Shown piece after piece: positions 1 through 64,000 of a stretch of 64,000 nt of DNA. The notes below the pieces were generated by a model that saw only the letters and a program-made list of their open reading frames with translations, was not told the origin of the DNA and did no database searches. The stretch spans positions 24,734-88,733 of the forward strand of contig JAHCAK010000007.1 of the NCBI GenBank assembly GCA_019634955.1. Direction: 5' to 3'. The position numbers and the translations under genes were made by a program. Position 1 is the first letter of the stretch. Every line of letters starts with the position of its first letter. Source of the DNA: Burkholderiales bacterium (GTDB lineage Bacteria > Pseudomonadota > Gammaproteobacteria > Burkholderiales > Usitatibacteraceae).

Positions 1-515
1 AAGTACGGCCTGCGGTGGCCGAAGAGGATGTCGAGCGACTCGCGGAAACGCGCCCCCGGGCGGCCCTCCGCGAGGCCGGTGCCGGCAATCCGCTGGCGCA
101 CGCCTTCCTCGATCGCGCCGGCAAACCGCTCGCAGGCAGCCTGGGCCCGCGCGAGATCGGGGCGCAGGTCGGCCGCGACCTCGCCCGCGGCGCGCGCCTG
201 GTTCACCGCGGCCAGGTAGAACGATGATGCGGCCCGCCGGTCGCCGAGGAAATCGAGGACGTCCCCCTTGAAGACGAGCGCGCGCAGGTTCCGGGGCTCG
301 TGGCCCAGGGCGCGGTCCACCGCCGCGAGCGCCCCCTCCCCATCACCCAGCGCGCGGCAGGCGAGCGCGAGCCCGAGGCACGATGAGGCGTCGTCGGCGC
401 CCGCCGCCGCGAGGGCCTCGAAGGCCGCGCGCGCCGCCGCAGCGTTCCCGTCGCGCAGCGACTGCATCGCCTGCCGTGCCATCTCGCGCGCGTCCTGCCC
501 CCCCCTGCCACCCAT
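1..515 (-). CDS. TPR-like helical-repeat protein, partial (3' end runs off the window)
   Basis: My own reverse-strand translation from the ATG at 515..513 stays open to base 1 (MGGRGGQDAREMARQAMQSLRDGNAAAARAAFEALAAAG...ALGHEPRNLRALVFKGDVLDFLGDRRAASSFYLAAV...RFRESLDILFGHRRPY). The composition is Ala/Leu-rich and repeat-like. It is absent from the ORF track because there is no stop in the window. Confidence 0.5.
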   Translation of the reverse strand, partial: MGGRGGQDAREMARQAMQSLRDGNAAAARAAFEALAAAGADDASSCLGLALACRALGDGEGALAAVDRALGHEPRNLRALVFKGDVLDFLGDRRAASSFYLAAVNQARAAGEVAADLRPDLARAQAACERFAGAIEEGVRQRIAGTGLAEGRPGARFRESLDILFGHRRPY

Positions 516-726
516 CCGTTACCCCTTCATTTCAACCGCTGGAAATTGCCCGCATTGTCGACTAAAATGCCGGATTTCCGAAACCGTCTCTTCCCCGGCC
601 AGTGGGCGGGAAGGGGTGGATTCCCGTGTGTTGCGAAGTCGGCACGCGGCCTGCAAAACGGGCGGCCGCAGGGGCCGCCGCGACCGAGTGGCGCCTACGC
701 GCGCCGAAGGGGTGGAGGATGGTGGC

Positions 727-1377
727 ATGAAGAACTACAGGGAGACCCAGCGCAGCCCGGCCAAGCACCTGCCGAGCATCGTGATGGTCGGCCTCTTGCA
801 CGTGCTCGTGGGCTACGCCCTCGTGTCCGGTCTCGCGCGGAAGGTGGTCGAGGTGATCAAGGCCCCGATCGAGACCAAGATCATCGAGGAGATCAAGAAG
901 CCCATCGAGGACACGCCGCCGCCGCCGCCGCCCAAGCTCGCGGCGCCGCCCCCGCCCTTCATTCCCCCGCCCGAAGTGAACATCCAGGTGCCCGTGCAGG
1001 CGCAGCAGGCGCCCACGATCACCACCGTCACCACCCAGAAGCCGCCGCCGGGCCCGCCGCCCAAGGCCGCCCCCGCGCCGCAGGCCCCGCCGGCGCCCCC
1101 CGGCCCGGTGGTTCGCAAGAACGTGAAGCCGGTCGGCGAGATCGTCCGCCCGGTGTTCCCGCGCCAGGCGATCCGCGACGGCATCCAGCGCGGCAACGTC
1201 GTCGCGCACCTCGTGATCCGGCCCGATGGCACGGTGTCGGAGGTCCGCATCATCAAGGCCACGCCGCCCCGCATCTTCGATCGCGAGGTCGTGCGCGCGC
1301 TCTCGCAATGGCGCTTCGCCCCCGAGCCGGTCGGCTTCATCGGCGAGGTGGACATCGACTTCAAGCTCGAGGACTGA
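727..1377 (+). CDS. tonB: TonB family energy transducer
   Basis: Lies inside track ORF 268..1377. The ATG at 727 gives MKNYRETQRS. It has a single N-terminal TM helix (IVMVGLLHVLVGYALVSGL), a long Pro-rich spacer and a C-terminal TonB domain (VVAHLVIRPDGTVSEVRIIKATPPRIFDREVVRALSQWRF). It is followed by exbB-exbD. Confidence 0.85.
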   Translation: MKNYRETQRSPAKHLPSIVMVGLLHVLVGYALVSGLARKVVEVIKAPIETKIIEEIKKPIEDTPPPPPPKLAAPPPPFIPPPEVNIQVPVQAQQAPTITTVTTQKPPPGPPPKAAPAPQAPPAPPGPVVRKNVKPVGEIVRPVFPRQAIRDGIQRGNVVAHLVIRPDGTVSEVRIIKATPPRIFDREVVRALSQWRFAPEPVGFIGEVDIDFKLED

Positions 1378-1436
1378 CGCCCCGTCGGCTCCCCTTTCAC
1401 CGCACCACGACACCCGGAAATCTGGAGGAAACCCAC

Positions 1437-2309
1437 ATGCACCTGATCCGCCGACTGCCCGCGCTGCTCGCGGCCATCATCCTCGCCTGCGCGCCGGCAG
1501 CGCCGCTGGTGTTCTCCACGGCGGCCCACGCCCAGGCACCCGCCGCCGACGCCGCCAAGCCCGCCGAGGCGGCGCCTGCCCCGGCGCCGGCCGACGCGCC
1601 GAAGCCGCCGCCCGCCGCCGCTCCGGAAAAGGAGACGATCGAGAACCCCTACGGCCTCGAGGCCCTCTGGAAGCAAGGCGACTTCGTCTCCAAGGGCACG
1701 CTGATCATCCTCGTGATCATGTCGATGGGCTCCTGGTACATCATGTTCGTGAAGGTCTACGAGCAGTACAAGCTCTTCCGCGAGGCCGCCAAGGTGAAGG
1801 CCTCCTTCTGGTCGTCCGGTTCCGTCGCCGAGGGCGCGGCCGCGATGAAGGAAGGCAGCCCCTTCAAGTTCATCGCCGAATCGGCGCTCGAGGCCTCCAA
1901 GCACCACGAGGGCAAGCTCCTCGAGACGGTCGATTTCAACGAGTGGGTCACGATGGGCATCCAGCGTGCCGTCGAGAACGTCGGCAGCCGCCTGCAGGAC
2001 GGCCTCGCGTTCCTCGCGACGGTCGGCTCCACGGCCCCGTTCGTCGGCCTCTTCGGCACGGTGTGGGGCATCTACCACGCGCTCACCGCGATCGGCATCG
2101 CCGGCCAGGCCTCGATCGACAAGGTCGCCGGCCCCGTGGGCGAGGCGCTCATCATGACGGCCTTCGGCCTGGCGGTCGCGGTGCCGGCGGTGCTCGCCTA
2201 CAACTGGCTCGTGCGCCGCAACAAGGTGGCGATGGAGCACCTGCGCGGCTACGCGGCCGACCTCCACCTCGTCCTCGTGGCCGGCGCCGCGAAGAAGGCG
2301 AAGGCGTAA
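1437..2309 (+). CDS. exbB: MotA/TolQ/ExbB proton-channel protein
   Basis: Lies inside track ORF 546..2309. The ATG at 1437 follows GGAGGA. It has a signal-like N-terminus, an Ala/Pro linker and the conserved channel core TVGSTAPFVGLFGTVWGIYHAL...GPVGEALIMTAFGLAVAVPAVLAYN. Confidence 0.9.
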   Translation: MHLIRRLPALLAAIILACAPAAPLVFSTAAHAQAPAADAAKPAEAAPAPAPADAPKPPPAAAPEKETIENPYGLEALWKQGDFVSKGTLIILVIMSMGSWYIMFVKVYEQYKLFREAAKVKASFWSSGSVAEGAAAMKEGSPFKFIAESALEASKHHEGKLLETVDFNEWVTMGIQRAVENVGSRLQDGLAFLATVGSTAPFVGLFGTVWGIYHALTAIGIAGQASIDKVAGPVGEALIMTAFGLAVAVPAVLAYNWLVRRNKVAMEHLRGYAADLHLVLVAGAAKKAKA

Positions 2310-2313
2310 CGCC

Positions 2314-2745
2314 ATGGCGATGTCCGTCGGCCCCGCCGAGGAGGGCGACCAGGAGGTGATGGCCGCCATCAACACCACGCCGCTCGTCGACGTGATGCTG
2401 GTGCTGCTCATCATCTTCCTGATCACCATCCCGGTGGTCATCCAGCAGGTCCCGATGGAGCTGCCGAAGGAACGAAACGTCCCGACGCAGACCAAGCCCG
2501 AGAACATCACGATCTCCATCAACAAGGACGGCGACGTCTTCTGGGGGATGGAGTACGTGCCCAACTCGAAGGCGCTCTTCGAGAAGCTGAAGACGGTGGC
2601 GGTGATGAACCCGCAGCCCGAGGTGCACGTGCGCGCCGACGAGAACGCCCGCTACGAGTTCGTGGGCCGCGTCGTGGCGACCTGCCAGCGGGCCGCGATC
2701 CTCAAGATCGGCTTCATCACCGAGCCCCCCGCCCGCACCCTGTAG
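2314..2745 (+). CDS. exbD: ExbD/TolR biopolymer transport protein
   Basis: 143 aa with the INTTPLVDVMLVLLIIFLIT TM signature and an ExbD periplasmic domain. It starts 5 nt after the exbB stop. Confidence 0.9.
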   Translation: MAMSVGPAEEGDQEVMAAINTTPLVDVMLVLLIIFLITIPVVIQQVPMELPKERNVPTQTKPENITISINKDGDVFWGMEYVPNSKALFEKLKTVAVMNPQPEVHVRADENARYEFVGRVVATCQRAAILKIGFITEPPARTL

Positions 2746-2773
2746 GGCGGGAAAGCGAGAAAAGGAACGATCC

Positions 2774-3202
2774 ATGGGAATGCAAGTCGGCTCCGGCGGA
2801 AGCGGCGACCCCGACGTGATGGTCGACATCAACACCACGCCGCTCATCGACGTGATGCTGGTGCTGCTCATCATGCTGATCATCACGATCCCGATCCAGA
2901 CGCACGCCGTGAAGCTCAACATGCCGGTGGGCAACCCGCCGCCGCCGACCGTCCCGCCCGAGGTGATCCTCGTCGAGGTCGACTTCGACGGCACGGTCAT
3001 CTGGAACGGCGACACGGTGGCCGACCGGCCCACGCTCGACGCGAAGTTCGTCAACGCGGCGGCGCAGCCCGTGCAGCCGGAGTTCCACCTGCGGCCCAAC
3101 AAGATCGTGAGCTACAAGCACGTCGCGGCCGTGATGGCCTCGGCGCAGAGCCACGGCATCACGAAGATCGGCCTCGTCGGGGCCGAGCAGTTCGTCGACT
3201 GA
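2774..3202 (+). CDS. exbD: ExbD/TolR biopolymer transport protein (second copy)
   Basis: 142 aa with the INTTPLIDVMLVLLIMLIIT signature. It is a paralog of the preceding gene. Confidence 0.9.
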   Translation: MGMQVGSGGSGDPDVMVDINTTPLIDVMLVLLIMLIITIPIQTHAVKLNMPVGNPPPPTVPPEVILVEVDFDGTVIWNGDTVADRPTLDAKFVNAAAQPVQPEFHLRPNKIVSYKHVAAVMASAQSHGITKIGLVGAEQFVD

Positions 3203-3272
3203 CGAAACCGGCGCCGGGGCCGCGCGGTCCAACGCGCGGCCCCGGCCATTTCCGGAACCAGGAGAACCGCAG

Positions 3273-4478
3273 ATGATCGGCCTGAACACCCTTCGCACCG
3301 GCGCGCTCGCCGTCGCCCTCCTCCTCGTCCCCGCCGCCGCCGCGCTCGCGCAGAACACGGTCCGGCCCGAGGTCGGCAAGCCCCTGCAGGCAGCCGATTC
3401 CCTGTTCAAGGCGAAGAAGTACCGCGAGGCGCTGGCCAAGGTGGCCGAGGCGGACGCCGCCTCGGGGAAGACCCCCTACGAGACCTACGTGATCACGCGC
3501 ACCCGCGGCAGCATCGCGGCCGCGGCCGGCGACCACGCGGCCGCCGCGCGCGACTTCGAGGCGGTCATCGCCACGAACCGCAACACGGGCGCGGAGCAGT
3601 TGAAGCTGATCCAGGCGGTCGCGGGCCTGCACTACCACGCGAAGGACTACGCAAAGAGCGCGAGCTGGGCGGCGCGCTACCAGAAGGAAGGCGGCACGGA
3701 CCCGGCCATGCAGACGCTCGTCGTCCAGTCCCACTTCCTCATGAACGACTGCGGCGCGGTCGCGAAGGCCGTGGGCACCGGCAACGGGCGCCGGCCTTCG
3801 GAGCAGGAGCTTCAGATGCTCGCCAACTGCTACAACAAGCAGAAGGATTCGACGGGCTACGTCGCCGCGATCGAGCGGCTCGTGACCCTGTACCCGAAGA
3901 AGGAGTACTGGACGGATCTCCTCAACCGCGTGCAGAAGAAGGCCGGCTTCTCCGACCGCCTCTCGCTGGACGTCTTCCGCCTGAAGCTCGCCACCGGCAA
4001 CGTCACGACCGCGGGCGACTACCTCGAGATGGCGCAGCTCGCGATCCAGGCCGGCTTCCCGGCGGAGGCGAAGGCCGTCGTCGACAAGGGCTACGAGGCG
4101 AAAGTCCTCGGCAACGGCAAGGACGCGGAGCGCCACCAGCGCCTGCGCGACCTCGTCGCGAAGCGGCTGGCCGAGGCGGCCCAGGCGCGCGCGCAGGCCG
4201 AGAAGGACGCGATGGCCGACAAGGCGGGCGACGCGCTCGTGGCGATCGGCTACAGCTACGTGTCCGAGGGGGCGCCGCAGAAGGGCCTCGCGATCATGGA
4301 GCAGGGCATCAAGAAGGGCGGGCTCAAGCGCCCGGACGACGCGAAGCTCCTCCTGGGCATCGCGCAACTGCAGGGCGGCGCGAAGTCGCGCGGGCTGCAG
4401 ACGCTGCAGGGCGTGCACGGCAAGGACGGCACCGCGGACCTCGCGCGCCTGTGGATTCTCCTCGGGCAACGGGGCTAG
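3273..4478 (+). CDS. Secreted TPR-repeat protein associated with the TonB-ExbBD cluster
   Basis: 401 aa with a signal peptide (LAVALLLVPAAAALAQ) and repeated amphipathic helical pairs. It sits directly after exbD2. Confidence 0.7.
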   Translation: MIGLNTLRTGALAVALLLVPAAAALAQNTVRPEVGKPLQAADSLFKAKKYREALAKVAEADAASGKTPYETYVITRTRGSIAAAAGDHAAAARDFEAVIATNRNTGAEQLKLIQAVAGLHYHAKDYAKSASWAARYQKEGGTDPAMQTLVVQSHFLMNDCGAVAKAVGTGNGRRPSEQELQMLANCYNKQKDSTGYVAAIERLVTLYPKKEYWTDLLNRVQKKAGFSDRLSLDVFRLKLATGNVTTAGDYLEMAQLAIQAGFPAEAKAVVDKGYEAKVLGNGKDAERHQRLRDLVAKRLAEAAQARAQAEKDAMADKAGDALVAIGYSYVSEGAPQKGLAIMEQGIKKGGLKRPDDAKLLLGIAQLQGGAKSRGLQTLQGVHGKDGTADLARLWILLGQRG

Positions 4479-4978
4479 CCCCCGCCATCCGGCACGCGGC
4501 GCTGCCCGACCTGCCGGCCATCGTCGCGATCTACAACGACTCGATTCCGGGCCGGCTCGCGACGGCCGACACCGCGCCCGTGAGCGTCGACTCGCGGCGG
4601 GAGTGGTTCGCGGCCTTCGACCCGGCGTCCCGCCCGGTCTGGGTCGCCGAGCAGGACGGGGCGGTGTGCGCGTGGCTGGGCCTTCGCTCCTTCTACGGTC
4701 GCCCGGCCTACCACCGCACCGTCGAGGCCGCCGTCTACGTGGCGCCGGCGCACCAGCGCCGCGGCATCGCGCGCCGGCTCCTCGCCCACGCGCTCTCCGC
4801 CGCGCCGTCGCTCGGCATCGCCACCCTGCTCGCGTTCGTCTTCGGTCACAATGAGGCGAGCCTCGCCCTGTTCCGCGAGGCCGGCTTCGCCGACTGGGGG
4901 CGGCTTCCCCGCGTGGCGGAGCTCGACGGCGTCGAGCGCGACGTCGTGATCCTCGGCCGGAGAATCGCAGACCCGTGA
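4451..4978 (+). CDS. GNAT family N-acetyltransferase (phosphinothricin-acetyltransferase-like)
   Basis: 175 aa. It has the [20 protein letters not shown] motif, the acetyl-CoA motif [10 protein letters not shown] and the C-terminal [16 protein letters not shown] motif. The GTG start overlaps the previous gene by 28 nt, and no closer canonical start exists. Confidence 0.75.
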
Positions 4979-5769
4979 AGGCCTACCTCGACCTGATGCG
5001 CCACGTGCTCGAGCACGGCGCGAAGAAGACGGACCGCACCGGCACCGGCACGCTCAGCGTGTTCGGCCACCAGATGCGATTCGACCTCGCGCGGGGCTTC
5101 CCGCTCGTGACGACCAAGAAGGTGCACGTGAAGAGCGTGATCCACGAGCTGCTGTGGTTCCTGCAGGGCTCGACGAACGTCGCCTACCTGCGCGAGAACG
5201 GGGTCACCATCTGGGACGAGTGGGCCGACGAGCGCGGCGAGCTCGGCCCCGTCTACGGGCACCAGTGGCGCTCGTGGCCCGCGCCCGGCGGCGGCGCCAT
5301 CGACCAGGTGGCCGAGGTCGTGGCGCAGATCCGCGCGAACCCGGATTCGCGCCGCCTCATCGTCTCGGCGTGGAATCCCGCCGACATCCCGCGCATGGCG
5401 CTCGCCCCGTGCCACGCGCTCTTCCAGTTCTACGTGTGCGACGGCCGCCTGTCCTGCCAGCTCTACCAGCGCAGCGCCGATATCTTCCTCGGCGTGCCGT
5501 TCAACATCGCCTCCTACGCGCTCCTGACGATGATGGTGGCGCAGGTCACGGACCTCGCGCCCGGCGAGTTCGTCCACACCTTCGGCGACGCGCACCTTTA
5601 CCTCAACCACCTCGACCAGGCCCGCGAGCAGCTTTCGCGCGACCCGCGCCCGCTTCCCCTGATGCGGCTCGACCCGTCCGTGAAGGACCTGTTCGCGTTC
5701 CGCTATGCGGACTTCACGCTCGAGGGCTACGACCCGCACCCGCTCATCCGGGCGCCCATCGCGGTGTGA
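4975..5769 (+). CDS. thyA: Thymidylate synthase
   Basis: 264 aa. [38 protein letters not shown], active-site [10 protein letters not shown] and the C-terminal PIAV are classic ThyA. It overlaps the upstream gene by GTGA. Confidence 0.97.
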
Positions 5770-5779
5770 GGGCGCGAGG

Positions 5780-6286
5780 GTGACGATCCGGTCGCTCATC
5801 GTCGCGCGCGCCCGGAACGGCGTCATCGGGCGCGACAACGAGATGCCGTGGCACCTGCCCGCGGACCTCGCGCACTTCAAGCGCACGACCCTCGGCCACC
5901 CCGTCATCATGGGCCGCCGCACGTGGGAATCCATCGGCCGCGCGCTCCCGGGACGGCGCAACCTCGTCGTCAGCCGCACGCCGGGCTTCGTGGCCGCGGG
6001 CGCCGAGGTCGTGGGCTCGCTGTCCGAGGCGTGGAAGGCGGTGGCAGGCGAGGCCGAGGCCTTCGTGATCGGCGGCGCGCAGCTCTACGCCGAGGCGCTC
6101 GCATCGGCCGACCGCATCTACCTGACCGAAGTGGAGGGCGAGCCGGCCGGCGACACCTTCTTCCCCGCCCTCGACGCCCGCGGCTGGCGCGAGACCCCGC
6201 TCGGGGAGCACCCCGCCGACGGGCGCAATCCCCACGCCGTCCGCTTCCTGCTCCTGGAGCGCGTCCGCGCGGCGGCGGGCGGTTGA
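5780..6286 (+). CDS. folA: Dihydrofolate reductase
   Basis: Lies inside track ORF 5705..6286. The GTG at 5780 gives VTIRSLIVARARNGVIGRDNEMPWHLPADLAHFKRTTLGHPVIMGRRTWESIGRALPGRRNLVVS, a canonical DHFR N-terminus. It is adjacent to thyA. Confidence 0.9.
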   Translation: MTIRSLIVARARNGVIGRDNEMPWHLPADLAHFKRTTLGHPVIMGRRTWESIGRALPGRRNLVVSRTPGFVAAGAEVVGSLSEAWKAVAGEAEAFVIGGAQLYAEALASADRIYLTEVEGEPAGDTFFPALDARGWRETPLGEHPADGRNPHAVRFLLLERVRAAAGG

Positions 6287-6329
6287 CCCGGCGCAACCGG
6301 GCCGTGCAGCCCTCGCCTAGACTGTCCCG

Positions 6330-8714
6330 GTGACCGACTTCCGCGCGAACACGGCCCCGCGTTGCGCCCATTGCGGCGCGCCCGCCCCGACCCCGGTCGA
6401 GCGGGTGGCGCCCGACGGCTCCCGCCTGGCGTTCTGCTGCGCCGGCTGCGCCGGGATGCGCGACCTGTCCGCCGCGAGCGCCGCCGTGGCCCCGCCGCGA
6501 CCCGCGGAGGGAAGCTCCGTCTCCGCGCCGGCCGAGACGATCTTCGACGTCGAGGGCGTGAGCTGCGCGGCTTGCGTCACGCGCGTGGAGTCCGCGCTCG
6601 CGCGCCTGCCCGGCGTGGCCGAGTCGAGCCTGAACCTCGCCTCGCGCCGCGTGCGCATCCGCCACGATCCGGCCGTTCCCCGCGAGACGCTCGCGGCGGT
6701 GATCGCGCGGGCCGGCTACCGCGCCCGCCTCCCGGGGCGCGACCCGAAGGCGCTTCGCCGCGCCGAGGAGCGCCGTGCGCTCTGGCGCCTGTCGGTCGCC
6801 GGGTTCGCGATGATGCAGATCATGATGCTCGCCTGGCCCTCGTACGTGGACCAGGACGGCTCGCTTCCCTGGGATCTCGAGCGCCTGCTCAACATCGCCA
6901 GCCTCGTGATCACGGTGCCGGTGCTGCTCTTCTCCTCGGGCCCCATCTTCCGCGCCGCCTGGCACGGGATCGCGGCTCGCGCGCCCGGCATGGACCTGCC
7001 GGTGGCCCTCGGCATCGCCGTGAGCTTCGTCGCGAGCCTGTGGGGCACCTGGGCCGGCGGCGAGGTCTACTACGACTCGATCACGATGTTCGTGTTCTTC
7101 ATCCTGACCGGCCGGTACTTCGAGGCGCGGGCGCTCTCGGGCACGGTCGACGCCGCCGATTCGCTGGCCCAGCTCCTGCCGCGGCGCGCCTGGAAGCTCG
7201 CGGGCGCCGAGCGCGTCGAGACGGATCCCGCGGCGCTCGCCCCGGGCGACGTGGTCGCGATCCCGGCGGGCGAGGCGGCGCCGGCGGACGCCGTGGTCGA
7301 GGAAGGCGCCACGGAATTCGACGAGTCGCTCCTCACCGGCGAGACCTATCCCGTCCAGAAGCGCCCGGGCGACCGCGTGCTGGCCGGCGCGATCAACCTC
7401 GCCTTGCCGGTGAGCGCGCGGGTCGAGCGCGCGCCGGGCGAGGCCCTGCTGGACGTGATCCGCCGCCAGATGGAGAGCGCCGCCTCCAGGAAGCCGCGCT
7501 GGGCGATCCTCGCCGACCGCATCGCCACGCAATTCGTCGTGGCGATCGTGGTGCTCGCGGCGGCGGGCGCCGTCGCGTGGTGGTTCATCGACCCCTCGAA
7601 GGCGCTGTGGGTGGCCGTGGCCACCCTCGTGGTGACCTGCCCCTGCGCCCTTTCGCTCGCCACGCCCGTGGCGCTCACGGCGTGCGTGAACGCCCTGTCG
7701 CGCCACGGCGTGCTGGTGACGAGCGGGCGGGCCATCGAGGCGCTCGCCTCCGCCACCCACCTCGCCTTCGACAAGACGGGCACGCTCACGACCGGCCGCA
7801 TGCACCTGCGGGCGGTCGAGCCGCTCGGCAGCCTCGACCGCGAGTCGTGCCTCGCGATGGCGGCCGCGCTGGAGTCCGCCCTCTCCCACCCCATCGCCCA
7901 CGCGCTGGTGAAGGCGCGCCCCTCGGGCCGCCCGGCCCCGGCGGCGAGCGACATCCGCGCCGTGGCCGGCGCCGGCGTGGAGGCCACGGTTGCCGGGCGG
8001 CGGGTGCGGGTGGGCTCGCCGGACTTCTGCGCCGGTATCGCGGGCACGCCCTTCGCGGGACCCGTGGACTCGAGCGAACCCCTCGCGGCGATGGCGGCCG
8101 ACGGGGAGTGGCTGGCCGCTTTCCGCTTCGAGGACGCGCTGAGGCCGGAGTCGCGCGAGCTGGTGTCCCGCGCGAGGGCCGCCGGCTGCGAGGTCGTGCT
8201 GCTTTCGGGCGATCGCGCCCCCGTCGTGGACCGGGTGGCGGCCGAACTGGGCATCGCCACCGCCATCGCGGGCGCAAGCCCGGAGGAAAAGGCGCGCCGC
8301 GTGGAGGCGATGGCCGCCGGAGGCGCCATCGTGGCCATGATCGGCGACGGCATCAACGACGCCCCGGTGCTCGCCCGCGCGCAGGTCTCGATCGCGCTCG
8401 CGAGCGGGGCGGCGCTCGCCCAGTCCCAGGCCGACCTCGTCGTGGCCAACCCGTCCCTGCTGGCGATCGGCGAGGCGATCGAGCTGGCCCGCCGCACGCG
8501 GCGCATCATCCGCCAGAACATCGGCTGGTCGATCGCCTACAACGCCTTCACGCTGCCGCTCGCCCTCGGGGGGTTCCTCACGCCTTGGCTCGCGAGCCTC
8601 GGGATGTCGCTCTCGTCGCTTCTCGTGGTGGCCAACGCCCTGCGCCTGCTGAGGCGCCGCCCCGACCCTGCCGCGGCGCCCGTCCGCGGCGAGACCGCCG
8701 CGGCCGCCGGCTGA
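6330..8714 (+). CDS. ccoI: Heavy-metal (Cu) translocating P1B-type ATPase, CcoI/FixI type
   Basis: 794 aa. It has an N-terminal Cys-rich segment (CAHCG...FCCAGCAG), an HMA domain (GVSCAACVTRVE), CPC in a TM helix, and the DKTGTLT and GDGINDAP motifs. ccoS lies immediately downstream and ccoNOQP follows. Confidence 0.9.
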   Translation: MTDFRANTAPRCAHCGAPAPTPVERVAPDGSRLAFCCAGCAGMRDLSAASAAVAPPRPAEGSSVSAPAETIFDVEGVSCAACVTRVESALARLPGVAESSLNLASRRVRIRHDPAVPRETLAAVIARAGYRARLPGRDPKALRRAEERRALWRLSVAGFAMMQIMMLAWPSYVDQDGSLPWDLERLLNIASLVITVPVLLFSSGPIFRAAWHGIAARAPGMDLPVALGIAVSFVASLWGTWAGGEVYYDSITMFVFFILTGRYFEARALSGTVDAADSLAQLLPRRAWKLAGAERVETDPAALAPGDVVAIPAGEAAPADAVVEEGATEFDESLLTGETYPVQKRPGDRVLAGAINLALPVSARVERAPGEALLDVIRRQMESAASRKPRWAILADRIATQFVVAIVVLAAAGAVAWWFIDPSKALWVAVATLVVTCPCALSLATPVALTACVNALSRHGVLVTSGRAIEALASATHLAFDKTGTLTTGRMHLRAVEPLGSLDRESCLAMAAALESALSHPIAHALVKARPSGRPAPAASDIRAVAGAGVEATVAGRRVRVGSPDFCAGIAGTPFAGPVDSSEPLAAMAADGEWLAAFRFEDALRPESRELVSRARAAGCEVVLLSGDRAPVVDRVAAELGIATAIAGASPEEKARRVEAMAAGGAIVAMIGDGINDAPVLARAQVSIALASGAALAQSQADLVVANPSLLAIGEAIELARRTRRIIRQNIGWSIAYNAFTLPLALGGFLTPWLASLGMSLSSLLVVANALRLLRRRPDPAAAPVRGETAAAAG

Positions 8715-8720
8715 TCCCCG

Positions 8721-8882
8721 ATGGACATCCTCTACCTCCTGATCCCCGTGAGCGTCGTCATCGTGTTCCTGGTCGGGCTGGTCTTCTTCTGGGCCATCGC
8801 CAGCGGCCAGTTCGACGAGCTGGACCGGGAGGGCGAGTCGGTTGTGGAAGACCGCGATTCGGAGTCACAATATAAGAAATGA
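8721..8882 (+). CDS. ccoS: cbb3 oxidase maturation protein CcoS/FixS
   Basis: My own translation gives 53 aa, below the track cutoff: MDILYLLIPVSVVIVFLVGLVFFWAIASGQFDELDREGESVVEDRDSESQYKK. It has one TM helix plus the SGQFDDL-type motif typical of CcoS and starts 7 nt after ccoI. Confidence 0.8.
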   Translation: MDILYLLIPVSVVIVFLVGLVFFWAIASGQFDELDREGESVVEDRDSESQYKK

Positions 8883-8886
8883 CTTA

Positions 8887-8900
8887 TTGACCAGGATCAA
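8887..8900. promoter_or_regulatory. FNR/Anr-type box TTGAC-CAGG-ATCAA upstream of ccoN
   Basis: There is one mismatch to TTGAT-N4-ATCAA. The box lies about 90 nt upstream of the ccoN ATG (8990), and an fnr gene is present in the window. Confidence 0.6.
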
Positions 8901-8989
8901 GCCCGCGGCGGCACCCCCGGCTATAGTCGCCCGGGGAGTCGCGAAAGCGAATCCGCGTGCCTGTTTACGCCAGTCCCAGGGGGGTATCG

Positions 8990-10435
8990 ATGAACGAAAC
9001 GCAATATAACTACAAGGTGGTGCGGCAGTTCGCGGTCGTGACCGTGATCTGGGGCATCGTCGGGATGCTGGTCGGGGTGGTGATCGCGGCGCAGCTCGCG
9101 TGGCCGGCGCTCAACTTCGACATCCCGTGGCTCACCTACGGCCGGCTGCGGCCGCTGCACACGAACGCGGTGATCTTCGCCTTCGGCGGGAGCGCCCTCT
9201 TCGCGACTTCCTACTACTGCGTGCAGCGCACCTCGCACGCGCGCCTCTTCGGCGGCCCCCTCGTCGGCTTCACCTTCTGGGGCTGGCAGGTCGTGATCCT
9301 GCTCGCCGCCATCACGCTGCCGCTGGGCTACACCTCGGCGAAGGAATACGCCGAGCTCGAGTGGCCCATCGACATCCTCATCGCCCTGGTGTGGGTCGCC
9401 TACGCGATCGTCTTCTTCGGCACCATCGCGCAGCGCAAGGTGAAGCACATCTACGTCGCCAACTGGTTCTTCGGCGCGTTCATCCTGACGGTGGCCATCC
9501 TGCACATCGTCAACAGCGCGGCCATCCCCGCCGGCCCCCTCAAGTCCTACTCGGCGTACGCCGGCGTGCAGGACGCGATGGTGCAGTGGTGGTACGGCCA
9601 CAATGCCGTGGGTTTCTTCCTCACCGCGGGCTTCCTCGGGATGATGTACTACTTCATCCCGAAGCAGGCCGGCCGCCCGGTCTACTCCTACCGCCTGTCG
9701 ATCGTGCACTTCTGGGCCCTCATCTTCACCTACATGTGGGCGGGCCCGCACCACCTGCACTACACCGCGCTGCCGGACTGGGCGCAGTCGATCGGGATGA
9801 TCTTCTCGCTCATCCTGCTCGCGCCCTCCTGGGGCGGCATGATCAACGGGATCATGACGCTCTCGGGCGCGTGGCACAAGCTGCGCACCGACCCGATCCT
9901 CAAGTTCCTCATCGTCTCGCTCTCCTTCTACGGCATGTCGACGTTCGAGGGCCCGATGATGTCCATCAAGACCGTGAACGCGCTCTCCCACTACACGGAC
10001 TGGACCGTGGGCCACGTGCACTCCGGCGCGCTCGGCTGGGTGGCGATGATCTCCATCGGCAGCCTCTACTACCTCATCCCGCGCCTCTTCGGCCGCACGG
10101 AGATGTACTCCACGCGCGCCATCACCCTGCACTTCTGGATCACCACGATCGGCATCGTCCTCTACATCGCCTCGATGTGGATCGCGGGCGTGATGCAGGG
10201 CCTCATGTGGCGCGCCGTGAACGAGGACGGAACCCTCACCTACACGTTCGTCGAGAGCGTGAAGGCGACCTACCCGTACTACGTGATCCGCCTGGCCGGC
10301 GGCCTGCTGGTGCTCTCCGGCATGTTCGTGATGGCCTGGAACATGTTCAAGACGATCGGCGCCGGCAAGGCGGTCGAGGGCGCCATCCCGCCCGTGGCCG
10401 CCGGCTCGGGCCTCGACGCCCCGGCCCACGCCTAG
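8990..10435 (+). CDS. ccoN: cbb3-type cytochrome c oxidase subunit I
   Basis: Track ORF 8957..10435. The likely start is the ATG at 8990 ([29 protein letters not shown]). It is a 12-TM heme-copper oxidase with the conserved HNAVGFF, HHLHYT and [10 protein letters not shown] segments. Confidence 0.95.
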
Positions 10436-10444
10436 GAGACCCGC

Positions 10445-11059
10445 ATGAAGCTCTCCCATGACATCATCGAGCAGAAGACCGGCCTCCTCGCCCTCCTCGT
10501 CGTCCTCGTCGTGAGCGTCGGCGGGCTGGTGGAGATCGTGCCGCTGTACTTCCAGCGCTCCACCACCGAGCCCGTCTCGGGCCTGAAGCCTTACAACGCG
10601 CTGCGGCTCGCCGGGCGCGACATCTACATCCGCGAGGGCTGCTACAACTGCCACTCGCAGATGATCCGGCCCTTCCGCGCCGAGGTGGAGCGCTACGGCC
10701 ACTACTCCGTGGCCGGCGAGTTCGTCTACGACCGCCCGTTCCAGTGGGGCAGCAAGCGCACCGGCCCGGACCTCGCGCGCGTGGGCGGCCGCTACAGCGA
10801 CGACTGGCACCGCACGCACCTGCGCAACCCGCGCGACGTGGTGCCCGAGTCGAACATGCCCAACTACCCGTGGCTCGCGAAGACGCCCGTCGACGGCGAG
10901 TCGCTGCCCGCGAAGATGCGGGCGCTGCGCACGGTCGGCGTCCCCTACGCGGACGCCGAGATCGCCTCCTCCACCAAGGACGTCGCCGGCAAGACCGAGG
11001 AGGACGCGCTCATCGCGTACCTCCAGGAGCTCGGCACCGTCATCAAGTCGCGCAGGTAG
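10445..11059 (+). CDS. ccoO: cbb3-type cytochrome c oxidase subunit II (monoheme)
   Basis: 204 aa with an N-terminal TM helix, a CYNCH heme c motif and the [19 protein letters not shown] motif. Confidence 0.95.
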
Positions 11060-11064
11060 CCGCC

Positions 11065-11232
11065 ATGGACATCAACACCCTCCGCGCCGGCGTCACCGTC
11101 GCCGCCCTGATCACCTTCCTCGGCATCGTCGCGTGGGCCTGGTCCTCGCGCCGCCGCGCCGACTTCGAAGCCGCGGCCCGCCTGCCCCTCGACGAGGACG
11201 AGGCCGCCACCGCCCGGGAGAAAGCGCAATGA
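11065..11232 (+). CDS. ccoQ: cbb3 oxidase small subunit CcoQ
   Basis: 55 aa, the tail of track ORF 10744..11232: MDINTLRAGVTVAALITFLGIVAWAWSSRRRADFEAAARLPLDEDE. It has one TM helix, lies between ccoO and ccoP, and overlaps ccoP by ATGA. Confidence 0.7.
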   Translation: MDINTLRAGVTVAALITFLGIVAWAWSSRRRADFEAAARLPLDEDEAATAREKAQ

Positions 11233-12140
11233 GCGACTTCGTCAACGGCTTCTGGAGCCTCTACGTCGCGGGGATCACGCTGGTCTCGATCGTCGCCTGC
11301 GCGGTGCTCCTCACCATGCAGCACAAGAAGCGCCCCGCGGGCCAGGCGGTCGGCACGACCGGCCACCAGTGGGACGAGGACCTCGCGGAGTACAACAACC
11401 CGCTGCCGAAGTGGTGGATGTGGCTCTTCTGGATCACGATCGTCTTCGGGCTCGTTTACCTCGCGCTCTATCCCGGCCTGGGCACCTTCAAGGGCGTCCT
11501 CGGCTGGACCTCCACGGGCCAGTACGCCGACGAGCAGAAGGCGGCGGACGCGAAGTTCGGCCCGGTGTTCCAGAAATACGCCGCCATGGACATCGAGGCG
11601 ATCGCGAAGGACCCGCAGGCGAAGGCGATGGGCGAGCGCATGTTCCTCACCTACTGCTCGCAGTGCCACGGGTCGGACGCGCGCGGCGCAAAGGGCTACC
11701 CCAACCTCGCCGACAACGACTGGCTCTGGGGCGGCGAGCCCCAGGCCATCCTCACGACGATCCTCGAGGGGCGCAACGGCATGATGCCGCCGATGGGGGC
11801 TGCGGTCGGCGGCGCCGATGGCGTGAAGGAGGTGGCCAACTACGTGCTCTCCCTCTCCGGCGCGCAGCACGACGCGAAGCTCGCGGAAGCCGGCAAGGCG
11901 AAGTTCGCCGCCTGCGCGGCCTGCCACGGCCCGGAGGCGAAGGGCAACCCCGCGCTGGGCGCGCCGAACCTCACGGACAAGACCTGGCTGCACGGCGGGA
12001 GCCTCGCCACGATCTCGGAGACGATCGACAAGGGCCGCTCCAACCTGATGCCGGCGCACAAGGACTTCCTCGGGCCCGAGCGCTCGCGCCTCATCGCCGC
12101 CTACGTCTGGGGCCTCTCCCAGCCGTCCGGGGCGAAGTGA
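11229..12140 (+). CDS. ccoP: cbb3-type cytochrome c oxidase subunit III (diheme)
   Basis: Lies inside track ORF 11133..12140. The ATG at 11229 gives MSDFVNGFWSLYVAGITLV. It carries two CxxCH motifs (CSQCH, CAACH). Confidence 0.95.
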   Translation: MSDFVNGFWSLYVAGITLVSIVACAVLLTMQHKKRPAGQAVGTTGHQWDEDLAEYNNPLPKWWMWLFWITIVFGLVYLALYPGLGTFKGVLGWTSTGQYADEQKAADAKFGPVFQKYAAMDIEAIAKDPQAKAMGERMFLTYCSQCHGSDARGAKGYPNLADNDWLWGGEPQAILTTILEGRNGMMPPMGAAVGGADGVKEVANYVLSLSGAQHDAKLAEAGKAKFAACAACHGPEAKGNPALGAPNLTDKTWLHGGSLATISETIDKGRSNLMPAHKDFLGPERSRLIAAYVWGLSQPSGAK

Positions 12141-13609
12141 CGCAGCCCGCGCCGGACGCCCCCGCGGGGCCGGCCAAGGCCGCGCCCCTGCGGGCGGTCG
12201 CCTCGGCGGCCGTCCGCGAGGAAGTCGAGCGCGGCCTCTTCGAGGTCCGCAAGAAGGTCTACCCGCGCGCCGTCACCGGCTGGTTCGCCACGCTGCGGTG
12301 GGCCGCCGTGTGGCTCACGCAGGTGATCTTCTACGGGCTGCCGTGGCTCGCCTGGAACGACCGCCAGGCCGTGCTCTTCGACCTCGGCGCGCGCAAGTTC
12401 TACATCTTCGGGCTGGTCTTCTGGCCGCAGGACTTCATCTACCTCACGCTGCTGCTTGTGACCAGCGCCGTGGCGCTGTTCCTGTTCACCGCCATCGCGG
12501 GGCGCCTGTGGTGCGGCTACGCGTGCCCGCAGACGGTCTACACCGAGATCTTCCTGTGGATCGAGCGCCTCTTCGAGGGCGACCGCAACGCGCGCACCAA
12601 GCTCGATGCCGCGCCCCTCGACGGGCGCAAGTTCGCGATCAAGGCCGGCAAGCACGCCGCCTGGGTGGCCTTCGCCTTCTGGACGGGCTTCACCTTCGTG
12701 GGCTACTTCACGCCCATCAAGGAGCTCGGCGGCGCCGTGCTCACCTTCTCCCTCGGCCCCTGGGAGACCTTCTGGACCTTCTTCTACGGCTTCGCCACCT
12801 ACGGCAACGCCGGGTGGATGCGCGAGCAGGTCTGCAAGTACATGTGCCCCTACGCGCGGTTCCAGGGCGCGATGTTCGACCAGGACACCCTCATCATCGC
12901 CTACGACCGCGAGCGGGGCGACCCGCGGGGCGCGCGCGGCAAGAAGGCGGATCCGAAGTCGCTGGGCCTCGGCGACTGCGTCGACTGCGGCATCTGCGTG
13001 CAGGTCTGCCCCACCGGCATCGACATCCGCGACGGCCTGCAGTACGAGTGCATCGGCTGCGCCGCGTGCATCGACGGGTGCGACCAGGTGATGGAGAAGA
13101 TGGGCTACCCCAAGGGCCTCATCCGCTACTCCACCGAGCACGCGATGCAGGAGCACAGCGGGCTCGGCGGGATCGTGCGGCGCGTCCTGCGCCCGCGCAC
13201 CCTCGTGTACGCCGCGATCCTCGCCGCCGTCGTCGGCGCGGGCGCGACGGCGCTGTGGATGCGCGTGCCGCTGAAGGTCGACGTGATCCGCGACCGCGGC
13301 GCGCTCGTGCGCGAGGTGGAGGACGGCGAGCTCGAGAACGTCTACCGCCTGCAGGTGATGAACGCCACCGAGTCGCCCCACCGCTACCGCATCGCCGTGG
13401 AGGGCATTCCGGGGATCCGCGTGGCCTCGGAGCCGGTGGTCGAGATGGCGGCCGCCTCGACGCGGGCCTTCCCCGTGCGCATCCGCGTGCCCGGGGCCGA
13501 GGCGAAGGGCGGCTCGCAGCGCATCCTGATCACCGTGACCGCCGAGGACGCCTCCGGCCTCCAGGTGCGCGAGCACGCGGCGTTCCTGTCGCCGCGGCGG
13601 GGCAGCTGA
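12137..13609 (+). CDS. ccoG: Cytochrome c oxidase accessory protein CcoG/FixG (polyferredoxin-like)
   Basis: Lies inside track ORF 11369..13609. The GTG at 12137 overlaps the ccoP stop (GTGA). It has TM helices plus CGYACPQ and CVDCGICVQVCPTGIDIR...CIGCAACIDGC ferredoxin motifs. Confidence 0.9.
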   Translation: MTQPAPDAPAGPAKAAPLRAVASAAVREEVERGLFEVRKKVYPRAVTGWFATLRWAAVWLTQVIFYGLPWLAWNDRQAVLFDLGARKFYIFGLVFWPQDFIYLTLLLVTSAVALFLFTAIAGRLWCGYACPQTVYTEIFLWIERLFEGDRNARTKLDAAPLDGRKFAIKAGKHAAWVAFAFWTGFTFVGYFTPIKELGGAVLTFSLGPWETFWTFFYGFATYGNAGWMREQVCKYMCPYARFQGAMFDQDTLIIAYDRERGDPRGARGKKADPKSLGLGDCVDCGICVQVCPTGIDIRDGLQYECIGCAACIDGCDQVMEKMGYPKGLIRYSTEHAMQEHSGLGGIVRRVLRPRTLVYAAILAAVVGAGATALWMRVPLKVDVIRDRGALVREVEDGELENVYRLQVMNATESPHRYRIAVEGIPGIRVASEPVVEMAAASTRAFPVRIRVPGAEAKGGSQRILITVTAEDASGLQVREHAAFLSPRRGS

Positions 13610-13612
13610 GCG

Positions 13613-14122
13613 ATGACCGCCGCCGACCCTTCCGCGGGCGGGCCGCGCCGGCCCTGGTACCGGGAGCCCTGGCCGTGGATCCTCATGGCCGGCCCGGGCC
13701 TGGTCGTCGTGGCCGCGATCGCCACCGCCGTGATCGCCTTCCGCGGCGCCGACGGGCTGGTTGCCGACGACTACTACAAGCAGGGGCTGGGCATCAACCG
13801 GCAGATCGCGCGCGACGATGCCGCCACGGCGCTCGGCATCGCGGGCGAGCTGCGGGTCGCCCCGGGCACCGTGCGCGTCACGCTTCGCGCGAAGTCGGCG
13901 CTGCCGGACCGCCTGACGGTGCGATTCACGCACCCGTCCCGATCCTCGGAGGACCGCGTGCTGCACCCGGCGCGCACCGGCGAAGGGACCTGGGAGGCGC
14001 CCGTCGCGGACCTGCCCCCCGGCCGGTGGCTCGCGATCGTCGAGACGCCGCAGTGGCGCGTCTCCGCCAGGATGGATACAAGAGCCGCGGACGCGGCGGA
14101 GCTCTCCCCCGGCGTGCGCTAG
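13613..14122 (+). CDS. FixH/CcoH-like family protein
   Basis: 169 aa. It has the PWYREPWPWILMAGPGLVVVAAIATAVIAF TM segment followed by DDYYKQGLGINRQ, which is typical of FixH. It lies directly after ccoG. Confidence 0.8.
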   Translation: MTAADPSAGGPRRPWYREPWPWILMAGPGLVVVAAIATAVIAFRGADGLVADDYYKQGLGINRQIARDDAATALGIAGELRVAPGTVRVTLRAKSALPDRLTVRFTHPSRSSEDRVLHPARTGEGTWEAPVADLPPGRWLAIVETPQWRVSARMDTRAADAAELSPGVR

Positions 14123-14158
14123 CGCCGGGAGGAAGGGCCGCAAACAGGGAGAATCGAC

Positions 14159-14455
14159 ATGCTCACGCAACGCATCGCCTGGATCCTGTGGCCCGCGTTC
14201 CTCGTGGCCTGCGGCATGGAAGTGGTGTTCTTCACGCTCTTCGACCCGGAGGACCTCCACTTCCTGGGCGCCCCGCTGGAGGCGAGCCGGATGGCCGTCT
14301 ACTCCGTCGGCTTCTTCGTCTTCTGGGCGATGGGCGCGGCCTCGAGCTTCCTCACCTGCTTCCTGCAGCGCTCGCCGTGGGAGGTGAACCGCTGCCCCCT
14401 GCCGGCCACGGAGCGCCCCGAGGGCTGCCCCAAGCGCGAGGGGCCGTGCTGCTAG
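14159..14455 (+). CDS. Small integral membrane protein (2 TM), Cys-rich C-terminus
   Basis: 98 aa: MLTQRIAWILWPAFLVACGMEVVFFTLF...REGPCC. The ATG follows GGGAGAATCGAC. Position after the fixH-like gene supports it, but I recognise no family. Confidence 0.5.
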   Translation: MLTQRIAWILWPAFLVACGMEVVFFTLFDPEDLHFLGAPLEASRMAVYSVGFFVFWAMGAASSFLTCFLQRSPWEVNRCPLPATERPEGCPKREGPCC

Positions 14456-14459
14456 GCCC

Positions 14460-17228
14460 CTAGAGGACCTTCACCACGTCCACGAGGCTCGGGTCGTCCT
14501 CGACCGGGAAGGCCTCGAAGCCCAGCCGGTCCATGAGCTCGAGCATCGAGTCGTTGGAGGCGAGCACGAGACCGCGCAGCCGCTCGATCCCGGCGAAGCG
14601 GGCGTGCGTCATGAGGCGGCCCATGAGCTTGGAGGCGAGCCCCTTCCTCTGCGCGCGATCGGCGATGACGATCGCGAACTCGGCGCTCACCGGGTTCGGG
14701 TCGCGGACGTAGCGCGCCACGCCGATGATGGACTCGCCGTCGCCCTCGCGGCGCGTGGCGATGAGGGCCATCTCGCGGTCGTAGTCGATCTGCGTGAAGC
14801 GCGCGACCATCTCCGGCGTCACGTGGCGCACGATCGAGAGGAACCGCAGGTAGCGCGACTCGTCGGAGAGCTCGGTGATGAACTCCGTCTCCCGCTCGGC
14901 GTCCTCGGGGCGGATGGGCCGGATGGTCACCTCGGTGCCGTCGCGAAGGCGCTCGATCGCCTCGAGCGCCTCGGGGTACGGGTGGATCGCCAGGTGCGAG
15001 TAGCGGCTGTCGAGGTGCCGGCGCTCCGGTGCGATCACCACGCGCGCGTCCAGCGCGACGGCCCCCGTCGGGTCGAGCAGCAGCGGGTTGATGTCCATCT
15101 CGGCGACCCACGGCAGGGCGCAGACGAGGTCCGAGACGCGCAGCAGCACGTCGATCAGCGCCTCGCGGTTGGCGGCCGGGACGTTCCGGTACGCCCCGAG
15201 CAGCCGCGCGGCGCGCGTGCGGTCGATGAGGTCCCCGGCCAGCCGCACGTTGAGGGGCGGAAGGCCCACGGCGTTGTCGCGCAGGAGTTCCACGGCCACG
15301 CCGCCGGAGCCGAAGCTGATGGCGGGGCCGAAGGCCGGGTCCGTCGTCACGCCGATCATCAGCTCGCGCCCGTCGCGCCGCGCGACCATCGACTGGACGA
15401 GCACGCCCGCGACCGTCGCCTCCGGCCGCATGCGGTGCACGGTCGCGAGGATGTCGTCGAACTGGTAGCCCGCATCCCTCGCGTCCCGGATGTCCAGCCG
15501 CACCCCGTTCACGTCCGACTTGTGCGTGATGTCCGGCGAGAGGATCTTCATCACCACCGGGTAGCCGATCGTCTCGGCGGCGCGCACGGCCTCCTCGTGG
15601 GTCGTCGCGATCACGAACGGCGGCACCGGCACGCCGAAGGCGGCGAGAAGGCTCTTCGCCTCCACCTCGTTCAGCAGCGTCCGCCCCTCCTCGACCGCGA
15701 CGCGGAAGATCTCCTCGGCGCGCCCGATGTCGTGCTCGGCGGTCGTGGACCGCGGCGGCGGCGACTCCAGCAGCAGCCGCTGGTTCTTCACGTGCGTCGC
15801 GAGCGCGGCGAAGGCCTGCACCGCGACCTCCCCCGACCGGTAGGAAGGCACGCCCGCCTCGGCCACCCGGTGGCGCGTGTCGATGACGCTGTATTCGCCC
15901 AGCCACGCGGTGAGGAAGGGCTTGGCGCTCTCCTTCGCCACGGGCAGGATGCCGTCGGCCACGCTCCCGGCGCTCGCGATCCCCGTCGGGCAGAAGGCGG
16001 TGAGGACCGCGTCCACGTTCGGGTCGTCCGCGACGATGCGCGCGGCGCCCCCGAAGCGCTCCCCGTCGGCGTCGCCGATCACGTCCACCGGGTTGGCGCG
16101 CGACCAGTGCTTCGGGAGGATCGCGTCGAGCTTCGCGATGGTCTCGGGCGCGAGCTTCGCGAGCTGCACGTTCTCCGAGCTGCAGGCGTCGGCCGCCAGC
16201 ACCCCCGGCCCGCCGCCGTTGGTGACGATCGCGAGCCGGTCGCCGCGCGGCTTGCGACGCGAGGACAATGCGCGCGCGGCGGCGAAGAGGTCCTGCGCGC
16301 TGTGCACGCGAACCACGCCGCAGCGGGCGAGCACGGCGTCGAACACCGCGTCGTTGCCGACGAGGGCGCCGGTGTGGGAGCGGGCGGCCTGCGATCCCGA
16401 CGCGTAGCGCCCCACCTTCAGCACGATGACGGGCTTGGCGCGCGCGATGGCGCGCAGGCTGCTGATGAAGGTCCGGCCGTCGTGGATGCCCTCGACGTAG
16501 AGCAGCACGCTTTCCGTCCTCGGGTCGAAGAGCAGGTAGTCCAGCACGTCGCCGAAGTCGACGTCGGCCGCGCCCCCGAGGGACACGACGCTCGAGAGGC
16601 CGACCTTCGTGCTCGCGGCCCAGTCGACGAGGGCCGTGCAGATGGCACCCGACTGCGAGACGAGGGCGATGCTGCCCGCATCGCAGGCCGTGCGGCAGAA
16701 GGAGGCGTTGAGCCCGATGCTCGGGCGCAGCATCCCGATGCAGTTGGGCCCGAGGATGCGCACGTCCGCCTCGCGCGCCACTGCCACCACGCGCGCTTCC
16801 AGCGCCTTGCCCGCCTCGCCCGTCTCGCCGAACCCGGCCGACAGGACGATGGCCGCCGGGATGCCCGCGCGCCCGGCCTGCGCGATGATCTCCGGCACGG
16901 CCGGCGCCGGCGCCGCGATGACGGCGAGATCCACCGCGGCCGGCAGTGCCGCGAGCGAGGCGTGGCACGCGTCCTCGCCGATGCGGTCGTAGCGCGGGTT
17001 CACGAGATGGACGGGCCCGCGGAACCCGCCCTTCTTCAGGTTCACGAGGACGACCTGGCCCAGCGATCCCTCGCGATCGCTCGCGCCGACGAGCGCCACG
17101 GACGCGGGGGAAAGCAGCGGATGCAGCGGGTGGACGAGCTTGGAGATGCCGGGCGCGGCCGGCACCGCTGCCGCATCGGGGATCCGGAAGCGGCTCGCCG
17201 CGAGGCGGTTCCTCAGCTTGATGCTCAA
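14460..17228 (-). CDS. Bifunctional ADP-forming acetyl-CoA synthetase-like / GNAT protein acetyltransferase (Pat/PatZ-like)
   Basis: 922 aa. It combines an N-terminal CoA-binding and succinyl-CoA-ligase-like region (VALVGASDREGSLGQVVLVNL...), an ATP-grasp middle region and a C-terminal GNAT domain (FAIVIADRAQRKGLASKLM). Confidence 0.85.
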   Translation of the reverse strand: MSIKLRNRLAASRFRIPDAAAVPAAPGISKLVHPLHPLLSPASVALVGASDREGSLGQVVLVNLKKGGFRGPVHLVNPRYDRIGEDACHASLAALPAAVDLAVIAAPAPAVPEIIAQAGRAGIPAAIVLSAGFGETGEAGKALEARVVAVAREADVRILGPNCIGMLRPSIGLNASFCRTACDAGSIALVSQSGAICTALVDWAASTKVGLSSVVSLGGAADVDFGDVLDYLLFDPRTESVLLYVEGIHDGRTFISSLRAIARAKPVIVLKVGRYASGSQAARSHTGALVGNDAVFDAVLARCGVVRVHSAQDLFAAARALSSRRKPRGDRLAIVTNGGGPGVLAADACSSENVQLAKLAPETIAKLDAILPKHWSRANPVDVIGDADGERFGGAARIVADDPNVDAVLTAFCPTGIASAGSVADGILPVAKESAKPFLTAWLGEYSVIDTRHRVAEAGVPSYRSGEVAVQAFAALATHVKNQRLLLESPPPRSTTAEHDIGRAEEIFRVAVEEGRTLLNEVEAKSLLAAFGVPVPPFVIATTHEEAVRAAETIGYPVVMKILSPDITHKSDVNGVRLDIRDARDAGYQFDDILATVHRMRPEATVAGVLVQSMVARRDGRELMIGVTTDPAFGPAISFGSGGVAVELLRDNAVGLPPLNVRLAGDLIDRTRAARLLGAYRNVPAANREALIDVLLRVSDLVCALPWVAEMDINPLLLDPTGAVALDARVVIAPERRHLDSRYSHLAIHPYPEALEAIERLRDGTEVTIRPIRPEDAERETEFITELSDESRYLRFLSIVRHVTPEMVARFTQIDYDREMALIATRREGDGESIIGVARYVRDPNPVSAEFAIVIADRAQRKGLASKLMGRLMTHARFAGIERLRGLVLASNDSMLELMDRLGFEAFPVEDDPSLVDVVKVL

Positions 17229-17238
17229 GGCGCGCCCG

Positions 17239-17646
17239 TCAGCCGGCGAAACGCGCCGGCCCGCCGCGCTTCTCCACCGCCTCCTGGCACCGCACGCAAC
17301 GCGTGGCGGCCGGATGCGCCTCGAGGCGGGCGAAACCGATCGCCTCGCCGCAATCCTCGCACAGCCCGTATTCGCCGCCCGCGAGGCGCCCCTCGGCCGC
17401 CACGATCGCCAGCAGCGCCGCGCGCACCTGCCCCGCGCCCGCCACGTCGCGCTCGAACTCGGCCTCGGCGAGCGCGCCGTCGCCCGTGAGCCCGGCGTCG
17501 CGGAAGAGCTCCGCGTCCTCCTCGCTCATCTCGCCCGAGGCCTTGCGCACGCCGGCCGTCGCCTCGCGCTTCAGGCGCGCCAGCTCCTCCGCGAGGCGCT
17601 CCACCTGCCGCGCGTCGAGGCCGTTCATGGCGGCGGGGGCGCCCAT
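17239..17646 (-). CDS. TraR/DksA family C4-type zinc-finger protein
   Basis: Tail of track ORF 17239..18138. The ATG at 17646 gives MGAPAAMNGLDARQVERLAEEL... It carries the GEYGLCEDCGEAIGFARLEAHPAATRCVRCQ C4 zinc finger. Its start overlaps the stop of the upstream stress-protein gene (TGATG). Confidence 0.8.
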   Translation of the reverse strand: MGAPAAMNGLDARQVERLAEELARLKREATAGVRKASGEMSEEDAELFRDAGLTGDGALAEAEFERDVAGAGQVRAALLAIVAAEGRLAGGEYGLCEDCGEAIGFARLEAHPAATRCVRCQEAVEKRGGPARFAG

Positions 17647-18089
17647 CACCGCACCACGAGCACGGGCACGGTGGCGATGGCGAGGACCTTCTGCGTCTCG
17701 CTGCCGAGCAGCAGCGCCTCGAAGCCCCGCCGGCCGTGGGAGGCCATCACGATGAGGTCGGCCTTGTTCTTCTTCGCCGCGGCGAGGATCTGGTCCGCCG
17801 GGGAGTCGCCGAAGAGGTGCAGCGACTGCGCCTCGGCGCCCTCCTTGCGGGCCGTCTCGACGTCCTTCTCGAACACCTTCTCGGCCGCGGCCTTGCAGTC
17901 GCGCTTGTAGTCCTTCTCGGACGGCCAGTCGATCATCACCCCGTCGGGGTAGTAGGGCGTGCGGTAGTCGGGCGTCACGTGGACCAGCATGAGCGTGGCA
18001 CCCGAGCCGGCCGCGAGCGCGGCGGCGGTCCTGACGGCGTGGGTTGAGCGCTTCGATCCGTCCGTGGCGCAGAGGATGCGTTTGAACAT
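17646..18089 (-). CDS. Universal stress protein (UspA family)
   Basis: 147 aa: MFKRILCATDGS...LMLVHV...DLIVMASHGRRGFEALLLGSETQKVLAIATVPVLVVR, the canonical Usp fold signature. Confidence 0.9.
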   Translation of the reverse strand: MFKRILCATDGSKRSTHAVRTAAALAAGSGATLMLVHVTPDYRTPYYPDGVMIDWPSEKDYKRDCKAAAEKVFEKDVETARKEGAEAQSLHLFGDSPADQILAAAKKNKADLIVMASHGRRGFEALLLGSETQKVLAIATVPVLVVR

Positions 18090-18163
18090 GGCGTTCTCCT
18101 CTGGTTGGTGGCGGGGAGAGCCGACTCCCCGAATCCATGCTACCCCCGGGTCACCCCCCGCGC

Positions 18164-18177
18164 TTGACGGGGATCAA
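18164..18177. promoter_or_regulatory. FNR/Anr-type box TTGAC-GGGG-ATCAA upstream of the stress-protein / TraR / Pat operon
   Basis: The box lies 75-88 nt upstream of the stress-protein ATG (18089) in the 118-bp gap before the fnr stop. It has the same half-site pattern as the ccoN box. Confidence 0.6.
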
Positions 18178-18207
18178 GCGGAAAATCCCGGCCGCCGGCG
18201 GCGGCGC

Positions 18208-18948
18208 TCAGGCTGCGCCCTGCGCCTGCGCCATGACGCGCTTCAGGCCGCCGATGTCGAGGATGCGCACGTGCTTCTGGTGCACCTCGATGAGGTGGTC
18301 CTCCTGGAAGCGCGAGAAGAGGCGGCTCACGGTCTCGAGCTTCATGCCGAGGTAGCTGCCGATCTCGTCGCGGGTCATGCGCAGCACGAACTCCGAGGCG
18401 GAGAAGCCGCGGGCCGTGAGGCGCTGCGAGAGGTTCACGAGGAAGGCGGCCAGGCGCTCCTCGGCGCGCATCGACCCCAGCAGCAGCATCACGCCCTGGT
18501 CGCGCACGATCTCGCGCGAGAGCACCTTGTGGAAGTGGCGCTGCAGGGGCTCGAACTCGCGCGACAGGTCCTCGACCCGGGCGAAGGGCATCACGCACAC
18601 CTCGCTGTCCTCGAGCGCCGTGAGCGTGCAGGTGTGGCGGTCGCCGCCGATGCCGTCCATCCCGAGGAGCTCGCCGGCCATGTAGAACCCCGTCACCTGC
18701 TCGCGGCCGTCGCCGCTGGTGAGCGTGCTCTTGAAGAACCCGTAGCGCACGGCATAGAGGGCCGAGAACGGCTCGCCGCCGTAGAAGAGGCTGTCGCCGC
18801 GGCGGATCTTGCGGCGCGTGGAGACGAGGTTGTCCAGCGTCTCCAGCTCGTCGGCGGAAAGCCCCACCGGGAGGCAGAGCTCCCGCAGGTTGCACTGGGA
18901 GCAGGCGGTCCGGAGGCGGGTGAGCGTGGCGAGGGCGGGCTCGGTCAT
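18208..18948 (-). CDS. fnr: FNR/Anr family (Crp/Fnr) oxygen-responsive transcriptional regulator
   Basis: Lies inside track ORF 18208..19128. The ATG at 18948 gives MTEPALATLTRLRTACSQCNLRELCLP, the N-terminal Cys cluster for [4Fe-4S]. It also has a cNMP-like barrel with a further Cys (HTCTLTAL) and a C-terminal HTH (RMTRDEIGSYLGMKLETVSRLFSRF). Confidence 0.9.
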   Translation of the reverse strand: MTEPALATLTRLRTACSQCNLRELCLPVGLSADELETLDNLVSTRRKIRRGDSLFYGGEPFSALYAVRYGFFKSTLTSGDGREQVTGFYMAGELLGMDGIGGDRHTCTLTALEDSEVCVMPFARVEDLSREFEPLQRHFHKVLSREIVRDQGVMLLLGSMRAEERLAAFLVNLSQRLTARGFSASEFVLRMTRDEIGSYLGMKLETVSRLFSRFQEDHLIEVHQKHVRILDIGGLKRVMAQAQGAA

Positions 18949-18988
18949 AATGGCGCATTGTAGACGCCACCAAAGCGCCCGGCGAGCC

Positions 18989-19002
18989 TTGATCGTCGTC
19001 AA
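18989..19002. promoter_or_regulatory. FNR/Anr-type box TTGAT-CGTC-GTCAA in the fnr-hemN divergent region
   Basis: There is one mismatch to consensus. The box is 41 nt from the fnr ATG and 26-35 nt from the candidate hemN starts, so it could serve hemN activation and/or fnr autoregulation. Confidence 0.55.
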
Positions 19003-19027
19003 GCCTCGTGCGCGCCATTGACGGAAG

Positions 19028-20464
19028 ATGCGCCCCATGCTCACAGCCGCGATCCCGACCACCCCCGCCCCCCGCCCCGAGTCCCTCCCGGCCCAGATCG
19101 ACCTGGACCTCGTGCAGCGGTTCGACAAGCTGGGGCCCCGCTACACCAGCTACCCCACCGCGGACCGGTTCGTCGAGGCCTTCGACGCGCAGTCCTTCGA
19201 GCAGGCGATGCGCACCCGCCTCATCGGGGCCGTGCGCCAGCCCCTGTCGCTCTACGTCCACCTGCCCTTCTGCAACACGATCTGCTTCTACTGCGGGTGC
19301 AACAAGGTGGTGACGCGCGACAAGTCGCGCGCCGCGCGCTACATCCACTACCTCGGCAAGGAGATCGCCATGCAGGCGGCGCTCGCCGGGGACGACCGCC
19401 GCGTGCGCCAGATGCACTGGGGCGGCGGCACGCCGACCTTCCTCTCCGAGCACGAGCTGCGCGTGGTGTGGGAGCTGCTGCGCGCCCACTTCGAGTTCAC
19501 GCCGGACGGCGAGTACGCGATCGAGGTGGACCCCCGTTCCTGCCCCCCGGAGACGATCCGGCTGCTCGCGGAGCTCGGCTTCAACCGCGCGAGCTTCGGC
19601 GTCCAGGATTTCGACCCCGCGGTGCAGCGCGCCGTCAACCGCATCCAGCCCTACGAGATGACGCGCGACGTGATCGAGACCTCGCGCGCGTGCGGCTTCA
19701 AGTCCCTCAACGTCGACCTCATCTACGGGCTGCCCAAGCAGAGCGTCTCGAGCTTCACCGACACCGTCGAGCGCGTGCTGGAGCTGCGCCCCGACCGCAT
19801 CGCGCTCTACTCGTACGCCCACCTGCCGCAGCGCTTCAAGCCGCAGCGGCGCATCCTCGACGTGGACCTGCCCAGCGCCGCCGAGAAGCTCGGCATCCTC
19901 GCGCGCGCGATCGACCTCTTCAACCGCGCGGGCTACGTCTACATCGGCATGGACCACTTCGCGCTGCCCGACGACGAGCTCGCCCGCGCGCAGCGCTCCG
20001 GCACCCTCACGCGCAACTTCCAGGGCTACACCGTGGGCCCGGACGGCGACATGCTCTCCTTCGGGGTGTCGGCCATCGCCAAGGTCGGGCCCACCTACAG
20101 CCAGAACGCGCGCGAGCTGCCGGCGTACTACGACTCGCTCGAGCAGGGCCGCCTGCCGATCATCCGCGGGCTCGAGCTCTCCGCCGACGACCTGCTGCGC
20201 CGCTCGGTCATCGTGGCGCTCATGTGCCAGTTCTGCGTCTCCTTCGAGTCCGTCGAGGCCGCCCACCTCGTGAAGTTCGAGGAGTACTTCGCCTTCGAGC
20301 TCGAGGCGCTTCGCGAGTTCGAGGAGCTCGGCCTCGTCGAGCGCGAGCCCGGCTGGATTGCGGTCACGCCCAAGGGCCGCTTCTTCGTCCGCGCGATCTC
20401 GGCCGTCTTCGACAAGTACCTGCGCGCCGACAAGGCGCGCGTGGCGTACTCGCGCATCATCTGA
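19028..20464 (+). CDS. hemN: Oxygen-independent coproporphyrinogen III oxidase (radical SAM)
   Basis: 478 aa. It has the YVHLPFCNTICFYCGCN radical-SAM CxxxCxxC motif and a HemN C-terminal domain. An alternative ATG exists at 19037. Confidence 0.95.
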   Translation: MRPMLTAAIPTTPAPRPESLPAQIDLDLVQRFDKLGPRYTSYPTADRFVEAFDAQSFEQAMRTRLIGAVRQPLSLYVHLPFCNTICFYCGCNKVVTRDKSRAARYIHYLGKEIAMQAALAGDDRRVRQMHWGGGTPTFLSEHELRVVWELLRAHFEFTPDGEYAIEVDPRSCPPETIRLLAELGFNRASFGVQDFDPAVQRAVNRIQPYEMTRDVIETSRACGFKSLNVDLIYGLPKQSVSSFTDTVERVLELRPDRIALYSYAHLPQRFKPQRRILDVDLPSAAEKLGILARAIDLFNRAGYVYIGMDHFALPDDELARAQRSGTLTRNFQGYTVGPDGDMLSFGVSAIAKVGPTYSQNARELPAYYDSLEQGRLPIIRGLELSADDLLRRSVIVALMCQFCVSFESVEAAHLVKFEEYFAFELEALREFEELGLVEREPGWIAVTPKGRFFVRAISAVFDKYLRADKARVAYSRII

Positions 20465-20489
20465 GCCCGCCCCGGCCGGGACGCCCCCG

Positions 20490-21191
20490 GTGATCGGCCC
20501 CCTCGCCCTCAGCGCCGCCACGGTCGCCTTCTTCGGGACGGCCCACTGCGCGGCCATGTGCGGCGGCTTCGTGGCGACGGCCGCCGGCGACGCCTCGCGG
20601 CGGCCGCTCGCCGCGGCGGCGCTGCACGGCGGGAGGCTCCTTTCCTACGCGGCGGCGGGCGCGGTCGCCGGCGCCATCGGCGCCACGCCGGCCATGCTCG
20701 TGGGTTCCGCACGCCTCCATGCCGTCCTGTTCTCGTTGGCGGCACTCGTGCTCCTGGTGACGGGGCTTCGCCTCGCCGGCCTGCGCCTCGTACGCCCCCC
20801 CGACGCGATGCTGGTCGAGCCCCTGTGGCGCCGGGCGAGCGCCGCGGCGCGCCGGCTCGGCCCGCCGGACACCTGGCCCAAGCGGCTGGGGCTGGGCGTG
20901 CTGTGGGGCTGGGCGCCCTGCGCGCTGGTCTATTCGGCCCTGCCGATGGCGCTGGTGTCGGGGTCCGCCGCACGCGGCGCGCTGGTGATGCTCGCTTTCG
21001 GGGCGGGAACCCTGCCGGCCCTGCTCGGGGCGACCTGGCTCATGGGACGAGGCACGGCCCTCCTGCCCGGATCCGTGGCACGCCGCGTCACGGGATGGGC
21101 CATCGTCGTGCTCGCGATCGCGGGCATCGCCCAGGCGCTGGGCGTGGCCGATACCCCCCTCGGCGCCTTCTGCGTGACGCCCGCGCCCTGA
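20490..21191 (+). CDS. TauE/SafE-like (DsbD_2-like) polytopic membrane protein
   Basis: Lies inside track ORF 20358..21191. The GTG at 20490 gives VIGPLALSAATVAFFGTAHCAAMCGGFV, and the HCxxMCGG motif is typical of this family, which often accompanies cco/heavy-metal ATPase clusters. It has about 6 TM helices. Confidence 0.65.
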   Translation: MIGPLALSAATVAFFGTAHCAAMCGGFVATAAGDASRRPLAAAALHGGRLLSYAAAGAVAGAIGATPAMLVGSARLHAVLFSLAALVLLVTGLRLAGLRLVRPPDAMLVEPLWRRASAAARRLGPPDTWPKRLGLGVLWGWAPCALVYSALPMALVSGSAARGALVMLAFGAGTLPALLGATWLMGRGTALLPGSVARRVTGWAIVVLAIAGIAQALGVADTPLGAFCVTPAP

Positions 21192-21192
21192 G

Positions 21193-21687
21193 CTACTTCG
21201 CCTCGTCGTGGCCGTCGTCGACGCGGGCGGCGACCGTTTCCGCCACGAGCCCCCGCTCGTCGATCATCACCGAGTAGTCGACGAGATACCCCCAGGTGTC
21301 GCGCACCCGGTAATCCCACGCCACCTGGCGCTTGTTGGGGAAGTCCATCGTGCGCCACGGCGGGCCGATGAGCCGCAGCACCTCGTCCTTCGTCACGCCC
21401 GGCGTGACGCGGCTGCGGCTGTCGTCGGTGAGGCCGTTCTCGAGGCGCGCGAGCCGCCCGTCGGGCGCGATGCGGGCCATCCAGGTGTGCGTGCCTCCCG
21501 GCCCACCGGGGTAGGCGAGGCTGCGCGTACCCGCAGGGCCCTCGAGCGCCAGCGCCGGCTCGCCCAGCGCCCGGCGCACGTCGGCCTCCGTGGACCGGCC
21601 CGGCTCGAGCCCGTGCAGGCCGACCGCCGCGCAGCCGGCGAGGATTCCTGCCGCGGCCGCGAGGCCGCCGATTCCCGAAAGTCCCAT
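21193..21687 (-). CDS. Lipoprotein with BamE/SmpA/OmlA-like domain
   Basis: Lies inside track ORF 21193..21780. The ATG at 21687 gives MGLSGIGGLAAAAGILAGC, a lipobox (LAGC). The downstream GRSTEADVRRALGEP and TKDEVLRLIGPP segments resemble tandem BamE-like modules. Confidence 0.6.
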   Translation of the reverse strand: MGLSGIGGLAAAAGILAGCAAVGLHGLEPGRSTEADVRRALGEPALALEGPAGTRSLAYPGGPGGTHTWMARIAPDGRLARLENGLTDDSRSRVTPGVTKDEVLRLIGPPWRTMDFPNKRQVAWDYRVRDTWGYLVDYSVMIDERGLVAETVAARVDDGHDEAK

Positions 21688-21794
21688 GACACCGCCTCCT
21701 TCGCGTGGATCGCGTGCGACTATGATGCTCCCATGCGGCGGCGGTTCCACGCAGGGCCCGCGCCGGCACCCTTCCACCACGAACGCACACCCCC

Positions 21795-22427
21795 ATGAGC
21801 GACGCCCTCAACTACCTCGTCAAGGCCCGCCCCGAGGCGATCGGCCCCTACCTCGCCTTCCTCAAGGAGGCCGGCCGCCACCTCGATCCCAAGACCCGCA
21901 ACCTCATCTCGGTCATCACCAAGGTCCACTCCCAGACGCGCAACGGGTTCCGCCAGTACCTCGGCCGCGCGCTGCGCGAGGGCGCCACGCCCGACGAGGT
22001 GCTCGACGCGCTCCTCATGGCGTTTCCCGCCCTCGGGCTCGCGAAGATCATCTGGGCGGTCGACATCATCCTGGAGATGGACATCCCCGGCTTCGACCCG
22101 GCGCGGCTCGGCGGCAAGGCGAAGCCCGAGTGGCACGACGTGGCCGCGCTGGCCGAGCTGCCCGCCGAGGGCGTGAAGCGCCTCGAGGCGGGCGACCGCG
22201 GCCTCTTCGTCTACCGCACGGCCGCGGAGATCCGCGTCTACGACAGCCGCTGCCCCCACCAGGTGACCAACATCCCGGAGCTCGCCGTGAAGGGCCTCAC
22301 GCTCACGTGCCCGAAGCACGAGTGGGCCTTCGACCTCGCCACCGGCAATTGCATCGCCAAGGGCACGAGCCCCCTCAACCGACTCGAGCACCGCGTCACC
22401 GGCGGCCGGCTCGAGGTGCTCTGGTAG
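21795..22427 (+). CDS. Fusion protein: carboxymuconolactone-decarboxylase (AhpD-like) domain + Rieske [2Fe-2S] domain
   Basis: 210 aa. The N-terminal ~100 aa are CMD-like (LDPKTRNLISVITKVHSQTRNGFRQYLGRALREGATPDEVLDALLMAFP). The C-terminus carries Rieske ligand boxes CPHQ and CPKHEW separated by 17 residues. Confidence 0.7.
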   Translation: MSDALNYLVKARPEAIGPYLAFLKEAGRHLDPKTRNLISVITKVHSQTRNGFRQYLGRALREGATPDEVLDALLMAFPALGLAKIIWAVDIILEMDIPGFDPARLGGKAKPEWHDVAALAELPAEGVKRLEAGDRGLFVYRTAAEIRVYDSRCPHQVTNIPELAVKGLTLTCPKHEWAFDLATGNCIAKGTSPLNRLEHRVTGGRLEVLW

Positions 22428-22438
22428 GCGGGCGGCCC

Positions 22439-22951
22439 GTGAAGATCTGCATCGTTTCCGACAGCCACGACCGCGCCGACCCGCTCGCGCGCGCCGTGCA
22501 TGCGGCGAAGGCGCTCGGCGCCGAGGCCGTCATCCACTGCGGCGACCTGATCGGCGCCCAGACCGTGAAGCCGGCGCTGGCGGCCGGCCTGCCCGTGCAC
22601 GCCATCCACGGCAACAACCTGGGCGACGCGCAGGCGATGCATTTCCAGTCGCGCATGAGCGGCGGACTGCTCCAGTACCACGGGGCGGAGGCCCGGCTCG
22701 AGCTCGCCGGCAGGCGCCTCATCGTGACCCACTACGACCACCACGGCTACGCGCTCGCCTGCACGGGCGAGTGGGACCTCGTCTGCTGCGGCCACTCGCA
22801 CCGCGCGGAAGCCCGGCAGGTGCCCGACGTGAAGGGCGGCGCCTCCTGGCTCGTCAATCCCGGCACGGTGGCGGGCCTGGCCGCGCCGGCCACGTGGGTG
22901 CTGGCGGACCTCGCGGCGATGCGCTTCGGCGTCCATACGCTGGATCTATAG
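22439..22951 (+). CDS. Metallophosphoesterase (YfcE/MJ0936 family)
   Basis: Tail of track ORF 21590..22951. The GTG at 22439 gives VKICIVSDSHDRADPL...VIHCGDL...HGNN...CCGHSH, the full phosphoesterase metal-ligand motif series. Confidence 0.8.
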   Translation: MKICIVSDSHDRADPLARAVHAAKALGAEAVIHCGDLIGAQTVKPALAAGLPVHAIHGNNLGDAQAMHFQSRMSGGLLQYHGAEARLELAGRRLIVTHYDHHGYALACTGEWDLVCCGHSHRAEARQVPDVKGGASWLVNPGTVAGLAAPATWVLADLAAMRFGVHTLDL

Positions 22952-22967
22952 GCGCATAACCTTATTC

Positions 22968-22998
22968 TTGTCCGCTGCACCTTGTTGGATCCTAGAAT
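22968..22998 (+). promoter_or_regulatory. Candidate sigma70-like promoter for aprMBA (TTGTCC-19 nt-TAGAAT)
   Basis: The hexamers were read directly in the AT-richer 95-bp gap upstream of aprM. The 19-nt spacer is longer than optimal, so this is tentative. Confidence 0.3.
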
Positions 22999-23046
22999 GC
23001 ACCTTTTGGGGCGATCGATCGCCTCGCTCGGCCAGGGAGGGCCACG

Positions 23047-23874
23047 ATGTTCACCAGCAATGCCTTCGCGGCGGTCTCGGGAAGCCTGCCCGCCGGCTTC
23101 ATGCAGTGGTTCGTGGGACTGATGATCCTGGCGGTCATCCTCGGCACGCTCCTGGACGTGGTCCACAAGGGCAGCGCGACCTACTTCTTCGCCAATTGGC
23201 GCAAGACCAAGGAAAAGGGCGCCCCGGTCGACGTCGCCTCGATCGCGGTCAAGACCGTCGTCGTGGACGTCCTCGCCTCGGGCGAGTTCTGCAACCAGCG
23301 GCGCCGCGTCGCCCACCTGCTGACCATGTACGGGTTCGTCATCTACCTCGTGACAACGCTCCTGATGGTCTACGCCTACCCGACCGCCGCCACGCCCACG
23401 CCGGCCCTGGTGGCGCAGCTCTGGTGGCTCGGCGGCCTGATGGCGCTGGCCGGGGGCTACTGGTTCTGGTTCTTCATCCGCGTCGACGTCGCGGCCGAAG
23501 GCGGCACGCCGCTTCGCGTGATGCGCGCCGACCTCTTCATCCTCTCGCTCCTCGCCAGCGTGACGCTCGGCCTCGTCTGGGCCGGGCTGCAGGCGAGCGG
23601 GAGCGCGGCCTCCGGCGTCGTCTTCGGCCTGTACCTCGCGGCCACCGCGGTGCTGTTCGGCGGGGTGTACTGGTCCAAGTTCGCGCACATGTTCTTCAAG
23701 CCCGCGGCGGCCTTCGAGAAGCGGGTCGCCGAGGCCAACGGCACGAACATGAACCTGCCGACGCAGACCCGCGACGACCCCGCGCAGCGGGAGCGCCACT
23801 CGATGGAGCTGCTGAAGGACGCCCCGATGGACATGGGGCTCGGCATCAAGCGCGAAGCGCCGCGCCACTACTAG
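23047..23874 (+). CDS. aprM: APS reductase membrane anchor AprM
   Basis: 275 aa with about 5 TM helices and a hydrophilic C-terminus. It lies immediately upstream of aprB-aprA, the aprMBA arrangement known from Allochromatium-type sulfur oxidisers. The assignment rests on synteny and topology. Confidence 0.7.
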   Translation: MFTSNAFAAVSGSLPAGFMQWFVGLMILAVILGTLLDVVHKGSATYFFANWRKTKEKGAPVDVASIAVKTVVVDVLASGEFCNQRRRVAHLLTMYGFVIYLVTTLLMVYAYPTAATPTPALVAQLWWLGGLMALAGGYWFWFFIRVDVAAEGGTPLRVMRADLFILSLLASVTLGLVWAGLQASGSAASGVVFGLYLAATAVLFGGVYWSKFAHMFFKPAAAFEKRVAEANGTNMNLPTQTRDDPAQRERHSMELLKDAPMDMGLGIKREAPRHY

Positions 23875-23922
23875 AAACCACCCGCCCGGATCCCGGCGGA
23901 ACGAAACCTACGGAGCCAGCCT

Positions 23923-24402
23923 ATGCCTACCTTCGTGTACATGACGAGGTGCGACGGATGCGGACACTGCGTCGACATCTGTCCCTCGGACATCATGCAC
24001 ATCGACAAGACCTACCGGCGCGCCTACAACATCGAGCCGAACATGTGCTGGGAGTGCTATTCCTGCGTGAAGGCCTGCCCGCAGCACGCGATCGACGTGC
24101 GCGGCTACGCCGACTTCGCCCCGCTGGGCCACAGCGTCCGGGTCCACCGCGACGAGCAGAAGGGCACGATCGCGTGGCGCATCAAGTTCCGCAACGGCAC
24201 CGAGAAGAACTTCCTGTCGCCGATCACCACGAAGCCCTGGGGGCAGGCGATCCCCAAGCTCGCGGAAGTTCCCGGCCCCAGCAAGGAAATGCGCGCGGGC
24301 GAGCTGCTTTACAACGAACCGAAGTACATCCGGCTGGATGAAGGCGGCCTGCGTTCGCTCAAGGACGCGGGCCTCACGTTGAGGAAAGGCGTGTCCTACT
24401 AA
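23923..24402 (+). CDS. aprB: Adenylylsulfate (APS) reductase beta subunit
   Basis: 159 aa: MPTFVYMTRCDGCGHCVDICPSDIMHID...CWECYSCVKACPQHAI plus the AprB-specific C-terminal tail. Confidence 0.95.
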   Translation: MPTFVYMTRCDGCGHCVDICPSDIMHIDKTYRRAYNIEPNMCWECYSCVKACPQHAIDVRGYADFAPLGHSVRVHRDEQKGTIAWRIKFRNGTEKNFLSPITTKPWGQAIPKLAEVPGPSKEMRAGELLYNEPKYIRLDEGGLRSLKDAGLTLRKGVSY

Positions 24403-24404
24403 TC

Positions 24405-26270
24405 ATGGCCTACGAAACGATCATCGAAGACGGCATCGACATCCTTGTCGTCGGCGCGGGGCTCGGCGGCACGGGCGCCGCCTGGGAGGCGAGATTCTGG
24501 GGGCAGGACAAGAAGATCGTCATCGCCGAGAAGGCCAACATCGACCGCTCCGGCGCGGTCGCCCAGGGCCTGTACGCGATCAACTGCTACATGGGCACGC
24601 GCTGGGGCGAGAACAACCCCGAGGACCACGTGCGCTACGCCCGCATCGACCTGATGGGCATGGTGCGGGAGGACCTGCTGTTCGACATGGCCCGCCACGT
24701 CGACTCCGCGGTGCACCAGTTCGAGGAGTGGGGCCTGCCGATCATGAAGGACCCGAAGACCGGGCGCTACCTGCGCGAGGGGCGCTGGCAGATCATGATC
24801 CACGGCGAGTCCTACAAGCCCATCGTGGCCGAGGCCGCCAAGAAGTCGGCCGACAAGGTCTTCAACCGCATCTGCGTCACCCACCTGCTGATGGACGAGA
24901 GCCGGGAGAACCGGGTCGCCGGTGCCGTCGGCTTCAACGTCCGCACGGGCAACTACCACGTCTTCAAGGCCAAGGCCGTGATCTGCGGGGCGGGCGGCGC
25001 CTCCAACATCTTCAAGCCGCGCTCCGTGGGCGAGGGTTCCGGCCGCACCTGGTACGCGCCCTGGTCCTCCGGGTCCGCCTACGGCCTGCTGATCAACGCC
25101 GGCGCCAAGATGACGCAGATGGAGAACCGCATCGTGCTGGCGCGGTTCAAGGACGGCTACGGCCCCGTCGGCGCCTACTTCCTGCACCTCAAGACCTACA
25201 CGCAGAACTGCCTGGGCGAGGAGTACGAGTCCAAGTGGTTCCCGGAGCTGCAGAAGATGGTCGGCAAGGAGTACCTCGATCCCGAGGCTTCGCACCTGAC
25301 GCACCGGCCGATCCCGACCTGCCTGCGCAACCACGCGCTGATCAGCGAGGTCAACGCCGGCCGCGGCCCCATCCACATGATCACCATGCGCGCCTTCCAG
25401 GACCCGCACCTGGAGGAGGTCGGCTGGGAGAACTTCCTCGGCATGACCGTCGGCCAGGCGGTGCTGTGGGCCGCCACCGACGTGGACCCCAAGAACGAGA
25501 ACCCCGAGCTCACCACCTCCGAGCCCTACGTCATGGGCTCGCACGCGACCGGCTCCGGCGCCTGGTGCTCCGGCCCCGAGGACCTTTCCCCGCCCGAGTA
25601 TTTCTGGGGCTACAACCGCATGACGACGGTCGAGGGCCTGTTCGGCGCCGGCGACGCGGTCGGCGGCACGCCGCACGCCTTCTCGTCGGGGTCGTTCACC
25701 GAAGGGCGGCTGGCCGCGAAGGCCGCCTGCAAGTACATCGACGACGGGAAGGCCGAGGGCATCGTCGTGACCGACGCGCAGATCAACCGCCGCAAGGAGG
25801 AGATCTACAAGCCCCTGGAGCACTACAGGGTCTACCGCAACGAGATCGTGGCGGGCGACGTCAACCCGCACTACATCAACCCCAAGCAGGGCCTGGACCG
25901 CCTGCAGAAGCTGATGGACGAGTATTGCGGCGGGGTGACCGTCAACTACATGACCAACGAGAAGCTCCTGCACATCGGCCTGAAGAAGCTGCGGATCCTC
26001 GAGGAGGACCTCGAGAGCCTCGCCGCCAAGGACACCCACGAGCTGCTGCGCGCCTGGGAGCTGAAGCACCGCCACCGCGCCGCCGAGTGCGTCACGCACC
26101 ACACGCTGTTCCGCAAGGAGACGCGCTGGCCGGGCTACTACTACCGCGGCGACGCGATGAAGGTGGACGACGAGAACTGGCACGTGCTGACGGTGTCGCG
26201 CCGCGACCCGAAGACCGGCGAATACACCATGGAGAAAGCGCCTTGCTATCACCTGGTGGCGGACGAGTAG
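24405..26270 (+). CDS. aprA: Adenylylsulfate (APS) reductase alpha subunit (FAD)
   Basis: 621 aa with the FAD motif DILVVGAGLGGTGAA and AprA-typical segments (RWQIMIHGESYKPIVAEAAK, WAPWSSGSAYG-like). It starts 3 nt after aprB. Confidence 0.95.
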   Translation: MAYETIIEDGIDILVVGAGLGGTGAAWEARFWGQDKKIVIAEKANIDRSGAVAQGLYAINCYMGTRWGENNPEDHVRYARIDLMGMVREDLLFDMARHVDSAVHQFEEWGLPIMKDPKTGRYLREGRWQIMIHGESYKPIVAEAAKKSADKVFNRICVTHLLMDESRENRVAGAVGFNVRTGNYHVFKAKAVICGAGGASNIFKPRSVGEGSGRTWYAPWSSGSAYGLLINAGAKMTQMENRIVLARFKDGYGPVGAYFLHLKTYTQNCLGEEYESKWFPELQKMVGKEYLDPEASHLTHRPIPTCLRNHALISEVNAGRGPIHMITMRAFQDPHLEEVGWENFLGMTVGQAVLWAATDVDPKNENPELTTSEPYVMGSHATGSGAWCSGPEDLSPPEYFWGYNRMTTVEGLFGAGDAVGGTPHAFSSGSFTEGRLAAKAACKYIDDGKAEGIVVTDAQINRRKEEIYKPLEHYRVYRNEIVAGDVNPHYINPKQGLDRLQKLMDEYCGGVTVNYMTNEKLLHIGLKKLRILEEDLESLAAKDTHELLRAWELKHRHRAAECVTHHTLFRKETRWPGYYYRGDAMKVDDENWHVLTVSRRDPKTGEYTMEKAPCYHLVADE

Positions 26271-26461
26271 TCGCGGCCCCCCCGGGCCCCGCGCCGCACG
26301 CGGCTCCCGCCTCCGGCGAGCCGCGCGCGAACATCGTCGACAAGCCCGACGACGAGATCCTCGCCCTCGCGAAGCCGCTGTGGCGCGACCTCGTCAAGTA
26401 CTCGAACGAGGGCAAGTACGGCGACTTCGCGAAGAACTTCTCCAGCTCGCTCGCGCTCGCG

Positions 26462-26677
26462 ATGAACCAGGTCGTCGCGGGCCACCAGTTCGCCAACAGC
26501 GAGCTGGCGAGGAGCCTCTCGGACGACTTCGACGCGCTCGGCACCATCCGCCGGGGCGAGCACGTGACGGTCCTCTTCCGGCAGCGCAGCACGAAGAAGC
26601 CGGGCGAATGGCTCGGCCGCCTCGTCCTCGGCTACGAGGACGGCAAGGTCCGCATCTTCGGCGCGTCGATCTTCTGA
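26462..26677 (+). CDS. Hypothetical protein downstream of aprA; coordinates give the minimal ATG-initiated ORF, and protein-like sequence continues upstream to about 26330
   Basis: Tail of track ORF 24728..26677. The segment ...NIVDKPDDEILALAKPLWRDLVKYSNEGKYGDFAKNFSSSLALAMNQVVAGHQFANSELARSLSDDFDALGTIRRGEHVTVLFRQRSTKKPGEWLGRLVLGYEDGKVRIFGASIF looks like a folded domain. The only in-frame canonical start is the ATG at 26462. Upstream there are only CTG (26378) and ATC (26333). Confidence 0.35.
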   Translation: MNQVVAGHQFANSELARSLSDDFDALGTIRRGEHVTVLFRQRSTKKPGEWLGRLVLGYEDGKVRIFGASIF

Positions 26678-26697
26678 GCACGATCCCCGGGCCCGGC

Positions 26698-27210
26698 GTG
26701 AGCCATACCATCCGCGACGGCAAGTTCGTCGAGCTGACCTACAAGGTGACCGACCGGAAGACGGGGCACGTCCTCACCCGGGTCGAGTTCCCGCTGGGCT
26801 ACGTCCACGGGCACAACGAGATCCTGGCGCCGTCGGTCCACGCGCAGCTCGAGGGCCGGTCGGCCGGCGACGTGATCGAGGTGGTGATCGACGGCAGCCA
26901 GATCTTCGGGCCCCGGGACGAGTCCCTCGTCTTCTCCGACGACATCGAGAACGTCCCGGAGGAGTACCGGCAGGTCGGCACCTCGATCCTCATGGAGAAC
27001 GACCGCGGCCAGACGCGCAGCTTCCTCGTGACCCACGTGGACGACGAGAAGCTCACGGTCGACGGCAACAACCCGCTCTCCGGCCGCGAGGTCGTCTTCG
27101 TCCTCGAGATACTGACCGTCCGCGATGCGACGGACGAGGAGGCGAAGGCGGGCGGGGCGATCCCCGCGGGCGCCGCGGTCGACCCCTCGCGCCTGCGGCC
27201 GGTGGGCTGA
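26698..27210 (+). CDS. FKBP-type peptidyl-prolyl cis-trans isomerase (SlyD-like)
   Basis: Tail of track ORF 26380..27210. The GTG at 26698 gives VSHTIRDGKFVELTYKVTD...VDGNNPLSGREVVFVLEILTVRDATDEEAKAG, the hallmark of SlyD/FkpB-type PPIases with an insert-in-flap. Confidence 0.85.
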   Translation: MSHTIRDGKFVELTYKVTDRKTGHVLTRVEFPLGYVHGHNEILAPSVHAQLEGRSAGDVIEVVIDGSQIFGPRDESLVFSDDIENVPEEYRQVGTSILMENDRGQTRSFLVTHVDDEKLTVDGNNPLSGREVVFVLEILTVRDATDEEAKAGGAIPAGAAVDPSRLRPVG

Positions 27211-27251
27211 TTCCCGAACCGCAGTTCTGACAACAGCGAGAAAGGTGACAC

Positions 27252-27413
27252 ATGAGCGACCACAAGCCGCCCCCCGCCAAGGTGCCCGACGGGCATTCGC
27301 GCTTCCTGACGACGCGCCAGAAGGCGCCCAACGAGAAGGGCTTCGTCGGCTACGAGACCATCTGGGAGCCGTTCCAGAAGGAAGCCGAGTACAAGACGCC
27401 GAAGAGGCCGTAG
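27252..27413 (+). CDS. Small basic hypothetical protein (53 aa)
   Basis: My own translation gives MSDHKPPPAKVPDGHSRFLTTRQKAPNEKGFVGYETIWEPFQKEAEYKTPKRP. The ATG is preceded by GAGAAAGGTGA, and a strong intrinsic terminator follows. It is below the track length cutoff. Confidence 0.4.
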   Translation: MSDHKPPPAKVPDGHSRFLTTRQKAPNEKGFVGYETIWEPFQKEAEYKTPKRP

Positions 27414-27480
27414 GCCTCGCGCGGCGGCCCGGGGGCGCCTGATCGGCGCGCCTCCCGGCCGCGGATACCCGCCCGTCCGC

Positions 27481-27506
27481 GGGGGCCGCTCGGCGGCCCC
27501 CTTTTT
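27481..27506 (+). terminator. Rho-independent terminator
   Basis: Perfect 9-bp GC stem GGGGGCCGC / GCGGCCCCC with a 3-nt loop (TCG), followed by TTTTT. It closes the apr / SlyD-like / small-ORF transcription unit. Confidence 0.8.
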
Positions 27507-27542
27507 ATGCTTGAATAAGTCCCTTCGATAGGGGACCAGGCA

Positions 27543-28493
27543 ATGGCGGATCGGCGGCTCCAGGTGTTCCACGCGGTCGCGAAGCACCTCTCGTTCACCA
27601 AGGCGGCGGAAGCCCTCTGCATGACGCAGCCGGCCGTGACCTTCCAGGTCCGCCAGCTGGAGGAGCAGTTCAACACCCGCCTGTTCGACCGCGCCCACGG
27701 GCGCATCGCCCTCACGCCCGCCGGGGCCGTCGCGTACGCGCACGCCGAGCGGATCCTCGCGCTGACCGCGGAGCTCGAGTCGCGCCTGCGGGACATGGGC
27801 GGCCAGGTCGCCGGTCCCCTGCTGATCGGCGCGAGCACCACGATCGCCGACTTCCTGCTGCCGCAGATCCTCGGGGAATTCAAGGCGGCCCACCCGGGCG
27901 TGGCGCCGAGCCTCTTCGCGGGCAATTCCGAGACCGTCCAGGAACGCCTGCGCGAGCGGGCCCTGGACATCGGGTTCATCGAGGGCGACACGTACCTGCC
28001 CGCGCTCGCCGGCGAGCGGCTGTGCAGCGACGAGTTGCAGGTCGTGTGCGCCCCGGGGCACCCCCTGGCGGGGCGCAAGTCGGTGGCGCCGGGCGCCCTC
28101 GTCGAGCACGCCTACCTCTCGCGCGAGCAGGGCTCCGGCACGCGCGAGGTGATCGACCATTACCTGGAGAGGGCCGGGATCGAACCCGGGGCGCTTCACG
28201 TCGCGATGGAGGCGAGCAGCCCGGAGGCCCTCAAGGGGCTCGTGGCGGCCGGCATGGGCATCGCCATCGTGCCGCGCGTCTCCGTCGAGAAGGAAGTGCG
28301 GCTGGGCCTGCTTGCGCGCGTGCCGCTCTCGCCGCCGCTCTCCCGGCAGCTGACGGCGGTCTACCCCCGGGAGCGCATCCAGTCGGGCCTCGTGGGCGCC
28401 TTCGTGCAGTTCGCCCGGCAGCGGCTGAACGCGCCGCCGGGGCGGCAGGCGCGGGCGGAGGGCCTCGCGCTCAGCGCGCGGAGTGCCCCGTGA
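27543..28493 (+). CDS. LysR family transcriptional regulator
   Basis: 316 aa. It has an N-terminal wHTH ([38 protein letters not shown]) and a LysR substrate-binding domain. It is convergent with sat, with a 23-nt 3' overlap. Confidence 0.9.
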
Positions 28494-29685
28494 GCTTCAC
28501 CTCCACGCGGTCCTTCGCCTCGATCGTCGCGTAGTACTCCCGCAGGATTCCGAGCACCTCGGGGCGGCTGAACTCCGCCGGCACCTCGGCGCCCTCCGAG
28601 AGCCACTTGCGCAGCTTCGTGCCCGACACCAGCAGGCGGTCGGCGTCGCCGTGCGGGCAGGTGCGCGCCGAGGCCATGCCCCCGCACTGGTAGCACCAGA
28701 ACGTCCAGTCGATCTTGAGCGGCTTCGTCTCCAGCGCGTCGTGGGGGATCTGGTCGAAGATGTGGTGCGCGTCGAAGGGGCCGTAGTAGCTGCCCACGCC
28801 GGCGTGGTCGCGGCCGACGATCTGGTGCGAGCAGCCGTAGTTCTGGCGGAAGAGCGCGTGCAGCAGCGCCTCGCGCGGACCCGCGTAGCGCATGTCGAGG
28901 GGGTAGCCCGCCTGCACGACCGTCTTGCCGAGGAAGTACTTCTCGGTGAGCACGCCGATGGCGCGCGTGCGCACGTCGGCCGGGATGTCGCCGGGCTTGA
29001 GGTTGCCGAGCAGCGAGTGGATCAGCACGCCGTCGCACACCTCGATGGCCACCTTGGCCAGGTACTCGTGCGAGCGGTGCATGGGATTGCGCGTCTGGAA
29101 GGCGGCCACGCGCGACCACCCGAGGCGCGCGAACTCGGCGCGCGTCTCGGCCGGCGTCATGAAGAGCGCGCCGTACTTCGCCTTGAAGCCGCCGTCGGAG
29201 AGCACCTTCACCGGGCCGGCGAGGTTCACCGCGCCCTGGGCCATCACCATCTGCACGCCGGGGTGCTCGGCGTCCGTGGTCTTGAACACGCAGGCGCACT
29301 CGTGGGCCTTGTCGATCGCGTACTTCTCGGTGACCCGCATCGTGGCGAGCACCGAGCCGTCGTCCGGGTCGAGGAGCGCGATCTCGCCGCCCACGGCGAT
29401 GGCCGCCGCCTCGGCATCCCCGGCCGAGAGGGTGATGGGAATCGGCCAGAAGAGCCCCGAGGCGGTGCGCATGCCGTCGCAGACGCCCTGCCAGTCCGCG
29501 TGCGTCATGAAGCCCTCGAGGGGCGTGAAACCCCCGATGCCGAGCATGATGAGGTCGCCCTTCTCGCGCGAGCTCACCGTGAGCCGCGGCAGCTTCTTCG
29601 CGCGGGCGAGTTCCGCCGCAGCCGCATCGCCTTCGAGCGCGAGCGGCCGCAGCGGCCCCCCGCCGTGGGGATTCACGAGCGCCAT
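28471..29685 (-). CDS. sat: Sulfate adenylyltransferase (ATP sulfurylase)
   Basis: 404 aa with the [11 protein letters not shown] and GRDHAGVG motifs and a PUA-like N-terminus. It starts 46 nt downstream of soeC on the same strand. Confidence 0.95.
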
Positions 29686-29731
29686 GCCATCTCCTCCTGT
29701 CGTCCTGCCGTCGTCGTCGCCATGGGACTGC

Positions 29732-30712
29732 CTACGCCACGGCCTGGTAGTAGAGGTTCTGCGGGTGGTTCGCCTCGGCGAAGAAGTACCACCGCTCCGC
29801 CATGAGCCCCGCCATCTGGATCGCGATGGCCGCCGTGAGCAGCGCGGGCGGGCCGCCCGCCAGGTGCCCGGCCGCGAGCGCGGCCGGCACGGCGAACGCC
29901 GCGACGAGGAAGATCCACTTCGCCGAGCGCACGAGGGAAGCGGCGCAGCCGTGGAAGAACTCGTGGGTGTTGAAGGCGCCCGCGGTGAAACCCTGCGAAA
30001 CCTGGCGGATCACGGGGTGGCGCACGCCGATGGCCGTCTGCAGGGTGCTCACGGGGCGCAGCCGCGCGTTGCGCACGAGCGAGGCGCCGCGGGAGAGCGC
30101 GCCGAGGAGCGTGAACACGAGCGCCCAGCCGGCGAAGAAGGGCGCCTCGCCGGGCGCGAGCGCGGCCGCGAGCGCCGCCGCCGCGGTGAACCCGGAGGCC
30201 GTCCCGAGAAGGATGTAGTTGGCCACCGTGAGCGGGCTGTGCCATTCGCGCAGGAACTTGAGGCAGGCGTAGATCATGCCGGTGCACACGAAGAGCGCGA
30301 AGGCGAGGACCGCGCCGGCCACGCCGGCCACCATGCTCGCGTCGACCGCGGCGCCGCCCGGCAGGCGCACGAGAACCGGGTTCACGCCCGTGAGGTGCGC
30401 CGCGCCGTACAGGAACACGGTGCCCATGAAGGCCGGCAGCACGATCACCTCGCGCGAAAGCCACGAGGTGCGCCACATCGCCGCCGAGCGCCAGGCGCGC
30501 TCCGGCCGGCCGAGGTGGAAGAAGGACGCCACGAGCCCGCCCGCGAGGAGCGCGAGCGCCACGGCGGCGGCGGGGCCGTACAGCCCGCGGGCGCCCTCGG
30601 GGGAGAGCACGCCGGCGAACGCGTAGGTCTGGTGCGTGACCATGGCGAGGAAGAGGCCCTGGCCCGCGCCGAGCAGGGTGGTGAGCAGGATCACGGAGAT
30701 GGCGGGTCTCAT
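29732..30712 (-). CDS. soeC: DmsC/NrfD-type membrane anchor, SoeC-like (sulfite:quinone oxidoreductase)
   Basis: 326 aa with about 8 TM helices. It lies directly downstream of a DmsB-type FeS subunit. Size and order match the SoeB/SoeC pair of cytoplasmically oriented sulfite dehydrogenase. Confidence 0.75.
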
Positions 30713-30722
30713 GGCGGGGCGC

Positions 30723-31454
30723 CTACCAGGTGACGGCGTCGTCCAGCGTCGGCTCGCCCTTGGCGGGGCGCGGCTGCTGGCGATCGACGTTGAGCGGGTT
30801 GTCGGCGCGCTCGAGCTCGTCGGCGTGGATGCGCACGCGCGTCTTGCGGCGCGGCAGGTAATGGTTGGCCGGGTGCGTCCCCCACTCCGGCATGAGGGGG
30901 TATCCGCCCTCCTCCCGGATCGCGCGCGAGACCTCGCTTTCGGGGTCGTGGATGTCGCCGAAAAGCCGTGCGGAGGTCGGGCAGGCCATCACGCAGGCGG
31001 GCTTCCTCTCCTGCGGGGGAAGCGAGGCGTCGTAGATGCGGTCCACGCACAGCGTGCACTTCTTCATCACGCGATTCTGGTCGTCCAGCTCGCGCGCGCC
31101 GTACGGGCAGGCCCAGGAGCAGTACTTGCAGCCGATGCACTTGTCGTAGTCCACGAGGACGATGCCGTCCTCCTTGCGCTTGTGGGAGGCGCCGGTCGGG
31201 CAGACGGGGACGCAGGGCGGGTCCTCGCAGTGCAGGCAGGATTTCGGGAAGTGGACGGTTTCGGTGGCCGGGTAGCATCCGACCTCGTAGGTCTGGACCC
31301 GGTTGAAGAAGGTGCCGCGGTACTGCTCGCCGTAGGCCCGCGAGTCCGGCAGCGGCCCCGCCTCGCCCGAGGTGTTCCATTCCTTGCAGCTGGTGACGCA
31401 GGCGTGGCAGCCCACGCACACGTTCAGGTCGATGACGAGCGCGAGTTGTGTCAT
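30723..31454 (-). CDS. soeB: 4Fe-4S ferredoxin-type subunit, SoeB-like (DmsB family)
   Basis: 243 aa: MTQLALVIDLNVCVGCHACVTSCKEWN... It has four Cys clusters (CVGCHACVTSC, CLHCEDPPCVPVCP, CIGCKYCSWACP, CTLC...C) and no Tat signal. Confidence 0.8.
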   Translation of the reverse strand: MTQLALVIDLNVCVGCHACVTSCKEWNTSGEAGPLPDSRAYGEQYRGTFFNRVQTYEVGCYPATETVHFPKSCLHCEDPPCVPVCPTGASHKRKEDGIVLVDYDKCIGCKYCSWACPYGARELDDQNRVMKKCTLCVDRIYDASLPPQERKPACVMACPTSARLFGDIHDPESEVSRAIREEGGYPLMPEWGTHPANHYLPRRKTRVRIHADELERADNPLNVDRQQPRPAKGEPTLDDAVTW

Positions 31455-31518
31455 GGCATCCGGCTCGCGCTCGCAGGCATGGAACGGGCCTTCCGGGAAA
31501 ACCCCCTGATGGGACCGC

Positions 31519-31558
31519 CTATTACCGCAGCTGGGGGCTTGCCCTGTCTATTACCGCA
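31519..31558. repeat. Two direct copies of CTATTACCGCA, 29-bp period, in the soeB / kinase divergent region
   Basis: Exact 11-mers at 31519..31529 and 31548..31558, read directly from the sequence. The region is AT-enriched relative to its surroundings. Confidence 0.6.
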
Positions 31559-31695
31559 AGGGGGGGGTGAACCTACCCGTTTGGGGGAGCCTGCGCGGAA
31601 CACGAGGCCCGATTTCTCGTAGAATTGTCGTCTGGACAACCATCGACGGCGCCCCCACGGAAGGGGCGCCGCGGTCGATCCGAGGAGAAGCGCAG

Positions 31696-32895
31696 TTGCC
31701 GGTGAGCAGGAAGCCGACCCAGATCCACCCGGAGCCCGGGTGCGCCCCCCGCGCCGCGGCGAAACCGCCGCGCCCGGGCGCCTGCGACATCGTCGCCAGC
31801 CCCGAGCTGCACGCCCTTCTCGAGCGCGGCCTCAAGGCGATCGTGGCGCTGGCCGGGGCCCGCGGCGGCGTGATCCGGCTGGTGCCGCCGGCCGGCGGCG
31901 CGATGCAGCTTGTGTGTGCCGTGGGCCTTCCCCCCGACATCCTCGCCAGCGAGGCGCTGGTGGAGAGCGACTGCGGCATGTGCGGCGCGGCGCTGCGCAC
32001 GGACGACGTGCAGGTGCAGGACGCCAACCTCGGGTGCGCGCGGCGCATGGGCGTCTTCGCCACGGGCCCGGGGACGGGCCCGATGCTCGCCGTGCCGCTG
32101 CACTGCCGCGGCGCCACGATCGGCGTCTTCAACCTCTTCTTCGGCGACGCCGCGCGGCTGCCTTCCGACGTGATGGGCCTGCTGGGGCCGGTGTCGGCGA
32201 TGCTCGACCTGGTCCTCGACAACGCGCTCCTCGAGCAGGAGCGCCTGCAGACCTCGCTGTCGGCGGAGCGGCAGATGCTCGCGAGCGAGATCCACGACTC
32301 GCTGGCGCAGGGGCTCGCCTTCATGCGCATGCGCATGAGCCTGCTGCAGGACGCCATCCGCGCCGGCAACGGGGCGCAGTCGCTCAAGTACTTCCGCGAC
32401 ATCCAGGAATCGCTCGGCGAGGCGCACGCGGGCCTGCGCCAGCTCATCACCCACTTCCGCCAGCCCGTGGACCGGCAAGGGCTCGTGCACGCCCTCGAGA
32501 CCACGGCGCGCACCTTCCGCGACCGCACCGGCGTGGACCTGCGCATCGAGAACCGGGCCCGGGACCTGCGGCTTCCCGCCGAGCAGGAATCGCAGGTCTA
32601 CCAGATCGTGCGCGAGGCGCTCGCCAACGTGATCAAGCACGCCGGCGCGACGAATGCCCGCGTGGTCCTCGAGCGCACCGCGAAGAGCCTGCGCGTGAGC
32701 GTGGAGGACGACGGCGCGGGCGCCCGGCTCGCCCGCCGCCGCGCCGGCGCGCCCGGCGACGGCGACCACTACGGCCTCGAGATCATGCGCGAGCGCGCGC
32801 GGCGCATCGGCGGGCGGCTTCGCATCGTGAGCGCGCCCGGCAAGGGCACGCAGGTGTGCCTTTCCATCCCGCAGGCTCCCGGAAACCCGGACTGA
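31696..32895 (+). CDS. Cytoplasmic GAF-domain sensor histidine kinase (NarX/HisKA_3 type)
   Basis: Track ORF 31567..32895. The likely start is the TTG at 31696, 8 nt after GAGGAG. It has no TM segments and a GAF-like N-domain with six Cys including CGMC. It carries the HisKA_3 H-box (ERQMLASEIHDSLAQGL) and HATPase_c (REALANVIKHAGA...GLEIMRERARRIGG). Confidence 0.85.
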   Translation: MPVSRKPTQIHPEPGCAPRAAAKPPRPGACDIVASPELHALLERGLKAIVALAGARGGVIRLVPPAGGAMQLVCAVGLPPDILASEALVESDCGMCGAALRTDDVQVQDANLGCARRMGVFATGPGTGPMLAVPLHCRGATIGVFNLFFGDAARLPSDVMGLLGPVSAMLDLVLDNALLEQERLQTSLSAERQMLASEIHDSLAQGLAFMRMRMSLLQDAIRAGNGAQSLKYFRDIQESLGEAHAGLRQLITHFRQPVDRQGLVHALETTARTFRDRTGVDLRIENRARDLRLPAEQESQVYQIVREALANVIKHAGATNARVVLERTAKSLRVSVEDDGAGARLARRRAGAPGDGDHYGLEIMRERARRIGGRLRIVSAPGKGTQVCLSIPQAPGNPD

Positions 32896-32898
32896 ACC

Positions 32899-33552
32899 AT
32901 GAGCGACAACCCCATTCGCGTCGTGCTGGTCGATGACCACGGGCTGTGCCGCCGCGGCCTCGCCGAGCTCCTCGAGCACCGCGCCGGCATCCGCGTCGTG
33001 GGCGCCACCGGCGAGCCGGACGCGGCGCTGAAGCTCCTCAAGGAGCTCAAGCCCGACCTCATGATCATGGACCTGCGCATGCCGGCGATGCACGGCTTCT
33101 CGCTCCTGAAGCGCGTGCGCGAGGAGGGCATGGAGACCCCGGTCGTGATCCTCACCATGTGCGACTCCCACGACGATCTCGCCAACGCGATGCGCGCGGG
33201 CGTTCGCGGCTACCTCCTGAAGGACATGGACCCGGACGACGTCGTCGACTCCATCAAGCGCGCCGTCAAGGGCGAGCTGGTGGTGGCTCCCGCGATGGCC
33301 ACGAAGCTCACGCACCTGCTGGGCGCGCAGACGGGCCGCGAGGAGGGGCGCGCGCTCACCGAGCGCGAGCTCGAGATCCTCGGCTACATCGCCCAGGGCC
33401 TCAGCAACAAGGGAATCGCCAAGGCGCTCGACATCAGCCACGATACCGTGAAGCTGCACGTGCGCCACATCCTCGCGAAGCTGAACCTCTCCTCGCGCGT
33501 CGAAGCCGCGGTCTACGCGGTCGGCCGCAAGTTCTCCGGCTCGGCGCACTGA
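32899..33552 (+). CDS. NarL/FixJ (LuxR-type HTH) response regulator
   Basis: 217 aa with a receiver domain (VVLVDDH...MIMDLRMP) and a LuxR HTH (LTERELEILGYIAQGLSNKGIAKALDISHDTVKLHVRHILAKL). It starts 4 nt after the kinase stop. Confidence 0.9.
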   Translation: MSDNPIRVVLVDDHGLCRRGLAELLEHRAGIRVVGATGEPDAALKLLKELKPDLMIMDLRMPAMHGFSLLKRVREEGMETPVVILTMCDSHDDLANAMRAGVRGYLLKDMDPDDVVDSIKRAVKGELVVAPAMATKLTHLLGAQTGREEGRALTERELEILGYIAQGLSNKGIAKALDISHDTVKLHVRHILAKLNLSSRVEAAVYAVGRKFSGSAH

Positions 33553-33568
33553 GGCCGCGCCCCGGCCG

Positions 33569-34348
33569 TCACCCCCGCGGAGGCTCGCCGCCGGCCTCGT
33601 CCCGGTGCTCGAACCATTCCAGTCGCTCGCGCAGCCGCACGACCTCGCCCACGATGATGAGCGTCGGGGGCTTCAGCCCCGCCTCCCGGGCGCGTTGCGC
33701 GAGCGTGGCGAGGTCCGCGCTCACCACGCGCTGGGCGCTGGTCGTGGCCTGCTGGACCATCGCCGCGGGCGTCCGTGGCGGCAGGCCGTGCGCCACCAGC
33801 TCGCGGCAGAGCTCGTCGAGGTTCTGGAACCCCATGTAGATCACCACCGTCTGGCGCGGCCGCACGATGGCCGCCCAGTCGACGTTCAACTCGCCGTCCT
33901 GGGTGTTGCCGGTCACGAAAACGCAGGATTGCGCGTGGTCGCGGTGCGTGAGCGGGATGCCGGCATAGGCGGCCGCGCCCAGGGCGGCCGTGATCCCGGG
34001 CACGACCTCGAAGCGCACGCCCGAAGCGGAGAGCGTCTCGATCTCCTCGCCGCCGCGGCCGAAGACGAAGGGGTCGCCGGCCTTGAGCCGCAGGACGCGC
34101 CGCCCCATGTGCGCGAGGCTCACGAGCAGCTCGTTGATGGCCTCCTGGCGCATGGCATGGTCGGCGCGCTTCTTGCCGACGTAGATGCGCTCGGCCGCCG
34201 GCGGGACGAGCGCCATGATCTCCTCCGAGACGAGGTTGTCGTAGAGCACGACCTCGGCCTCGCGGATGAGGCGATGCGCCTTCACGGTGAGGAGGTCGGG
34301 GTCGCCGGGGCCGGTGCCGACGAGGAAGACCTCGCCGCGCCCGCTCAC
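33569..34348 (-). CDS. cobA: Uroporphyrinogen-III C-methyltransferase (SUMT)
   Basis: 259 aa with VFLVGTGPGDPDLLTVKA and the other SUMT motifs. The GTG start overlaps the dsrR stop (GTGA), so it is part of the dsr transcription unit and plausibly supplies siroheme precursor for DsrAB. Confidence 0.9.
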   Translation of the reverse strand: MSGRGEVFLVGTGPGDPDLLTVKAHRLIREAEVVLYDNLVSEEIMALVPPAAERIYVGKKRADHAMRQEAINELLVSLAHMGRRVLRLKAGDPFVFGRGGEEIETLSASGVRFEVVPGITAALGAAAYAGIPLTHRDHAQSCVFVTGNTQDGELNVDWAAIVRPRQTVVIYMGFQNLDELCRELVAHGLPPRTPAAMVQQATTSAQRVVSADLATLAQRAREAGLKPPTLIIVGEVVRLRERLEWFEHRDEAGGEPPRG

Positions 34349-34644
34349 GGGGCCCCTGCCTCGCCCGGGCGGGCGAAGATGAAGCGGAAGTCGCCGGGCT
34401 CGATCTCGACGAAATCGAGCGTGACGCCTTCCACCAGGCCGCGGCTGGGGGCCGCGACCACGACCTGGATGCCCTCGACGTCGGCCAGCGTGTCACCCGG
34501 CCGCGACTGGTCGAAGCCCATGCCGAAATCGACGGCGCCGTCGGCGCCCTGCTTCGCGGCCACGCGCAGCACGGGAGGCGCCACGCCGGCATCGGCGGCG
34601 GACTGGCGGATGCGCTCGGCCGCCGCCTGCGTGATGGTGATCAT
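34345..34644 (-). CDS. dsrR: IscA/HesB-like protein DsrR (lacks the Fe-S ligand cysteines)
   Basis: 99 aa: MITITQAAAERIRQSAADAG...LDFVEIEPGDFRFIF. It has the A-type carrier fold signature without Cys and lies after dsrN, as in Allochromatium. Confidence 0.8.
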   Translation of the reverse strand: MITITQAAAERIRQSAADAGVAPPVLRVAAKQGADGAVDFGMGFDQSRPGDTLADVEGIQVVVAAPSRGLVEGVTLDFVEIEPGDFRFIFARPGEAGAP

Positions 34645-34680
34645 CGAACCCTTCCTTTTCCCCGGCCTTCGGCCGGCCTG

Positions 34681-36075
34681 TCAGCTTGCCACGGCGGGCG
34701 CCGCGCCGGCGCGAGCCGCCTTCACCCGCGCCACGTGGCCCACGAAGCGCCGGACCCAGTCGTTGCCCCCGGCATTGCGCTGGTGCGAGTACTGCGCGAG
34801 GACGTTGCGGTGGACGATGCCGTCTCGCCGACCGTCTGTGCCCTCGCCGCGCTCGACCCGCCAGGCGTAGGCGAGCGCCGGGTCGGCGTTGGCGAGCGTG
34901 GAGTGATGAAACTCGTGCGCCTTGACGATGGCGCCCTCCCCCGACCCCCAGGGGTGCGCCGCGGTCTCGGCCAGCCGCACGTAGCCCTTGCCCACGGGCT
35001 TGGCGTGCATGACGACGTCGGCCGGAAGCGCCCCGACCATCTCCCAGGTGCGGCCGCGCCACGAGATCGTCCGGGCGAGGTACATGAGGCCGCCGCACTC
35101 CGCGTAGACGGGAAGCCCGGACGCGATTCGCCGGCGCAGGCTGTCCCGGAGATCCCGGTTGGCCTCCAGTTCCGCGCAGAGCACCTCGGGGAAGCCGCCC
35201 CCGATCAGAAGGCCGTCCGCCTCGGGGATGTCGGCGTCGGCCAGCGCGTCGAAGGCGACCAGCTCGGCGCCGGCCTCGCGAAAGGCGTCGACGTCATCGG
35301 CGTAATAGAAGCCGAAGGCGCGGTCGCGCGCGACCGCGATGCGGACCGTCGGCGCCGGCGCGGCCGCGGGCGCCGGCGGCGCCGCAACCGCCGTGGCGGA
35401 GACGGCGATCGACATCACCCGGTCGAGGTCGACGCCCGCGCAGACGGCCTCGCGCATGGCCGCGACGCGCGCAGCCGCGTCGCCGACCTCGCCCGCCGGC
35501 ACGAGCCCCAGGTGCCGCTCGACGACGCCCAGCCGCGGGTCCTCGCCGATCGCGCCGAGGACGGGAACGCGCGTGTAGCGCTCGATCGCCGCGCGCAGCT
35601 TCGACTCGTGCCGGGCGCCGGCCACGCGGTTGAGTATCACGCCCTCGATGCGCACGAGGGGGTCGAAGGTCGCGAGGCCATGCAGGAGTGCCGCCACCCC
35701 GCGGGCCATCCCGCGTGCGTTGAGCACGAGGACCACGGGAAGGCCCAGCTTCCTCGCGAGCGCGGCGTTGCTGTCGGCGCCCTCGAGATCCATGCCGTCG
35801 TGCAGGCCGAGGTTGCCCTCCACCACGGCGACGTCGCAGCCCCCCGCGTGCCGCGCCCAATGGGCCGAGACCTCGGCGTCGCCCTGCAGGTACGGGTCGA
35901 GGTTGCGGCAGGGGCGGCCCGCGGCGAGGCCCAGCCACTGCGGGTCGATGTAGTCGGGCCCCTTCTTGAAGGGCTGCACCGCGAGCCCGCGCGCCGCGAG
36001 GCCCGCGATGAGGCCGGTGGCGACCGTCGTCTTTCCCGACGAGCGCCACGCGGCGGAGACGAGAAACCCGCTCAT
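34681..36075 (-). CDS. dsrN: Cobyrinate a,c-diamide synthase-like siroheme amidase DsrN
   Basis: 464 aa with a CobB/CbiA N-terminal ATPase (VSAAWRSSGKTTVATGLIAGL) and a glutamine amidotransferase C-terminal domain (YAECGGLMYL). Confidence 0.9.
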   Translation of the reverse strand: MSGFLVSAAWRSSGKTTVATGLIAGLAARGLAVQPFKKGPDYIDPQWLGLAAGRPCRNLDPYLQGDAEVSAHWARHAGGCDVAVVEGNLGLHDGMDLEGADSNAALARKLGLPVVLVLNARGMARGVAALLHGLATFDPLVRIEGVILNRVAGARHESKLRAAIERYTRVPVLGAIGEDPRLGVVERHLGLVPAGEVGDAAARVAAMREAVCAGVDLDRVMSIAVSATAVAAPPAPAAAPAPTVRIAVARDRAFGFYYADDVDAFREAGAELVAFDALADADIPEADGLLIGGGFPEVLCAELEANRDLRDSLRRRIASGLPVYAECGGLMYLARTISWRGRTWEMVGALPADVVMHAKPVGKGYVRLAETAAHPWGSGEGAIVKAHEFHHSTLANADPALAYAWRVERGEGTDGRRDGIVHRNVLAQYSHQRNAGGNDWVRRFVGHVARVKAARAGAAPAVAS

Positions 36076-36096
36076 CGGCGCTTCGCCCTCGGGGGA

Positions 36097-37281
36097 CTAC
36101 TTCGCCGCCGCGACCGCGACCGTGTCGGGCGGGAGGACGGGAAGCGCGCGTGCGCCGGCCAGCGCGATCACGAAGGCTGCGGCGATCCCGCCCAGCCCCA
36201 GCAGGAACTCCGGCAGGCTGGGCGCGTAGCCGTCCACCTGGCCGTCGTGGAAGGCGCTCGCCACCTCGTACCCCGGGAAGATCTCGAGCGGGAAGGCCTG
36301 GCCGCCGATGATGAACACGTAGAGGAACGCGAGCGCCCCGAGCGAGACGAGCAGCGAGGCCGCCGCGGTGGCCCGCGGGCCCGCGAAGCCCGGGTGCAGC
36401 AGTAGCACCAGCGGCACGGCGCTGCCCGCCACGACGAAACCGCCCCAGAAAAGCGCGGGGTACGGCGCGCCGGTGACGAGGATGAAGCGCTCGAACGCGG
36501 CCTGTTTCGCCCAGTAGAGGTTCGTCAGGTGGTGCACGGCGACGAAGTACAGCGCGGCGATGACGAAGATCGCGAGGAGCCGGCGCACGCGCGCGTGGAG
36601 TTCCGCGTCCATCGGCTCGCGGCCGGCCAGCCGGGCGAGGCCGCACTGGGCGAGGTGGAACGCGGCGAGCCCCCACGCGAGCGAGAGCGCGATGAAGAGC
36701 GGCGCGATGACGCCGGAGGCGTAGGCCTGCCGCGCCACGAGGAAGCCGAAGATCGAGCCCGTCCCGGTGGTGAGGATGATGCGCCAGGCGAACGCGGCGA
36801 GGCCCACCGGCTTCGCGTATCCCCCGAGGCGGCGCTCGAGGAGCGCCCACAGGTACAGCGCACAGATCGCGAAGAGCCCGTTGTAGAGGATCATGTTCCA
36901 CGCGAAGATCGAGCGGAAGTTGTAGTGCGTGGCCGCCACCACCAGCCGCTCGGGGCGGCCGAGGTCGAGCACCAGCACCATGAGCCCGCCCGCGAGCAGC
37001 GCCACCGTGAGCAGCACGGACAGGGGCGAGTGCGGCTTGTAGGCCGCCTCGCCGAACACCGAGCCGATCGAGGCGACGTTGAGCGCCCCGGAGGCCGCCA
37101 CGATCAGGAATATCGCGAACACGTGCGGCAGGCCCCAGACGACCTGGTTGTTCATGCCGGTGACGGCGTGGCCGTGCACCTCCATGTAGTGGGCCGCGCC
37201 CAGCGCCACGGCGACCAGCGCGCCGCCGGCGGCGAGGAGCGCCCAGAAGGCGCGGCGGGAGGATGCGCTCGTCGGTTCCAT
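36097..37281 (-). CDS. dsrP: NrfD/PsrC-type integral membrane protein DsrP
   Basis: Lies inside track ORF 36097..37848. The ATG at 37281 gives MEPTSASSRRAFWALLAAGG. It has about 10 TM helices and lies directly after dsrO. Confidence 0.9.
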   Translation of the reverse strand: MEPTSASSRRAFWALLAAGGALVAVALGAAHYMEVHGHAVTGMNNQVVWGLPHVFAIFLIVAASGALNVASIGSVFGEAAYKPHSPLSVLLTVALLAGGLMVLVLDLGRPERLVVAATHYNFRSIFAWNMILYNGLFAICALYLWALLERRLGGYAKPVGLAAFAWRIILTTGTGSIFGFLVARQAYASGVIAPLFIALSLAWGLAAFHLAQCGLARLAGREPMDAELHARVRRLLAIFVIAALYFVAVHHLTNLYWAKQAAFERFILVTGAPYPALFWGGFVVAGSAVPLVLLLHPGFAGPRATAAASLLVSLGALAFLYVFIIGGQAFPLEIFPGYEVASAFHDGQVDGYAPSLPEFLLGLGGIAAAFVIALAGARALPVLPPDTVAVAAAK

Positions 37282-37283
37282 CG

Positions 37284-38015
37284 CTAGAGCCCCTGGTAGC
37301 GCACGCCGTTGTCGGTGCGCAGGTCGGCGCGCAGCTGCGTCGTCGTGGCGGCGCGCACTCGCTTCGAGATCTCGCTCGCCGGGTCGTTCAGGTCGCCGAA
37401 GACGATGGCGCCGTGCCCCGCCGCCGCGCAGGCCTCGACGCACGAGGGCGTGCCGCCGCGGTCGACCTTGTGCACGCACAGCGTGCAGCTTTCCACGCAG
37501 CCCTTGCCGCGCGGCACGTCGGGCTTCTGGCCCGTGGTGGGCTCGTGCACGAAGCTCCTCGCCTTGTACGGGCAGGCCATCATGCAGTAGCGGCAGCCGA
37601 TGCAGGTATGGCGGTCGACGAGGACGATCCCGTCCTCGCGCTTGAAGGAGGCGCCGGTGGGGCAGACGTCCACGCAAGGCGGCTCCGCGCAGTGCTGGCA
37701 CATCACGGGCAGCGACACCGCCTTCCCGGACTTGAGGTCCTTCAAGTCCACTTTGCGGATCCACTGCGAGTCCGTGGGCCGCGTGGAGCCGGGCAGCCCG
37801 TTCTCGCGGTTGCAGGCGTCCACGCACTCGCGGCAGCCGCTCGCGCACTTCGTGGTGTCGATGAGCATGCCCCAGCGGACCTTTCCGCTCACGGGCTCCG
37901 CTCCCTGCTTCGCGTGGGCGTAGTCGTAGAGGATAACGCCCGGGGCGATCATGGCGCCCGCGGCGACCGCGGCCTTGCCGAGGAAGTCGCGCCGGCGCTG
38001 GTCGACGGGGTTCAT
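37284..38015 (-). CDS. dsrO: Periplasmic (Tat) 4Fe-4S ferredoxin-like protein DsrO
   Basis: Lies inside track ORF 37284..38297. The ATG at 38015 gives MNPVDQRRRDFLGKAAVAAGAM, a twin-arginine signal. It has several CxxCxxCxxxC clusters and overlaps dsrJ by ATGA. Confidence 0.9.
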   Translation of the reverse strand: MNPVDQRRRDFLGKAAVAAGAMIAPGVILYDYAHAKQGAEPVSGKVRWGMLIDTTKCASGCRECVDACNRENGLPGSTRPTDSQWIRKVDLKDLKSGKAVSLPVMCQHCAEPPCVDVCPTGASFKREDGIVLVDRHTCIGCRYCMMACPYKARSFVHEPTTGQKPDVPRGKGCVESCTLCVHKVDRGGTPSCVEACAAAGHGAIVFGDLNDPASEISKRVRAATTTQLRADLRTDNGVRYQGL

Positions 38016-38416
38016 CGCGCGCCTCCGGTGGCAGGCGCCGCCGCCGTCGCCGCCGGACGCGCGGTCGAGGCGTGGCAGTCGAAGCAGTCGACCTTCACGG
38101 CCGCGTAGTCGTGGCAGCCCTGGCAGAAGTGCCGCTCGGAGCCCAGCACGCGCCCGTCCGCCCTGCTCGCGTGGCAGTCCACGCAGGCCGCGAGGCTGTG
38201 GCGGATGCCGCGGATGCCCTTGCGGACGGTGTCGTCGCGGCCGTGCTTGAGGAAGTCCGGGTGCGAGCGGCGCATGAGCTTCGGGTCCTCGACGCACGGG
38301 CCGGCGCGCGCGGCGTCCAGCGCCGGGCCCGAGGCGTGCGCGAGCGGCCCCGCGGCGCTCCCCGCGAGGAGGAGCGCGGCCGCGGCCGCCGCGCGGAGGA
38401 TGCCTGCCACGGTCAT
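38012..38416 (-). CDS. dsrJ: Triheme cytochrome c DsrJ
   Basis: 134 aa with a signal peptide and three CxxCH motifs (CVDCH, CQGCH, CFDCH). Confidence 0.9.
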   Translation of the reverse strand: MTVAGILRAAAAAALLLAGSAAGPLAHASGPALDAARAGPCVEDPKLMRRSHPDFLKHGRDDTVRKGIRGIRHSLAACVDCHASRADGRVLGSERHFCQGCHDYAAVKVDCFDCHASTARPAATAAAPATGGAR

Positions 38417-38426
38417 GCGCGCCTCC

Positions 38427-40376
38427 CTACTCCCCCAGCCCCATCTGGATGTAGCCGGTGGGGCAGACGTCGCGGCAGATGTGGCAGCCGATGCACTTGT
38501 CGTAGTCGGTGTCGACGTAGCGCCCGGTCGTGCTCTGGTTCTTCTTTACCTTGAAGACCGCCGTCTGCGGGCAGTAGACCACGCAGTTGTCGCACTCGAA
38601 GCACAGGCCGCAGCTCATGCAGCGCTTGGCCTCCTCGATCGCCTGCTTCTCGTCGAGCGCGCCGAGGCGCTCCTCGAAGTTGCCGAGCGCGGTCTCCTTG
38701 GTGAGCGTGATGAAATTGCGCTTCACGCGCGGCGTGAAGCCGAAGTGCCCGAGGAAGAGCTCCTTGTGGGTGATGATGTGGCGGTCGGAGCGGTTGTCGT
38801 AGTTGTGCACGGCGGCCTTGGAGTCGCAGGTGCCCCACATGGGCTCCTTCGCCTCCTCGACCGAGAGCCCCTTCTCGTGCATCTTGCGCACCAGGTCGAA
38901 CTGGTGCACGTCGATCTTCGGGCGCTTCTCGAGGTCCTCGCCGCGCAGGAACCGGTCGATGCCCTCCGCGGCGATGGAGCCGTGGCCGATGGCGGTCGTG
39001 AGCAGGTGCGGGCGGATCACGTCGCCGCCGGCGAACACGCCATCCTTGCCCGCCACGCGGTAGTTGCGGTCGGCGGCGACCGCGCCCTTTCCGTTGTCGA
39101 ACTCCTCGAGGCCCGTGAAGTCGACCGACTGGCCGATGGCCGACACGATGAGGTCGGCCGGGATGTCCTGCTCGGTGCCCGGCTTCATGTCGATCTGCAG
39201 CCGCCCGCCCACGAACTTCGCCTCGCACTGCGCCACGCGCAGGGCCGTGGCGCGCCCGTCGGCGCCCTTCACGATGCCCACGGGAGCCCAGCCGCCGCGG
39301 ATGTCGATGCCCTCGGCCGCGGCCTGCTCGATCTCGTGCTTGTTGGCCTGCATCTTGTCCACGCCGAACACGGAGGTGAGCGTCACCTCGGCGCCCTGCG
39401 CGACCGACACGTGCGCCACGTCGTGCGCCATGTAGCCGGCGATCGCCTGCTCGAAGTCGGTGGGCTTCGCGTTCTCGATGTGGCCGAGGCGCCGCGCGAC
39501 CGTCGCCACGTCGATGGAGGTGTCGCCGCCGCCGACCACGACGACGCGCTTGCCGACGTGGCGCAGGCGCCCGTCGTTGAAGGCCTTCAGGAACGCCGTC
39601 GCCGTCACCACGTTGGGCGCCTGCGAGTCGGCGACCGGCAGCGGCCTGCCGCCCTGCGCGCCCATGCCGAGGAAGACCGCGTCGAAGTCCTTGCGGATCT
39701 GCTCCATGGTGATGTCCGTGCCGACGCGGCACTTGAGGCGCGCCTCGACGCCCAGGTCGAGGATGCGCTGGATCTCGGCGTCGAGGATGTCGCGGGGCGT
39801 TCGAAAGCCCGGGATGCCGTAGCGCATCATGCCGCCGAGGTGCTCGTGGTCGTCGAAGATCGTGACCGCGTGGCCCTTGAGCGCGAGCTGGTAGGCGCAC
39901 GAAAGGCCCGCGGGCCCGCCGCCCAGGATGGCCACCTTCTTGCCCGTGGACTTCTCCGCCTTGCGGTAGGCGAGCTTGTTCGCGGTGGCGTAGTCGCCGA
40001 GGAAGTGCTCGACGGAGTTGATGCCGACGTGATCCTCGACCTCGTTGCGGTTGCAGCCCGTCTCGCAGGGCGCCGGGCAGACGCGGCCCATCACCGACGG
40101 GAACGGGTTCGCCTCGGTGAGGCGGCGCCAGGCGTACTCCTGCCAGGGCATGCCCTGCGGGGGCTTCTCCGTCTGGCGCACGACCTGCAGCCAGCCGCGG
40201 ATGTCCTCGCCCGACGGGCAGCTGCCCTGGCACGGCGGCGTGGACTGGATGTAGGTCGGGCACTTGTGCGACCACGACGCCTGGAAGATCTGGTCCTGCC
40301 AGCGCACGGGCTTCGCGTCGCCGTCCTTGTAGCGCCGGAAGGTGAGGGCTTGGGTTTCCTGGGGGTTGGCGGCCAC
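38427..40376 (-). CDS. dsrL: NAD(P)H:acceptor oxidoreductase DsrL (GltD-like, FeS + FAD)
   Basis: 649 aa with an N-terminal FeS Cys cluster, two dinucleotide folds (KKVAILGGGPAGLSCAY, KRVVVVGGGDTSIDV) and a C-terminal 2x[4Fe-4S] ferredoxin domain (CMSCGLCFECDNC...CIGCHICRDVCP). Confidence 0.9.
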   Translation of the reverse strand: MAANPQETQALTFRRYKDGDAKPVRWQDQIFQASWSHKCPTYIQSTPPCQGSCPSGEDIRGWLQVVRQTEKPPQGMPWQEYAWRRLTEANPFPSVMGRVCPAPCETGCNRNEVEDHVGINSVEHFLGDYATANKLAYRKAEKSTGKKVAILGGGPAGLSCAYQLALKGHAVTIFDDHEHLGGMMRYGIPGFRTPRDILDAEIQRILDLGVEARLKCRVGTDITMEQIRKDFDAVFLGMGAQGGRPLPVADSQAPNVVTATAFLKAFNDGRLRHVGKRVVVVGGGDTSIDVATVARRLGHIENAKPTDFEQAIAGYMAHDVAHVSVAQGAEVTLTSVFGVDKMQANKHEIEQAAAEGIDIRGGWAPVGIVKGADGRATALRVAQCEAKFVGGRLQIDMKPGTEQDIPADLIVSAIGQSVDFTGLEEFDNGKGAVAADRNYRVAGKDGVFAGGDVIRPHLLTTAIGHGSIAAEGIDRFLRGEDLEKRPKIDVHQFDLVRKMHEKGLSVEEAKEPMWGTCDSKAAVHNYDNRSDRHIITHKELFLGHFGFTPRVKRNFITLTKETALGNFEERLGALDEKQAIEEAKRCMSCGLCFECDNCVVYCPQTAVFKVKKNQSTTGRYVDTDYDKCIGCHICRDVCPTGYIQMGLGE

Positions 40377-40416
40377 GGTGTCCTCCGTATCGTTGTCGTG
40401 TGGGTGCGGGGCGCGG

Positions 40417-41943
40417 CTACTGCTTCGCCCCGAGCCGGATGGCGGTGCTCACGAGCTGGTGGACGCCGCCCACCATGCTCCGGTTGAATCCGTAATAGGG
40501 CAGGACCTTGGTGAACTGCGCCTTGCAGATGGCGCAGATGGTCGCCATGAAGTTGACGCCGTGGCGGTCCGCCACCTCGCGCAGCGACTCCATCCTCGGC
40601 AAGGCGCCCTTGACGCGCAGGTCGAGCAGCTCGTCGGTGAGCAGCCCCCCGCCCCCGCCGCAGCAGAAGGTCGCCTCGTGGGTCGTGCCGGGGCGCATCT
40701 CGACGTACCTGTTGGCCACCGCCCTCACCAGCGCCCGCGGGATCTCGAACTGGCCGCCCGGGTCGTCGCCCATGCGCGAGGCGCGCGCGACGTTGCAGGA
40801 GTCGTGGAAGGTGACGACGCGGTGGTCGTTCGCCTCCTTGTCGAGGACCAGGGCGCCCTTCTGCACGAGGTCCCAGGTGAGCTCGCAGATGTGCGTGGGC
40901 TGGCGGTAGCGGTGGTCCAGCTGGCTCTGGAGCATGCGGGCGAACGGGTCGTCCGCGCCGGAGCCGATGCCCGCGAGCGTGTTCCAGAAGCTGTAGGCCA
41001 CGCGCCACGCGTGCCCGCACTCGCCGACCACGATGCGCTTCACGCCCAGGTCGAGCGCGGCCTCGCGGATGCGCATCGCGATGGCGCGCATCTGCTCGTA
41101 GTTGCCGATGAAGAGCCCGAAGTTGCCGGCCTCGGAGGCGTGCGAGGAGAGCGTCCAGGAGATGCCGGCGGCGTGGAACACCTTGGCGTAGCCGATGAGG
41201 CTGTCGACGTGCGGCTCGGCGAAGAAGTCGGCCGAGGGCGTGATGAGAAGCACCTCCGCGCCCTTCACGTCGAGGGGGAACTTCACGTCGGCGCCGGTCT
41301 CCTCCTTCGTGTCCTCCTCCAGGCCCAGGAGCGTGTCCTCGAGCGCCGGGCCCGGGAGCCCCAGGTTGTTGCCGATCTTGTGGACCTTGCCGATGATCTC
41401 GTTCGTGTACTTCTGGCCGTAGCCCACGCTGTCCAGGATCTCCTTGGCGGCCATGGTCACCTCGGCCGTGTCGATCCCGTAGGGGCAGAAGACGGAGCAG
41501 CGGCGGCACTCGGAGCACTGGTTGTAGTACTTGTACCAGTCGTCGAGGACGTCCCTCGTCAGCTCGCGCGCGCCCACGAGCTTCGGGAAGAGCTTGCCGG
41601 GCAGCGTGAAGTGGCGGCGGTACACCCCGCGCATCAGCTCCTGGCGGGCCACGGGCATGTTCTTGGGGTCGCCCGTGCCGAGGAAGTAGTGGCACTTGTC
41701 CGTGCAGGCGCCGCAGTGCACGCAGGCGTCGAGGTAGACGCGCAGGCTGCGGTACTTGCCCACGAGTTCCCCCATCTTGGAGATGGCCTTGTCGTGCCAG
41801 TCGTCGACGAGCTTGCCGGGGAAGCCGATGGCCTCCTGCATCTTTTCCGTCGCCACGTACGGCTGCGAGGCCGCCATCGCGTCCGGCTGGATCGCGGGCG
41901 GGACGGGGAACTCCCGGAGCGGCGGGGCGGTGACGTCGGCCAT
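40417..41943 (-). CDS. dsrK: HdrD-like FeS/CCG-domain protein DsrK
   Basis: 508 aa with ferredoxin motifs (CVHCGACTDKC, CSECRRCSVFCP) and CCG-domain cysteines (FCCGGGGG). Confidence 0.95.
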   Translation of the reverse strand: MADVTAPPLREFPVPPAIQPDAMAASQPYVATEKMQEAIGFPGKLVDDWHDKAISKMGELVGKYRSLRVYLDACVHCGACTDKCHYFLGTGDPKNMPVARQELMRGVYRRHFTLPGKLFPKLVGARELTRDVLDDWYKYYNQCSECRRCSVFCPYGIDTAEVTMAAKEILDSVGYGQKYTNEIIGKVHKIGNNLGLPGPALEDTLLGLEEDTKEETGADVKFPLDVKGAEVLLITPSADFFAEPHVDSLIGYAKVFHAAGISWTLSSHASEAGNFGLFIGNYEQMRAIAMRIREAALDLGVKRIVVGECGHAWRVAYSFWNTLAGIGSGADDPFARMLQSQLDHRYRQPTHICELTWDLVQKGALVLDKEANDHRVVTFHDSCNVARASRMGDDPGGQFEIPRALVRAVANRYVEMRPGTTHEATFCCGGGGGLLTDELLDLRVKGALPRMESLREVADRHGVNFMATICAICKAQFTKVLPYYGFNRSMVGGVHQLVSTAIRLGAKQ

Positions 41944-41949
41944 GGCTGC

Positions 41950-42672
41950 CTACTTGGAGTCCAGCCGCGCCGCCCACTCGGCCAGGTGCCGGCGCTCGCG
42001 CGGGTCGTCGGCCTGGTTGCGGCCGGGGCTGAAGAAGAGCCCGGGGGCGTGCAGCAGCTTGGAGAAGGGGAAGACGAGCATCAGCGCCGCGACCAGCCCC
42101 AGGTGCACGGCGAGGAGCGGGTCGGCGGGCAGGCTGCGCACCTCGAAGCGCATGAGGCCGAGGAAGAACGCCTTCACGGCCACCACGTCGGTGTGCGCGA
42201 CGTACTTCATGGCGAGCCCGGAGAGCGCGATCGCGACGAGCAGCGCCAGCATCAGGTGGTCCGAGGGCGTCGAGATGTAGCGGACGCGGTCGACGAGGAA
42301 GCGCCGGGCCCACAGGCCCGCGAGCCCCGCCACCATCGCGAACCCGGCATACACGCCGAAGGGCTGCGCGAACGCGACCCACGACCACACGGGCTCGGTG
42401 AAGTAGCGCAGGTGCCGCACCAGGACGAGGGCGAGCGCCGCGTGGAACACCCAGCCGAAGAGCCAGGTCCACAGCGTCGCCTTGAACAGGCTCTCGAAGA
42501 GCACCACCTCCCGCACGAGGCGCAGCGCCACGCCGCCCTTCGTCGTCGGCGCGGGCGTGGTCGGGATCTTCAGCGGCGCGGGCGTGCCGGCGTACTGGCG
42601 GATGCGCACCGCGAGCCCCGCCACCAGGACGGCGGCGGCGAGGTAGAAGAGCCCGGCGAAAATGGTGGCCAT
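41950..42672 (-). CDS. dsrM: NarI-like diheme b membrane protein DsrM
   Basis: 240 aa with 5 TM helices and conserved His residues. It lies directly upstream of dsrK. Confidence 0.9.
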   Translation of the reverse strand: MATIFAGLFYLAAAVLVAGLAVRIRQYAGTPAPLKIPTTPAPTTKGGVALRLVREVVLFESLFKATLWTWLFGWVFHAALALVLVRHLRYFTEPVWSWVAFAQPFGVYAGFAMVAGLAGLWARRFLVDRVRYISTPSDHLMLALLVAIALSGLAMKYVAHTDVVAVKAFFLGLMRFEVRSLPADPLLAVHLGLVAALMLVFPFSKLLHAPGLFFSPGRNQADDPRERRHLAEWAARLDSK

Positions 42673-42718
42673 GGCGGCGGAGCCAGGCGCGGCTTGACCC
42701 CGCGCCCGGCCGGCGGCG

Positions 42719-43054
42719 TCAGACGCAGCCCGTGGGCTTCGGCAGGCCGGCGATCTTGCACGCCTGCTTGGCGGGGCCGTAGGGGAAGAGCTCGTACAGG
42801 TACTGGTTGCTGCCCTTCTCCGGCCCCAGCTTCTTGCCGATGGCCTTCGTGAGCACGCGCACGGCCGGCGCGATCTGGTACTCGTTGTAGTACTCCCGCA
42901 GGAAGTTCACGACCTCCCAGTGGTTGTCGCTCATCTCGATCTTCTCGGCCTTGGCGATCTCGCCGGCGAGCTCCTCGTTCCAGTCGGCGAGGTTCACCAG
43001 GTAGCCTTCCTCGTCGACTTCATAGGTCTTGCCGCCCGCATCGATGGTGCCCAT
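42719..43054 (-). CDS. dsrC: Sulfur-carrier protein DsrC
   Basis: 111 aa ending in CKIAGLPKPTGCV, which carries both conserved cysteines (CysB-X10-CysA). Confidence 0.95.
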   Translation of the reverse strand: MGTIDAGGKTYEVDEEGYLVNLADWNEELAGEIAKAEKIEMSDNHWEVVNFLREYYNEYQIAPAVRVLTKAIGKKLGPEKGSNQYLYELFPYGPAKQACKIAGLPKPTGCV

Positions 43055-43116
43055 TCGTTTCTCCTTTACGTTTCGGGTTTCGCGTTGTCGCTCCGGCTGG
43101 TGGGCCGTGTTCCGCG

Positions 43117-43419
43117 CTACAGCCAGGACTGCACGCGGGGGTTCTGGGTGACCAGGTCGACGAAGCCGCGGTAGTCGACCTGCACGATGCCTTCGGCCAC
43201 GGCGCCGGCGCGCGCGCGCGCCTCGAGGTCGGGCCTGAGCACGAAGAGCTTCACGCCCGCGCCGATGGCCCGGCCCACCGCCCCGGCGGCGGCGTGGCCC
43301 TTCGTGGCGGCGTAGACGGCGTCCTCGATGAGGAGCACCGAGTGGCCCGGGCGGGCGTGCGCGAGGCAGCTCGCGAGGGTGGAGCGCTCGCCGGGGGACT
43401 TGTTGACGATGTGCAGCAT
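43117..43419 (-). CDS. dsrH: Sulfurtransferase complex subunit DsrH (TusB-like)
   Basis: 100 aa: MLHIVNKSP...LLIEDAVYAA, the DsrH/TusB signature. It lies after dsrF. Confidence 0.9.
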   Translation of the reverse strand: MLHIVNKSPGERSTLASCLAHARPGHSVLLIEDAVYAATKGHAAAGAVGRAIGAGVKLFVLRPDLEARARAGAVAEGIVQVDYRGFVDLVTQNPRVQSWL

Positions 43420-43439
43420 GGCGTCGGTCTCTCTCGTTC

Positions 43440-43814
43440 TCAGAAGCTGATCATCACGTCCATCTCGTCCATGAGCGCGGCCATCCCGGCCGCGTCAAGG
43501 ACCGTCACGTCCACGAGGAGGTCGTCCTCCGTGAGGCCGCGCGCCTCGAGCGACTCGCGCTCGACGTAGAGCTTCTCGATGTCGTAGCCCTCGAGCGCCC
43601 GGTAGGTGGGCGAGAAATTCTTGGCCTCGATCGCCTTGGTGTTCTGCCCCTTGGCGAGCTGGTAGACCCCGTCGTCCAGGAAGGCGAGCCCCACGTCCTG
43701 GTCGAAGGCGGCGCTGATGAGCACCACCTCCAGGCCCTCCAGCGCGTAGACGCTGCCGTAGGGGGCCTTGCGGTTCACGAAGAGGAACTTCTTGACGGTG
43801 CCGGTCGCTTCCAT
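43440..43814 (-). CDS. dsrF: Sulfurtransferase complex subunit DsrF (TusC-like)
   Basis: 124 aa: KKFLFVNRKAPYGSVYALEGLEVVLISAAFDQDV..., the DsrF/TusC family pattern. Confidence 0.9.
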   Translation of the reverse strand: MEATGTVKKFLFVNRKAPYGSVYALEGLEVVLISAAFDQDVGLAFLDDGVYQLAKGQNTKAIEAKNFSPTYRALEGYDIEKLYVERESLEARGLTEDDLLVDVTVLDAAGMAALMDEMDVMISF

Positions 43815-43818
43815 TTCC

Positions 43819-44178
43819 CTAGTCCCCGAAGACGACGAGGCGGTCGGACTGGATGGCCGACTCCACGAGCTGCCCGAGCCCCGAGATGCGGAAGCCCTGC
43901 GCGAGGTTCTGCTCGACGATGCCGCGGCGCAGCGCCGCGGCCACGCACACCACGAGGTCCACGCCGTGCTCCTCGGCGAGCTTGGCCCAGCGCGCCACGA
44001 CGTTCCTGTCGTCCTGCGGCGGCTCGGTGAGCTTGGTCGCGTTGTTGACCCCGTCGTGGTAGAAGAACACGCGCTCGATCTGGTGGCCGGCCTCGATCGC
44101 CGCCCTGCAGAAGAGGTAGGCGCTGTCGCTCGACTGGTGCTGGTACGGCCCCTCGTTCACCATCACTCCGATCTTCAC
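43819..44178 (-). CDS. dsrE: Sulfurtransferase complex subunit DsrE (TusD-like)
   Basis: Tail of track ORF 43819..45132. The GTG at 44178, after GGGAG, gives VKIGVMVNEGPYQHQSSDSAYLFCRAAIEAGH...VVCVAAALRRGI (active-site Cys)...ISGLGQLVESAIQSDRLVVFGD. Confidence 0.9.
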   Translation of the reverse strand: MKIGVMVNEGPYQHQSSDSAYLFCRAAIEAGHQIERVFFYHDGVNNATKLTEPPQDDRNVVARWAKLAEEHGVDLVVCVAAALRRGIVEQNLAQGFRISGLGQLVESAIQSDRLVVFGD

Positions 44179-44213
44179 TTCGTCGTCGCTCCCTTGGCTT
44201 TTCCCGCGGCCCG

Positions 44214-45296
44214 CTAGAAGCGGATGTGCGCCGAGGCGTTGAGGTTCGAGCGCGAGCCGCGCCAGTCGTCGATGAGGTACTTCGTGAACGGCAGGCCCGT
44301 CTTCTCGAAGAAGCGCGGCCAGCCGATGCGCTCGACCCAGTCCGAAAGCCGCTCCCAGGGGCGGGCGTCGGCCTTGTAGGTGTAGAGGATCTTCTTCACG
44401 ATCTCCGACACCTCGGGCCAGCGCGGCGGGTTGTTGGGGATGCCGGAGGCCACCATCTTCATGAAGGTGGGCTTGCCGCGGGCGTTCGAGTTCTTGCCGC
44501 CCACCCAGATCGCGAACTTGGAGTGCTCGGGGTCGTTGATCTGCATCGGCGGGCACGGCGGGTAGCACGCGCCGCAGCAGATGCACTTCTTCTCGTCGAC
44601 CTCCAGCGAGGGCTTGCCGTTCACCAGCGCCGGCCGGATGGCCGCCACCGGGCAGCGCGCGACGACGGCCGGGCGCTCGCAGACGTTGGCCACCAGGTCG
44701 TGGTTGATCTTGGGCGGCTTGGTGTGCTGGATGATGATGGCGATGTCGGCCTGGCCGCCGCAGTTGATCTCGCAGCAGGAGGTCGACAGGTGCACGCGGT
44801 TGGGCATCTCCTCCTTGACGAACTCCTCGTGCAGGTCGTCCATCAGGGCCTTCACGGCGCCGCTGGCGTCGGTGCCCGGGATGTCGCAGTGCAGCCAGCC
44901 CTGGGTGTGGGCGATCATCGTCACCGAGTTGCCGGTGCCGCCCACGGGGAAGCCGTTGCGGGTGAGCTCCTCGATGAGCGGGGCGACCTTCTTCTCGTCG
45001 GACACCATGAACTCGATGTTCGAGCGGATGGTGAAGCGCACGTGCCCTTCCGCGTACTTGTCGGCGATGTCGCAGAGCTTCCGGATCGTGTAGACGTCCA
45101 TCTGGCGCTGCGTACCGGCGCGCACGCTCCACACCTCGTCGCCGGTGTGGGAGACGTGGTGCAGGACGCCCGGCCGCGGCCGGTCGTGGTACTTCCAGTT
45201 GCCGTAGTTCTTCGCGAGCTTCGGGTGCAGGAAGGGCTTGTTGTCGGGCACGCCCGACTCGATCGCGCGGCGCGGGGTGGCGGTAGCGGTGGCCAT
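44214..45296 (-). CDS. dsrB: Reverse-type dissimilatory sulfite reductase beta subunit
   Basis: 360 aa with siroheme/FeS Cys motifs and a ferredoxin insert (CICCGACYPPCP). It lies directly after dsrA. Confidence 0.97.
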   Translation of the reverse strand: MATATATPRRAIESGVPDNKPFLHPKLAKNYGNWKYHDRPRPGVLHHVSHTGDEVWSVRAGTQRQMDVYTIRKLCDIADKYAEGHVRFTIRSNIEFMVSDEKKVAPLIEELTRNGFPVGGTGNSVTMIAHTQGWLHCDIPGTDASGAVKALMDDLHEEFVKEEMPNRVHLSTSCCEINCGGQADIAIIIQHTKPPKINHDLVANVCERPAVVARCPVAAIRPALVNGKPSLEVDEKKCICCGACYPPCPPMQINDPEHSKFAIWVGGKNSNARGKPTFMKMVASGIPNNPPRWPEVSEIVKKILYTYKADARPWERLSDWVERIGWPRFFEKTGLPFTKYLIDDWRGSRSNLNASAHIRF

Positions 45297-45344
45297 GTCA
45301 GTTGCTCCGGATTCTGATTGCGGCGGGTTCGGGGGGGCGCGGGC

Positions 45345-46640
45345 TCAGGCGGCCTTCTGCTTCGCCTTGATCTTCGCGACCTCGTCGTCCCACCCGTCGG
45401 TGCGGACGTACGGGTTCATGCGCGGCGAGGAGACCATGTTGGGGTCGACCTCGAGGCCCACGCCCTCCAGGAAGTTCACCAGGCCGATGCGCTCGATCGT
45501 CTCGCCGATGCGCTCGTGCTCCAGCGCGTTCTCGGCGAAGAAGTCGACGATGCGCTTGCCGAGGTCCACGAGCTGCTCGCGGTCCTCGTCCGTCTCGAGC
45601 TTCATGAAGGGCACGACCACGGTGCCCATGAGGTCGCCGATCTTGAGCGTGCGCTTGCCGCCCACCAGGATGGTGGCGCCCTTGTCCTTGCCCGGGGCCA
45701 GCGCGCCGGTCATCACGTTGATGCAGTGCATGCAGCGCACGCAGTCGCGGTTCTCGATGCACAGGGCCTTGTCGTCGGAGACCTTCACCGTCGAGAGCGT
45801 GGGGCCCGACGGGATCTTCGCCGCGTCGACCAGCTGGATCGCCTTGGTGGGGCAGCGGCTCACGACGTCGTTCACGAGGTCGTTCAGGCCGTGCTTGGCG
45901 AAGTACTTGCGGGCCAGCGCCTCGTCGGTGCGGATGTTGTCGCGCCAGGTGCCGATCACGGCCATGTCCGAGCGCTGGATCGCGTTCATGCAGTCGTTCG
46001 GGCAGCCCGAGAACTTGAACTTGAACTTGTAGGGCAGCGACGGGCGGTGGATGTCGTCGGTGAAGTTGTTGAGCACGGTGCGGTGCGCGCTCGCCTCGTC
46101 GTAGCACGACTGCTCGCAGCGCGCGGCGCCCACGCAGGACATGGAGGTGCGCACGGCGGGGCCCGCGCCGCCCAGGTCGAAGCCCAGCTCGTTGATCTCG
46201 TCGAACGCGTCCTGGACCTTGTCGGAGCGGGCGCCCTGGAACATGATGTCGCCGCTCTGGCCGTGGAAGGCGATGAGGCCGGAGCCGTGGCGCTCCCAGG
46301 TGTCGCAGAGCTTCCTCAGGATGTCGGTGCTGTAGTGCATGCCCGGGGGCGGCATGACGCGCAGGGTGTGGAATTCGGCCGCGTCCGGGAACCGGGGCTT
46401 GCCCGACTCGTCCTTGAGCTCGGTGAAGCGCGGGATGATGCCGCCGCCGTACCCGAACACGCTCACGGTGCCGCCCTTCCAGTAGCCCTTCTTCGTGTTG
46501 TACGACGTCTCCAGCTGGCCGAGCAGGTCGACCATCATGTCGTTGTCCTTGGCCAGGCGCTTGAGCCCCGTCACGAAGCTCGGCCAGGGGCCGCTCTCCA
46601 GCGCGTCGAGCATGGGCGTCTCGTGCATTTTCTTAGCCAT
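45345..46640 (-). CDS. dsrA: Reverse-type dissimilatory sulfite reductase alpha subunit
   Basis: 431 aa: MAKKMHETPMLDALESGPWPSFVTGLKRLA... with a ferredoxin insert (CVRCMHCINV). Linkage to dsrEFH and dsrL is typical of oxidative (rDsr) systems. Confidence 0.97.
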   Translation of the reverse strand: MAKKMHETPMLDALESGPWPSFVTGLKRLAKDNDMMVDLLGQLETSYNTKKGYWKGGTVSVFGYGGGIIPRFTELKDESGKPRFPDAAEFHTLRVMPPPGMHYSTDILRKLCDTWERHGSGLIAFHGQSGDIMFQGARSDKVQDAFDEINELGFDLGGAGPAVRTSMSCVGAARCEQSCYDEASAHRTVLNNFTDDIHRPSLPYKFKFKFSGCPNDCMNAIQRSDMAVIGTWRDNIRTDEALARKYFAKHGLNDLVNDVVSRCPTKAIQLVDAAKIPSGPTLSTVKVSDDKALCIENRDCVRCMHCINVMTGALAPGKDKGATILVGGKRTLKIGDLMGTVVVPFMKLETDEDREQLVDLGKRIVDFFAENALEHERIGETIERIGLVNFLEGVGLEVDPNMVSSPRMNPYVRTDGWDDEVAKIKAKQKAA

Positions 46641-46906
46641 AGCGGCCTCCTCGCGTGTCGTTCGTCGTCGGGTCGTCCGGGAGGGAGCCCCTTCCCAGGG
46701 TCGACCGATCCTACGGTGCCCCCCGGGGCTCCGCCATCCCTCTGTCGGTGATCGGCGATCTCCGATGGGGTGGGTGGGAACTACCCGTTTGGGTTATGCC
46801 GCGCGTCCTTCGCCCGGGGGGTAGACGGCGGGGTCGTGGGGCGGCGTAAAGTAGCCCCTCGCGGCGTGGCGGTATTGGCGCCGCCTTCCTCCCGCCTACG
46901 CCGACC

Positions 46907-47128
46907 ATGGACCAGCCCGCCCCCATCGCCTCGCTCACCGTCCCGCTGGGCGGCCAGAGAATCGAGATGCATCCCGTCGCCTTCGAGGCGGGGGGCCTGC
47001 CGCTTCTGCGCGTGCGCATCCGGGAAGGCAAGCGCTTCACGGTCTTCGACATCGACGCGGGCACGGCCCGGGCGTGGGGCGAGGCACTCACGGCCTGGGC
47101 CGGGGCACCCGCCGGGAGCGCGCGATGA
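46907..47128 (+). CDS. Hypothetical 73-aa protein, translationally coupled to the Cmx6-like gene
   Basis: Track ORF MDQPAPIASLTVPLGGQRIEMHPVAFEAGGLPLLRVRIREGKRFTVFDIDAGTARAWGEALTAW... Its stop overlaps the next ATG (ATGA at 47125..47128). I recognise no family. Confidence 0.5.
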   Translation: MDQPAPIASLTVPLGGQRIEMHPVAFEAGGLPLLRVRIREGKRFTVFDIDAGTARAWGEALTAWAGAPAGSAR

Positions 47129-47775
47129 ACGCCGCCGCCGGCACCCTGGGCCCGGACTGCGGGCCGTCCGCCGCGGCGTTCGCGGAAATGGTCGACGTCG
47201 CCTTCGGGATCGCGGGCGATACCCTGCCCCACGGGTTCGAGTGGCCCCTCTTCCGGGAGATCGCCCGCGTCCTGCCGTGGATCCTCAAGACCCCGCGCGC
47301 GGGCGTCCTGCCGGTGAAGGGGCCGCGGTCGGCCGACGGCGGCCTCATGCTCACGCACCGCTCGCGCCTGGTGATCCGGCTGCCGCGCGACCGCGTCTGC
47401 TCCGCCAGCGCCCTGGAGCGCGAGACGCTTTCCGTCGGCGGCGCGAAGGTGCGGGTCGGCGAGGGCACCTTCCGCAAGCACCTGGCGGCCCCCACCCTCT
47501 ATTCCCCCCGCGTGGCGACCGGCGAGGCCGACGAGGCGCGCTTCCTCGCCGCGATCGAGGCCGAGATCGTCGCCCTCGGGGCGCAGGGCAGGCTCATCTG
47601 CGGCCGCCGCGTCGAGGTCGTGCTGGAGGAAGGGCACGTGACGGCCTTCCCGGTCGCCGTCCACGACCTGCGCGAGGCGGATTCCCTCCTCCTCCAGCGC
47701 ACCGGCCTCGGCCGCGGCCAGCCCGTGGGCTGCGGCCTCCTCGTTCCCCACAAGACCATCGTCGCGGCCGACTGA
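47125..47775 (+). CDS. Cas6/Cmx6-like (type I-MYXAN Cas6 family) RAMP protein, orphan
   Basis: Lies inside track ORF 47074..47775, with start ATG 47125 or ATG 47188 (MVDVAFGIAGDTLPHGF). The overall pattern matches my recollection of Cmx6: MVD..F.I.G..LP..H...L...I...LPW...GV.P..G...L.L...SRLVIRLP.....A..L....L.VGG..V.VG, with a C-terminal glycine-rich loop GLGRGQPVGCGLLVP. Confidence 0.65.
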   Translation: MNAAAGTLGPDCGPSAAAFAEMVDVAFGIAGDTLPHGFEWPLFREIARVLPWILKTPRAGVLPVKGPRSADGGLMLTHRSRLVIRLPRDRVCSASALERETLSVGGAKVRVGEGTFRKHLAAPTLYSPRVATGEADEARFLAAIEAEIVALGAQGRLICGRRVEVVLEEGHVTAFPVAVHDLREADSLLLQRTGLGRGQPVGCGLLVPHKTIVAAD

Positions 47776-47797
47776 GCCGGGCGGGAGCCTCCACGCC

Positions 47798-48286
47798 ATG
47801 TCCTTCCCCACCCTCACCGAGCCGGCCGCCATGGTCGACCTCACCGGCCTCACCTGCCCCGGCCCGATACTGGGCGCCCGCGAGATCCTCGAGAGCCTGC
47901 GCGACGGGCAGGTGCTGCTGCTGCTCTCGGACTGCCCCGGCACGCGCGACGACCTCTTCGCCTGGGCGCGGCAGACGGGCAACGAGGTGATCCACGCCGA
48001 GCCCCGCGACCGCGGCGCCACGGGCTACTACGTGCGCAAGGGTCGCAGCGGCCACGTGGCCGCCCACGTCCGCCTGGACCTGCGCGGCGTCTCCTGCCCC
48101 GGCCCGATCGTGGAAGCGCGCCAGCTCCTCAAGGGCATGCGCTCCGGGGAGGTGCTCAAGCTCGTGAGCGACTGCCCCGGCGTGCGCGACGACGTCGCCG
48201 GCTGGGCGGAGGCCACGCGGCTCGAACTCCTGGACACCGTCGGCTCGGGCAACGGCGCCTACGAGTTCTACCTGCGCAAGCTGTGA
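47798..48286 (+). CDS. Tandem (double-domain) TusA-like sulfurtransferase
   Basis: 162 aa with two TusA modules, each carrying the CPxP active-site motif (DLTGLTCPGPILGAREIL; DLRGVSCPGPIVEARQLL) and a second conserved SDCPG motif. Confidence 0.8.
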   Translation: MSFPTLTEPAAMVDLTGLTCPGPILGAREILESLRDGQVLLLLSDCPGTRDDLFAWARQTGNEVIHAEPRDRGATGYYVRKGRSGHVAAHVRLDLRGVSCPGPIVEARQLLKGMRSGEVLKLVSDCPGVRDDVAGWAEATRLELLDTVGSGNGAYEFYLRKL

Positions 48287-48903
48287 GCACGTCTTCGCGC
48301 ACCCCGCTGCGGGTGAAGAGCACCTGGTTCAAGCCGGGCCGTGCCCACTCGCCCGCGGAGGTGGCCGACGCCCTCGCCTTCATCGCCTGGCGCGTGGCGC
48401 AGAACATGCTGAAGAGCATGCGCAAGGCCGGGTTCGACATCGACCCGGGGCCGCAGTACTTCGACTTCCTGGCCGAGGCCGTGGCCTTCGCCATCCAGGT
48501 GGCGTGGCGCCTCGCCTACCCGCGCTACGACGAGGCGGGGCGGCTCGCCTTCATGACGGCGCTCGCCAACCGCACCGGCGAGGAACTGGCCGAGAACCGT
48601 GCCCGGCTGCTGGGCGAGCCCGATGCCGCCGCCATCAAGGCGGGCTTCATCGACCTCCTCAACCGCCGCACCGCCGAGTACGCCGACTTCGGCCACGGCC
48701 CCGACGGCCCGGACTTCGCCTTCCTGCGCTACTTCGCCACGGTCGTGGCCGAGCTCATGCCCGAGAAGGACCGGCGCTGGACCTGGGACCAGGTCATCGC
48801 CATCGAGGGCCCGGAGGCGGCCTCGTCCGTGGCGAAGGCCGTGAAGGGGCTCTTCGACGAGACGCCGCGCCGGCCCCGGCGCACCGTCCACACGGAAGGC
48901 TGA
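48283..48903 (+). CDS. Hypothetical protein (206 aa), coupled to the tandem TusA gene
   Basis: Track ORF. The GTG at 48283 overlaps the upstream stop (GTGA). The sequence is helical-looking (ADALAFIAWRVAQNMLKSMRKAGFDIDPGPQYFDFLAEAVAFAIQVAWRL...). I recognise no family. Confidence 0.6.
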   Translation: MSTSSRTPLRVKSTWFKPGRAHSPAEVADALAFIAWRVAQNMLKSMRKAGFDIDPGPQYFDFLAEAVAFAIQVAWRLAYPRYDEAGRLAFMTALANRTGEELAENRARLLGEPDAAAIKAGFIDLLNRRTAEYADFGHGPDGPDFAFLRYFATVVAELMPEKDRRWTWDQVIAIEGPEAASSVAKAVKGLFDETPRRPRRTVHTEG

Positions 48904-48908
48904 GGGCG

Positions 48909-49853
48909 ATGGGCGAGGCCGCCCCGGCCGGCGCGTTCCCTCCCGGCAGCCCCTTCGATCCCGATGACGACGCGGCCTTCGCCCGCTGGCGCGACGCGAA
49001 GCTCGCGGCCCGCGCCCTCACGGCCGCCGACCTCGTGGTGGAGGTGCGCGACCCGCGCTCGCTCGGCGCGGCGGAAAGGGACGAGCTGGTGCGCCGCTGC
49101 CGCCGCGACAACATGGCGCTCTACGCGAGCGGCGTCACCGGCGAGGACAAGGAGATCGCGCGGCGCCTGGGCGCCCAGCTGGGTCTCTCGACCCTGGACG
49201 CGAACTTCCTCGCCGACGAGGACGGCATCACGAGCATCGCGGTGACGGGCGGCAAGGCCGGCGCGGGCTACATCCCCTACACCACGCACCGCCTGCGCTG
49301 GCACACCGACGGCTATTACAACCCGCCGCGGCTGCGCATCCGCGCGATGCTCCTGCACTGCGTGCGCGACGCGGCCGCCGGCGGCGAGACGGCGCTGCTC
49401 GACCACGAGCTCGCCTACCTGCTGCTTCGCGAGGAGGACCCCGGGCTGGTGCGCGCCCTCATGCAGCCCGACGCGCTCGCCATCCCGGCGCGCGTCGACG
49501 AGGAGGGCGTGGCGCGCCCCGAGGCGGTGGGGCCGGTCTTCTCGGTCGAGCCCGGCACCGGCGACCTGCACATGCGCTACACGGCCCGCACGCGCAGCGT
49601 CGCGTGGAAGGACGACGGCGCGACCCCGGCCGCCGCGGCCCGGCTCCTCGCCCTCCTCGACGGCGACACGGGCTGCGTGCTGCGCACGCGCCTCGCGCCC
49701 GGCATGGGCCTCGCGTGCAACAACGTGCTCCACGAACGCAGCGCCTTCGAGGACGATCCCGCCCGGCCCCGGCTGCTGTACCGCGCGCGCTACGTGGAGC
49801 GCATCGCCGGGACGCAGGGCGCCTGGCGCGAAATGCGAACGGCCGGCATCTAG
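48909..49853 (+). CDS. TauD/TfdA-family Fe(II)/2-oxoglutarate dioxygenase-like protein
   Basis: Tail of track ORF 48504..49853. The ATG at 48909 gives the start. It has the HxD motif in LRWHTDGYY and the distal His region NNVLHERSAF. It is 314 aa. Confidence 0.7.
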   Translation: MGEAAPAGAFPPGSPFDPDDDAAFARWRDAKLAARALTAADLVVEVRDPRSLGAAERDELVRRCRRDNMALYASGVTGEDKEIARRLGAQLGLSTLDANFLADEDGITSIAVTGGKAGAGYIPYTTHRLRWHTDGYYNPPRLRIRAMLLHCVRDAAAGGETALLDHELAYLLLREEDPGLVRALMQPDALAIPARVDEEGVARPEAVGPVFSVEPGTGDLHMRYTARTRSVAWKDDGATPAAAARLLALLDGDTGCVLRTRLAPGMGLACNNVLHERSAFEDDPARPRLLYRARYVERIAGTQGAWREMRTAGI

Positions 49854-49861
49854 CCGGCCGT
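49839..49861. terminator. Hairpin at the convergent junction of the TauD-like and FadL-like genes (possible bidirectional terminator)
   Basis: ACGGCCGGC-ATCTA-GCCGGCCGT forms a perfect 9-bp stem overlapping the TauD-like stop codon. There is no clear U-tract. Confidence 0.3.
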
Positions 49862-49885
49862 CCCTGTCCCGCGGGGTGCCGAAGA

Positions 49886-51175
49886 CTACCAGCGCATGCC
49901 GTAGGCGAGGCCCAGCGAGTTCTGGTACATCTCGATCGTCTCGTTGCCGCCCATGCCGGGGAAGAAGGCGTTGAAGAACGACGCCCCCGTGACCTCGTTG
50001 CGCTTGGCGTGCATGAAGGCGCCCGAGATCTCGGCCGTCTTGCTGATCGCGTAGGTGAAGCCCAGCGTGTAGTGGTCCTTCACCACGCCCGGCGCAAGGA
50101 TGTTGAAGCTCACGTCGCGCGCCTGGATGGGGTTGTCGGTGCGGCCGAAGCCCGCGCGCACCGTGAGGGCCGGGCTCGCGGCGTACTCGACGCCCACCTT
50201 GAAGACGTCCACGTCGTCCCAGCCGAAGCCCGGGCCGCCGCTGGCGCCCAGCGGCGCCTGGTTGGTGCTGGGATTGCCCACCGAGCCCACGCCGCTGTAC
50301 TTGATCTTCTTGTAGTCGAGCGCGACGAGGACGCCGTCCACCGGGCGCACCGCCACGCCGAGCGTGTAGTGCTCCGGCATGTCGAAGCCCCCCGCGTCGG
50401 CGAAGAGGCCCTTGTAGCCCTCGAACTCGCCCATGTTCATCTTCGAGGTGTAGGTCGCGCCCACCGTCACGGCCGGGGTGATGCGGCCCATGTAGCCGAT
50501 GCGCACGCCGTAGCCCGTCGCCTCGTCGTGCCCGAGGTTGGTCACGTTGGCGGGCGACTGCGAGAGCTGCGTGAAGAGGTGCACGCCCTGCACGCGGAAC
50601 TTCTGGTAGCCGAACAGCGGCGAGATGCCGATCGCGTGGTCCGGGGAGATCTTCCAGCCCAGCGTCGGCGCGACGATGAGCTGCTCGAGGTTCACGCCCA
50701 GGCGCCCCAGGCCGCACAGGCCGTTGGCCGACGGCGGGCCGCCCGCGGCGGAGCAGTTGAGCTGCCCGCCCTCGAAGTCGGTGTTCATGCCGCCGTTGCC
50801 GTAGACCGTGACCCCCAGCGTCATGCTGGGCGACATCGCGCGGTTGTAGCCGAACTCGGGGATGGCGAAGAGCGTGCTGTCGCTGTCGACGGAGAAGTCG
50901 AGCATGCCGCCGGCGCTGCCCTCGCGTTTCACCTTGCGGCGCGGGCTGAAGAGATCGAGCCCCGCGTCGAGGCGGTTGCCCACGAAGGCCATGCTGGCCG
51001 GGTTGTTCGCGCCGCCCATGGCGTCGGCGGCCATGGCCGTGGAGGCGCCGGCCATGCCCTTGGCCTTGATGCCGTAGCCGTGGGAGAAGTAGCCGTCGGT
51101 GGCCGACGCGGCGAGCGGGGCCGCGACGGCCATCGTGGCGAGCGCGAGGCGGACCGCGGTGGGAAGCTTTCTCAT
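49886..51175 (-). CDS. Outer-membrane transport protein, OmpP1/FadL/TodX family
   Basis: 429 aa with a signal peptide (LATMAVAAPLAASA), the N-terminal GYFSHGYG motif, a beta-barrel-like alternating pattern and a C-terminal aromatic residue (W). Confidence 0.85.
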   Translation of the reverse strand: MRKLPTAVRLALATMAVAAPLAASATDGYFSHGYGIKAKGMAGASTAMAADAMGGANNPASMAFVGNRLDAGLDLFSPRRKVKREGSAGGMLDFSVDSDSTLFAIPEFGYNRAMSPSMTLGVTVYGNGGMNTDFEGGQLNCSAAGGPPSANGLCGLGRLGVNLEQLIVAPTLGWKISPDHAIGISPLFGYQKFRVQGVHLFTQLSQSPANVTNLGHDEATGYGVRIGYMGRITPAVTVGATYTSKMNMGEFEGYKGLFADAGGFDMPEHYTLGVAVRPVDGVLVALDYKKIKYSGVGSVGNPSTNQAPLGASGGPGFGWDDVDVFKVGVEYAASPALTVRAGFGRTDNPIQARDVSFNILAPGVVKDHYTLGFTYAISKTAEISGAFMHAKRNEVTGASFFNAFFPGMGGNETIEMYQNSLGLAYGMRW

Positions 51176-51218
51176 TGTGGTGAACCTCCGGAGTGGTGGG
51201 GAGCGTGAAGCGGGGGAA

Positions 51219-51689
51219 TCAGACGAACAGGCAGATGTCGGTGCTGCCGGCGAATTCGAAGAAGGTCGAGGCGCCGCCGTACTCGACGCCGTCGATGAAG
51301 TCCTCGCGCTTGAAGTCGAAGAGGTCGACGGTCATTTCGCAGCCGATGAACTTGACGCCGGATTCCTGGCAGGCCGTGCGCAGGTCCTCGATGGAGGCCA
51401 CGCCCTTCGACTTGATCTTCTGCTTCATCATCATCGTGGCCATCGACTCCATGCCCGGCAGCGCCGAGACGAGCACCGGCATCGGCACGGGCATCGGCAT
51501 GGCGGGGTTGGCCAGCGGGCTGATCTTCACGCCCGAGAGGTCCTTCCTCAGGAGCGTGAGGCCGTAGAAGGTGAAGAAGATCTGCACCTCGTAGTCGAGG
51601 GCCGCCGCGGTCGAGGCGAGGATGAAGGGCGGGTACGCCATGTCCAGCGTGCCCTTGGTGGCGATGATCGCCAGCTTCTTCCGGCTCAT
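51219..51689 (-). CDS. DsrE2-type (DsrE/DsrF-like family) sulfur-relay protein
   Basis: 156 aa: KKLAIIATKGTLDMAYPPFILASTAAALDYEVQIFFTFYG...VKFIGCEMT (conserved Cys). It lies downstream of tusA, as in tusA-dsrE2 modules. Confidence 0.8.
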   Translation of the reverse strand: MSRKKLAIIATKGTLDMAYPPFILASTAAALDYEVQIFFTFYGLTLLRKDLSGVKISPLANPAMPMPVPMPVLVSALPGMESMATMMMKQKIKSKGVASIEDLRTACQESGVKFIGCEMTVDLFDFKREDFIDGVEYGGASTFFEFAGSTDICLFV

Positions 51690-51699
51690 GGGGGCCGCC

Positions 51700-51927
51700 T
51701 CACTTCTTCTTCAGGAAGAAAACGTACTCCTTGCCTTCCGGCTGGGACGAGAGCAGCTCGTTGCCGGTCTGCTTGGCGAACGCCTCCATGTCCTTCACGC
51801 TGCCGGCGTCCGTCGAGATCACCTTGAGCACCTGGCCCGCGGCGAGCTCGCCCAGGGCCTTCTTCGTCTTGAGGATCGGCAGCGGGCAGTTGAGGCCGCG
51901 GGCGTCCAGTTCCTTGTCGTGGTTCAT
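51700..51927 (-). CDS. tusA: Sulfurtransferase TusA
   Basis: Lies inside track ORF 51700..52011. The ATG at 51927 gives MNHDKELDARGLNCPLPILKTKKALGELAAGQVLKVISTD, the canonical CPxP TusA. It is 75 aa. Confidence 0.9.
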   Translation of the reverse strand: MNHDKELDARGLNCPLPILKTKKALGELAAGQVLKVISTDAGSVKDMEAFAKQTGNELLSSQPEGKEYVFFLKKK

Positions 51928-52182
51928 GCTTCGTTCTCCTTGGCGGCTGTCGTCCGGGAGGATGCGCGCGCACGCACGCCCATGCCCGCCCGGGCATTCG
52001 GGAACCGCCATTTCGCGGCCCGGGCGTCCCAGTGGCTATACCCCGTGTAGGGTAATTCCGCCTCCCCCACATGGGTAATGACCAATATCAACCACCGCTA
52101 ATATGCTTCGGGACGAAAGTCCTACGCTACACTGGCCCCGGCGCCCCTTTCCGGGGGCGCGCGGGCAACCGCGGGAGGCACC

Positions 52183-53643
52183 GTGTCGCACCGTCTTTCG
52201 CTGTCGCGGGCGGCCCACCTGGTCGGCGTGCACCGCAGCGCGCTCCAGCAGATGATCCGCGAGGGGCGCCTGGCGACCTCGGAGGGGATGATCGCCATCG
52301 AGGAGCTGCGGCGCGCGTTTCCGCAGGCGCCACTGGAAGCCTCCGGGGCCATCGAGTGGGTCAATCGCATCAAGGAGGAGTCCTTTGGCCGCCGCGTCCG
52401 TGAACGCATGCTCCCCTCGCAGGAGGTCCTCGCGCAGCGCCTGTTCGCGCAGGGCCTCGAACTCGCCGAGATGCGACGCACCGTGCAGCGCTACCACGCG
52501 CTCGTGGAGAGCCTTGCCCGCGCGATCGACGGCGAGCTGGGCGGACACCCGGCGCGGGCGCGCCTGGGGACGCTCCTGGCCGAGGGCCTCGGGCGGGCGC
52601 TCGCGGGCGACGAGGCCGACGCCATCGCCGCGCTCGACGACGCGCTTCGCGTCATGACGCCGCGCGTCGAGGTCCGCCCCAGCGGCCACGAGTTCCAGGT
52701 CGAGGGGCGCGATTCCATCCTGCAGTCCGGCCTGAAGGCGGGGCTCAAGCTCTCGTACGGCTGCGAGAACGGCACCTGCGGCCTCTGCCGCGCGCGCGTG
52801 GTCGACGGCGAGGCGCAGCGCATCCGCCCGCACGACTATCCCCTGTCGGAGGCCGAGCGCGCGCAGGGGCACATCCTGATGTGCGCCTACTCGGCCATCA
52901 CCGACCTGAAGATCGAGACGCTCGAGGCCGCGGGGCCCGCTGACATCCCGCGGCAGGAAGTGGTGACCACGATCCGCGCGGTCACCGCGCTCGCGGACGA
53001 CACGCGCCTGCTGCACCTGCAGACGCCGCGCTCGAGCCGCCTGCGCTTCCTCGCCGGCCAGTCGGCCGACCTCGGTGCCGCGACGGCCGCGGGCGATGCG
53101 CACGCGACCTACCCCATCGCGAGCTGCCCCTGCGACGACCGGAACGTCCACTTCCACGTCGGCCGCGACGCCGGCGACCCCTTCGCCGCCGACCTCTTTT
53201 CGGGCGCGCTGCGCGCGGGCGATCGCGTGACGCTGGTGGGGCCCGTCGGCGGCTTCGTCCTCGGCCCCGGGGAGGGGCGGCCGCTCGTGTTCCTCGCCTG
53301 CGACCTCGGCTTCGCGCCGGTCAAGAGCCTCGTGGAGTACGCGCTCTCGGCGGACGCCGCGCCCTCGTACACGGTCGCGTGGCTCGCCACGCGGCCGGAC
53401 GGCCACTACCTCGCCAACCAGTGCCGGGCGTGGGCGGAGGCGCTTGACGGCTTCTCGTGGGTCCCGGCGACCCACGAGGACCCCGCCGCCGGCGCCGAGG
53501 CGCTGGTGGCCGGGCTGGACGCGGGGTCGCTCGCGCGTTCCGACGTGTACGTGGCCGGCCCCGAGGCTTTCGTGCGCGCCGCCGAGTTCGCGTTGCGCGG
53601 CGCCGGCGTTCCCGGTGAATCCCTCTTCACTCACGTGCCCTGA
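52183..53643 (+). CDS. Fusion protein: N-terminal HTH (MerR/excisionase-like) + plant-type [2Fe-2S] ferredoxin + FAD/NAD(P)-binding ferredoxin-reductase module
   Basis: 486 aa. The N-terminus is LSLSRAAHLVGVHRSALQQMIREGRL. A helical linker of about 100 aa follows, then CENGTCGLCRARV...MC (2Fe-2S), ATYPIAS (RxYS-like FAD motif) and LVGPVGGF (NAD(P) motif). The gene is divergent from tusA. Confidence 0.8.
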   Translation: MSHRLSLSRAAHLVGVHRSALQQMIREGRLATSEGMIAIEELRRAFPQAPLEASGAIEWVNRIKEESFGRRVRERMLPSQEVLAQRLFAQGLELAEMRRTVQRYHALVESLARAIDGELGGHPARARLGTLLAEGLGRALAGDEADAIAALDDALRVMTPRVEVRPSGHEFQVEGRDSILQSGLKAGLKLSYGCENGTCGLCRARVVDGEAQRIRPHDYPLSEAERAQGHILMCAYSAITDLKIETLEAAGPADIPRQEVVTTIRAVTALADDTRLLHLQTPRSSRLRFLAGQSADLGAATAAGDAHATYPIASCPCDDRNVHFHVGRDAGDPFAADLFSGALRAGDRVTLVGPVGGFVLGPGEGRPLVFLACDLGFAPVKSLVEYALSADAAPSYTVAWLATRPDGHYLANQCRAWAEALDGFSWVPATHEDPAAGAEALVAGLDAGSLARSDVYVAGPEAFVRAAEFALRGAGVPGESLFTHVP

Positions 53644-53651
53644 GTCCCGCC

Positions 53652-54023
53652 ATGGCCGCTTCGCCTCCCCGCCGCACCATCCCGATCGCCTCCGCCGCCG
53701 AAGGCGAGCACGGCGCCTGCAGCGGCGCGGAGTCCTTCGCGCTGATGGTGCTGGGCGACTCGATGGCACCGGAGTTCGCCGAGGGCGACGTGATCGTGAT
53801 CGAGCCCGAGGGGCTCGCGACCGACGGCTCCTTCGTCCTCGCGCAGCACGGCGGGGAATGGATATTCCGCCAGCTGGTCGCCGCCGGCGACGCCTGGCGG
53901 CTCCGCCCGCTGAACCCGGCCTACCCGACGCTCGACCTGCCCGACCTCGCCGCGGTGCGCGGGGTCGTGATCCAGCGCACGACGCCGGGCAGGCGCAAGT
54001 CCACCACACGCTACGGACAGTAG
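53652..54023 (+). CDS. S24 (LexA/UmuD-like) peptidase domain protein without DNA-binding domain
   Basis: 123 aa with the FALMVLGDSMAPEFAEGDVIVIEP serine motif and the VVIQRTTPGRRK lysine region. Confidence 0.75.
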   Translation: MAASPPRRTIPIASAAEGEHGACSGAESFALMVLGDSMAPEFAEGDVIVIEPEGLATDGSFVLAQHGGEWIFRQLVAAGDAWRLRPLNPAYPTLDLPDLAAVRGVVIQRTTPGRRKSTTRYGQ

Positions 54024-54034
54024 CCGAGGCCCCC

Positions 54035-54256
54035 ATGCCCTACTACCTCTACAAGGTCTTCCCCTTCCACCGCCTCGAGAAGGTGGCGGTGCTCGACGCC
54101 TTTCCGCAGGCCTCCGCGCAGGCGAAGGCCCTGCGCAAGGACCCGGCGCTGCCCGCCGACTGCAAGGTGAAGGTCGTCTTCGCCGAGCACGAGCTGGGGG
54201 CCGAGGCGCTGCTCACCGAGGTCCGCGAGCCACAGCCTCGCCTTGAAGACGACTGA
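54035..54256 (+). CDS. Hypothetical 73-aa protein
   Basis: Tail of track ORF 53444..54256. The ATG at 54035 gives MPYYLYKVFPFHRLEKVAVLDAFPQASAQAKALRKDPALPADCKVKVVFAEHELGAEALLTEVREPQ. Its composition looks like real coding sequence. Confidence 0.5.
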   Translation: MPYYLYKVFPFHRLEKVAVLDAFPQASAQAKALRKDPALPADCKVKVVFAEHELGAEALLTEVREPQPRLEDD

Positions 54257-54674
54257 GGCGCCCCTCGACTGCGCGTTCGGGCGCGCGCTCCTCGCCCGGC
54301 AGGCCGCCTGCCCGCTCGCCACGATGGCCCTCGTGGGCGAGGCCGAGCGGCCGCGTTGCGCCTCGCCCGTCGCGCGCACCAATTGCGAGACGCTCCTCGC
54401 GCTGCTGCGCGAGCGCGCGACCTTCGCGCTCAGGCTTCCGCCGCCCGCCTCGCCGCTGCCGCACGCCGCGCAGCTGCGCGTGCAGTGCGGCGGGCTCAGG
54501 GGCCTCGCGGAGGTGGCGGGCGACGAGGGAGCCGGCCCGTCCGACGTGCATGCGCTCGTCACGGGGCTGCAGGCGGCGTTCGGCACGCTCGCGGACATCC
54601 CCTTCGCCCCCGTCGTGGCGGCGATGAAGCGCTGGGAAGGGCGCCCTCGGCCCGGCGGGGGGAAGCCGTCGTGA
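54243..54674 (+). CDS. Hypothetical Cys-containing protein (143 aa; start uncertain)
   Basis: Track ORF with a TTG start that overlaps the previous gene by 14 nt. An alternative ATG exists at 54324. Its stop overlaps the next gene's GTG (GTGA), which supports translation. Confidence 0.35.
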   Translation: MKTTEAPLDCAFGRALLARQAACPLATMALVGEAERPRCASPVARTNCETLLALLRERATFALRLPPPASPLPHAAQLRVQCGGLRGLAEVAGDEGAGPSDVHALVTGLQAAFGTLADIPFAPVVAAMKRWEGRPRPGGGKPS

Positions 54675-55702
54675 CGCCGGCATTCGCCCCGATCCTCGCC
54701 GCGGTGCAGGCCAACTGCCACCTCTCCGACGCCCGGCACGCGCAGGACCTCACGCTCTGCAACTACCTCCTCGCCATGCGCGAGTACTACCGCTGGGAAA
54801 ACGACCTGCCGCCCCAGGCCGTGCCGCCGCGCGGCGAGGTGGCGCGGTGGATCGCGGAGCGCGAGTCCCTGTGGGACGGGCTCGCCGCGGCCGAGTGGGC
54901 CCCCGTGCCGCTCGCGGCCGGGCCCGCGGATCCCTTCGACGTCGCGGCCGTGAACGCGGAGCTCGTGCCCGCGGGCCTGCTCTATGGCGCCGGTCGCGGG
55001 CGTTTCGGCAAGCCGCACTTCTTCCTCGCGCGACTCGCTCGCCACGAGTGGCGCGACGGCGTGGAAGTGCTGGAAGCGGGGTGCGAGTACGCCCGCGACC
55101 TCGACGCCGCGCCCGCCGTCCTGCAGGGCGAGACGATCGTGCTGCGCCGCGAGGCCTTCCGCGACTGGCTGCGCCTCACCGCCGAGGCCTGGGAGGCGCG
55201 CGCGCCGGAGGGGCCGCTCGCCGCGGCTTTCGAGGCCTACGGCTACCGCGACAGCCGGTCGCAGGCGCTGGAGCGCATGGCGGAAGGCGAGCGCGAGACG
55301 CTCCTGCTGCACGAACTGGGCGAGCTGGCCGCTGGCCGGCTCCTGGGCGAGGGGTGGGAGCGATTCATGGCGGGCATCGAGGACCGGCGCGTGGAGGTGA
55401 CGGCGCGCGCGGTGCGCGACCTCCTCGCCGACTGCCTCGTGACGCTTCCCGCGCTGCTCGATCGCGACGCCGGCACCTCGCTGCATTTCTGGTTCGGCAC
55501 GCTGTCGCCGCTGCGGCGAAGCCTGTTCCCGCGCGCCCTCGCCGCGCGCGAGGCGTGGCTGTCGGGCCGGGGCACGTCGTGCCTGCGGGAAGCGGTCGTC
55601 TCCGGCCGGCGCCACTGGCTGGATGTCGCGCAAGCGCTGGCCGCCGACGCGGGCGAGGCCGGCCGGATGGCGCTCGATCCGTCGCGCGCCGCGTTGGCCT
55701 GA
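54671..55702 (+). CDS. Hypothetical protein (343 aa)
   Basis: Tail of track ORF 54356..55702. The GTG at 54671 gives VTPAFAPILAAVQANCHLSDARHAQDLTLCNYLLAMREYYRWENDLP... I cannot name a family. Confidence 0.6.
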   Translation: MTPAFAPILAAVQANCHLSDARHAQDLTLCNYLLAMREYYRWENDLPPQAVPPRGEVARWIAERESLWDGLAAAEWAPVPLAAGPADPFDVAAVNAELVPAGLLYGAGRGRFGKPHFFLARLARHEWRDGVEVLEAGCEYARDLDAAPAVLQGETIVLRREAFRDWLRLTAEAWEARAPEGPLAAAFEAYGYRDSRSQALERMAEGERETLLLHELGELAAGRLLGEGWERFMAGIEDRRVEVTARAVRDLLADCLVTLPALLDRDAGTSLHFWFGTLSPLRRSLFPRALAAREAWLSGRGTSCLREAVVSGRRHWLDVAQALAADAGEAGRMALDPSRAALA

Positions 55703-55733
55703 GGGCCGGCTTCCGGCCGCGGGGAAGCCGCGA

Positions 55734-56192
55734 TCAGCCGGCGCGGGAGAGCAGGTCCTTCGCCGCCTTGCGGAATTCCTCGGCGCGCGCCTCGTCGATG
55801 GTGAGGCGGATGAGCTTGTAGCAGGCGTCCACGGCCGCGGCGAGTTCCTCCCGCGTCTGGCCGGATTCGGCCAGCCGGCGCGCGACCTTGCCCGACTTGT
55901 CGCCCAGCACCGTCTCGGCGATCGTGACGAGGGAGGATGCGAGCGAGCGGCCGCCGTTGGCCGCGGCGGGAACCGCGTGCCCCACCGGCGCCACCAGCCC
56001 GCGCGCGACGAGATCGCGCAACGCCGCGGGGAAGTCCGGGATCATCGAGCCGCGCTGCTCGAGCTTCGCGACCGTCGAGCGGCCGTCGATGAGGATCAGC
56101 GCGTGCCGCAGCGCACGGGGCAGGTCGTGGTCGTGCTTCTCGAGCGCCGCCGCGCCCTGCGGCGTGCGCGCGAGGACGACGTCGGCATCCAT
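55734..56192 (-). CDS. Hypothetical soluble protein (152 aa)
   Basis: Track ORF MDADVVLARTPQGAAALEKHDHDLPRALRHALILIDGRSTVAKLEQ... It starts 5 nt after the preceding membrane ORF on the same strand. Confidence 0.55.
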   Translation of the reverse strand: MDADVVLARTPQGAAALEKHDHDLPRALRHALILIDGRSTVAKLEQRGSMIPDFPAALRDLVARGLVAPVGHAVPAAANGGRSLASSLVTIAETVLGDKSGKVARRLAESGQTREELAAAVDACYKLIRLTIDEARAEEFRKAAKDLLSRAG

Positions 56193-56196
56193 GGCC

Positions 56197-56496
56197 TCAG
56201 CCCGCCAGCTCTTCGATGATGCGATAGATCAGCTTCACCGTGATCACGACGTAGATCGCGCCGAACAGGAAGATCAGCGAGACGATCACGTTCATGAGCA
56301 TCGGCGGGAGCATGCCGAAGAACGGGGTGACGAGGTAGCCCAGCGTGAAGAGGACAACCAGCGCGGTGAGCGTCTTCCAGGTGTTGCCCACGACGCCGCC
56401 GGGGACGTTCTTGCGGAGCGAAAGGACCAGCCACAGGCAATAGAACATCACGAGGATCGCCAGCACGCTGATCACGAGGCTGATGTCGAACTTCAT
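56197..56496 (-). CDS. Small integral membrane protein (99 aa, 3 TM)
   Basis: Track ORF MKFDISLVISVLAILVMFYCLWLVLSL... It is strongly hydrophobic with an unusually AT-richer codon choice. GGAGAAAAAGC precedes the ATG. Confidence 0.6.
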   Translation of the reverse strand: MKFDISLVISVLAILVMFYCLWLVLSLRKNVPGGVVGNTWKTLTALVVLFTLGYLVTPFFGMLPPMLMNVIVSLIFLFGAIYVVITVKLIYRIIEELAG

Positions 56497-56648
56497 GCTT
56501 TTTCTCCTTTTTCGTGGAATGCGGCCGCCCCGCCCTGCGGCGCCGGCGGCCCGTGCGCCCTGCCGTACTCTGCCCCTGCATGCCTCCTGCCGTATTGCGC
56601 TGGATTAAACCCCCACGGAGAAAACTGCCCTCGCCGAGCGGAGCCCTC

Positions 56649-56978
56649 CTAATACCCCCCCTTGCCGTACGGCTGCGGCAGCCCGCCGACCTTGCAGCCC
56701 TGCTTGGCAGGACCCATGGGAAACAGGTCGTAGAGCGACTTCGAGTCGCAGCCCGGCAGGACTTCCTGCAAGTCCTTGACCATGTTGCGGAAATTCGGCG
56801 TGTGGCCGTGCTCCCGGTACTGGTCGCGCAGGTAGTTCACGACCTTCCAGTGGTCGTCGGTGAGGGCGATGCCCTCGGCCGCCGCGATCACCTGGACCGC
56901 CTCGTCGCTGTAGTCGGCCTCCGTGAGGTAGCCGTCCGCGTCCGTTTCCTTCTCGATGCCGCCGATCACGTATCCCAT
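56649..56978 (-). CDS. TusE/DsrC family protein (DsrC paralog lacking the C-terminal CysA)
   Basis: 109 aa with DDHWKVVNYLRDQYREHGHTPNFRNMVKDL...LYDLFPMGPAKQGCKVGGLPQPYGKGGY. It keeps CysB but ends in GKGGY instead of TGCV. Confidence 0.85.
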   Translation of the reverse strand: MGYVIGGIEKETDADGYLTEADYSDEAVQVIAAAEGIALTDDHWKVVNYLRDQYREHGHTPNFRNMVKDLQEVLPGCDSKSLYDLFPMGPAKQGCKVGGLPQPYGKGGY

Positions 56979-57053
56979 GCACTCTCCTTTGTCGTCTCGT
57001 TGCGTGGCCCGCTGCGGGGCCTCTTCACCACCGTACGCCTGACGCCTGCCGCG

Positions 57054-57500
57054 TTAGTGCCCGCCCGCCAGGTACCCGGAGGCCGCCAGCACGATCACCG
57101 CCACCTCGAGGCCGCAGATCGCGAAGAGCAGCCGCTGCCCCGCCTTCCAGTACACCGGCATGATCGCGAGCAGGCAGGGGACGGAGCAGATGGAGAGCGT
57201 CACGATGCCCAGCAGCGTGAGGATGTCGGCATGCTGCAGCCTCGCCGTCCATCCCCAGCCGGCCTCGAGCCGGACGAGCTCGAGGAACTGCGTGGACGGC
57301 AGGTGCCAGATTTCCGGCAGCCGCTCGTGCGGGACATGCGGGTCGACCGCGCCGACCATGTAGACGCCGAACAGCACCACCAGCATCGCCAGCCCGGCGC
57401 CGGTGCCGATGGAGAGCAGGCGCGCGTAGCGCGCCTGGTCCGCAGCCGGCTGCGGCACGCCGCTCACGCCCGCCTCACTGCGGGCAGCCGGCGATGTCAC
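57054..57500 (-). CDS. Integral membrane protein (about 4 TM), possibly DUF1634-like TauE partner
   Basis: 148-aa track ORF with hydrophobic segments LLSIGTGAGLAMLVVLFGVYMVG, ILTLLGIVTLSICSVPCLLAIM and LLFAICGLEVAVIVLAASGYL. The start is uncertain, as it overlaps the upstream gene by 26 nt. Confidence 0.55.
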   Translation of the reverse strand: MTSPAARSEAGVSGVPQPAADQARYARLLSIGTGAGLAMLVVLFGVYMVGAVDPHVPHERLPEIWHLPSTQFLELVRLEAGWGWTARLQHADILTLLGIVTLSICSVPCLLAIMPVYWKAGQRLLFAICGLEVAVIVLAASGYLAGGH

Positions 57501-57993
57501 CGGGCACCTTGCCCACCAGCAGCAGGAAGCTCTCGAAGGGCCCCATGTTGCCCATGGCCTCGCCCATCGGGCCGTCGAACGAGAGGCGCCCGAACATCAT
57601 GGCGCGCATCGGGCCGTACTCGCCCTTGCCCATCTCGACCCAGCGCTTCGTGTCGGCGACCATCGCGTAATCCACGTCGAGGTCCAGCGCCGCGGCGGAC
57701 TTCGCTCCGGAGACGCACATCGCCTTGCCGTCCTTCGCCGCGATGCGCAGTTCCACCTTGGGGCTCGCCTTGCAATCCTTGCGCGCCACCTGCAGCGCCT
57801 TGTACCCGCGCTTCTTGTCGTTGGCCGCCCAGCCCGTCTCGTGCAGGTCCTTCGTGAGCGTGGCGTCGGCGTTCCAGGCCGTGCACGCCGCCTTCGCCCA
57901 CTCCTCCGACATCAGGGCCGGCGCCGCCGCCGCCGTGCCCGCCATGGCCGCGAAGGCGGCCGCCAGCAGTGCGTTCCTTGCGCTCATTTCCAT
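57475..57993 (-). CDS. Secreted SCP2 (sterol-carrier-like) domain protein
   Basis: Tail of track ORF 57475..58860. The ATG at 57993 gives MEMSARNALLAAAFAAMAGTAAAAP, a signal peptide. The SCP2-like C-terminus reads EYGPMRAMMFGRLSFDGPMGEAMGNMGPFESFLLLVGKVPG. Confidence 0.7.
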   Translation of the reverse strand: MEMSARNALLAAAFAAMAGTAAAAPALMSEEWAKAACTAWNADATLTKDLHETGWAANDKKRGYKALQVARKDCKASPKVELRIAAKDGKAMCVSGAKSAAALDLDVDYAMVADTKRWVEMGKGEYGPMRAMMFGRLSFDGPMGEAMGNMGPFESFLLLVGKVPGDIAGCPQ

Positions 57994-58022
57994 TTTCCCT
58001 TCCGTGAGTGAATCCGCGTCGA

Positions 58023-58964
58023 TCAGGTCCAGATCCCGAGCCCCTTCAGCAGCGCCCGCAGCCCCGCGAAGGCGAGCAGCCCGAGCACGAGCTTGCGCAC
58101 CGTGGCAGCGGGCAGCACCTTCAGCAGCTTCGCGCCGATCTTGGCGCCCAGCATCATGCCGATCACCGAGGGCACCGCGATCATCGGAAGCACCGCGCCC
58201 TGGTTGAGGTAGACCCACGCCGCGGAGCTGTCGACGAGGGAGAGGATGAAGCTCGACGTGCCCGCCGAGACCTTGAGGGGCGCGCCCATGAGGAGGTTCA
58301 GCGCCGGCAGGTTCGCCCAGCCCGCCCCCAGGCCGAACATGCCGGCGAGGATGCCGATGCCGAAGAAGATCACGAGGCCGGCGGGCGTGCGGTGGACCTG
58401 CCAGGAAACCTGGCGCCCGGTGGCCGGATCGACGAGCACGCCGTTCATGCCGAGCGCGGCCGAGATGGCGTCGGGCTTCGCGACCTCCGGGAATTCCGAG
58501 CGCTTCGCGACCGCCATCAGGACGACGATCGCGAGGATGGTCGCGCCGAGCGCCACCTGCACCGCGTTGGTCGGCAGCGCGAAGCCGATCATCGCGCCGA
58601 GGATCGAGCTCGCGGAGGCCACCAGCGCGAGCGGGAGCGCCAGGCGCAGGCTCGCGAGGCCCGACTGCAGGAGGGCCGGCCCCGCCGAGAGCGCGCTCGC
58701 GAGCGCGACCAGCAGCCCGGCGCCGCGGACGAAGTCGAGGTGGAACGGGAAGAACCCGCCCACGATCGGCACGAACAGCACGCCGCCGCCCACGCCAGCG
58801 GGCACGGCGACGATGCCGAGGAAGAAGCAGACGACGAAGAGCGCGAGGGGCCAGCCCCACCAGGGCATCGCCGACGGGGCCGGCGCCTGGGCGGCGGCCG
58901 CCCAGGCTTCCGGGGCGAGCGCGAGCGCGGCGCCCGTCGCGGCGAGCAGGGCCAGGCGCCTCAT
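58023..58964 (-). CDS. TauE/SafE family anion (sulfite-type) exporter/permease
   Basis: C-terminal 313 aa of track ORF 58023..61967. The ATG at 58964 overlaps the soeA stop (ATGA). It has two internal repeats with the GVGGGVLFVP and GLGAGWANLPAL motifs and about 8 TM helices. Confidence 0.85.
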   Translation of the reverse strand: MRRLALLAATGAALALAPEAWAAAAQAPAPSAMPWWGWPLALFVVCFFLGIVAVPAGVGGGVLFVPIVGGFFPFHLDFVRGAGLLVALASALSAGPALLQSGLASLRLALPLALVASASSILGAMIGFALPTNAVQVALGATILAIVVLMAVAKRSEFPEVAKPDAISAALGMNGVLVDPATGRQVSWQVHRTPAGLVIFFGIGILAGMFGLGAGWANLPALNLLMGAPLKVSAGTSSFILSLVDSSAAWVYLNQGAVLPMIAVPSVIGMMLGAKIGAKLLKVLPAATVRKLVLGLLAFAGLRALLKGLGIWT

Positions 58965-61861
58965 CGCGCCTTCTCCCCGGCCCGGTAGGCGATGTCGCCC
59001 GGCGCGATCGCCATGCCCGGGTACGGACGCATCGCCGCCTGCCCGGAGGCGACGGTGGACTCCTCGCCCGGGCGCGCCTTGCGGATGCTCACGCGCACGT
59101 CGTACCACGCGGCCTGGCCGGTGACCGGGTCGGAGTTCGAGAAGCGCACGCCGTCGGCGTCCGGCGGCAGCTCGTCGCTGATGAGGTGGTTGAGCAGGAA
59201 GCCGCGGCGCGACTCGTCCGCGCCCGGCCCGAGGTTCCACGCGCCGGGCGCCTTGCCGATGGCGTTCCAGGTCCACACCGTGCCCGGCTCCACCGCCTCC
59301 GAGAGCTTCGCCACGCAGCGCACGCTGCCCCAGGTCGACTCGACCACGATCCAGTCGCCGTCGGCGATGCCCTGCGCGCGCGCGGCCGCCGGGTTCACGA
59401 AGAGGCTGTTGTGGCCGTGTATCTGGCGCAGCCAGGCGTTCTGCGAGTCCCACGAGTGGTACATCGCCATCGGGCGCTGCGTGACGGCCGAGAGCGGGAA
59501 GCGCGCCTTGTCGGTGGCCTGCGATTCCAGCGGCTCGTAGTAGAAGGGCAGCGGGTCGAAGAAGGCGTCCACGCGCTTGCGCAGCGCCTCGGGCGGGCGG
59601 CGGGAAAGGCCGCGGCCGCGCGCGGCCAGGCGGAACTTCTGCAGCACTTCCGAGTAGAGGTGGATGAGGATGGGCTCGTCGTAGCGCGTGATGCGGTTCC
59701 GGAGCGACCACTCGAGGTAGCCCTGGTTCCAGTTTCGCATGTACTGGTAGCTCTTCGGCAGCTCGTAGTGGAAGACGCAGTCGTTCTGCGCGTACATCTC
59801 CCACTGCCGCGGGTTGGGCTCTCCCCGCAGGCTCTTCTCGCCGCCCTTGCCGCGCCACCCCGAGAGGAAGCCGATGCCCGAGCCCGGCTCGGTCTCGTAG
59901 CGGATGATGAAGTCGGGGTAGTCGCGGTACTTGCGCCGGCCGTCCGGGTGCGCGAAGGCCGGGAGCCGCAGCCTCGAGCCCAGCTCGATCAGCACCTCCT
60001 GGAAGGGCTTGCACTCGCCCGTGGGCGGCACCACCGGCACGCGCACCGAGTCCACGGGCCCGTCGTACTCGGATATGGGCCGGTCGAGAAGCGACATGAC
60101 GTCGTGGCGCTCGAGGTAGGTCGTGTCGGGGAGCACGAGGTCGGCGAACGCGGTCATCTCCGACTGGAAGGCGTCGGCCACGACGATGAACGGGATGCGG
60201 TGCTCGCCCTTGTCGTCGCGGTCGTTGAGCATGCGTCGCACCTCGTCCAGGCTCATGGTCGAGTTCCACGCCATGTTGGCCATGAAGATGAGGAGCGTGT
60301 CGATGGGATACGGGTCGCCGCGCCACGCGTTGGTGATCACGTTGTGCATGAGGCCGTGCACGGCGAGCGGGTACTCCCACGAGAAGGCCTTGTCGATGCG
60401 CACCGGCCGCCCCTCGTCGTCCACGAAGAGGTCGTCGGGCTCGGCCGGCCAGCCGAGCGGGGCGCCGTCGAGCGGGTGGTCCGGCTTCACCGCGAGCGGC
60501 GTGGACGGCGTCTTCGCGCAGGGCGGGATCGGGCGCGGGAAAGGCGCCTTGTGCCGGAAGCCGCCCGGCCGGTCGATCGTCCCCAGCAGCGTCATCAGGA
60601 TCGCGAGCGCGCGGATGGCATGGAAGCCGTTGGAGTGCGCGGCCAGCCCGCGCATGGCGTGGAAGGCGACCGGGTTGCCGGTGACGGTGTCGTGCTCCTT
60701 GCCCCACGAATCGGTCCACGCGATGGGCAGCTCGATCTTCTGGTCGCGCGCGGTGATGCCCATCTCGTGCGCGAGGCGCCGGATCGTCTCCGCCGGGATG
60801 CCCGTCACGCCCGCCGCCCACTCCGGCGTGTAGTCCTTCACGCGGTCCTTGAGAAGCTGGAAGGACGGGCTCACCTCGGTGCCGTCGTGCAGGCGGAAGC
60901 GGCCGAGCAGGAAAGGGTCCGCGCCCTCGGCGTGGGTGAGCACGGCCTTGCCCGTGTGCCGGTCCCACCAGAGCTTGTTCTGCGGGTCGAAGCAGCCCTC
61001 CTCCTCCGGCACTTCCGTGCGCACGAACATGCCGAACTCGTCGCTCGCCTCGTCGAGGTTCACGAGCTGGCCGGCGTTCGTGTAGCGCACGAGGAAGTCG
61101 CGGTCGTAGAGCCCGCGCTCGATGAGCTCGTGGACGAGGGCGAGGAGGAGCGCCCCGTCGGTCCCGGGGCGGATGGGAACCCACTCGTCGGCGATGGCCG
61201 AGTACCCCGTGCGCACGGGGTTCACCGAGATGAAGCGCCCGCCGTCGCGCTTGAACTTCGAGATCGCGATCTTGAGCGGGTTGGAGTGGTGGTCCTCGGC
61301 GGTGCCGAGCATGACGAAGAGCCTCGCGCGCTCGAGGTCGGGCCCGCCGAACTCCCAGAACGAGCCGCCGATCGTGTAGATCATGCCTGCGGCCATGTTC
61401 ACGGAGCAGAAGCCGCCGTGGGCCGCGTAGTTGGGCGTGCCGAACTGGCGCGCGAAGAGGCCGGTGAGCGCCTGCATCTGGTCGCGCCCGGTGAAGAGGG
61501 CGAACTTGCGCGGGTCCGTCGAGCGGATCTTCCCCAGGCGTTCGGCCAGGGTCGCGAACGCCTCCTCCCAGCTGATGGGCTCGAACTCGCCCGCGCCGCG
61601 CTCGGCGCCGGCCCTGCGTCTGAGCGGCCGCGTGAGGCGCGCCGGCGAGTACTGCTTCATGATCCCCGAGGCGCCCTTGGCGCAGATCACGCCCTTGTTC
61701 AGCGGGTGGTCGGGGTTGCCGTCGATGTAGCGGACCTGGCCCTCCCTCAGGTGGACGCGGATGCCGCAGCGGCACGCGCACATGTAGCACGTGGTCTTGC
61801 GCACCTCGGCGCGCGCCGGACCCTGCGCCGCTTCGGCGCTGTCGGAGGAGGGAATGGCCAT
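58961..61861 (-). CDS. soeA: Molybdopterin (bis-MGD) oxidoreductase catalytic subunit, SoeA-like, cytoplasmic (no Tat signal)
   Basis: 966 aa with an N-terminal FeS Cys motif CYMCACRCGIRVH and DMSO-reductase-family domains. It lacks a twin-arginine leader. Its size matches SoeA, but the partner soeBC genes lie 27 kb away. Confidence 0.75.
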   Translation of the reverse strand: MAIPSSDSAEAAQGPARAEVRKTTCYMCACRCGIRVHLREGQVRYIDGNPDHPLNKGVICAKGASGIMKQYSPARLTRPLRRRAGAERGAGEFEPISWEEAFATLAERLGKIRSTDPRKFALFTGRDQMQALTGLFARQFGTPNYAAHGGFCSVNMAAGMIYTIGGSFWEFGGPDLERARLFVMLGTAEDHHSNPLKIAISKFKRDGGRFISVNPVRTGYSAIADEWVPIRPGTDGALLLALVHELIERGLYDRDFLVRYTNAGQLVNLDEASDEFGMFVRTEVPEEEGCFDPQNKLWWDRHTGKAVLTHAEGADPFLLGRFRLHDGTEVSPSFQLLKDRVKDYTPEWAAGVTGIPAETIRRLAHEMGITARDQKIELPIAWTDSWGKEHDTVTGNPVAFHAMRGLAAHSNGFHAIRALAILMTLLGTIDRPGGFRHKAPFPRPIPPCAKTPSTPLAVKPDHPLDGAPLGWPAEPDDLFVDDEGRPVRIDKAFSWEYPLAVHGLMHNVITNAWRGDPYPIDTLLIFMANMAWNSTMSLDEVRRMLNDRDDKGEHRIPFIVVADAFQSEMTAFADLVLPDTTYLERHDVMSLLDRPISEYDGPVDSVRVPVVPPTGECKPFQEVLIELGSRLRLPAFAHPDGRRKYRDYPDFIIRYETEPGSGIGFLSGWRGKGGEKSLRGEPNPRQWEMYAQNDCVFHYELPKSYQYMRNWNQGYLEWSLRNRITRYDEPILIHLYSEVLQKFRLAARGRGLSRRPPEALRKRVDAFFDPLPFYYEPLESQATDKARFPLSAVTQRPMAMYHSWDSQNAWLRQIHGHNSLFVNPAAARAQGIADGDWIVVESTWGSVRCVAKLSEAVEPGTVWTWNAIGKAPGAWNLGPGADESRRGFLLNHLISDELPPDADGVRFSNSDPVTGQAAWYDVRVSIRKARPGEESTVASGQAAMRPYPGMAIAPGDIAYRAGEKAR

Positions 61862-62036
61862 GGGTTGCCCGTTCGTTCGCGTCCCGACGGGGACGCTCGA
61901 CGTGCGCGTGCAGCCCGGCCCTGGGGACCACCCGATTTCGAGGCAACCCGGACGGGAAGTCCATCACTCAGAAGGGGTATTGGCTCCCCATCGGAGTGAT
62001 TGACCGGCGCGGGGGCCCCGCGCGGGGCTCGGGATG

Positions 62037-62711
62037 CTAGACCGCGGCGGTGCGGTCCAGGCGGTGCAGCGCCAGCACCAGGCCCGCCGAGGCGACCACG
62101 AGGAACACCGGGCCGAACAGCCAGAAGACGAGCGGGACGGCGAAGAGGAACGCCCTCATGCCCGTCGCATAGTGGCGCCCCGCCCGGTTGAGCCGGCCGG
62201 CGACCGCCTCGGGAGAGAGCTCGGCGTGCGACCACGGCCCGGGGACGTTCACCATGAACACCACGTGGTTCGCGAGCCGGATGGCCAGCGCGAAGGCGAA
62301 GAACGCGACGATGAAGTCCGCGAGCAGGCACATCACCTTGAGCACCCAGAGCTCCGCCGACGCCGAGCCGTAGAGGCTGGAGACGTGCCAGCTGCGGGCG
62401 ATGTTCTCGGCCTGCCCGGTGAGGGTGAGCGTGCCCAGGATCAGGAACGCCGCCGTCGTCGCCATGAGCGAGGCCCCCATCACGAAGTTGCGCAGCGTCT
62501 GCACCGCCATCACGTCCTTGGCGGGATTGGCCATGACGTGCTTCACCCAGAGGGCGCGGGCCAGCTCGTTCACGCCGTGGATGCTCGCGGTGGGATCGCG
62601 GCGGGTGCGCGCGAGGAGGACCGCGTAGTAGATCGCCACCAGGGCCGCGCTCGCCGCGAAGGCCGCGGCGTCGGCGCCGAATTCGCGAAGCCAGGCCTGC
62701 GTGAGTCCCAT
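62037..62711 (-). CDS. DUF599-like integral membrane protein (family name tentative)
   Basis: Lies inside track ORF 62037..63194. The ATG at 62711 gives MGLTQAWLREFGADAAAFAASAALVAIYYAVLLARTRRDP... It has about 4-5 TM helices. Confidence 0.6.
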   Translation of the reverse strand: MGLTQAWLREFGADAAAFAASAALVAIYYAVLLARTRRDPTASIHGVNELARALWVKHVMANPAKDVMAVQTLRNFVMGASLMATTAAFLILGTLTLTGQAENIARSWHVSSLYGSASAELWVLKVMCLLADFIVAFFAFALAIRLANHVVFMVNVPGPWSHAELSPEAVAGRLNRAGRHYATGMRAFLFAVPLVFWLFGPVFLVVASAGLVLALHRLDRTAAV

Positions 62712-62789
62712 CGTTGCCCCTGCGGCGTTGCGTCCCGCCATTCTGCCACACGGGGTGACGGTCGCCGCCGCGCCGCGTAACCTCGGCCC

Positions 62790-63998
62790 ATGCTTCCCGA
62801 CGACACCGACGAGGCGCTCGCCACGACCGCGGCGGCGATCGCGCGCGACCCCGCGTCGCCTTCGGCCCATGCAGCGCGCGGCGACCTGCTGCGGCGGCTG
62901 GGCCTGCCGTGCGAGGCGCTCGATGCGTACCGGCGCGCGCTCGCGCTGCGGCCCGGCTGGGCGGATGCCTGGCAGGCCATCGGGCATTGCCTCGCGGATC
63001 GCGGCGATGCCGCGCACTCGCGCGCCGCCTTCTCGCGTGCGCGCGCCCTGCGCCCCGATCGACGGGAAGCCACGCTCGCCGGAGCCGCGCGGGACCCTGC
63101 CGGCGCAGGCGACGCGACGCGCATCGGTTACATCGGCGCCGACTTTCACGACGGCCCGCGAGCCCCGTTCCTGCTCGCCCTCCTGCGCGGCCACGCCGCG
63201 CGCGGCGACGAGGTGCGCGTGTACGCGCGCCAGCGCGCACGCGACACGGCGACGGAGGCCATGATGGCCGCCGCGCCGCGATGGGCCTTCGTGGACGGCG
63301 AGGGCGACGAGGCCCTGGCGCGGCGCATCCGCGAGGATGGTGTCGACAGGCTGCTGGACCTGGACGACCGCCTTTCCGGCGGCAGCGTCCTCGAGCGCTG
63401 TCCCTTCGCCTGGGCCGGGCCGGAGGACGCGCCTTCGCCCGCCGTTCCCGAATCACGCCCGCCCGTGTTCGGCCGCTTCGGCAGCCTCGCGTCCCTCGAC
63501 GGCGCGACGCTCCACGCATGGGGGACGATCCTGCGCGCGGTGCCGGAGGGGCGACTCTTGCTCGGAGACGCAGCCCTCAACGACCCGCGGGTGCGCGAGC
63601 GGCTGGCGCGCCGCCTCGCGTTGCACGGCGCGGATCCCGCCCGGGTCGGGCTGCGCGGGCCGGTCCCGTGAGCGGGCCACCTCGCCGGGCACGCCGGCGT
63701 CGACGTCGTGCTCGATCCGTTCCCGGCCGGCGACGCCCACGCCGCGTGCGCCGCTCTCTGGATGGGCGTGCCGGTGGTGACGATGGCCGGGGTCGCGCCG
63801 GCCTCGCGGCAGGTCGCGGCGATCCTCGCCAGCGTGGGGTTGGACGATCTCGTCGCGCGCACGCCGCGCGAGTACGCCGCCCTCGCATCCGCCCTGGCGC
63901 GGGACGCAGCGCGGCGCGGCGCGCTGCGCCTCTCGCTGCGCGCGCGGATGCGCGCGAGCCCCCTGGGCGACGGCGCGGGCACGCGGCCGCGGTCGTAG
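62790..63998 (+). pseudogene. TPR + O-GlcNAc-transferase-like (GT41/SPY-like) gene interrupted by an in-frame TGA at 63669..63671
   Basis: Track ORFs 62790..63671 and 63708..63998 are in the same frame. The translation reads ...RVGLRGPVP*AGHLAGHAGVDVVLDPFPAGDAHAACAALWMGVPVVTMAG..., so the conserved LDPFP...DALWMGVPVVT glycosyltransferase core lies downstream of the stop. The C-terminus also looks shorter than usual. Confidence 0.6.
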
Positions 63999-64000
63999 CG

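Follow-up and report, generated by a model that had tools for sequence, protein, structure and literature searches.

The reverse-Dsr/Soe/Sat pathway represents a main sulfur-oxidation route in many environmental Betaproteobacteria, including Thiobacillus, Sulfuritalea, Gallionellaceae, relatives of Rubrivivax and Rhodoferax, and Usitatibacteraceae, and the literature searched describes no regulator or cis-element for it. In the 64-kb stretch of DNA analysed here (the window), one 13-nucleotide word, CTACCCGTTTGGG, stands upstream of both dsrA and a soeB-like gene. Why do the two regions share this word, and what could it do there? We propose, with somewhat better than even confidence, that the 13-mer is the core of an operator, an activator site of a sulfur-oxidation regulon, with the neighbouring NarL-type response regulator as its candidate binder.

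The word occurs on the plus strand at 31573-31585 and 46781-46793; these are the only two exact copies in the window, and no further match was found there with up to two mismatches allowed. One copy lies 141-153 nt upstream of the dsrA ATG and the other 119-131 nt upstream of the ATG of the soeB-like gene. Both read CCCAAACGGGTAG in gene sense, and their orientation relative to the two genes is identical. Both intergenic regions are divergent, the one separating DUF6967 from dsrA and the other the GAF-kinase from soeB. The first-pass annotation, which had reported the shared word, was correct in its coordinates, its distances and the divergent setting. In pairwise alignment the similarity of the two regions hardly extends past the 13-mer, which argues against a recent duplication.

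One account would be that two identical 13-mers are a functionless coincidence of GC-rich sequence. The sharing of such words is not rare here: words of at least 13 nt are common to non-genic segments in 11 of 306 strand-wise comparisons in this window of 71% GC, and 877 direct 13-mer pairs were counted in the window as a whole. When the two regions were simulated with a first-order Markov model, the probability of a shared exact 13-mer came to 0.007 if only the same strand counts and 0.012 if either strand may, so that the earlier estimate from 4^13, by which a chance match had been called improbable, was optimistic (P about 0.01). Given this probability for the pair, and since shared 13-mers are common in DNA of 71% GC, the match taken alone is weak evidence and only suggestive. 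It is more than chance because an independent matrix, trained on other genomes alone, recovers both copies, and because the same element stands at fixed promoter-relative positions in orthologous promoters of dozens of genomes. Coincidence is already contradicted by this cross-genome conservation, and we regard it as extremely unlikely.

Of 57 betaproteobacterial dsr loci, 51 carry the element aTA(A/C)CCC-N4-GGGTAG upstream of dsrA, Usitatibacter-like genomes, Thiobacillus and Hydrogenophilus among them, as counted in dsrA upstream regions with the pattern CCC-N4-GGGTAG and at most one mismatch; it is absent from the sole alphaproteobacterial locus (L081). The flanking T and A, which lie outside the search pattern, are kept in 47 of the 51 sites. 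The site is a quasi-palindrome of two facing TACCC-like half-sites, with the consensus aTA(A/C)CC-C-N4-GGGTAg. In the alignment of 47 sites (A3), G16-G18 of the right half, GGGTA (= TACCC), are invariant and T19 and A20 are conserved in at least 90%; T6 and A7 of the left half, TA(A/C)(C/T)C, are invariant. The conserved frame is TA-N11-TA, and most sites span 15 bp from TA to TA; the figure is 14 bp for L062, L064 and L066 and about 14 bp for the promoter-proximal sites. The flanks have diverged and the GC content of the compared upstream regions runs from 33% to 75%; these regions are therefore not recently transferred copies of one sequence.

A 20-nt matrix was built solely from the dsrA upstream sites of other genomes, the search pattern that selected these sites having itself come from the 13-mer of the window. 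It scores the dsrA copy at 31.0 bits and the soeB copy at 16.3 bits, and the expected number of matches of at least 16 bits is 0.015 per window. At 14 bits or more, three matches are observed in the window against 0.065 expected (dsrA, soeB and soeA), and a weaker one lies at tusA, so that related sites also stand upstream of soeA and tusA-dsrE2. A 12.3-bit match in the Usp coding region (17935-17954) is held to be a probable false positive. The wider comparison comprised 80 loci of up to 22 kb each (L002-L081, fetched through DsrL), together with four further regulator loci fetched separately. Across the 80, nearly all matches of at least 13 bits fall either upstream of dsrA or in the intergenic region between the kinase and soeA or sat, and at least 13 other genomes carry related sites upstream of soeA or sat, beside the kinase/regulator pair. 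The motif is not frequent irrespective of context, the outcome named earlier as a refutation: in the window and the 84 loci, the matrix matches lie at sulfur-gene promoters, and with only two exact copies in 64 kb a dispersed repeat or mobile-element end was rejected. Phylogenetic footprinting (51 of 57 dsrA regions, at least 13 genomes for soeA or sat) bears out the first-pass idea of a shared operator of a sulfur-oxidation regulon, and the literature search found no paper describing such a regulon, as had been supposed. The weaker relative that had been proposed upstream of aprM, GCACCTTTTGGGG, has to be dropped, as it scores 1.7 bits and is without the TA...TA frame.

The coordinates of the sites, predicted promoters and genes are collected in the table.

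Table. Predicted operator sites, predicted promoter elements and genes of the window. Centres are given relative to predicted transcription start sites (TSS).
Feature	Position	Strand	Sequence (gene sense)	Centre or TSS	Basis and remarks
dsrA primary site (distal, best-conserved)	46779..46798	-	CATAACCCAAACGGGTAGTT	46789, about -88	31.0 bits, 51/57 orthologous loci; holds 13-mer 46781-46793
dsrA middle site (weak, tentative)	46755..46772	-	CCACCCCATCGGAGATCG	about 46766, -65	read from sequence; 22-23 bp from either neighbouring site
dsrA promoter-proximal site	46734..46753	-	GATCACCGACAGAGGGATGG	46744, about -43	anchored comparison, 42 loci; abuts weak -35 box TGGCGG
Upstream extra site, dsrA/DUF6967 intergenic	46808..46827	-	GTCTACCCCCCGGGCGAAGG		conserved equivalent block
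Predicted dsrA -10 box	46708..46713	-	TAGGAT	TSS about 46701	conserved TAnnAT; predicted 5' UTR about 61 nt
soeB-soeC-sat distal site (Site 1)	31571..31590	-	GCTCCCCCAAACGGGTAGGT	31581, about -67	16.3 bits; holds 13-mer 31573-31585
soeB Site 2 with -35 box	31545..31567	-	CCCCCCCCTTGCGGTAATAGACA	about -44	21.1 bits, alignment A4; -35 box TAGACA 31550..31545
Predicted soeB -10 box	31521..31526	-	GGTAAT	TSS about 31514	18 nt from -35
soeA promoter sites	61958..62001	-			14.1 bits primary-site matrix, 12.5 bits Site2 matrix
soeA Site 2/-35	61958-61980		ATACCCCTTCTGAGTGATGGACT	61972, -44	
soeA Site 1	61982-62001			61992, -64	
Predicted soeA -10 box	61940..61935		CGAAAT		
tusA-dsrE2 promoter sites	52033..52080	-			
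tusA Site 2	52039-52054		TACCCCGTGTAGGGTA	-43.5	
tusA Site 1	52061-52080			52070, -67	
tusA -35 box	52038..52033		TAGCCA		
tusA -10 box	52015..52010		CGAAAT		
Histidine kinase, cytoplasmic	31696..32895	+			GAF, then HisKA_3, HATPase_c (Pfam)
NarL/FixJ-family response regulator	32899..33552	+			REC and GerE/LuxR HTH; candidate binder
Target operon 1, dsrAB...dsrL...dsrN	33569..46640	-			last gene TP_methylase
dsrA	45345-46640	-			TIGR02064, 531 bits
Target operon 2, soeB-like, soeC-like (DmsC), sat	28471..31454	-			
soeB-like Fe-S gene	30723-31454	-			
Target 3, soeA-like molybdopterin subunit	58961..61861	-			Pfam; apart from soeBC here
Target 4, tusA and dsrE2	51219..51927	-			tusA 51700-51927, dsrE2 51219-51689
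DUF6967 protein gene (small)	46907-47128				divergent from dsrA
Cas6-family protein gene	47125-47775				divergent from dsrA; without any CRISPR array
LysR-family regulator gene	27543-28493				by sat

The operator appears to lie upstream of sigma-70-type promoters, as predicted for dsr, soeA, soeBC-sat and tusA-dsrE2. A simple promoter/terminator scan found no sigma-70 consensus in the two intergenic regions, and its terminator-like call at 46768-46786 (GGGTGGGTGGGAACTACCC plus GTTTGGGTTA) was discounted, because the supposed T-run is the motif itself and the element occurs elsewhere without such a stem. At dsrA, the anchored comparison of 42 loci reveals a conserved block, TAcCC-N5/6-GGGwGATrGC, and in 46 loci with a regex-defined promoter TAnnAT is conserved 15-19 nt after ATrG. 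The centre of the primary site is quantised relative to the predicted TSS, at -64 to -69 in 25 loci and at -88 to -93 in 19, and the predicted 5' UTR ranges from 20 to 183 nt across loci while the distance between site and promoter stays fixed. The middle dsrA site is put forward with low confidence. An equivalent block about 28 nt upstream of the primary site, cTATAGCCgggacGGGtgg, is conserved in many loci, and the extra site at this place in the window may serve the divergent DUF6967 promoter.

The same organization is found beyond dsrA. Thirteen aligned soe/sat/tusA promoters have one layout in common, their -35 and -10 boxes containing invariant bases. The AAT of the -10 box is kept in all 13, and in L026 and L080 a distance of 6-9 nt separates this box from the ATG. 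Site 1 of soeB aligns with Site 1 of soeA/sat promoters from 10 other genomes, and the Site2/-35 matrix was likewise built from 10 other genomes. Alongside each strong distal site, a weaker sister site, centred at about -44, adjoins a poor -35 box, and the spacing of sites in the window's four promoters is 20-23 bp, about two helical turns. The soeA gene, whose orthologues (73-84% identity) stand directly before soeBC in other genomes, has its copy of the motif in a co-directional intergenic region, where no transcript diverges. The true start of tusA is at 51927.

Judged from the genes nearby, the protein that most likely docks at the site is the NarL-type regulator encoded next door. Pfam agrees with the first-pass description of a NarL/LuxR-family regulator and a GAF kinase at 31696-33552. 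The single GAF domain of the kinase carries a CGxCG...C triad conserved in 22 aligned orthologues, and the protein matches NarQ solely in its HisKA_3/HATPase part (residues 160-394), its N-terminus being the GAF domain. The regulator is not a NarL equivalog, as it scores 212.6 bits with the NarL model NF007935, below the curated 250-bit cut-off; it matches NarL (PDB 1A04) with E = 3e-46, the helix reading TVKLHVRH versus TVKVHVKH. The base contacts of NarL are K188, V189 and K192 (PMC10853779), and in their counterparts here K is kept, V is replaced by L and K by R. This helix is near-invariant in 28 regulator orthologues. With TACCC-like half-sites and an adjacent regulator that keeps the K/L/R counterparts, the earlier view of the motif as NarL-type holds. 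Of the 80 loci, 28 have the pair placed between dsr and soe/sat; in L083 and L085, two of the four loci fetched separately, it adjoins soeABC-sat in the absence of dsr, and soeA again has the motif upstream. About half of the motif-bearing dsr loci have no such pair within 10 kb. No site was detectable in kinase upstream regions unshared with soeA or sat, so autoregulation is not general. Synteny and the resemblance of the half-sites thus suggest the link between motif and regulator.

In the mechanism that we propose, the GAF-domain kinase would phosphorylate the neighbouring NarL/FixJ-family regulator, dimers of which would bind cooperatively, from the strong site onward to the one next to -35, where they would recruit RNA polymerase, making the regulator an activator. 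The signal to the kinase may be a redox or sulfur-species cue, which we infer from the three conserved cysteines of the GAF domain.

This promoter architecture appears to resemble that of known NarL- and BvgA-activated promoters. The E. coli NarL/NarP operator is of the 7-2-7 type, TACYYMT-NN-AKRRGTA, and NarL activates from such sites at -43.5 in yeaR and at -44.5 plus -77.5 in ogt (PMC10853779). Common to both systems are the inverted TACCC-type heptamers, a site at about -44 just upstream of -35 with a second further upstream, and the recognition helix (K/L/H/V/R here, K188/V189/H190/V191/K192 in NarL). The half-sites here are, however, 1-2 bp closer (span 15 (14) versus 16 bp), the regulator falls below the equivalog cut-off (212.6 versus 250 bits), and the kinase has a Cys-rich GAF domain and not the periplasmic sensor of NarX/NarQ (nitrate-sensing domain plus HAMP); the candidate regulon is that of sulfur oxidation, whereas the NarL regulon is that of nitrate respiration. 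Literature searches on a Thiobacillus NarL regulon and on the NreC motif found nothing relevant. BvgA, the NarL/FixJ-family regulator of the Bordetella fhaB and ptx promoters, binds as head-to-head dimers at 22-bp intervals; its strong site is the most upstream, and the proximal one abuts -35 (PMC7250471). Here too, the sites are inverted heptads, the best-matching lies furthest upstream with weaker ones downstream, the centres lie on one helix face at intervals of about 22 bp, the proximal site abuts -35 (relative to the predicted TSS), and the regulator has a GerE/LuxR HTH. The differences from the Bvg system lie in the half-sites (TACCC versus the TTTCCTA type, the Pfha primary site being TAAGAAATTTCCTA), in the sensor (a soluble GAF kinase versus the periplasmic/PAS sensor of BvgS), in the sulfur-oxidation targets, and in binding that is predicted here.

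In Mycobacterium, the DosS/DosT-DosR (DevSR) system pairs a GAF kinase bearing HisKA_3 with a NarL-family regulator, as does the window. Several palindromic boxes, cooperative binding and a proximal box that overlaps -35 are shared features, predicted in our case. DosS/T have tandem haem GAF domains, unlike the single GAF with its CGxCG...C triad, and the 20-bp Dev box of DosR differs in sequence. DosR uses multiple phased sites (PMC7018068). Sulfur oxidisers also possess SoxR and sHdrR, ArsR-type repressors that respond to sulfane sulfur (PMC12423496). They likewise provide dedicated control of sulfur-oxidation clusters through intergenic operators, but they belong to another protein family, act as repressors, have sox/sHdr and not Dsr/Soe/Sat targets, and use unrelated operator sequences.

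What is offered is a concrete regulon proposal: an operator, four target promoters in this window, a candidate two-component system and a candidate Cys-based sensor domain. The NarL-type regulator would be the first candidate master switch of the pathway. If true, the proposal would explain the coordination of dsr, soe, sat and tusA-dsrE2, would allow sulfur-oxidation regulons to be predicted in metagenomes from a sequence signature, and would give the NarL/FixJ family a branch that senses sulfur or redox state.

The same DNA operator of the same regulon might be bound by another protein, such as the LysR-family regulator by sat, DsrC, or a factor encoded elsewhere, with the NarL-type pair syntenic for another reason; we consider this unlikely. 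LysR-type regulators have a recognition site near -65 and an activation site near -35, and the sites at about -65 and -44 fit this classic layout. L084 has a LysR orthologue (64% identity) next to its soe cluster, and L085 a cut copy next to sat; about half of the motif-bearing dsr loci are without the kinase/regulator pair in their flanks. The orthologue is nevertheless absent after sat in L080 and from the other loci, the LysR gene is convergent with sat and divergent from no target, and the dsrA arrays reach -88 in steps of 22-23 bp. Also against another binder, the conserved frame is TA-N11-TA and not the LysR T-N11-A dyad, and the half-sites are NarL-like, with the helix of the regulator conserved along with them. 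With an orthologue in one other locus and one cut copy, the neighbouring LysR protein was set aside as the less likely regulator, though the -65/-44 layout is compatible with its family.

A different possibility is offered by the genes divergent from dsrA: the palindromes could be RNA or single-strand hairpins read by the Cas6-family protein, DUF6967 or both, as a domesticated CRISPR-type module controlling dsr. Apart from L080, with a Cas6-like match alone, and L081, which has neither the two genes nor the motif, every other-genome dsrA locus has both genes next to dsrA. The Cas6-like protein passes its family cut-off (TIGR02807 at 113.5 bits versus a cut-off of 98.85; PF09559 at 157 bits; PDB 8FCJ_B Cas6 with E = 5e-11), and the DUF6967 model (pLDDT 87.8) resembles the single-strand nucleic-acid binders PC4 and PUR-alpha at a TM of about 0.6, but with Foldseek E-values of 0.2-0.5, which are not significant. 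The site could indeed fold as a hairpin of 3-5 bp. However, in two registers zero pairs changed on both sides, one arm being invariant while the other varies uncompensated, and folding is no more stable than that of shuffled sequences (z-scores 0.68, -1.22, 0.93 and 0.28); an RNA hairpin was rejected on these tests, and Rfam found no family in the whole window at gathering thresholds. The sites moreover lie upstream of predicted promoters and in phase with them, the soeA copy of the window has no divergent transcript, and L083 and L085 carry the motif at soeA far from any dsr or Cas6-like genes. We therefore hold such hairpins to be very improbable, and it is just as doubtful that the Cas6-family and DUF6967 module helps to control dsr, perhaps by reading sites or transcripts, with or instead of the NarL-type regulator. 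The first-pass alternative of a 5'-UTR element fails as well, because the site is upstream of the predicted -35 and its distance to the promoter is fixed while that to the ATG varies; it also lacks covariation and excess folding. Literature searches on DUF6967, on Cas6 with dsr, and on dsr with LuxR or two-component systems found nothing relevant.

Two further observations concern the neighbouring genes themselves. A homologue search with the regulator returned close, mostly metagenomic proteins alone. As a point against the NarL-type regulator as binder, the DUF6967 and Cas6-family gene pair is in tighter synteny with the dsrA copy of the motif than the kinase/regulator pair is.

The 13-mer CTACCCGTTTGGG lies on the + strand at 31573-31585 and 46781-46793, so the first-pass annotation was right in placing an exact copy upstream of both soeB and dsrA, and its gene assignments (dsrA, soeB, kinase, NarL-family regulator) agree with our annotation. 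No further copy occurs in the window, even with up to two mismatches allowed. As dsrA and soeB are both minus-strand genes, the copies share one orientation relative to the gene, reading CCCAAACGGGTAG in gene sense at -153 to -141 for dsrA and -131 to -119 for soeB. By itself, the match exceeds chance only marginally. Markov simulation of the two upstream regions gives a probability of 0.007-0.012 for a shared exact 13-mer, such words are, in this GC-rich window, shared in 11 of 306 comparisons of non-genic segments, and the two intergenic regions show little pairwise likeness outside it.

The decisive evidence is the comparison of sequences across genomes. The source organism is a betaproteobacterium of 71% GC near Usitatibacteraceae MAGs, with a DsrL 99% identical to that of one of them, and our sample comprised 80 betaproteobacterial dsr loci fetched through DsrL with 10-kb flanks. 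The pattern CCC-N4-GGGTAG, with at most one mismatch, is present in 51 of the 57 regions upstream of dsrA, for the most part in one orientation, and the flanking T and A, which lie outside the search pattern, are kept in 47 of these 51 sites. The consensus aTA(A/C)CCC-N4-GGGTAg(t) is a quasi-palindrome, perfect (CTACCC-N4-GGGTAG) in L062, L064 and L066, and flipped in Gallionellaceae and L078; the element was not found in L081, the single alphaproteobacterial locus of the sample. This conservation upstream of orthologous operons, a check proposed at first pass, extends to the kinase-soeA/sat intergenic regions and excludes pure coincidence of two 13-mers.

A 20-nt operator matrix, trained solely on sites from other genomes with the window copies left out, scores the dsrA copy at 31.0 bits and the soeB copy at 16.3 bits. 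It also finds a 14.1-bit match at 61962-61981, some 100 nt before a soeA-like molybdoenzyme gene, as well as one of 8.6 bits at 52061-80, upstream of tusA-dsrE2. Three matches of at least 14 bits were observed in the window against 0.065 expected by simulation, and matches of at least 13 bits across the 80 loci fall almost exclusively in dsrA upstream regions and kinase-soeA/sat intergenic regions (the latter in L005, L025, L026, L027, L035, L038, L041, L043, L044 and L080). Among four loci added through regulator homologues, L082 (17.8 bits) and L085 (16.5 bits) carry perfect palindromes, L083 has a 15.5-bit match, and L084 scores below 10 bits, its site (ATCCCCCATCCGGGGTATC) being recognisable on inspection. 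The kinase/regulator pair of L083 and L085 stands beside soeABC-sat, with dsr genes not adjacent. The dsrA, soeB and soeA sites, together with their conservation across genomes, thus favour the earlier proposal of a shared operator, here a predicted one, of a sulfur-oxidation regulon.

In the window, soeA (58961-61861, -) lies about 27 kb from soeB-soeC-sat (28471-31454, -), each with a motif-bearing promoter; in L027 and L082-L085, soeABC is contiguous behind one such promoter. A 12.3-bit match, ATCACCCCGTCGGGGTAGTA at 17935-17954 (+), within a universal-stress-protein coding sequence (17646-18089, -), is probably chance; in L082 and L085, Usp genes adjoin the soe cluster. With a score of 1.7 bits, the supposed weaker relative in front of aprM must be dropped. 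It is part of another direct repeat, TGCACCTTGTTGG and TGCACCTTTTGGGG (22970-23015, +), whose copies lie on either side of a TAGAAT -10-like box roughly 40-75 nt ahead of the aprM ATG (23047). This repeat has no relation to the TACCC/GGGTA motif and may serve another regulator as operator.

Genes and predicted promoters in the window (site centres relative to the predicted TSS)
Feature	Coordinates	Strand	Remarks
soeB-like Fe-S subunit	30723-31454	-	then DmsC-like membrane subunit, then sat
Histidine kinase	31696-32895	+	GAF, HisKA_3, HATPase; between soeB-like gene and dsrA
NarL-family regulator	32899-33552	+	between soeB-like gene and dsrA
dsrA	45345-46640	-	TIGR02064, 531 bits
soeB promoter (predicted)	-35 31550..31545; -10 31526..31521; TSS ~31514	-	site centres -67, -44
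soeA promoter (predicted)	-35 61963..61958; -10 61940..61935; TSS ~61928	-	site centres -64, -44
tusA promoter (predicted)	-35 52038..52033; -10 52015..52010; TSS ~52003	-	site centres -67, -43.5
dsrA promoter (predicted)	-35 weak TGGCGG; -10 46713..46708 (TAGGAT); TSS ~46701	-	site centres -88, about -65, -43

Promoters of soeA, soeB, sat and tusA, thirteen in all, are readily alignable and share one layout. Site 1, cTTACCCATnTGGGTTA, holds the 13-mer; about 5 nt further lies the weaker Site 2, TnCCCCGTGnCGGTnA, which merges into the -35 box TAGACr, and 17-18 nt separate this from a -10 box nnTAAT with invariant AAT. A Site 2/-35 matrix from other genomes gives the window copies 21.1 bits at soeB and 12.5 bits at soeA. 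The predicted -10 box is followed within 6-9 nt by the start codon in L026 and L080, a distance intelligible only for a promoter of leaderless or nearly leaderless mRNA. For dsrA, the conserved promoter pattern ATrG-N(15-19)-TAnnAT was locatable in 46 loci, with the primary-site centre at -64 to -69 from the predicted TSS in 25 and at -88 to -93 in 19, whereas the ATG lies at a variable distance of 20-183 nt. What fixes the position of the element, in steps of about two helical turns, is therefore the predicted promoter and not the coding region or 5' UTR.

Upstream of soeB, positions 31520-31530 and 31549-31559 (+), 29 bp apart, carry the two copies of an 11-nt direct repeat, CTATTACCGCA (TGCGGTAATAG in gene sense); one copy runs from the right half of Site 2 into the -35 box and the other holds the predicted -10 box GGTAAT. 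The longest tusA ORF (51700-52011, -) begins within the predicted -10 box, and the true start is likely the ATG at 51927 (MNHDKELD...), preceded by AAGGAG and giving a 76-aa TusA. The predicted dsrA 5' UTR (46641-46700, -; 61 nt) contains a GC-rich inverted repeat, GGGAAGGGGCTCCCTCCC.

Could the motif act as RNA? Alignment of 47 primary sites, pattern-selected and so of limited view within CCC/GGG, revealed no compensatory changes in either hairpin register; the GGGTA arm is essentially invariant and the opposite arm varies uncompensated. The 48-nt windows of both copies on both strands had no excess folding stability over shuffles (z = 0.68, -1.22, 0.93, 0.28), Rfam returned no matches, and the intergenic region of the soeA copy is co-directional, which leaves no divergent transcript available there. 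These results speak against an RNA element, and with the promoter-fixed distance they dispose of the conserved 5'-UTR element once suggested. They also weigh against reading of the motif by the Cas6-family and/or DUF6967 protein, both encoded divergently from dsrA in almost every locus. By sequence, the Cas6-like protein truly belongs to its family (it passes the TIGR02807 cut-off, with PF09559 at 157 bits and PDB 8FCJ_B at 5e-11), and the DUF6967 model (AF2, pLDDT 87.8) has four strands and a helix, resembling PC4/PUR-alpha repeats at TM ~0.6 with non-significant E-values. However, the sites are phased with predicted promoters and the motif also occurs at soeA, far from both genes, which makes this reading very improbable. 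The divergent genes (46907-48286, +) encode a 73-aa DUF6967 protein, the Cas6/Cmx6-family protein and a double-domain TusA (in many loci), a trio kept in all but two other-genome dsrA loci (L002-L080); alongside these genes, a CRISPR array was not noticed. A different factor on the same operator, such as the LysR-family regulator whose gene converges on sat, is unlikely, though less so; the -65/-44 site layout also suits LysR-type regulators, but the orthologue turned up in just a single additional locus and as one cut copy, and the dyad frame differs from T-N11-A.

The adjacent NarL-family regulator is the better candidate. The TACCC half-sites are those of NarL heptamers (TACYYMT), spaced 1-2 bp tighter than 7-2-7, and the protein matches E. 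coli NarL (PDB 1A04) at E = 3e-46, with recognition helix TVKLHVRH against TVKVHVKH. The base-contacting NarL residues K188, V189 and K192 (PMC10853779) correspond to K, L and R here. The helix ISH(D/N)TVKLHVRHI is nearly invariant in 28 orthologues of 53-77% overall identity, paralleling the invariance of the GGGTA half-site, and in 28 of the 80 DsrL-fetched loci the kinase/regulator pair lies between the dsr operon end and soeA, soeB or sat. Half-site, helix and synteny thus agree with the first-pass NarL-type reading of the core, the regulator being the candidate binder.

The strongest conserved site is furthest upstream, weaker sites follow about 22 bp apart, and the proximal one abuts a -35 box of poor quality. 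BvgA has been described with this arrangement at fha and ptx (PMC7250471), and NarL has a similar one at the ogt (-44.5 and -77.5) and yeaR (-43.5) promoters (PMC10853779); the layout fits a NarL/FixJ-family activator array. We therefore propose activation, in which phosphorylated regulator dimers would bind the sites cooperatively; sites lying at the -35 box or further upstream, combined with weak -35/-10 boxes, favour this over repression, and a positive sign is what we infer. The system differs from NarXL in half-site spacing, sensor type and equivalog score. Our literature search found no paper on a regulator or cis-element for betaproteobacterial Dsr/Soe/Sat genes, nor on DUF6967; the known sulfur-oxidation regulators, SoxR and sHdrR, belong to the ArsR type and repress other pathways (PMC12423496). 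The mechanism is not surprising, and regulation of the Dsr/Soe/Sat pathway is now directly testable, which is of solid interest for the sulfur-cycle field.

The kinase has no NarX/NarQ sensor and no apparent transmembrane segment, carrying a single GAF domain instead. Its cysteine triad CGxCG...C (kinase residues ~85-120), kept in 22 orthologues, hints at a cue of the thiol, Fe-S or redox type, and may form a thiol, Fe-S or sulfane-sulfur sensor. Directly upstream of the kinase gene in Thiobacillus denitrificans RG (L071, ~20440-20540), a sequence of about 50 nt, ggactccgatccactacgcactgaagtgcgtgtggagtcgtatgccc, is tandemly repeated.

Follow-up and report, generated by a model that had tools for sequence, protein, structure and literature searches.

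A Cas6/Cmx6-family protein encoded in a conserved operon divergent from dsrA: a possible RNA-binding regulatory module of sulfur oxidation

Results

Five co-directional, closely packed genes lie opposite dsrA on the forward strand of the 64-kb stretch of DNA that was analyzed (the window). They encode a 73 aa DUF6967 protein (46907..47128; PF22295, 2.7e-25), a 216 aa Cas6/Cmx6-family protein (47125..47775; matched in Pfam, NCBIfam and PADLOC), a 162 aa double-domain TusA (47798..48286; PF01206 twice), a family-less 206 aa protein (48283..48903; an open reading frame with homologues in related loci, where it belongs to the core) and a 314 aa TauD/TfdA-family Fe(II)/2-oxoglutarate dioxygenase (48909..49853; PF02668, 6.1e-21). 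The neighboring dsrB (44214-45296) and dsrA (45345-46640) reading frames occupy 44214..46640 on the reverse strand, and the 266 nt intergenic region shared with the operon (46641..46906) harbors a conserved block and a palindrome. As read from the sequence, the stop of the DUF6967 gene overlaps the start of the Cas6-like gene (ATGA, 47125-47128) and the stop of tusA overlaps the GTG start of the 206 aa gene (GTGA, 48283-48286); gaps of 22 nt (47776-47797) and 5 nt (48904-48908) separate the Cas6-like gene from tusA and the 206 aa gene from the TauD-like gene, respectively. Sequence and ORF reading thus confirmed the coordinates, overlaps and gaps of the original prediction. It had, however, placed the Cas6-like gene at the head of the operon, whereas this gene is the second and the DUF6967 gene the first. 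Products of the same lengths (73, 216, 162, 206 and 314 aa) were present in independent gene calls of metagenome contigs that encode an identical Cas6 protein. The five genes are presumably co-transcribed.

Members of the Cas6 family normally cut CRISPR RNA. The window protein truly belongs to the Cas6/Cmx6 family: it passed the curated cut-off of PF09559 (5.1e-46) and that of the NCBIfam equivalog TIGR02807 (cas6_cmx6; 113.5 bits, cut-off 98.85), was matched by PADLOC Cas6 models (up to 6e-46) and gave a profile match to the solved Cas6 of a type I-B CAST (8fcj_B, 2.1e-22). In a Foldseek search, which rests on a structure model of only moderate quality (pLDDT 63), the top structures were 8fcu_B/8fcj_B (1e-11), and P. 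furiosus Cas6 was found at 1.5e-4. HMM search and predicted structure therefore both agree with the family assignment made earlier. Two Cas6 motifs had also been claimed: the C-terminal glycine-rich loop (GLGRGQPVGCG, residues 194-204) is present and invariant, but the N-terminal 'LP..H' lies off the conserved Asp-His column of the family, which reads Gly-Phe in the window protein and has kept the His in only 44 of the 68 proteins linked to dsr. All 68 share G194, G196, G202, C203, G204, P208, H209, K210, R79, R85, E137 and F140, and the alignment also marks an Arg behind G160 as conserved. C203, part of the family-wide GCG motif, is the sole invariant Cys; Cys92 is restricted to the clade of the window protein and Cys159 is not universal.

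The window protein was compared with Cas6/Cmx6 of type I-MYXAN/I-B systems (PF09559, TIGR02807, 8FCJ chain B, plasmid pP742402 of Gloeothece PCC 7424). Common to both are a length of ~200-220 aa, the C-terminal G-x-G-x5-G-C-G loop and residues D24, F27, R85 and P87, yet identity to CRISPR-linked Cas6 is only 24-29%. The dsr-linked subfamily has invariants of its own (W52, R79, H180 and, in the P-H-K following the loop, H209 and K210), which CRISPR-linked members do not have, and is less basic (median core pI 7.7 versus a whole-protein pI of 9.2-9.6 in three CRISPR-type comparators). A NJ tree placed both P0238, which represents the CRISPR context, and the PCC 7424 Cas6 outside the dsr-linked clade.

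No CRISPR array was detected in the 64-kb window by TRF or a direct-repeat scan, and no Rfam match was obtained. A tblastn comparison of a bona fide I-MYXAN locus with the window matched only cas6 (E 5e-17) out of seven genes, the other six giving E>0.4. The gene thus has no array, cas3, cas8, cas7, cas5, cas1/4 or cas2 nearby, in contrast to the complete Gloeothece PCC 7424 locus with its 16-repeat array; instead it follows the DUF6967 gene and stands among sulfur-carrier genes. Neither cas genes nor arrays were noticed in 80 related loci, which were scanned with module and dsr proteins only. Within the window and these loci, the orphan status originally proposed holds. Another orphan Cmx6 is encoded on a Gloeobacter plasmid, among genes of the PAPS-reductase family (PP-loop).

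A scan of species-representative genomes yielded 577 relatives, the best 80 of which provided the locus figures given here. The Cas6-like gene is divergent from dsrAB in 77 of these 80 loci (DsrA and DsrB detected by tblastn upstream, on the opposite strand), the remaining three being cut by contig ends, and its identity tracks that of DsrA and DsrB (rho 0.70 and 0.75). The linkage to dsr and sulfur-carrier genes, noted in the original prediction for one locus, is strongly conserved. The constant core of the module consists of DUF6967, the Cas6-like protein and the 206 aa protein. It encloses a variable sulfur-carrier slot that holds, depending on the lineage, the double TusA, a DsrC-like protein that lacks its penultimate Cys, a rhodanese or combinations of these; the double TusA is thus no constant member of the module. 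TauD, a ferredoxin reductase and an S24-like protein frequently follow the core. A second architecture, likewise divergent from dsrA, has the order TauD, 63 aa protein, Cas6, DsrC-like, S24, and in one locus (L086) genes for Cas6, S24, TauD, a 206 aa-like protein and the reductase are clustered without any sulfur carrier. In the literature searched, no description of a Cas6/dsr module was found, in line with the earlier statement that the Cas6-like/TusA/TauD set is not known as part of a described Dsr/Soe/Apr accessory set.

A tblastn search placed DUF6967 immediately upstream of the Cas6-like gene in 72 of the 80 loci; its residues E20, R35, I38, E40, R43, T45, F47, D50, A54, W57 and W64 are invariant, and it had no real match among solved structures. 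The 206 aa protein had no match in Pfam, NCBIfam, PADLOC or PHROGs and is found in nearly all non-truncated loci. Its 354 homologues are, where named by the source, "hypothetical" except for one evident mislabel, and E65, R76, Y133, D163 and W166 are invariant. An AF2 model (pLDDT 88.7) predicts six helices and found no match with Foldseek in PDB (best E 0.23) or BFVD.

In the double TusA, PF01206 matches two stretches (4.3e-34), each with two cysteines: C20 and C100 in CPGP, C46 and C126 in D-C-P-G. This four-Cys pattern is retained in 33 of 35 homologues. The rhodanese that occupies the slot elsewhere is of the two-domain 3-mercaptopyruvate-sulfurtransferase type with its active-site Cys present. 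A DsrC-like protein (PF04358, 2.5e-31; for the DsrC/TusE/RspA family see PMC8477390) is encoded inside the module in most other lineages and outside it in the window (56649..56978, reverse strand). Its C-terminus (...AKQGCKVGGLPQPYGKGGY) ends in GKGGY, as in 62 of 65 module-encoded homologues, and the penultimate substrate-binding/transfer Cys is thus lost. With known sulfur relays (Rhd-TusA-DsrE2, DsrEFH-DsrC, TusA-TusBCD-TusE-MnmA) the module shares TusA domains with the CPxP Cys and, in other lineages, a rhodanese and a TusE/DsrC-family protein, and it adjoins dsrAB. It differs in the tandem fusion of TusA with the second Cys per domain, the Cys-less DsrC-like protein, the absence of a DsrE-type protein and three additional partners annotated without function.

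The TauD-like protein is an optional member, detected by tblastn in roughly 50 of the 80 loci. Like taurine dioxygenase, TmpA and gamma-butyrobetaine dioxygenase it has the PF02668 domain, the H-x-D...H iron triad (H132-x-D134, H275) and the 2-oxoglutarate Arg (R292/R294), motifs that are conserved in 50 homologues. TmpA and gamma-butyrobetaine dioxygenase are its nearest solved relatives, as weak matches, and its score falls far short of each NCBIfam equivalog cut-off (38 bits vs 400), which gives no substrate-level assignment. Further downstream on the same strand lie genes for a BenC-like [2Fe-2S]/FAD-NAD ferredoxin reductase (52183..53643; Fer2, NAD_binding_1, BenC and ferredoxin-reductase models) with an uncharacterised N-terminal extension of ~160 aa, and for a 123 aa protein resembling the S24 (LexA/UmuD C-terminal) domain (53652..54023; PF00717, 8.3e-19). 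Because both directly follow TauD in other lineages, the module probably extends to them (52183-54023). The reductase gene does so on the same strand in L018, L019, L040, L073 and L078, and lies near the Cas6 gene in L086; the S24-like protein, with tblastn matches in 15 loci, is encoded directly after TauD or the 206 aa gene (L009/L010), after Cas6 (L086) or after DsrC-like (L092/L093). In the latter protein the Ser of GDSM is mostly retained, the position of LexA Lys156 is Arg in 18 of 18 sequences (window and 17 homologues), and conservation extends to an upstream Cys. A cassette on the opposite strand (49886..52011), encoding a FadL-like outer-membrane protein (Toluene_X), DsrE2 (equivalog, 276 bits) and TusA, lies between TauD and these two genes; the arrangement recurs in L002-L008 and is absent from L018-type loci.

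The conserved intergenic block was seen in an alignment of nine close loci. The palindrome (TACCC-gttt-GGGTT, 46782-46796) recurs in almost every one of 70 intergenic regions; with a regular expression, 59 of 59 matches in 1.09 Mb of loci fell inside the dsrA/operon intergenic region, as against 3-13 in shuffles. No RNA hairpin with compensatory changes was found, and a DNA operator is the better explanation for the palindrome. TACCC-N4-GGGTA occurs in the divergent promoter regions of dsrA, soeBC-sat and tusA and resembles inverted NarL heptamers (TACYYMT), making it a putative operator, but its spacing is 5-N4/5-5 instead of 7-2-7. One NarL-like regulator, which scores 212.6 bits with the NarL model, forms a pair with a kinase; this kinase bears a NarQ-like transmitter and, unlike NarX with its periplasmic P-box, a GAF sensor. 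NarL-type response regulator homologues adjoin the module in L074, L075 and L094. This comparison concerns the palindrome and not the Cas6 gene.

Discussion

We conclude that the oxidative (reverse) Dsr locus has, in betaproteobacterial-type sulfur oxidisers, a conserved accessory operon in this module, and that the Cas6-family protein at the center of the module is no longer part of a CRISPR-Cas system. Cas6 identity, orphan status and sulfur linkage of the original prediction stood, the head position of the Cas6-like gene and the N-terminal motif did not, and its two proposals, RNA processing or regulation and sulfur trafficking, remain the leading readings.

Tentatively, we regard the operon as an RNA-binding regulatory module for sulfur oxidation. 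The Cas6-like protein may still bind, and possibly cut, specific RNA, since the whole glycine-rich RNA-binding loop and the adjoining invariant His-Lys are retained; invariance of the loop, the PHK motif, R79 and R85 in 68 of 68 proteins indicates purifying selection on RNA-type features. It could be a factor that controls sulfur-oxidation transcripts, of dsr or of its own operon, post-transcriptionally or processes them, and the co-encoded proteins would tune its activity: TusA or rhodanese, with their Cys, might report the load of sulfane sulfur, the dioxygenase(s), which depend on O2, and the reductase might report oxygen or redox state, and the DsrC-like and S24-like proteins might supply regulator-type interactions. 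RNA binding, RNA target and signal logic are inferred. A regulatory role is further suggested by the divergent placement, which shares the dsrA control region, by the loss of the catalytic penultimate Cys from the module DsrC-like proteins, by the recurrence of the S24 LexA-type domain beside them and by the NarL-type regulators adjoining some loci. Cys-less proteins belonging to the DsrC/TusE/RspA family have been proposed as regulators. For Allochromatium vinosum, dsr expression has been reported to be controlled post-transcriptionally, with DsrR and DsrS involved. The concept of small locus-encoded accessory proteins is the same, but there is no sequence relationship, the candidate for RNA handling is here homologous to Cas6, and the genes diverge from dsrA and do not lie at the operon end. 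Against an RNA-regulatory role count the lower pI, the variable Asp-His column (Phe in the window protein), the missing compensatory hairpin with a palindrome better suited to a DNA operator, the moderate Cas6 model, and the identifiable partners, all of which act on sulfur or small molecules and none on RNA.

Several of these points would fit a re-use of the Cas6 double-ferredoxin fold as an adaptor or chaperone that handles no RNA. Together with DUF6967 and the helical 206 aa protein, it would take over sulfane sulfur from TusA or rhodanese and pass it to the Dsr machinery, or would help in maturing or protecting DsrAB/DsrC. Besides the reduced basicity and the variable candidate catalytic His, the sulfur-relay-type proteins in the adjacent slot (TusA with conserved Cys, rhodanese, DsrC family), the strict linkage to and clear co-divergence with DsrAB and the lack of a convincing RNA partner in searches that included Rfam agree with it. 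We regard it as the main rival, somewhat less likely than an RNA-binding module: a fully invariant RNA-binding loop is needless for a mere scaffold, the L086 cluster has no sulfur carrier, and the lack of an invariant Cys besides C203 makes a direct sulfur-carrier role of the Cas6-like protein improbable.

Another reading is an RNA sulfur-modification system resembling TusA-TusBCD-TusE-MnmA, the Cas6-like protein presenting tRNA or another RNA, TusA, rhodanese or a DsrC/TusE-like protein delivering sulfur and the dioxygenase hydroxylating. In E. coli, the tRNA enzyme MnmA receives sulfur from TusE, and an RNA-binding fold here co-occurs with TusA and TusE/DsrC-family proteins; the PP-loop surroundings of the Gloeobacter Cmx6 also speak for it. 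However, the loci examined contain no PP-loop ATPase, radical-SAM or other thiolation enzyme, the module DsrC-like proteins have no transfer Cys and the linkage is strictly to dsrAB and not to translation genes, so that we give it little credence. That a stray cas6, incidentally close to dsr, serves a distant type I-MYXAN/I-B system in trans is hardly credible even though the equivalog cut-off is passed, given its position directly downstream of DUF6967 in 72 of 80 loci, the ATGA coupling in the window, the fact that neither cas genes nor arrays were noticed in those loci, its co-divergence with DsrAB, the subfamily-specific invariants and the tree.

Fixed beside dsrAB in many sulfur oxidisers, this Cas6 gene suggests that sulfur oxidation has a helper or control module not yet described.

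The gene string opposite dsrA and its conservation

The genes dsrB (44214-45296) and dsrA (45345-46640) lie on the minus strand, and an intergenic region of 266 nt separates dsrA from a string of five genes on the plus strand. The open reading frames of this string were found where the original prediction had placed them, and encode a DUF6967 protein of 73 aa (46907-47128, assigned by Pfam), a Cas6/Cmx6-family protein of 216 aa (47125-47775; Pfam, NCBIfam and PADLOC), a protein of 162 aa with two TusA domains (47798-48286; Pfam), a protein of 206 aa that matches no Pfam family (48283-48903) and a TauD-like protein of 314 aa (48909-49853; Pfam TauD). The tight coupling that had been described was likewise present in the sequence: the first two genes share an ATGA overlap (47125-47128), the third and fourth a GTGA overlap (48283-48286), and the two other gaps measure 22 nt and 5 nt. 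Contigs from independent metagenomes that encode an identical Cas6-like protein carry the same five gene calls (73, 216, 162, 206 and 314 aa). Gene order, coupling and family memberships are established.

In the window, a minus-strand cassette of OMP, dsrE2 and tusA genes is inserted between the TauD-like gene and a pair encoding a ferredoxin reductase and a small S24-like protein (52183-54023). A gene for a DsrC-like protein (56649-56978) lies outside the module; its product, with the C-terminus ...PQPYGKGGY, has no penultimate cysteine. Most other lineages have this family inside the module; in that of the window the gene therefore seems to have moved.

The conservation of the module was analyzed by scanning one genome per GTDB species, which gave at least 577 stretches encoding a Cas6-like relative, and the best 80 loci (L numbers below) were analyzed. 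The tblastn searches with the window proteins placed DsrA and/or DsrB directly upstream, on the opposite strand, in 77 of these best 80 of at least 577 loci; the three exceptions (L019, L026 and L061) are loci cut by contig ends. Linkage to dsr is thus kept for the Cas6-like gene. The double TusA, for which co-occurrence with dsr had also been considered, is one of several fillers of a variable slot. The hosts are Usitatibacteraceae, Sulfuricella, Sulfurimicrobium, Sulfuritalea, Thiobacillaceae, Rhodocyclaceae, Gallionellales and similar MAGs. Across the loci the core of DUF6967, Cas6-like and 206 aa proteins is constant, while the slot between the Cas6-like and 206 aa genes holds the double TusA (as in the window), a DsrC-family protein, a DsrC-family protein with a two-domain rhodanese (L014), or a TusA with a DsrC-like protein. 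About 50 of the 80 loci continue with the TauD-like gene. The reductase and S24-like pair comes directly after it in L018, L019, L040, L073 and L078, and in L009 and L010 the S24-like gene directly follows the TauD-like or the 206 aa gene.

A second architecture, in which genes for TauD, a 63 aa protein, Cas6, a DsrC-like protein and S24 run divergently from dsrA, was found in L083, L092, L093 and L094. Here DsrA is more distant (61-69% identity), a second, PKHD-type 2OG-Fe(II) oxygenase is encoded convergently, and no relatedness of the 63 aa protein to DUF6967 was detectable. In L086, TauD, small-protein, Cas6, S24, 206 aa-like and reductase genes are clustered without a sulfur carrier.

Identity of the Cas6-like protein across loci (32-78%) correlates with that of DsrA (rho 0.70) and DsrB (rho 0.75); therefore, the gene has been inherited with the dsr locus and evolves faster. 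A full HMMER search yielded 1553 representative clusters at E<=1e-3. Among spot-checked database representatives (P numbers), the distant P0212, P0151, P0207 and P0190 have the same module, P0267 belongs to the related cluster without sulfur carrier in L086, and the contig of P0269 is too short to show its context. P0238, a WYL-Cas6 protein, was the only spot-checked representative with a CRISPR-type context and falls outside the dsr-linked clade. Taken together, the module is linked to dsrAB and co-diverges with it, with a constant core and a variable slot.

A Cas6-family protein outside a CRISPR context

The second protein of the string exceeds the curated cut-offs of PF09559 (157.5 bits, 5e-46; cut-off 26.7) and of the TIGR02807 'type I-MYXAN Cas6/Cmx6' equivalog (113.5 bits; cut-off 98.85), as the original prediction had anticipated, and PADLOC Cas6 models agree. 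A profile of close homologues matched 8FCJ_B, the Cas6 chain of a type I-B CRISPR-associated transposon Cascade, at E=2e-22. The AlphaFold model is of moderate quality (pLDDT 63), with a good N-terminal and a weaker C-terminal domain; its best Foldseek matches are Cas6 chains (8FCU_B, 9.7e-12; 8FCJ, 1e-11), followed by 3i4h (P. furiosus Cas6, 1.5e-4), 4u7u_P and 4ill. This moderate model and the profile match together identify the Cas6 fold of two ferredoxin-like/RRM domains.

To judge the genomic context, the genuine I-MYXAN locus of Gloeothece PCC 7424 was used, which comprises cas6-cas3-cas8a1-devR-cas5-cas4/1-cas2 and an array of 16 repeats; the repeat folds into a 6 bp stem with a GAAA loop. 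When this seven-gene set was compared with the window by tblastn, cas6 alone matched (E 5e-17), and cas3, cas8a1/cmx1, cas7/devR, cas5/devS, cas4-cas1 and cas2 did not (all E>0.4). Neither TRF nor a repeat scan nor Rfam detected an array of ~36 nt repeats within the 64 kb; the repeat scan recovered the 16-repeat array of PCC 7424 as a control, and no Rfam family was found in the 64 kb even at a permissive threshold. In the 80 loci, for which the queries were module and dsr proteins only, no other cas genes were noticed. Within the window and the loci examined, the gene is hence an orphan, as had been claimed. An orphan Cas6/Cmx6 of another kind was seen on the Gloeobacter morelensis plasmid pGMOR1 (L082, 8977-9768), surrounded by hypothetical genes, two genes of the PAPS-reductase family (PP-loop), a cupin gene and DNA methyltransferase genes, with no cas annotation nearby.

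The predicted glycine-rich C-terminal loop of Cas6 type is present, and its residues G194, G196 and G202-C203-G204 are invariant in all 68 dsr-linked members; they are shared by the CRISPR-linked proteins of PCC 7424 and P0238. Also invariant among the 68 are R79, R85, E137, F140 and P208-H209-K210, so that His209-Lys210 comes after the loop. W52, R79, H180, H209 and K210 set the dsr-linked members apart from the CRISPR-linked Cas6 proteins compared. With regard to the catalytic His/Tyr/Lys that a metal-independent endoribonuclease cutting repeat hairpins would use, 44 of the 68 have histidine at the Asp-His column of the family and the remainder tyrosine, phenylalanine or asparagine, the window protein having phenylalanine. 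The dsr-linked proteins are less basic, with a median pI of 7.7 calculated for the core, whereas whole-protein values of three CRISPR-type comparators are 9.2-9.6. Apart from the family-wide C203 no cysteine is invariant: Cys92, considered as a sulfur-carrying residue, is invariant in the clade of the window only and missing from wider dsr-linked members.

Some leads were abandoned. The motif PHK is no subfamily marker among the database representatives, being carried by most of the top 148; nearly all of these group with dsr-linked members, so the set contained almost no CRISPR-type members. A neighbor-joining tree of the representatives was informative for outgroups only, and repeating the homologue search with a profile gained almost no diversity. 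An apparent Cas6-TusA fusion in the metagenome protein P0069 shows out-of-frame stretches in the alignment and therefore reflects a frameshifted assembly, which supports adjacency alone; the fusion and an aberrant C-terminus in P0068/P0069 are assembly artefacts and not real domain fusions.

Partner proteins

The double TusA has two PF01206 domains with Cys20 and Cys100 in CPGP motifs that are conserved in 35 homologues. Each domain adds a second cysteine to that of CPxP, in a D-C-P-G motif, and the resulting four cysteines are kept in 33 of the 35 homologues. Ordinary TusA proteins such as that of E. coli, and the single TusA of the window, instead have D-D-P-A or D-A-G-S at this position. 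The four cysteines may form a metal, disulfide or polysulfide site.

Membership of the last protein in the TauD/TfdA family was upheld (PF02668, 75.9 bits; cut-off 27), and an H-x-D...H iron triad (H132/D134/H275) and the 2OG-binding R292/R294 are conserved in 50 homologues. Identity with the sulfite-releasing taurine dioxygenase proper was not, as there was no match to the NCBIfam TauD equivalog; the best NCBIfam matches are TmpA, trimethyllysine and butyrobetaine dioxygenases, with 24-38 bits against cut-offs of 268-415. The protein is far from any characterized enzyme.

The DsrC-like proteins of the module match the TusE/DsrC/DsvC family at HMM level and end in GKGGY in 62 of 65 cases. All 65 lack the penultimate cysteine, which in DsrC proper binds the substrate, and the upstream one is kept in some only; the two C-terminal cysteines of DsrC proper (CysB...CysA-x) were accordingly found neither in these proteins nor in that encoded at 56649-56978.

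For the 206 aa protein, 354 homologues were collected, whose source names, where given, are hypothetical, bar one evident mislabel. Its confident six-helix AlphaFold model (pLDDT 88.7) gave no significant Foldseek match in PDB or BFVD (viral models), and it may represent an undescribed fold or family. No relatives of known structure were found for DUF6967, for which a profile search against PDB returned only a spurious designed-repeat match, and a PHROGs search of the unassigned partners gave no match.

The S24-like protein (53652-54023) has a LexA/UmuD-like S24 domain by HMM. Its Ser-Lys catalytic dyad is absent: Arg occupies the position of LexA Lys156 in 18 of 18 sequences (window and 17 homologues). 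The serine of GDSM is mostly kept, and a cysteine about 10 residues before it is conserved.

A palindrome in the dsrA/DUF6967 intergenic region

A TACCC-N4/5-GGGTA-like palindrome (46782-46796) lies between dsrA and the DUF6967 gene and recurs in nearly all of 70 such regions; all 59 matches to a regular expression in 1.09 Mb of loci fell into them. In the window, further copies lie between soeB (soeBC-sat) and a two-component system (31574-31587), between tusA and the reductase gene (52039-52054) and, weakly, upstream of soeA (61944-61958). The palindrome is possibly the signature of a sulfur-oxidation regulon. The soe genes occupy two places: the one for a SoeA-like molybdopterin subunit stands by itself (58961-61861), followed by a gene for a 148 aa protein and the GKGGY DsrC-like gene, and those for the SoeB-like 4Fe-4S and the SoeC-like membrane subunit are joined with sat in an operon (28471-31454), about 27 kb away.

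A GAF-HisKA_3 sensor kinase with NarQ-like transmitter (31696-32895) and, next to it, a NarL-like response regulator (32899-33552, 212.6 bits to the NarL model) are encoded in the interval from soeBC-sat to the dsr operon end. Homologues of the regulator are found beside the module in L074, L075 and L094, those of the kinase in L074 and L075, and the palindrome resembles inverted NarL heptamers.

A hairpin recognized by the Cas6-like protein was weighed as the alternative. No compensatory changes were seen in the palindrome core, and its orientation is reversed in L043/L076. The stem exceeds 5 bp in 17 of 57 sites, with extensions of at least 3 bp in one clade only, and the extensions summed to 41, the null being 30 +/- 5.6. 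Substitutions in the right arm are mostly G to A, which in RNA of dsrA sense would leave U-G wobble pairs; the left arm served as anchor of the search, however, and L064, L074 and L046 show the opposite case. These hairpin tests, the flipping and the linked NarL-like regulator therefore disfavor the RNA hairpin, and a predicted DNA operator of the sulfur-oxidation regulon is favored. Hairpins downstream of the palindrome showed no covariation, and a sigma-70 promoter scan of the intergenic region found nothing.

In a Thiobacillus-like clade (L075, L074, L046, L034, L069) the palindrome is extended, up to a perfect 16 bp stem with a 4 nt loop in L075 (~153-188 of its dsrA/DUF6967 intergenic region). 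Lacking a U-tract, it is no terminator; the CTACCC arm could pair alternatively with a GGGTAG copy upstream, which looks switch-like.

Possible function of the module

We tentatively prefer to read the string as a regulatory module whose Cas6-like protein would still bind or cut a specific RNA belonging to the sulfur-oxidation regulon. Sulfur input would come from the Cys-rich TusA or rhodanese, redox input from the O2-dependent oxygenase(s) with the reductase, and regulator-type input from the DsrC-like and S24-like proteins. This is suggested by the invariant RNA-binding loop and the His-Lys beside it, by the position of the string, divergent from dsrA at its control region, by the catalytic cysteine that the DsrC-like partner has lost and by the LexA-type domain in the module. 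As a precedent, post-transcriptional control of dsr has been reported in Allochromatium vinosum.

The main rival, possible if somewhat less probable, is an adaptor role, in sulfur trafficking or in the maturation of Dsr, that involves protein only; it is favored by the partner set, by the lower pI of the dsr-linked Cas6-like proteins and by the Rfam and hairpin searches, in which no convincing RNA partner was found. The RNA-regulatory reading can be sharpened to a domesticated Cas6 endoribonuclease, inherited with dsrAB, that would recognize a short hairpin in sulfur-oxidation transcripts and process or stabilize these mRNAs on sulfane-sulfur and oxygen signals from its operon partners. The candidate hairpin would be the TACCC-N4-GGGTA of the dsrA, soeBC-sat and tusA divergent control regions, and in this specific form we consider the proposal unlikely. 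A role in RNA thiolation is slightly more doubtful still, as a thiolation enzyme is absent from the loci examined. Synteny and co-divergence contradict the reading as a cas6 that serves a remote CRISPR system in trans, which is highly improbable.

Novelty and implications

Few loci of the sulfur cycle have been studied as thoroughly as dsrAB and its accessory genes, which also serve widely as environmental markers. In the literature outside subscription journals no description of an association of Cas6/Cmx6 with dsrAB, TusA and DUF6967 was found, in line with the claim that the string belongs to no described Dsr accessory set, and two recent papers on Dsr evolution and synteny mention neither CRISPR, Cas6 nor TauD. 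We rate the protein as belonging to the Cas6 family and having a new and conserved role outside CRISPR, accompanied by core proteins without relatives of known structure. A module of three to seven genes adjoining dsrA in hundreds of species appears to be undescribed until now. Annotation pipelines call its central gene a CRISPR protein, so that CRISPR-Cas counts in sulfur oxidizers come out too high and a probable accessory role in Dsr is masked.

An ability of the Cas6-like protein to handle RNA, if retained, would make it a clear example, and a widespread one, of a Cas protein put to use in controlling host genes and, should the domesticated endoribonuclease prove true, a CRISPR-derived nuclease would be the dedicated regulator of an energy-metabolism regulon. 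If it does not handle RNA, the Cas6 fold would have been re-used in sulfur trafficking. Either way, DUF6967, the helical 206 aa protein without fold match, the four-Cys double TusA and the GKGGY DsrC-like protein are new candidates for feeding or controlling reverse Dsr in betaproteobacterial sulfur oxidizers.
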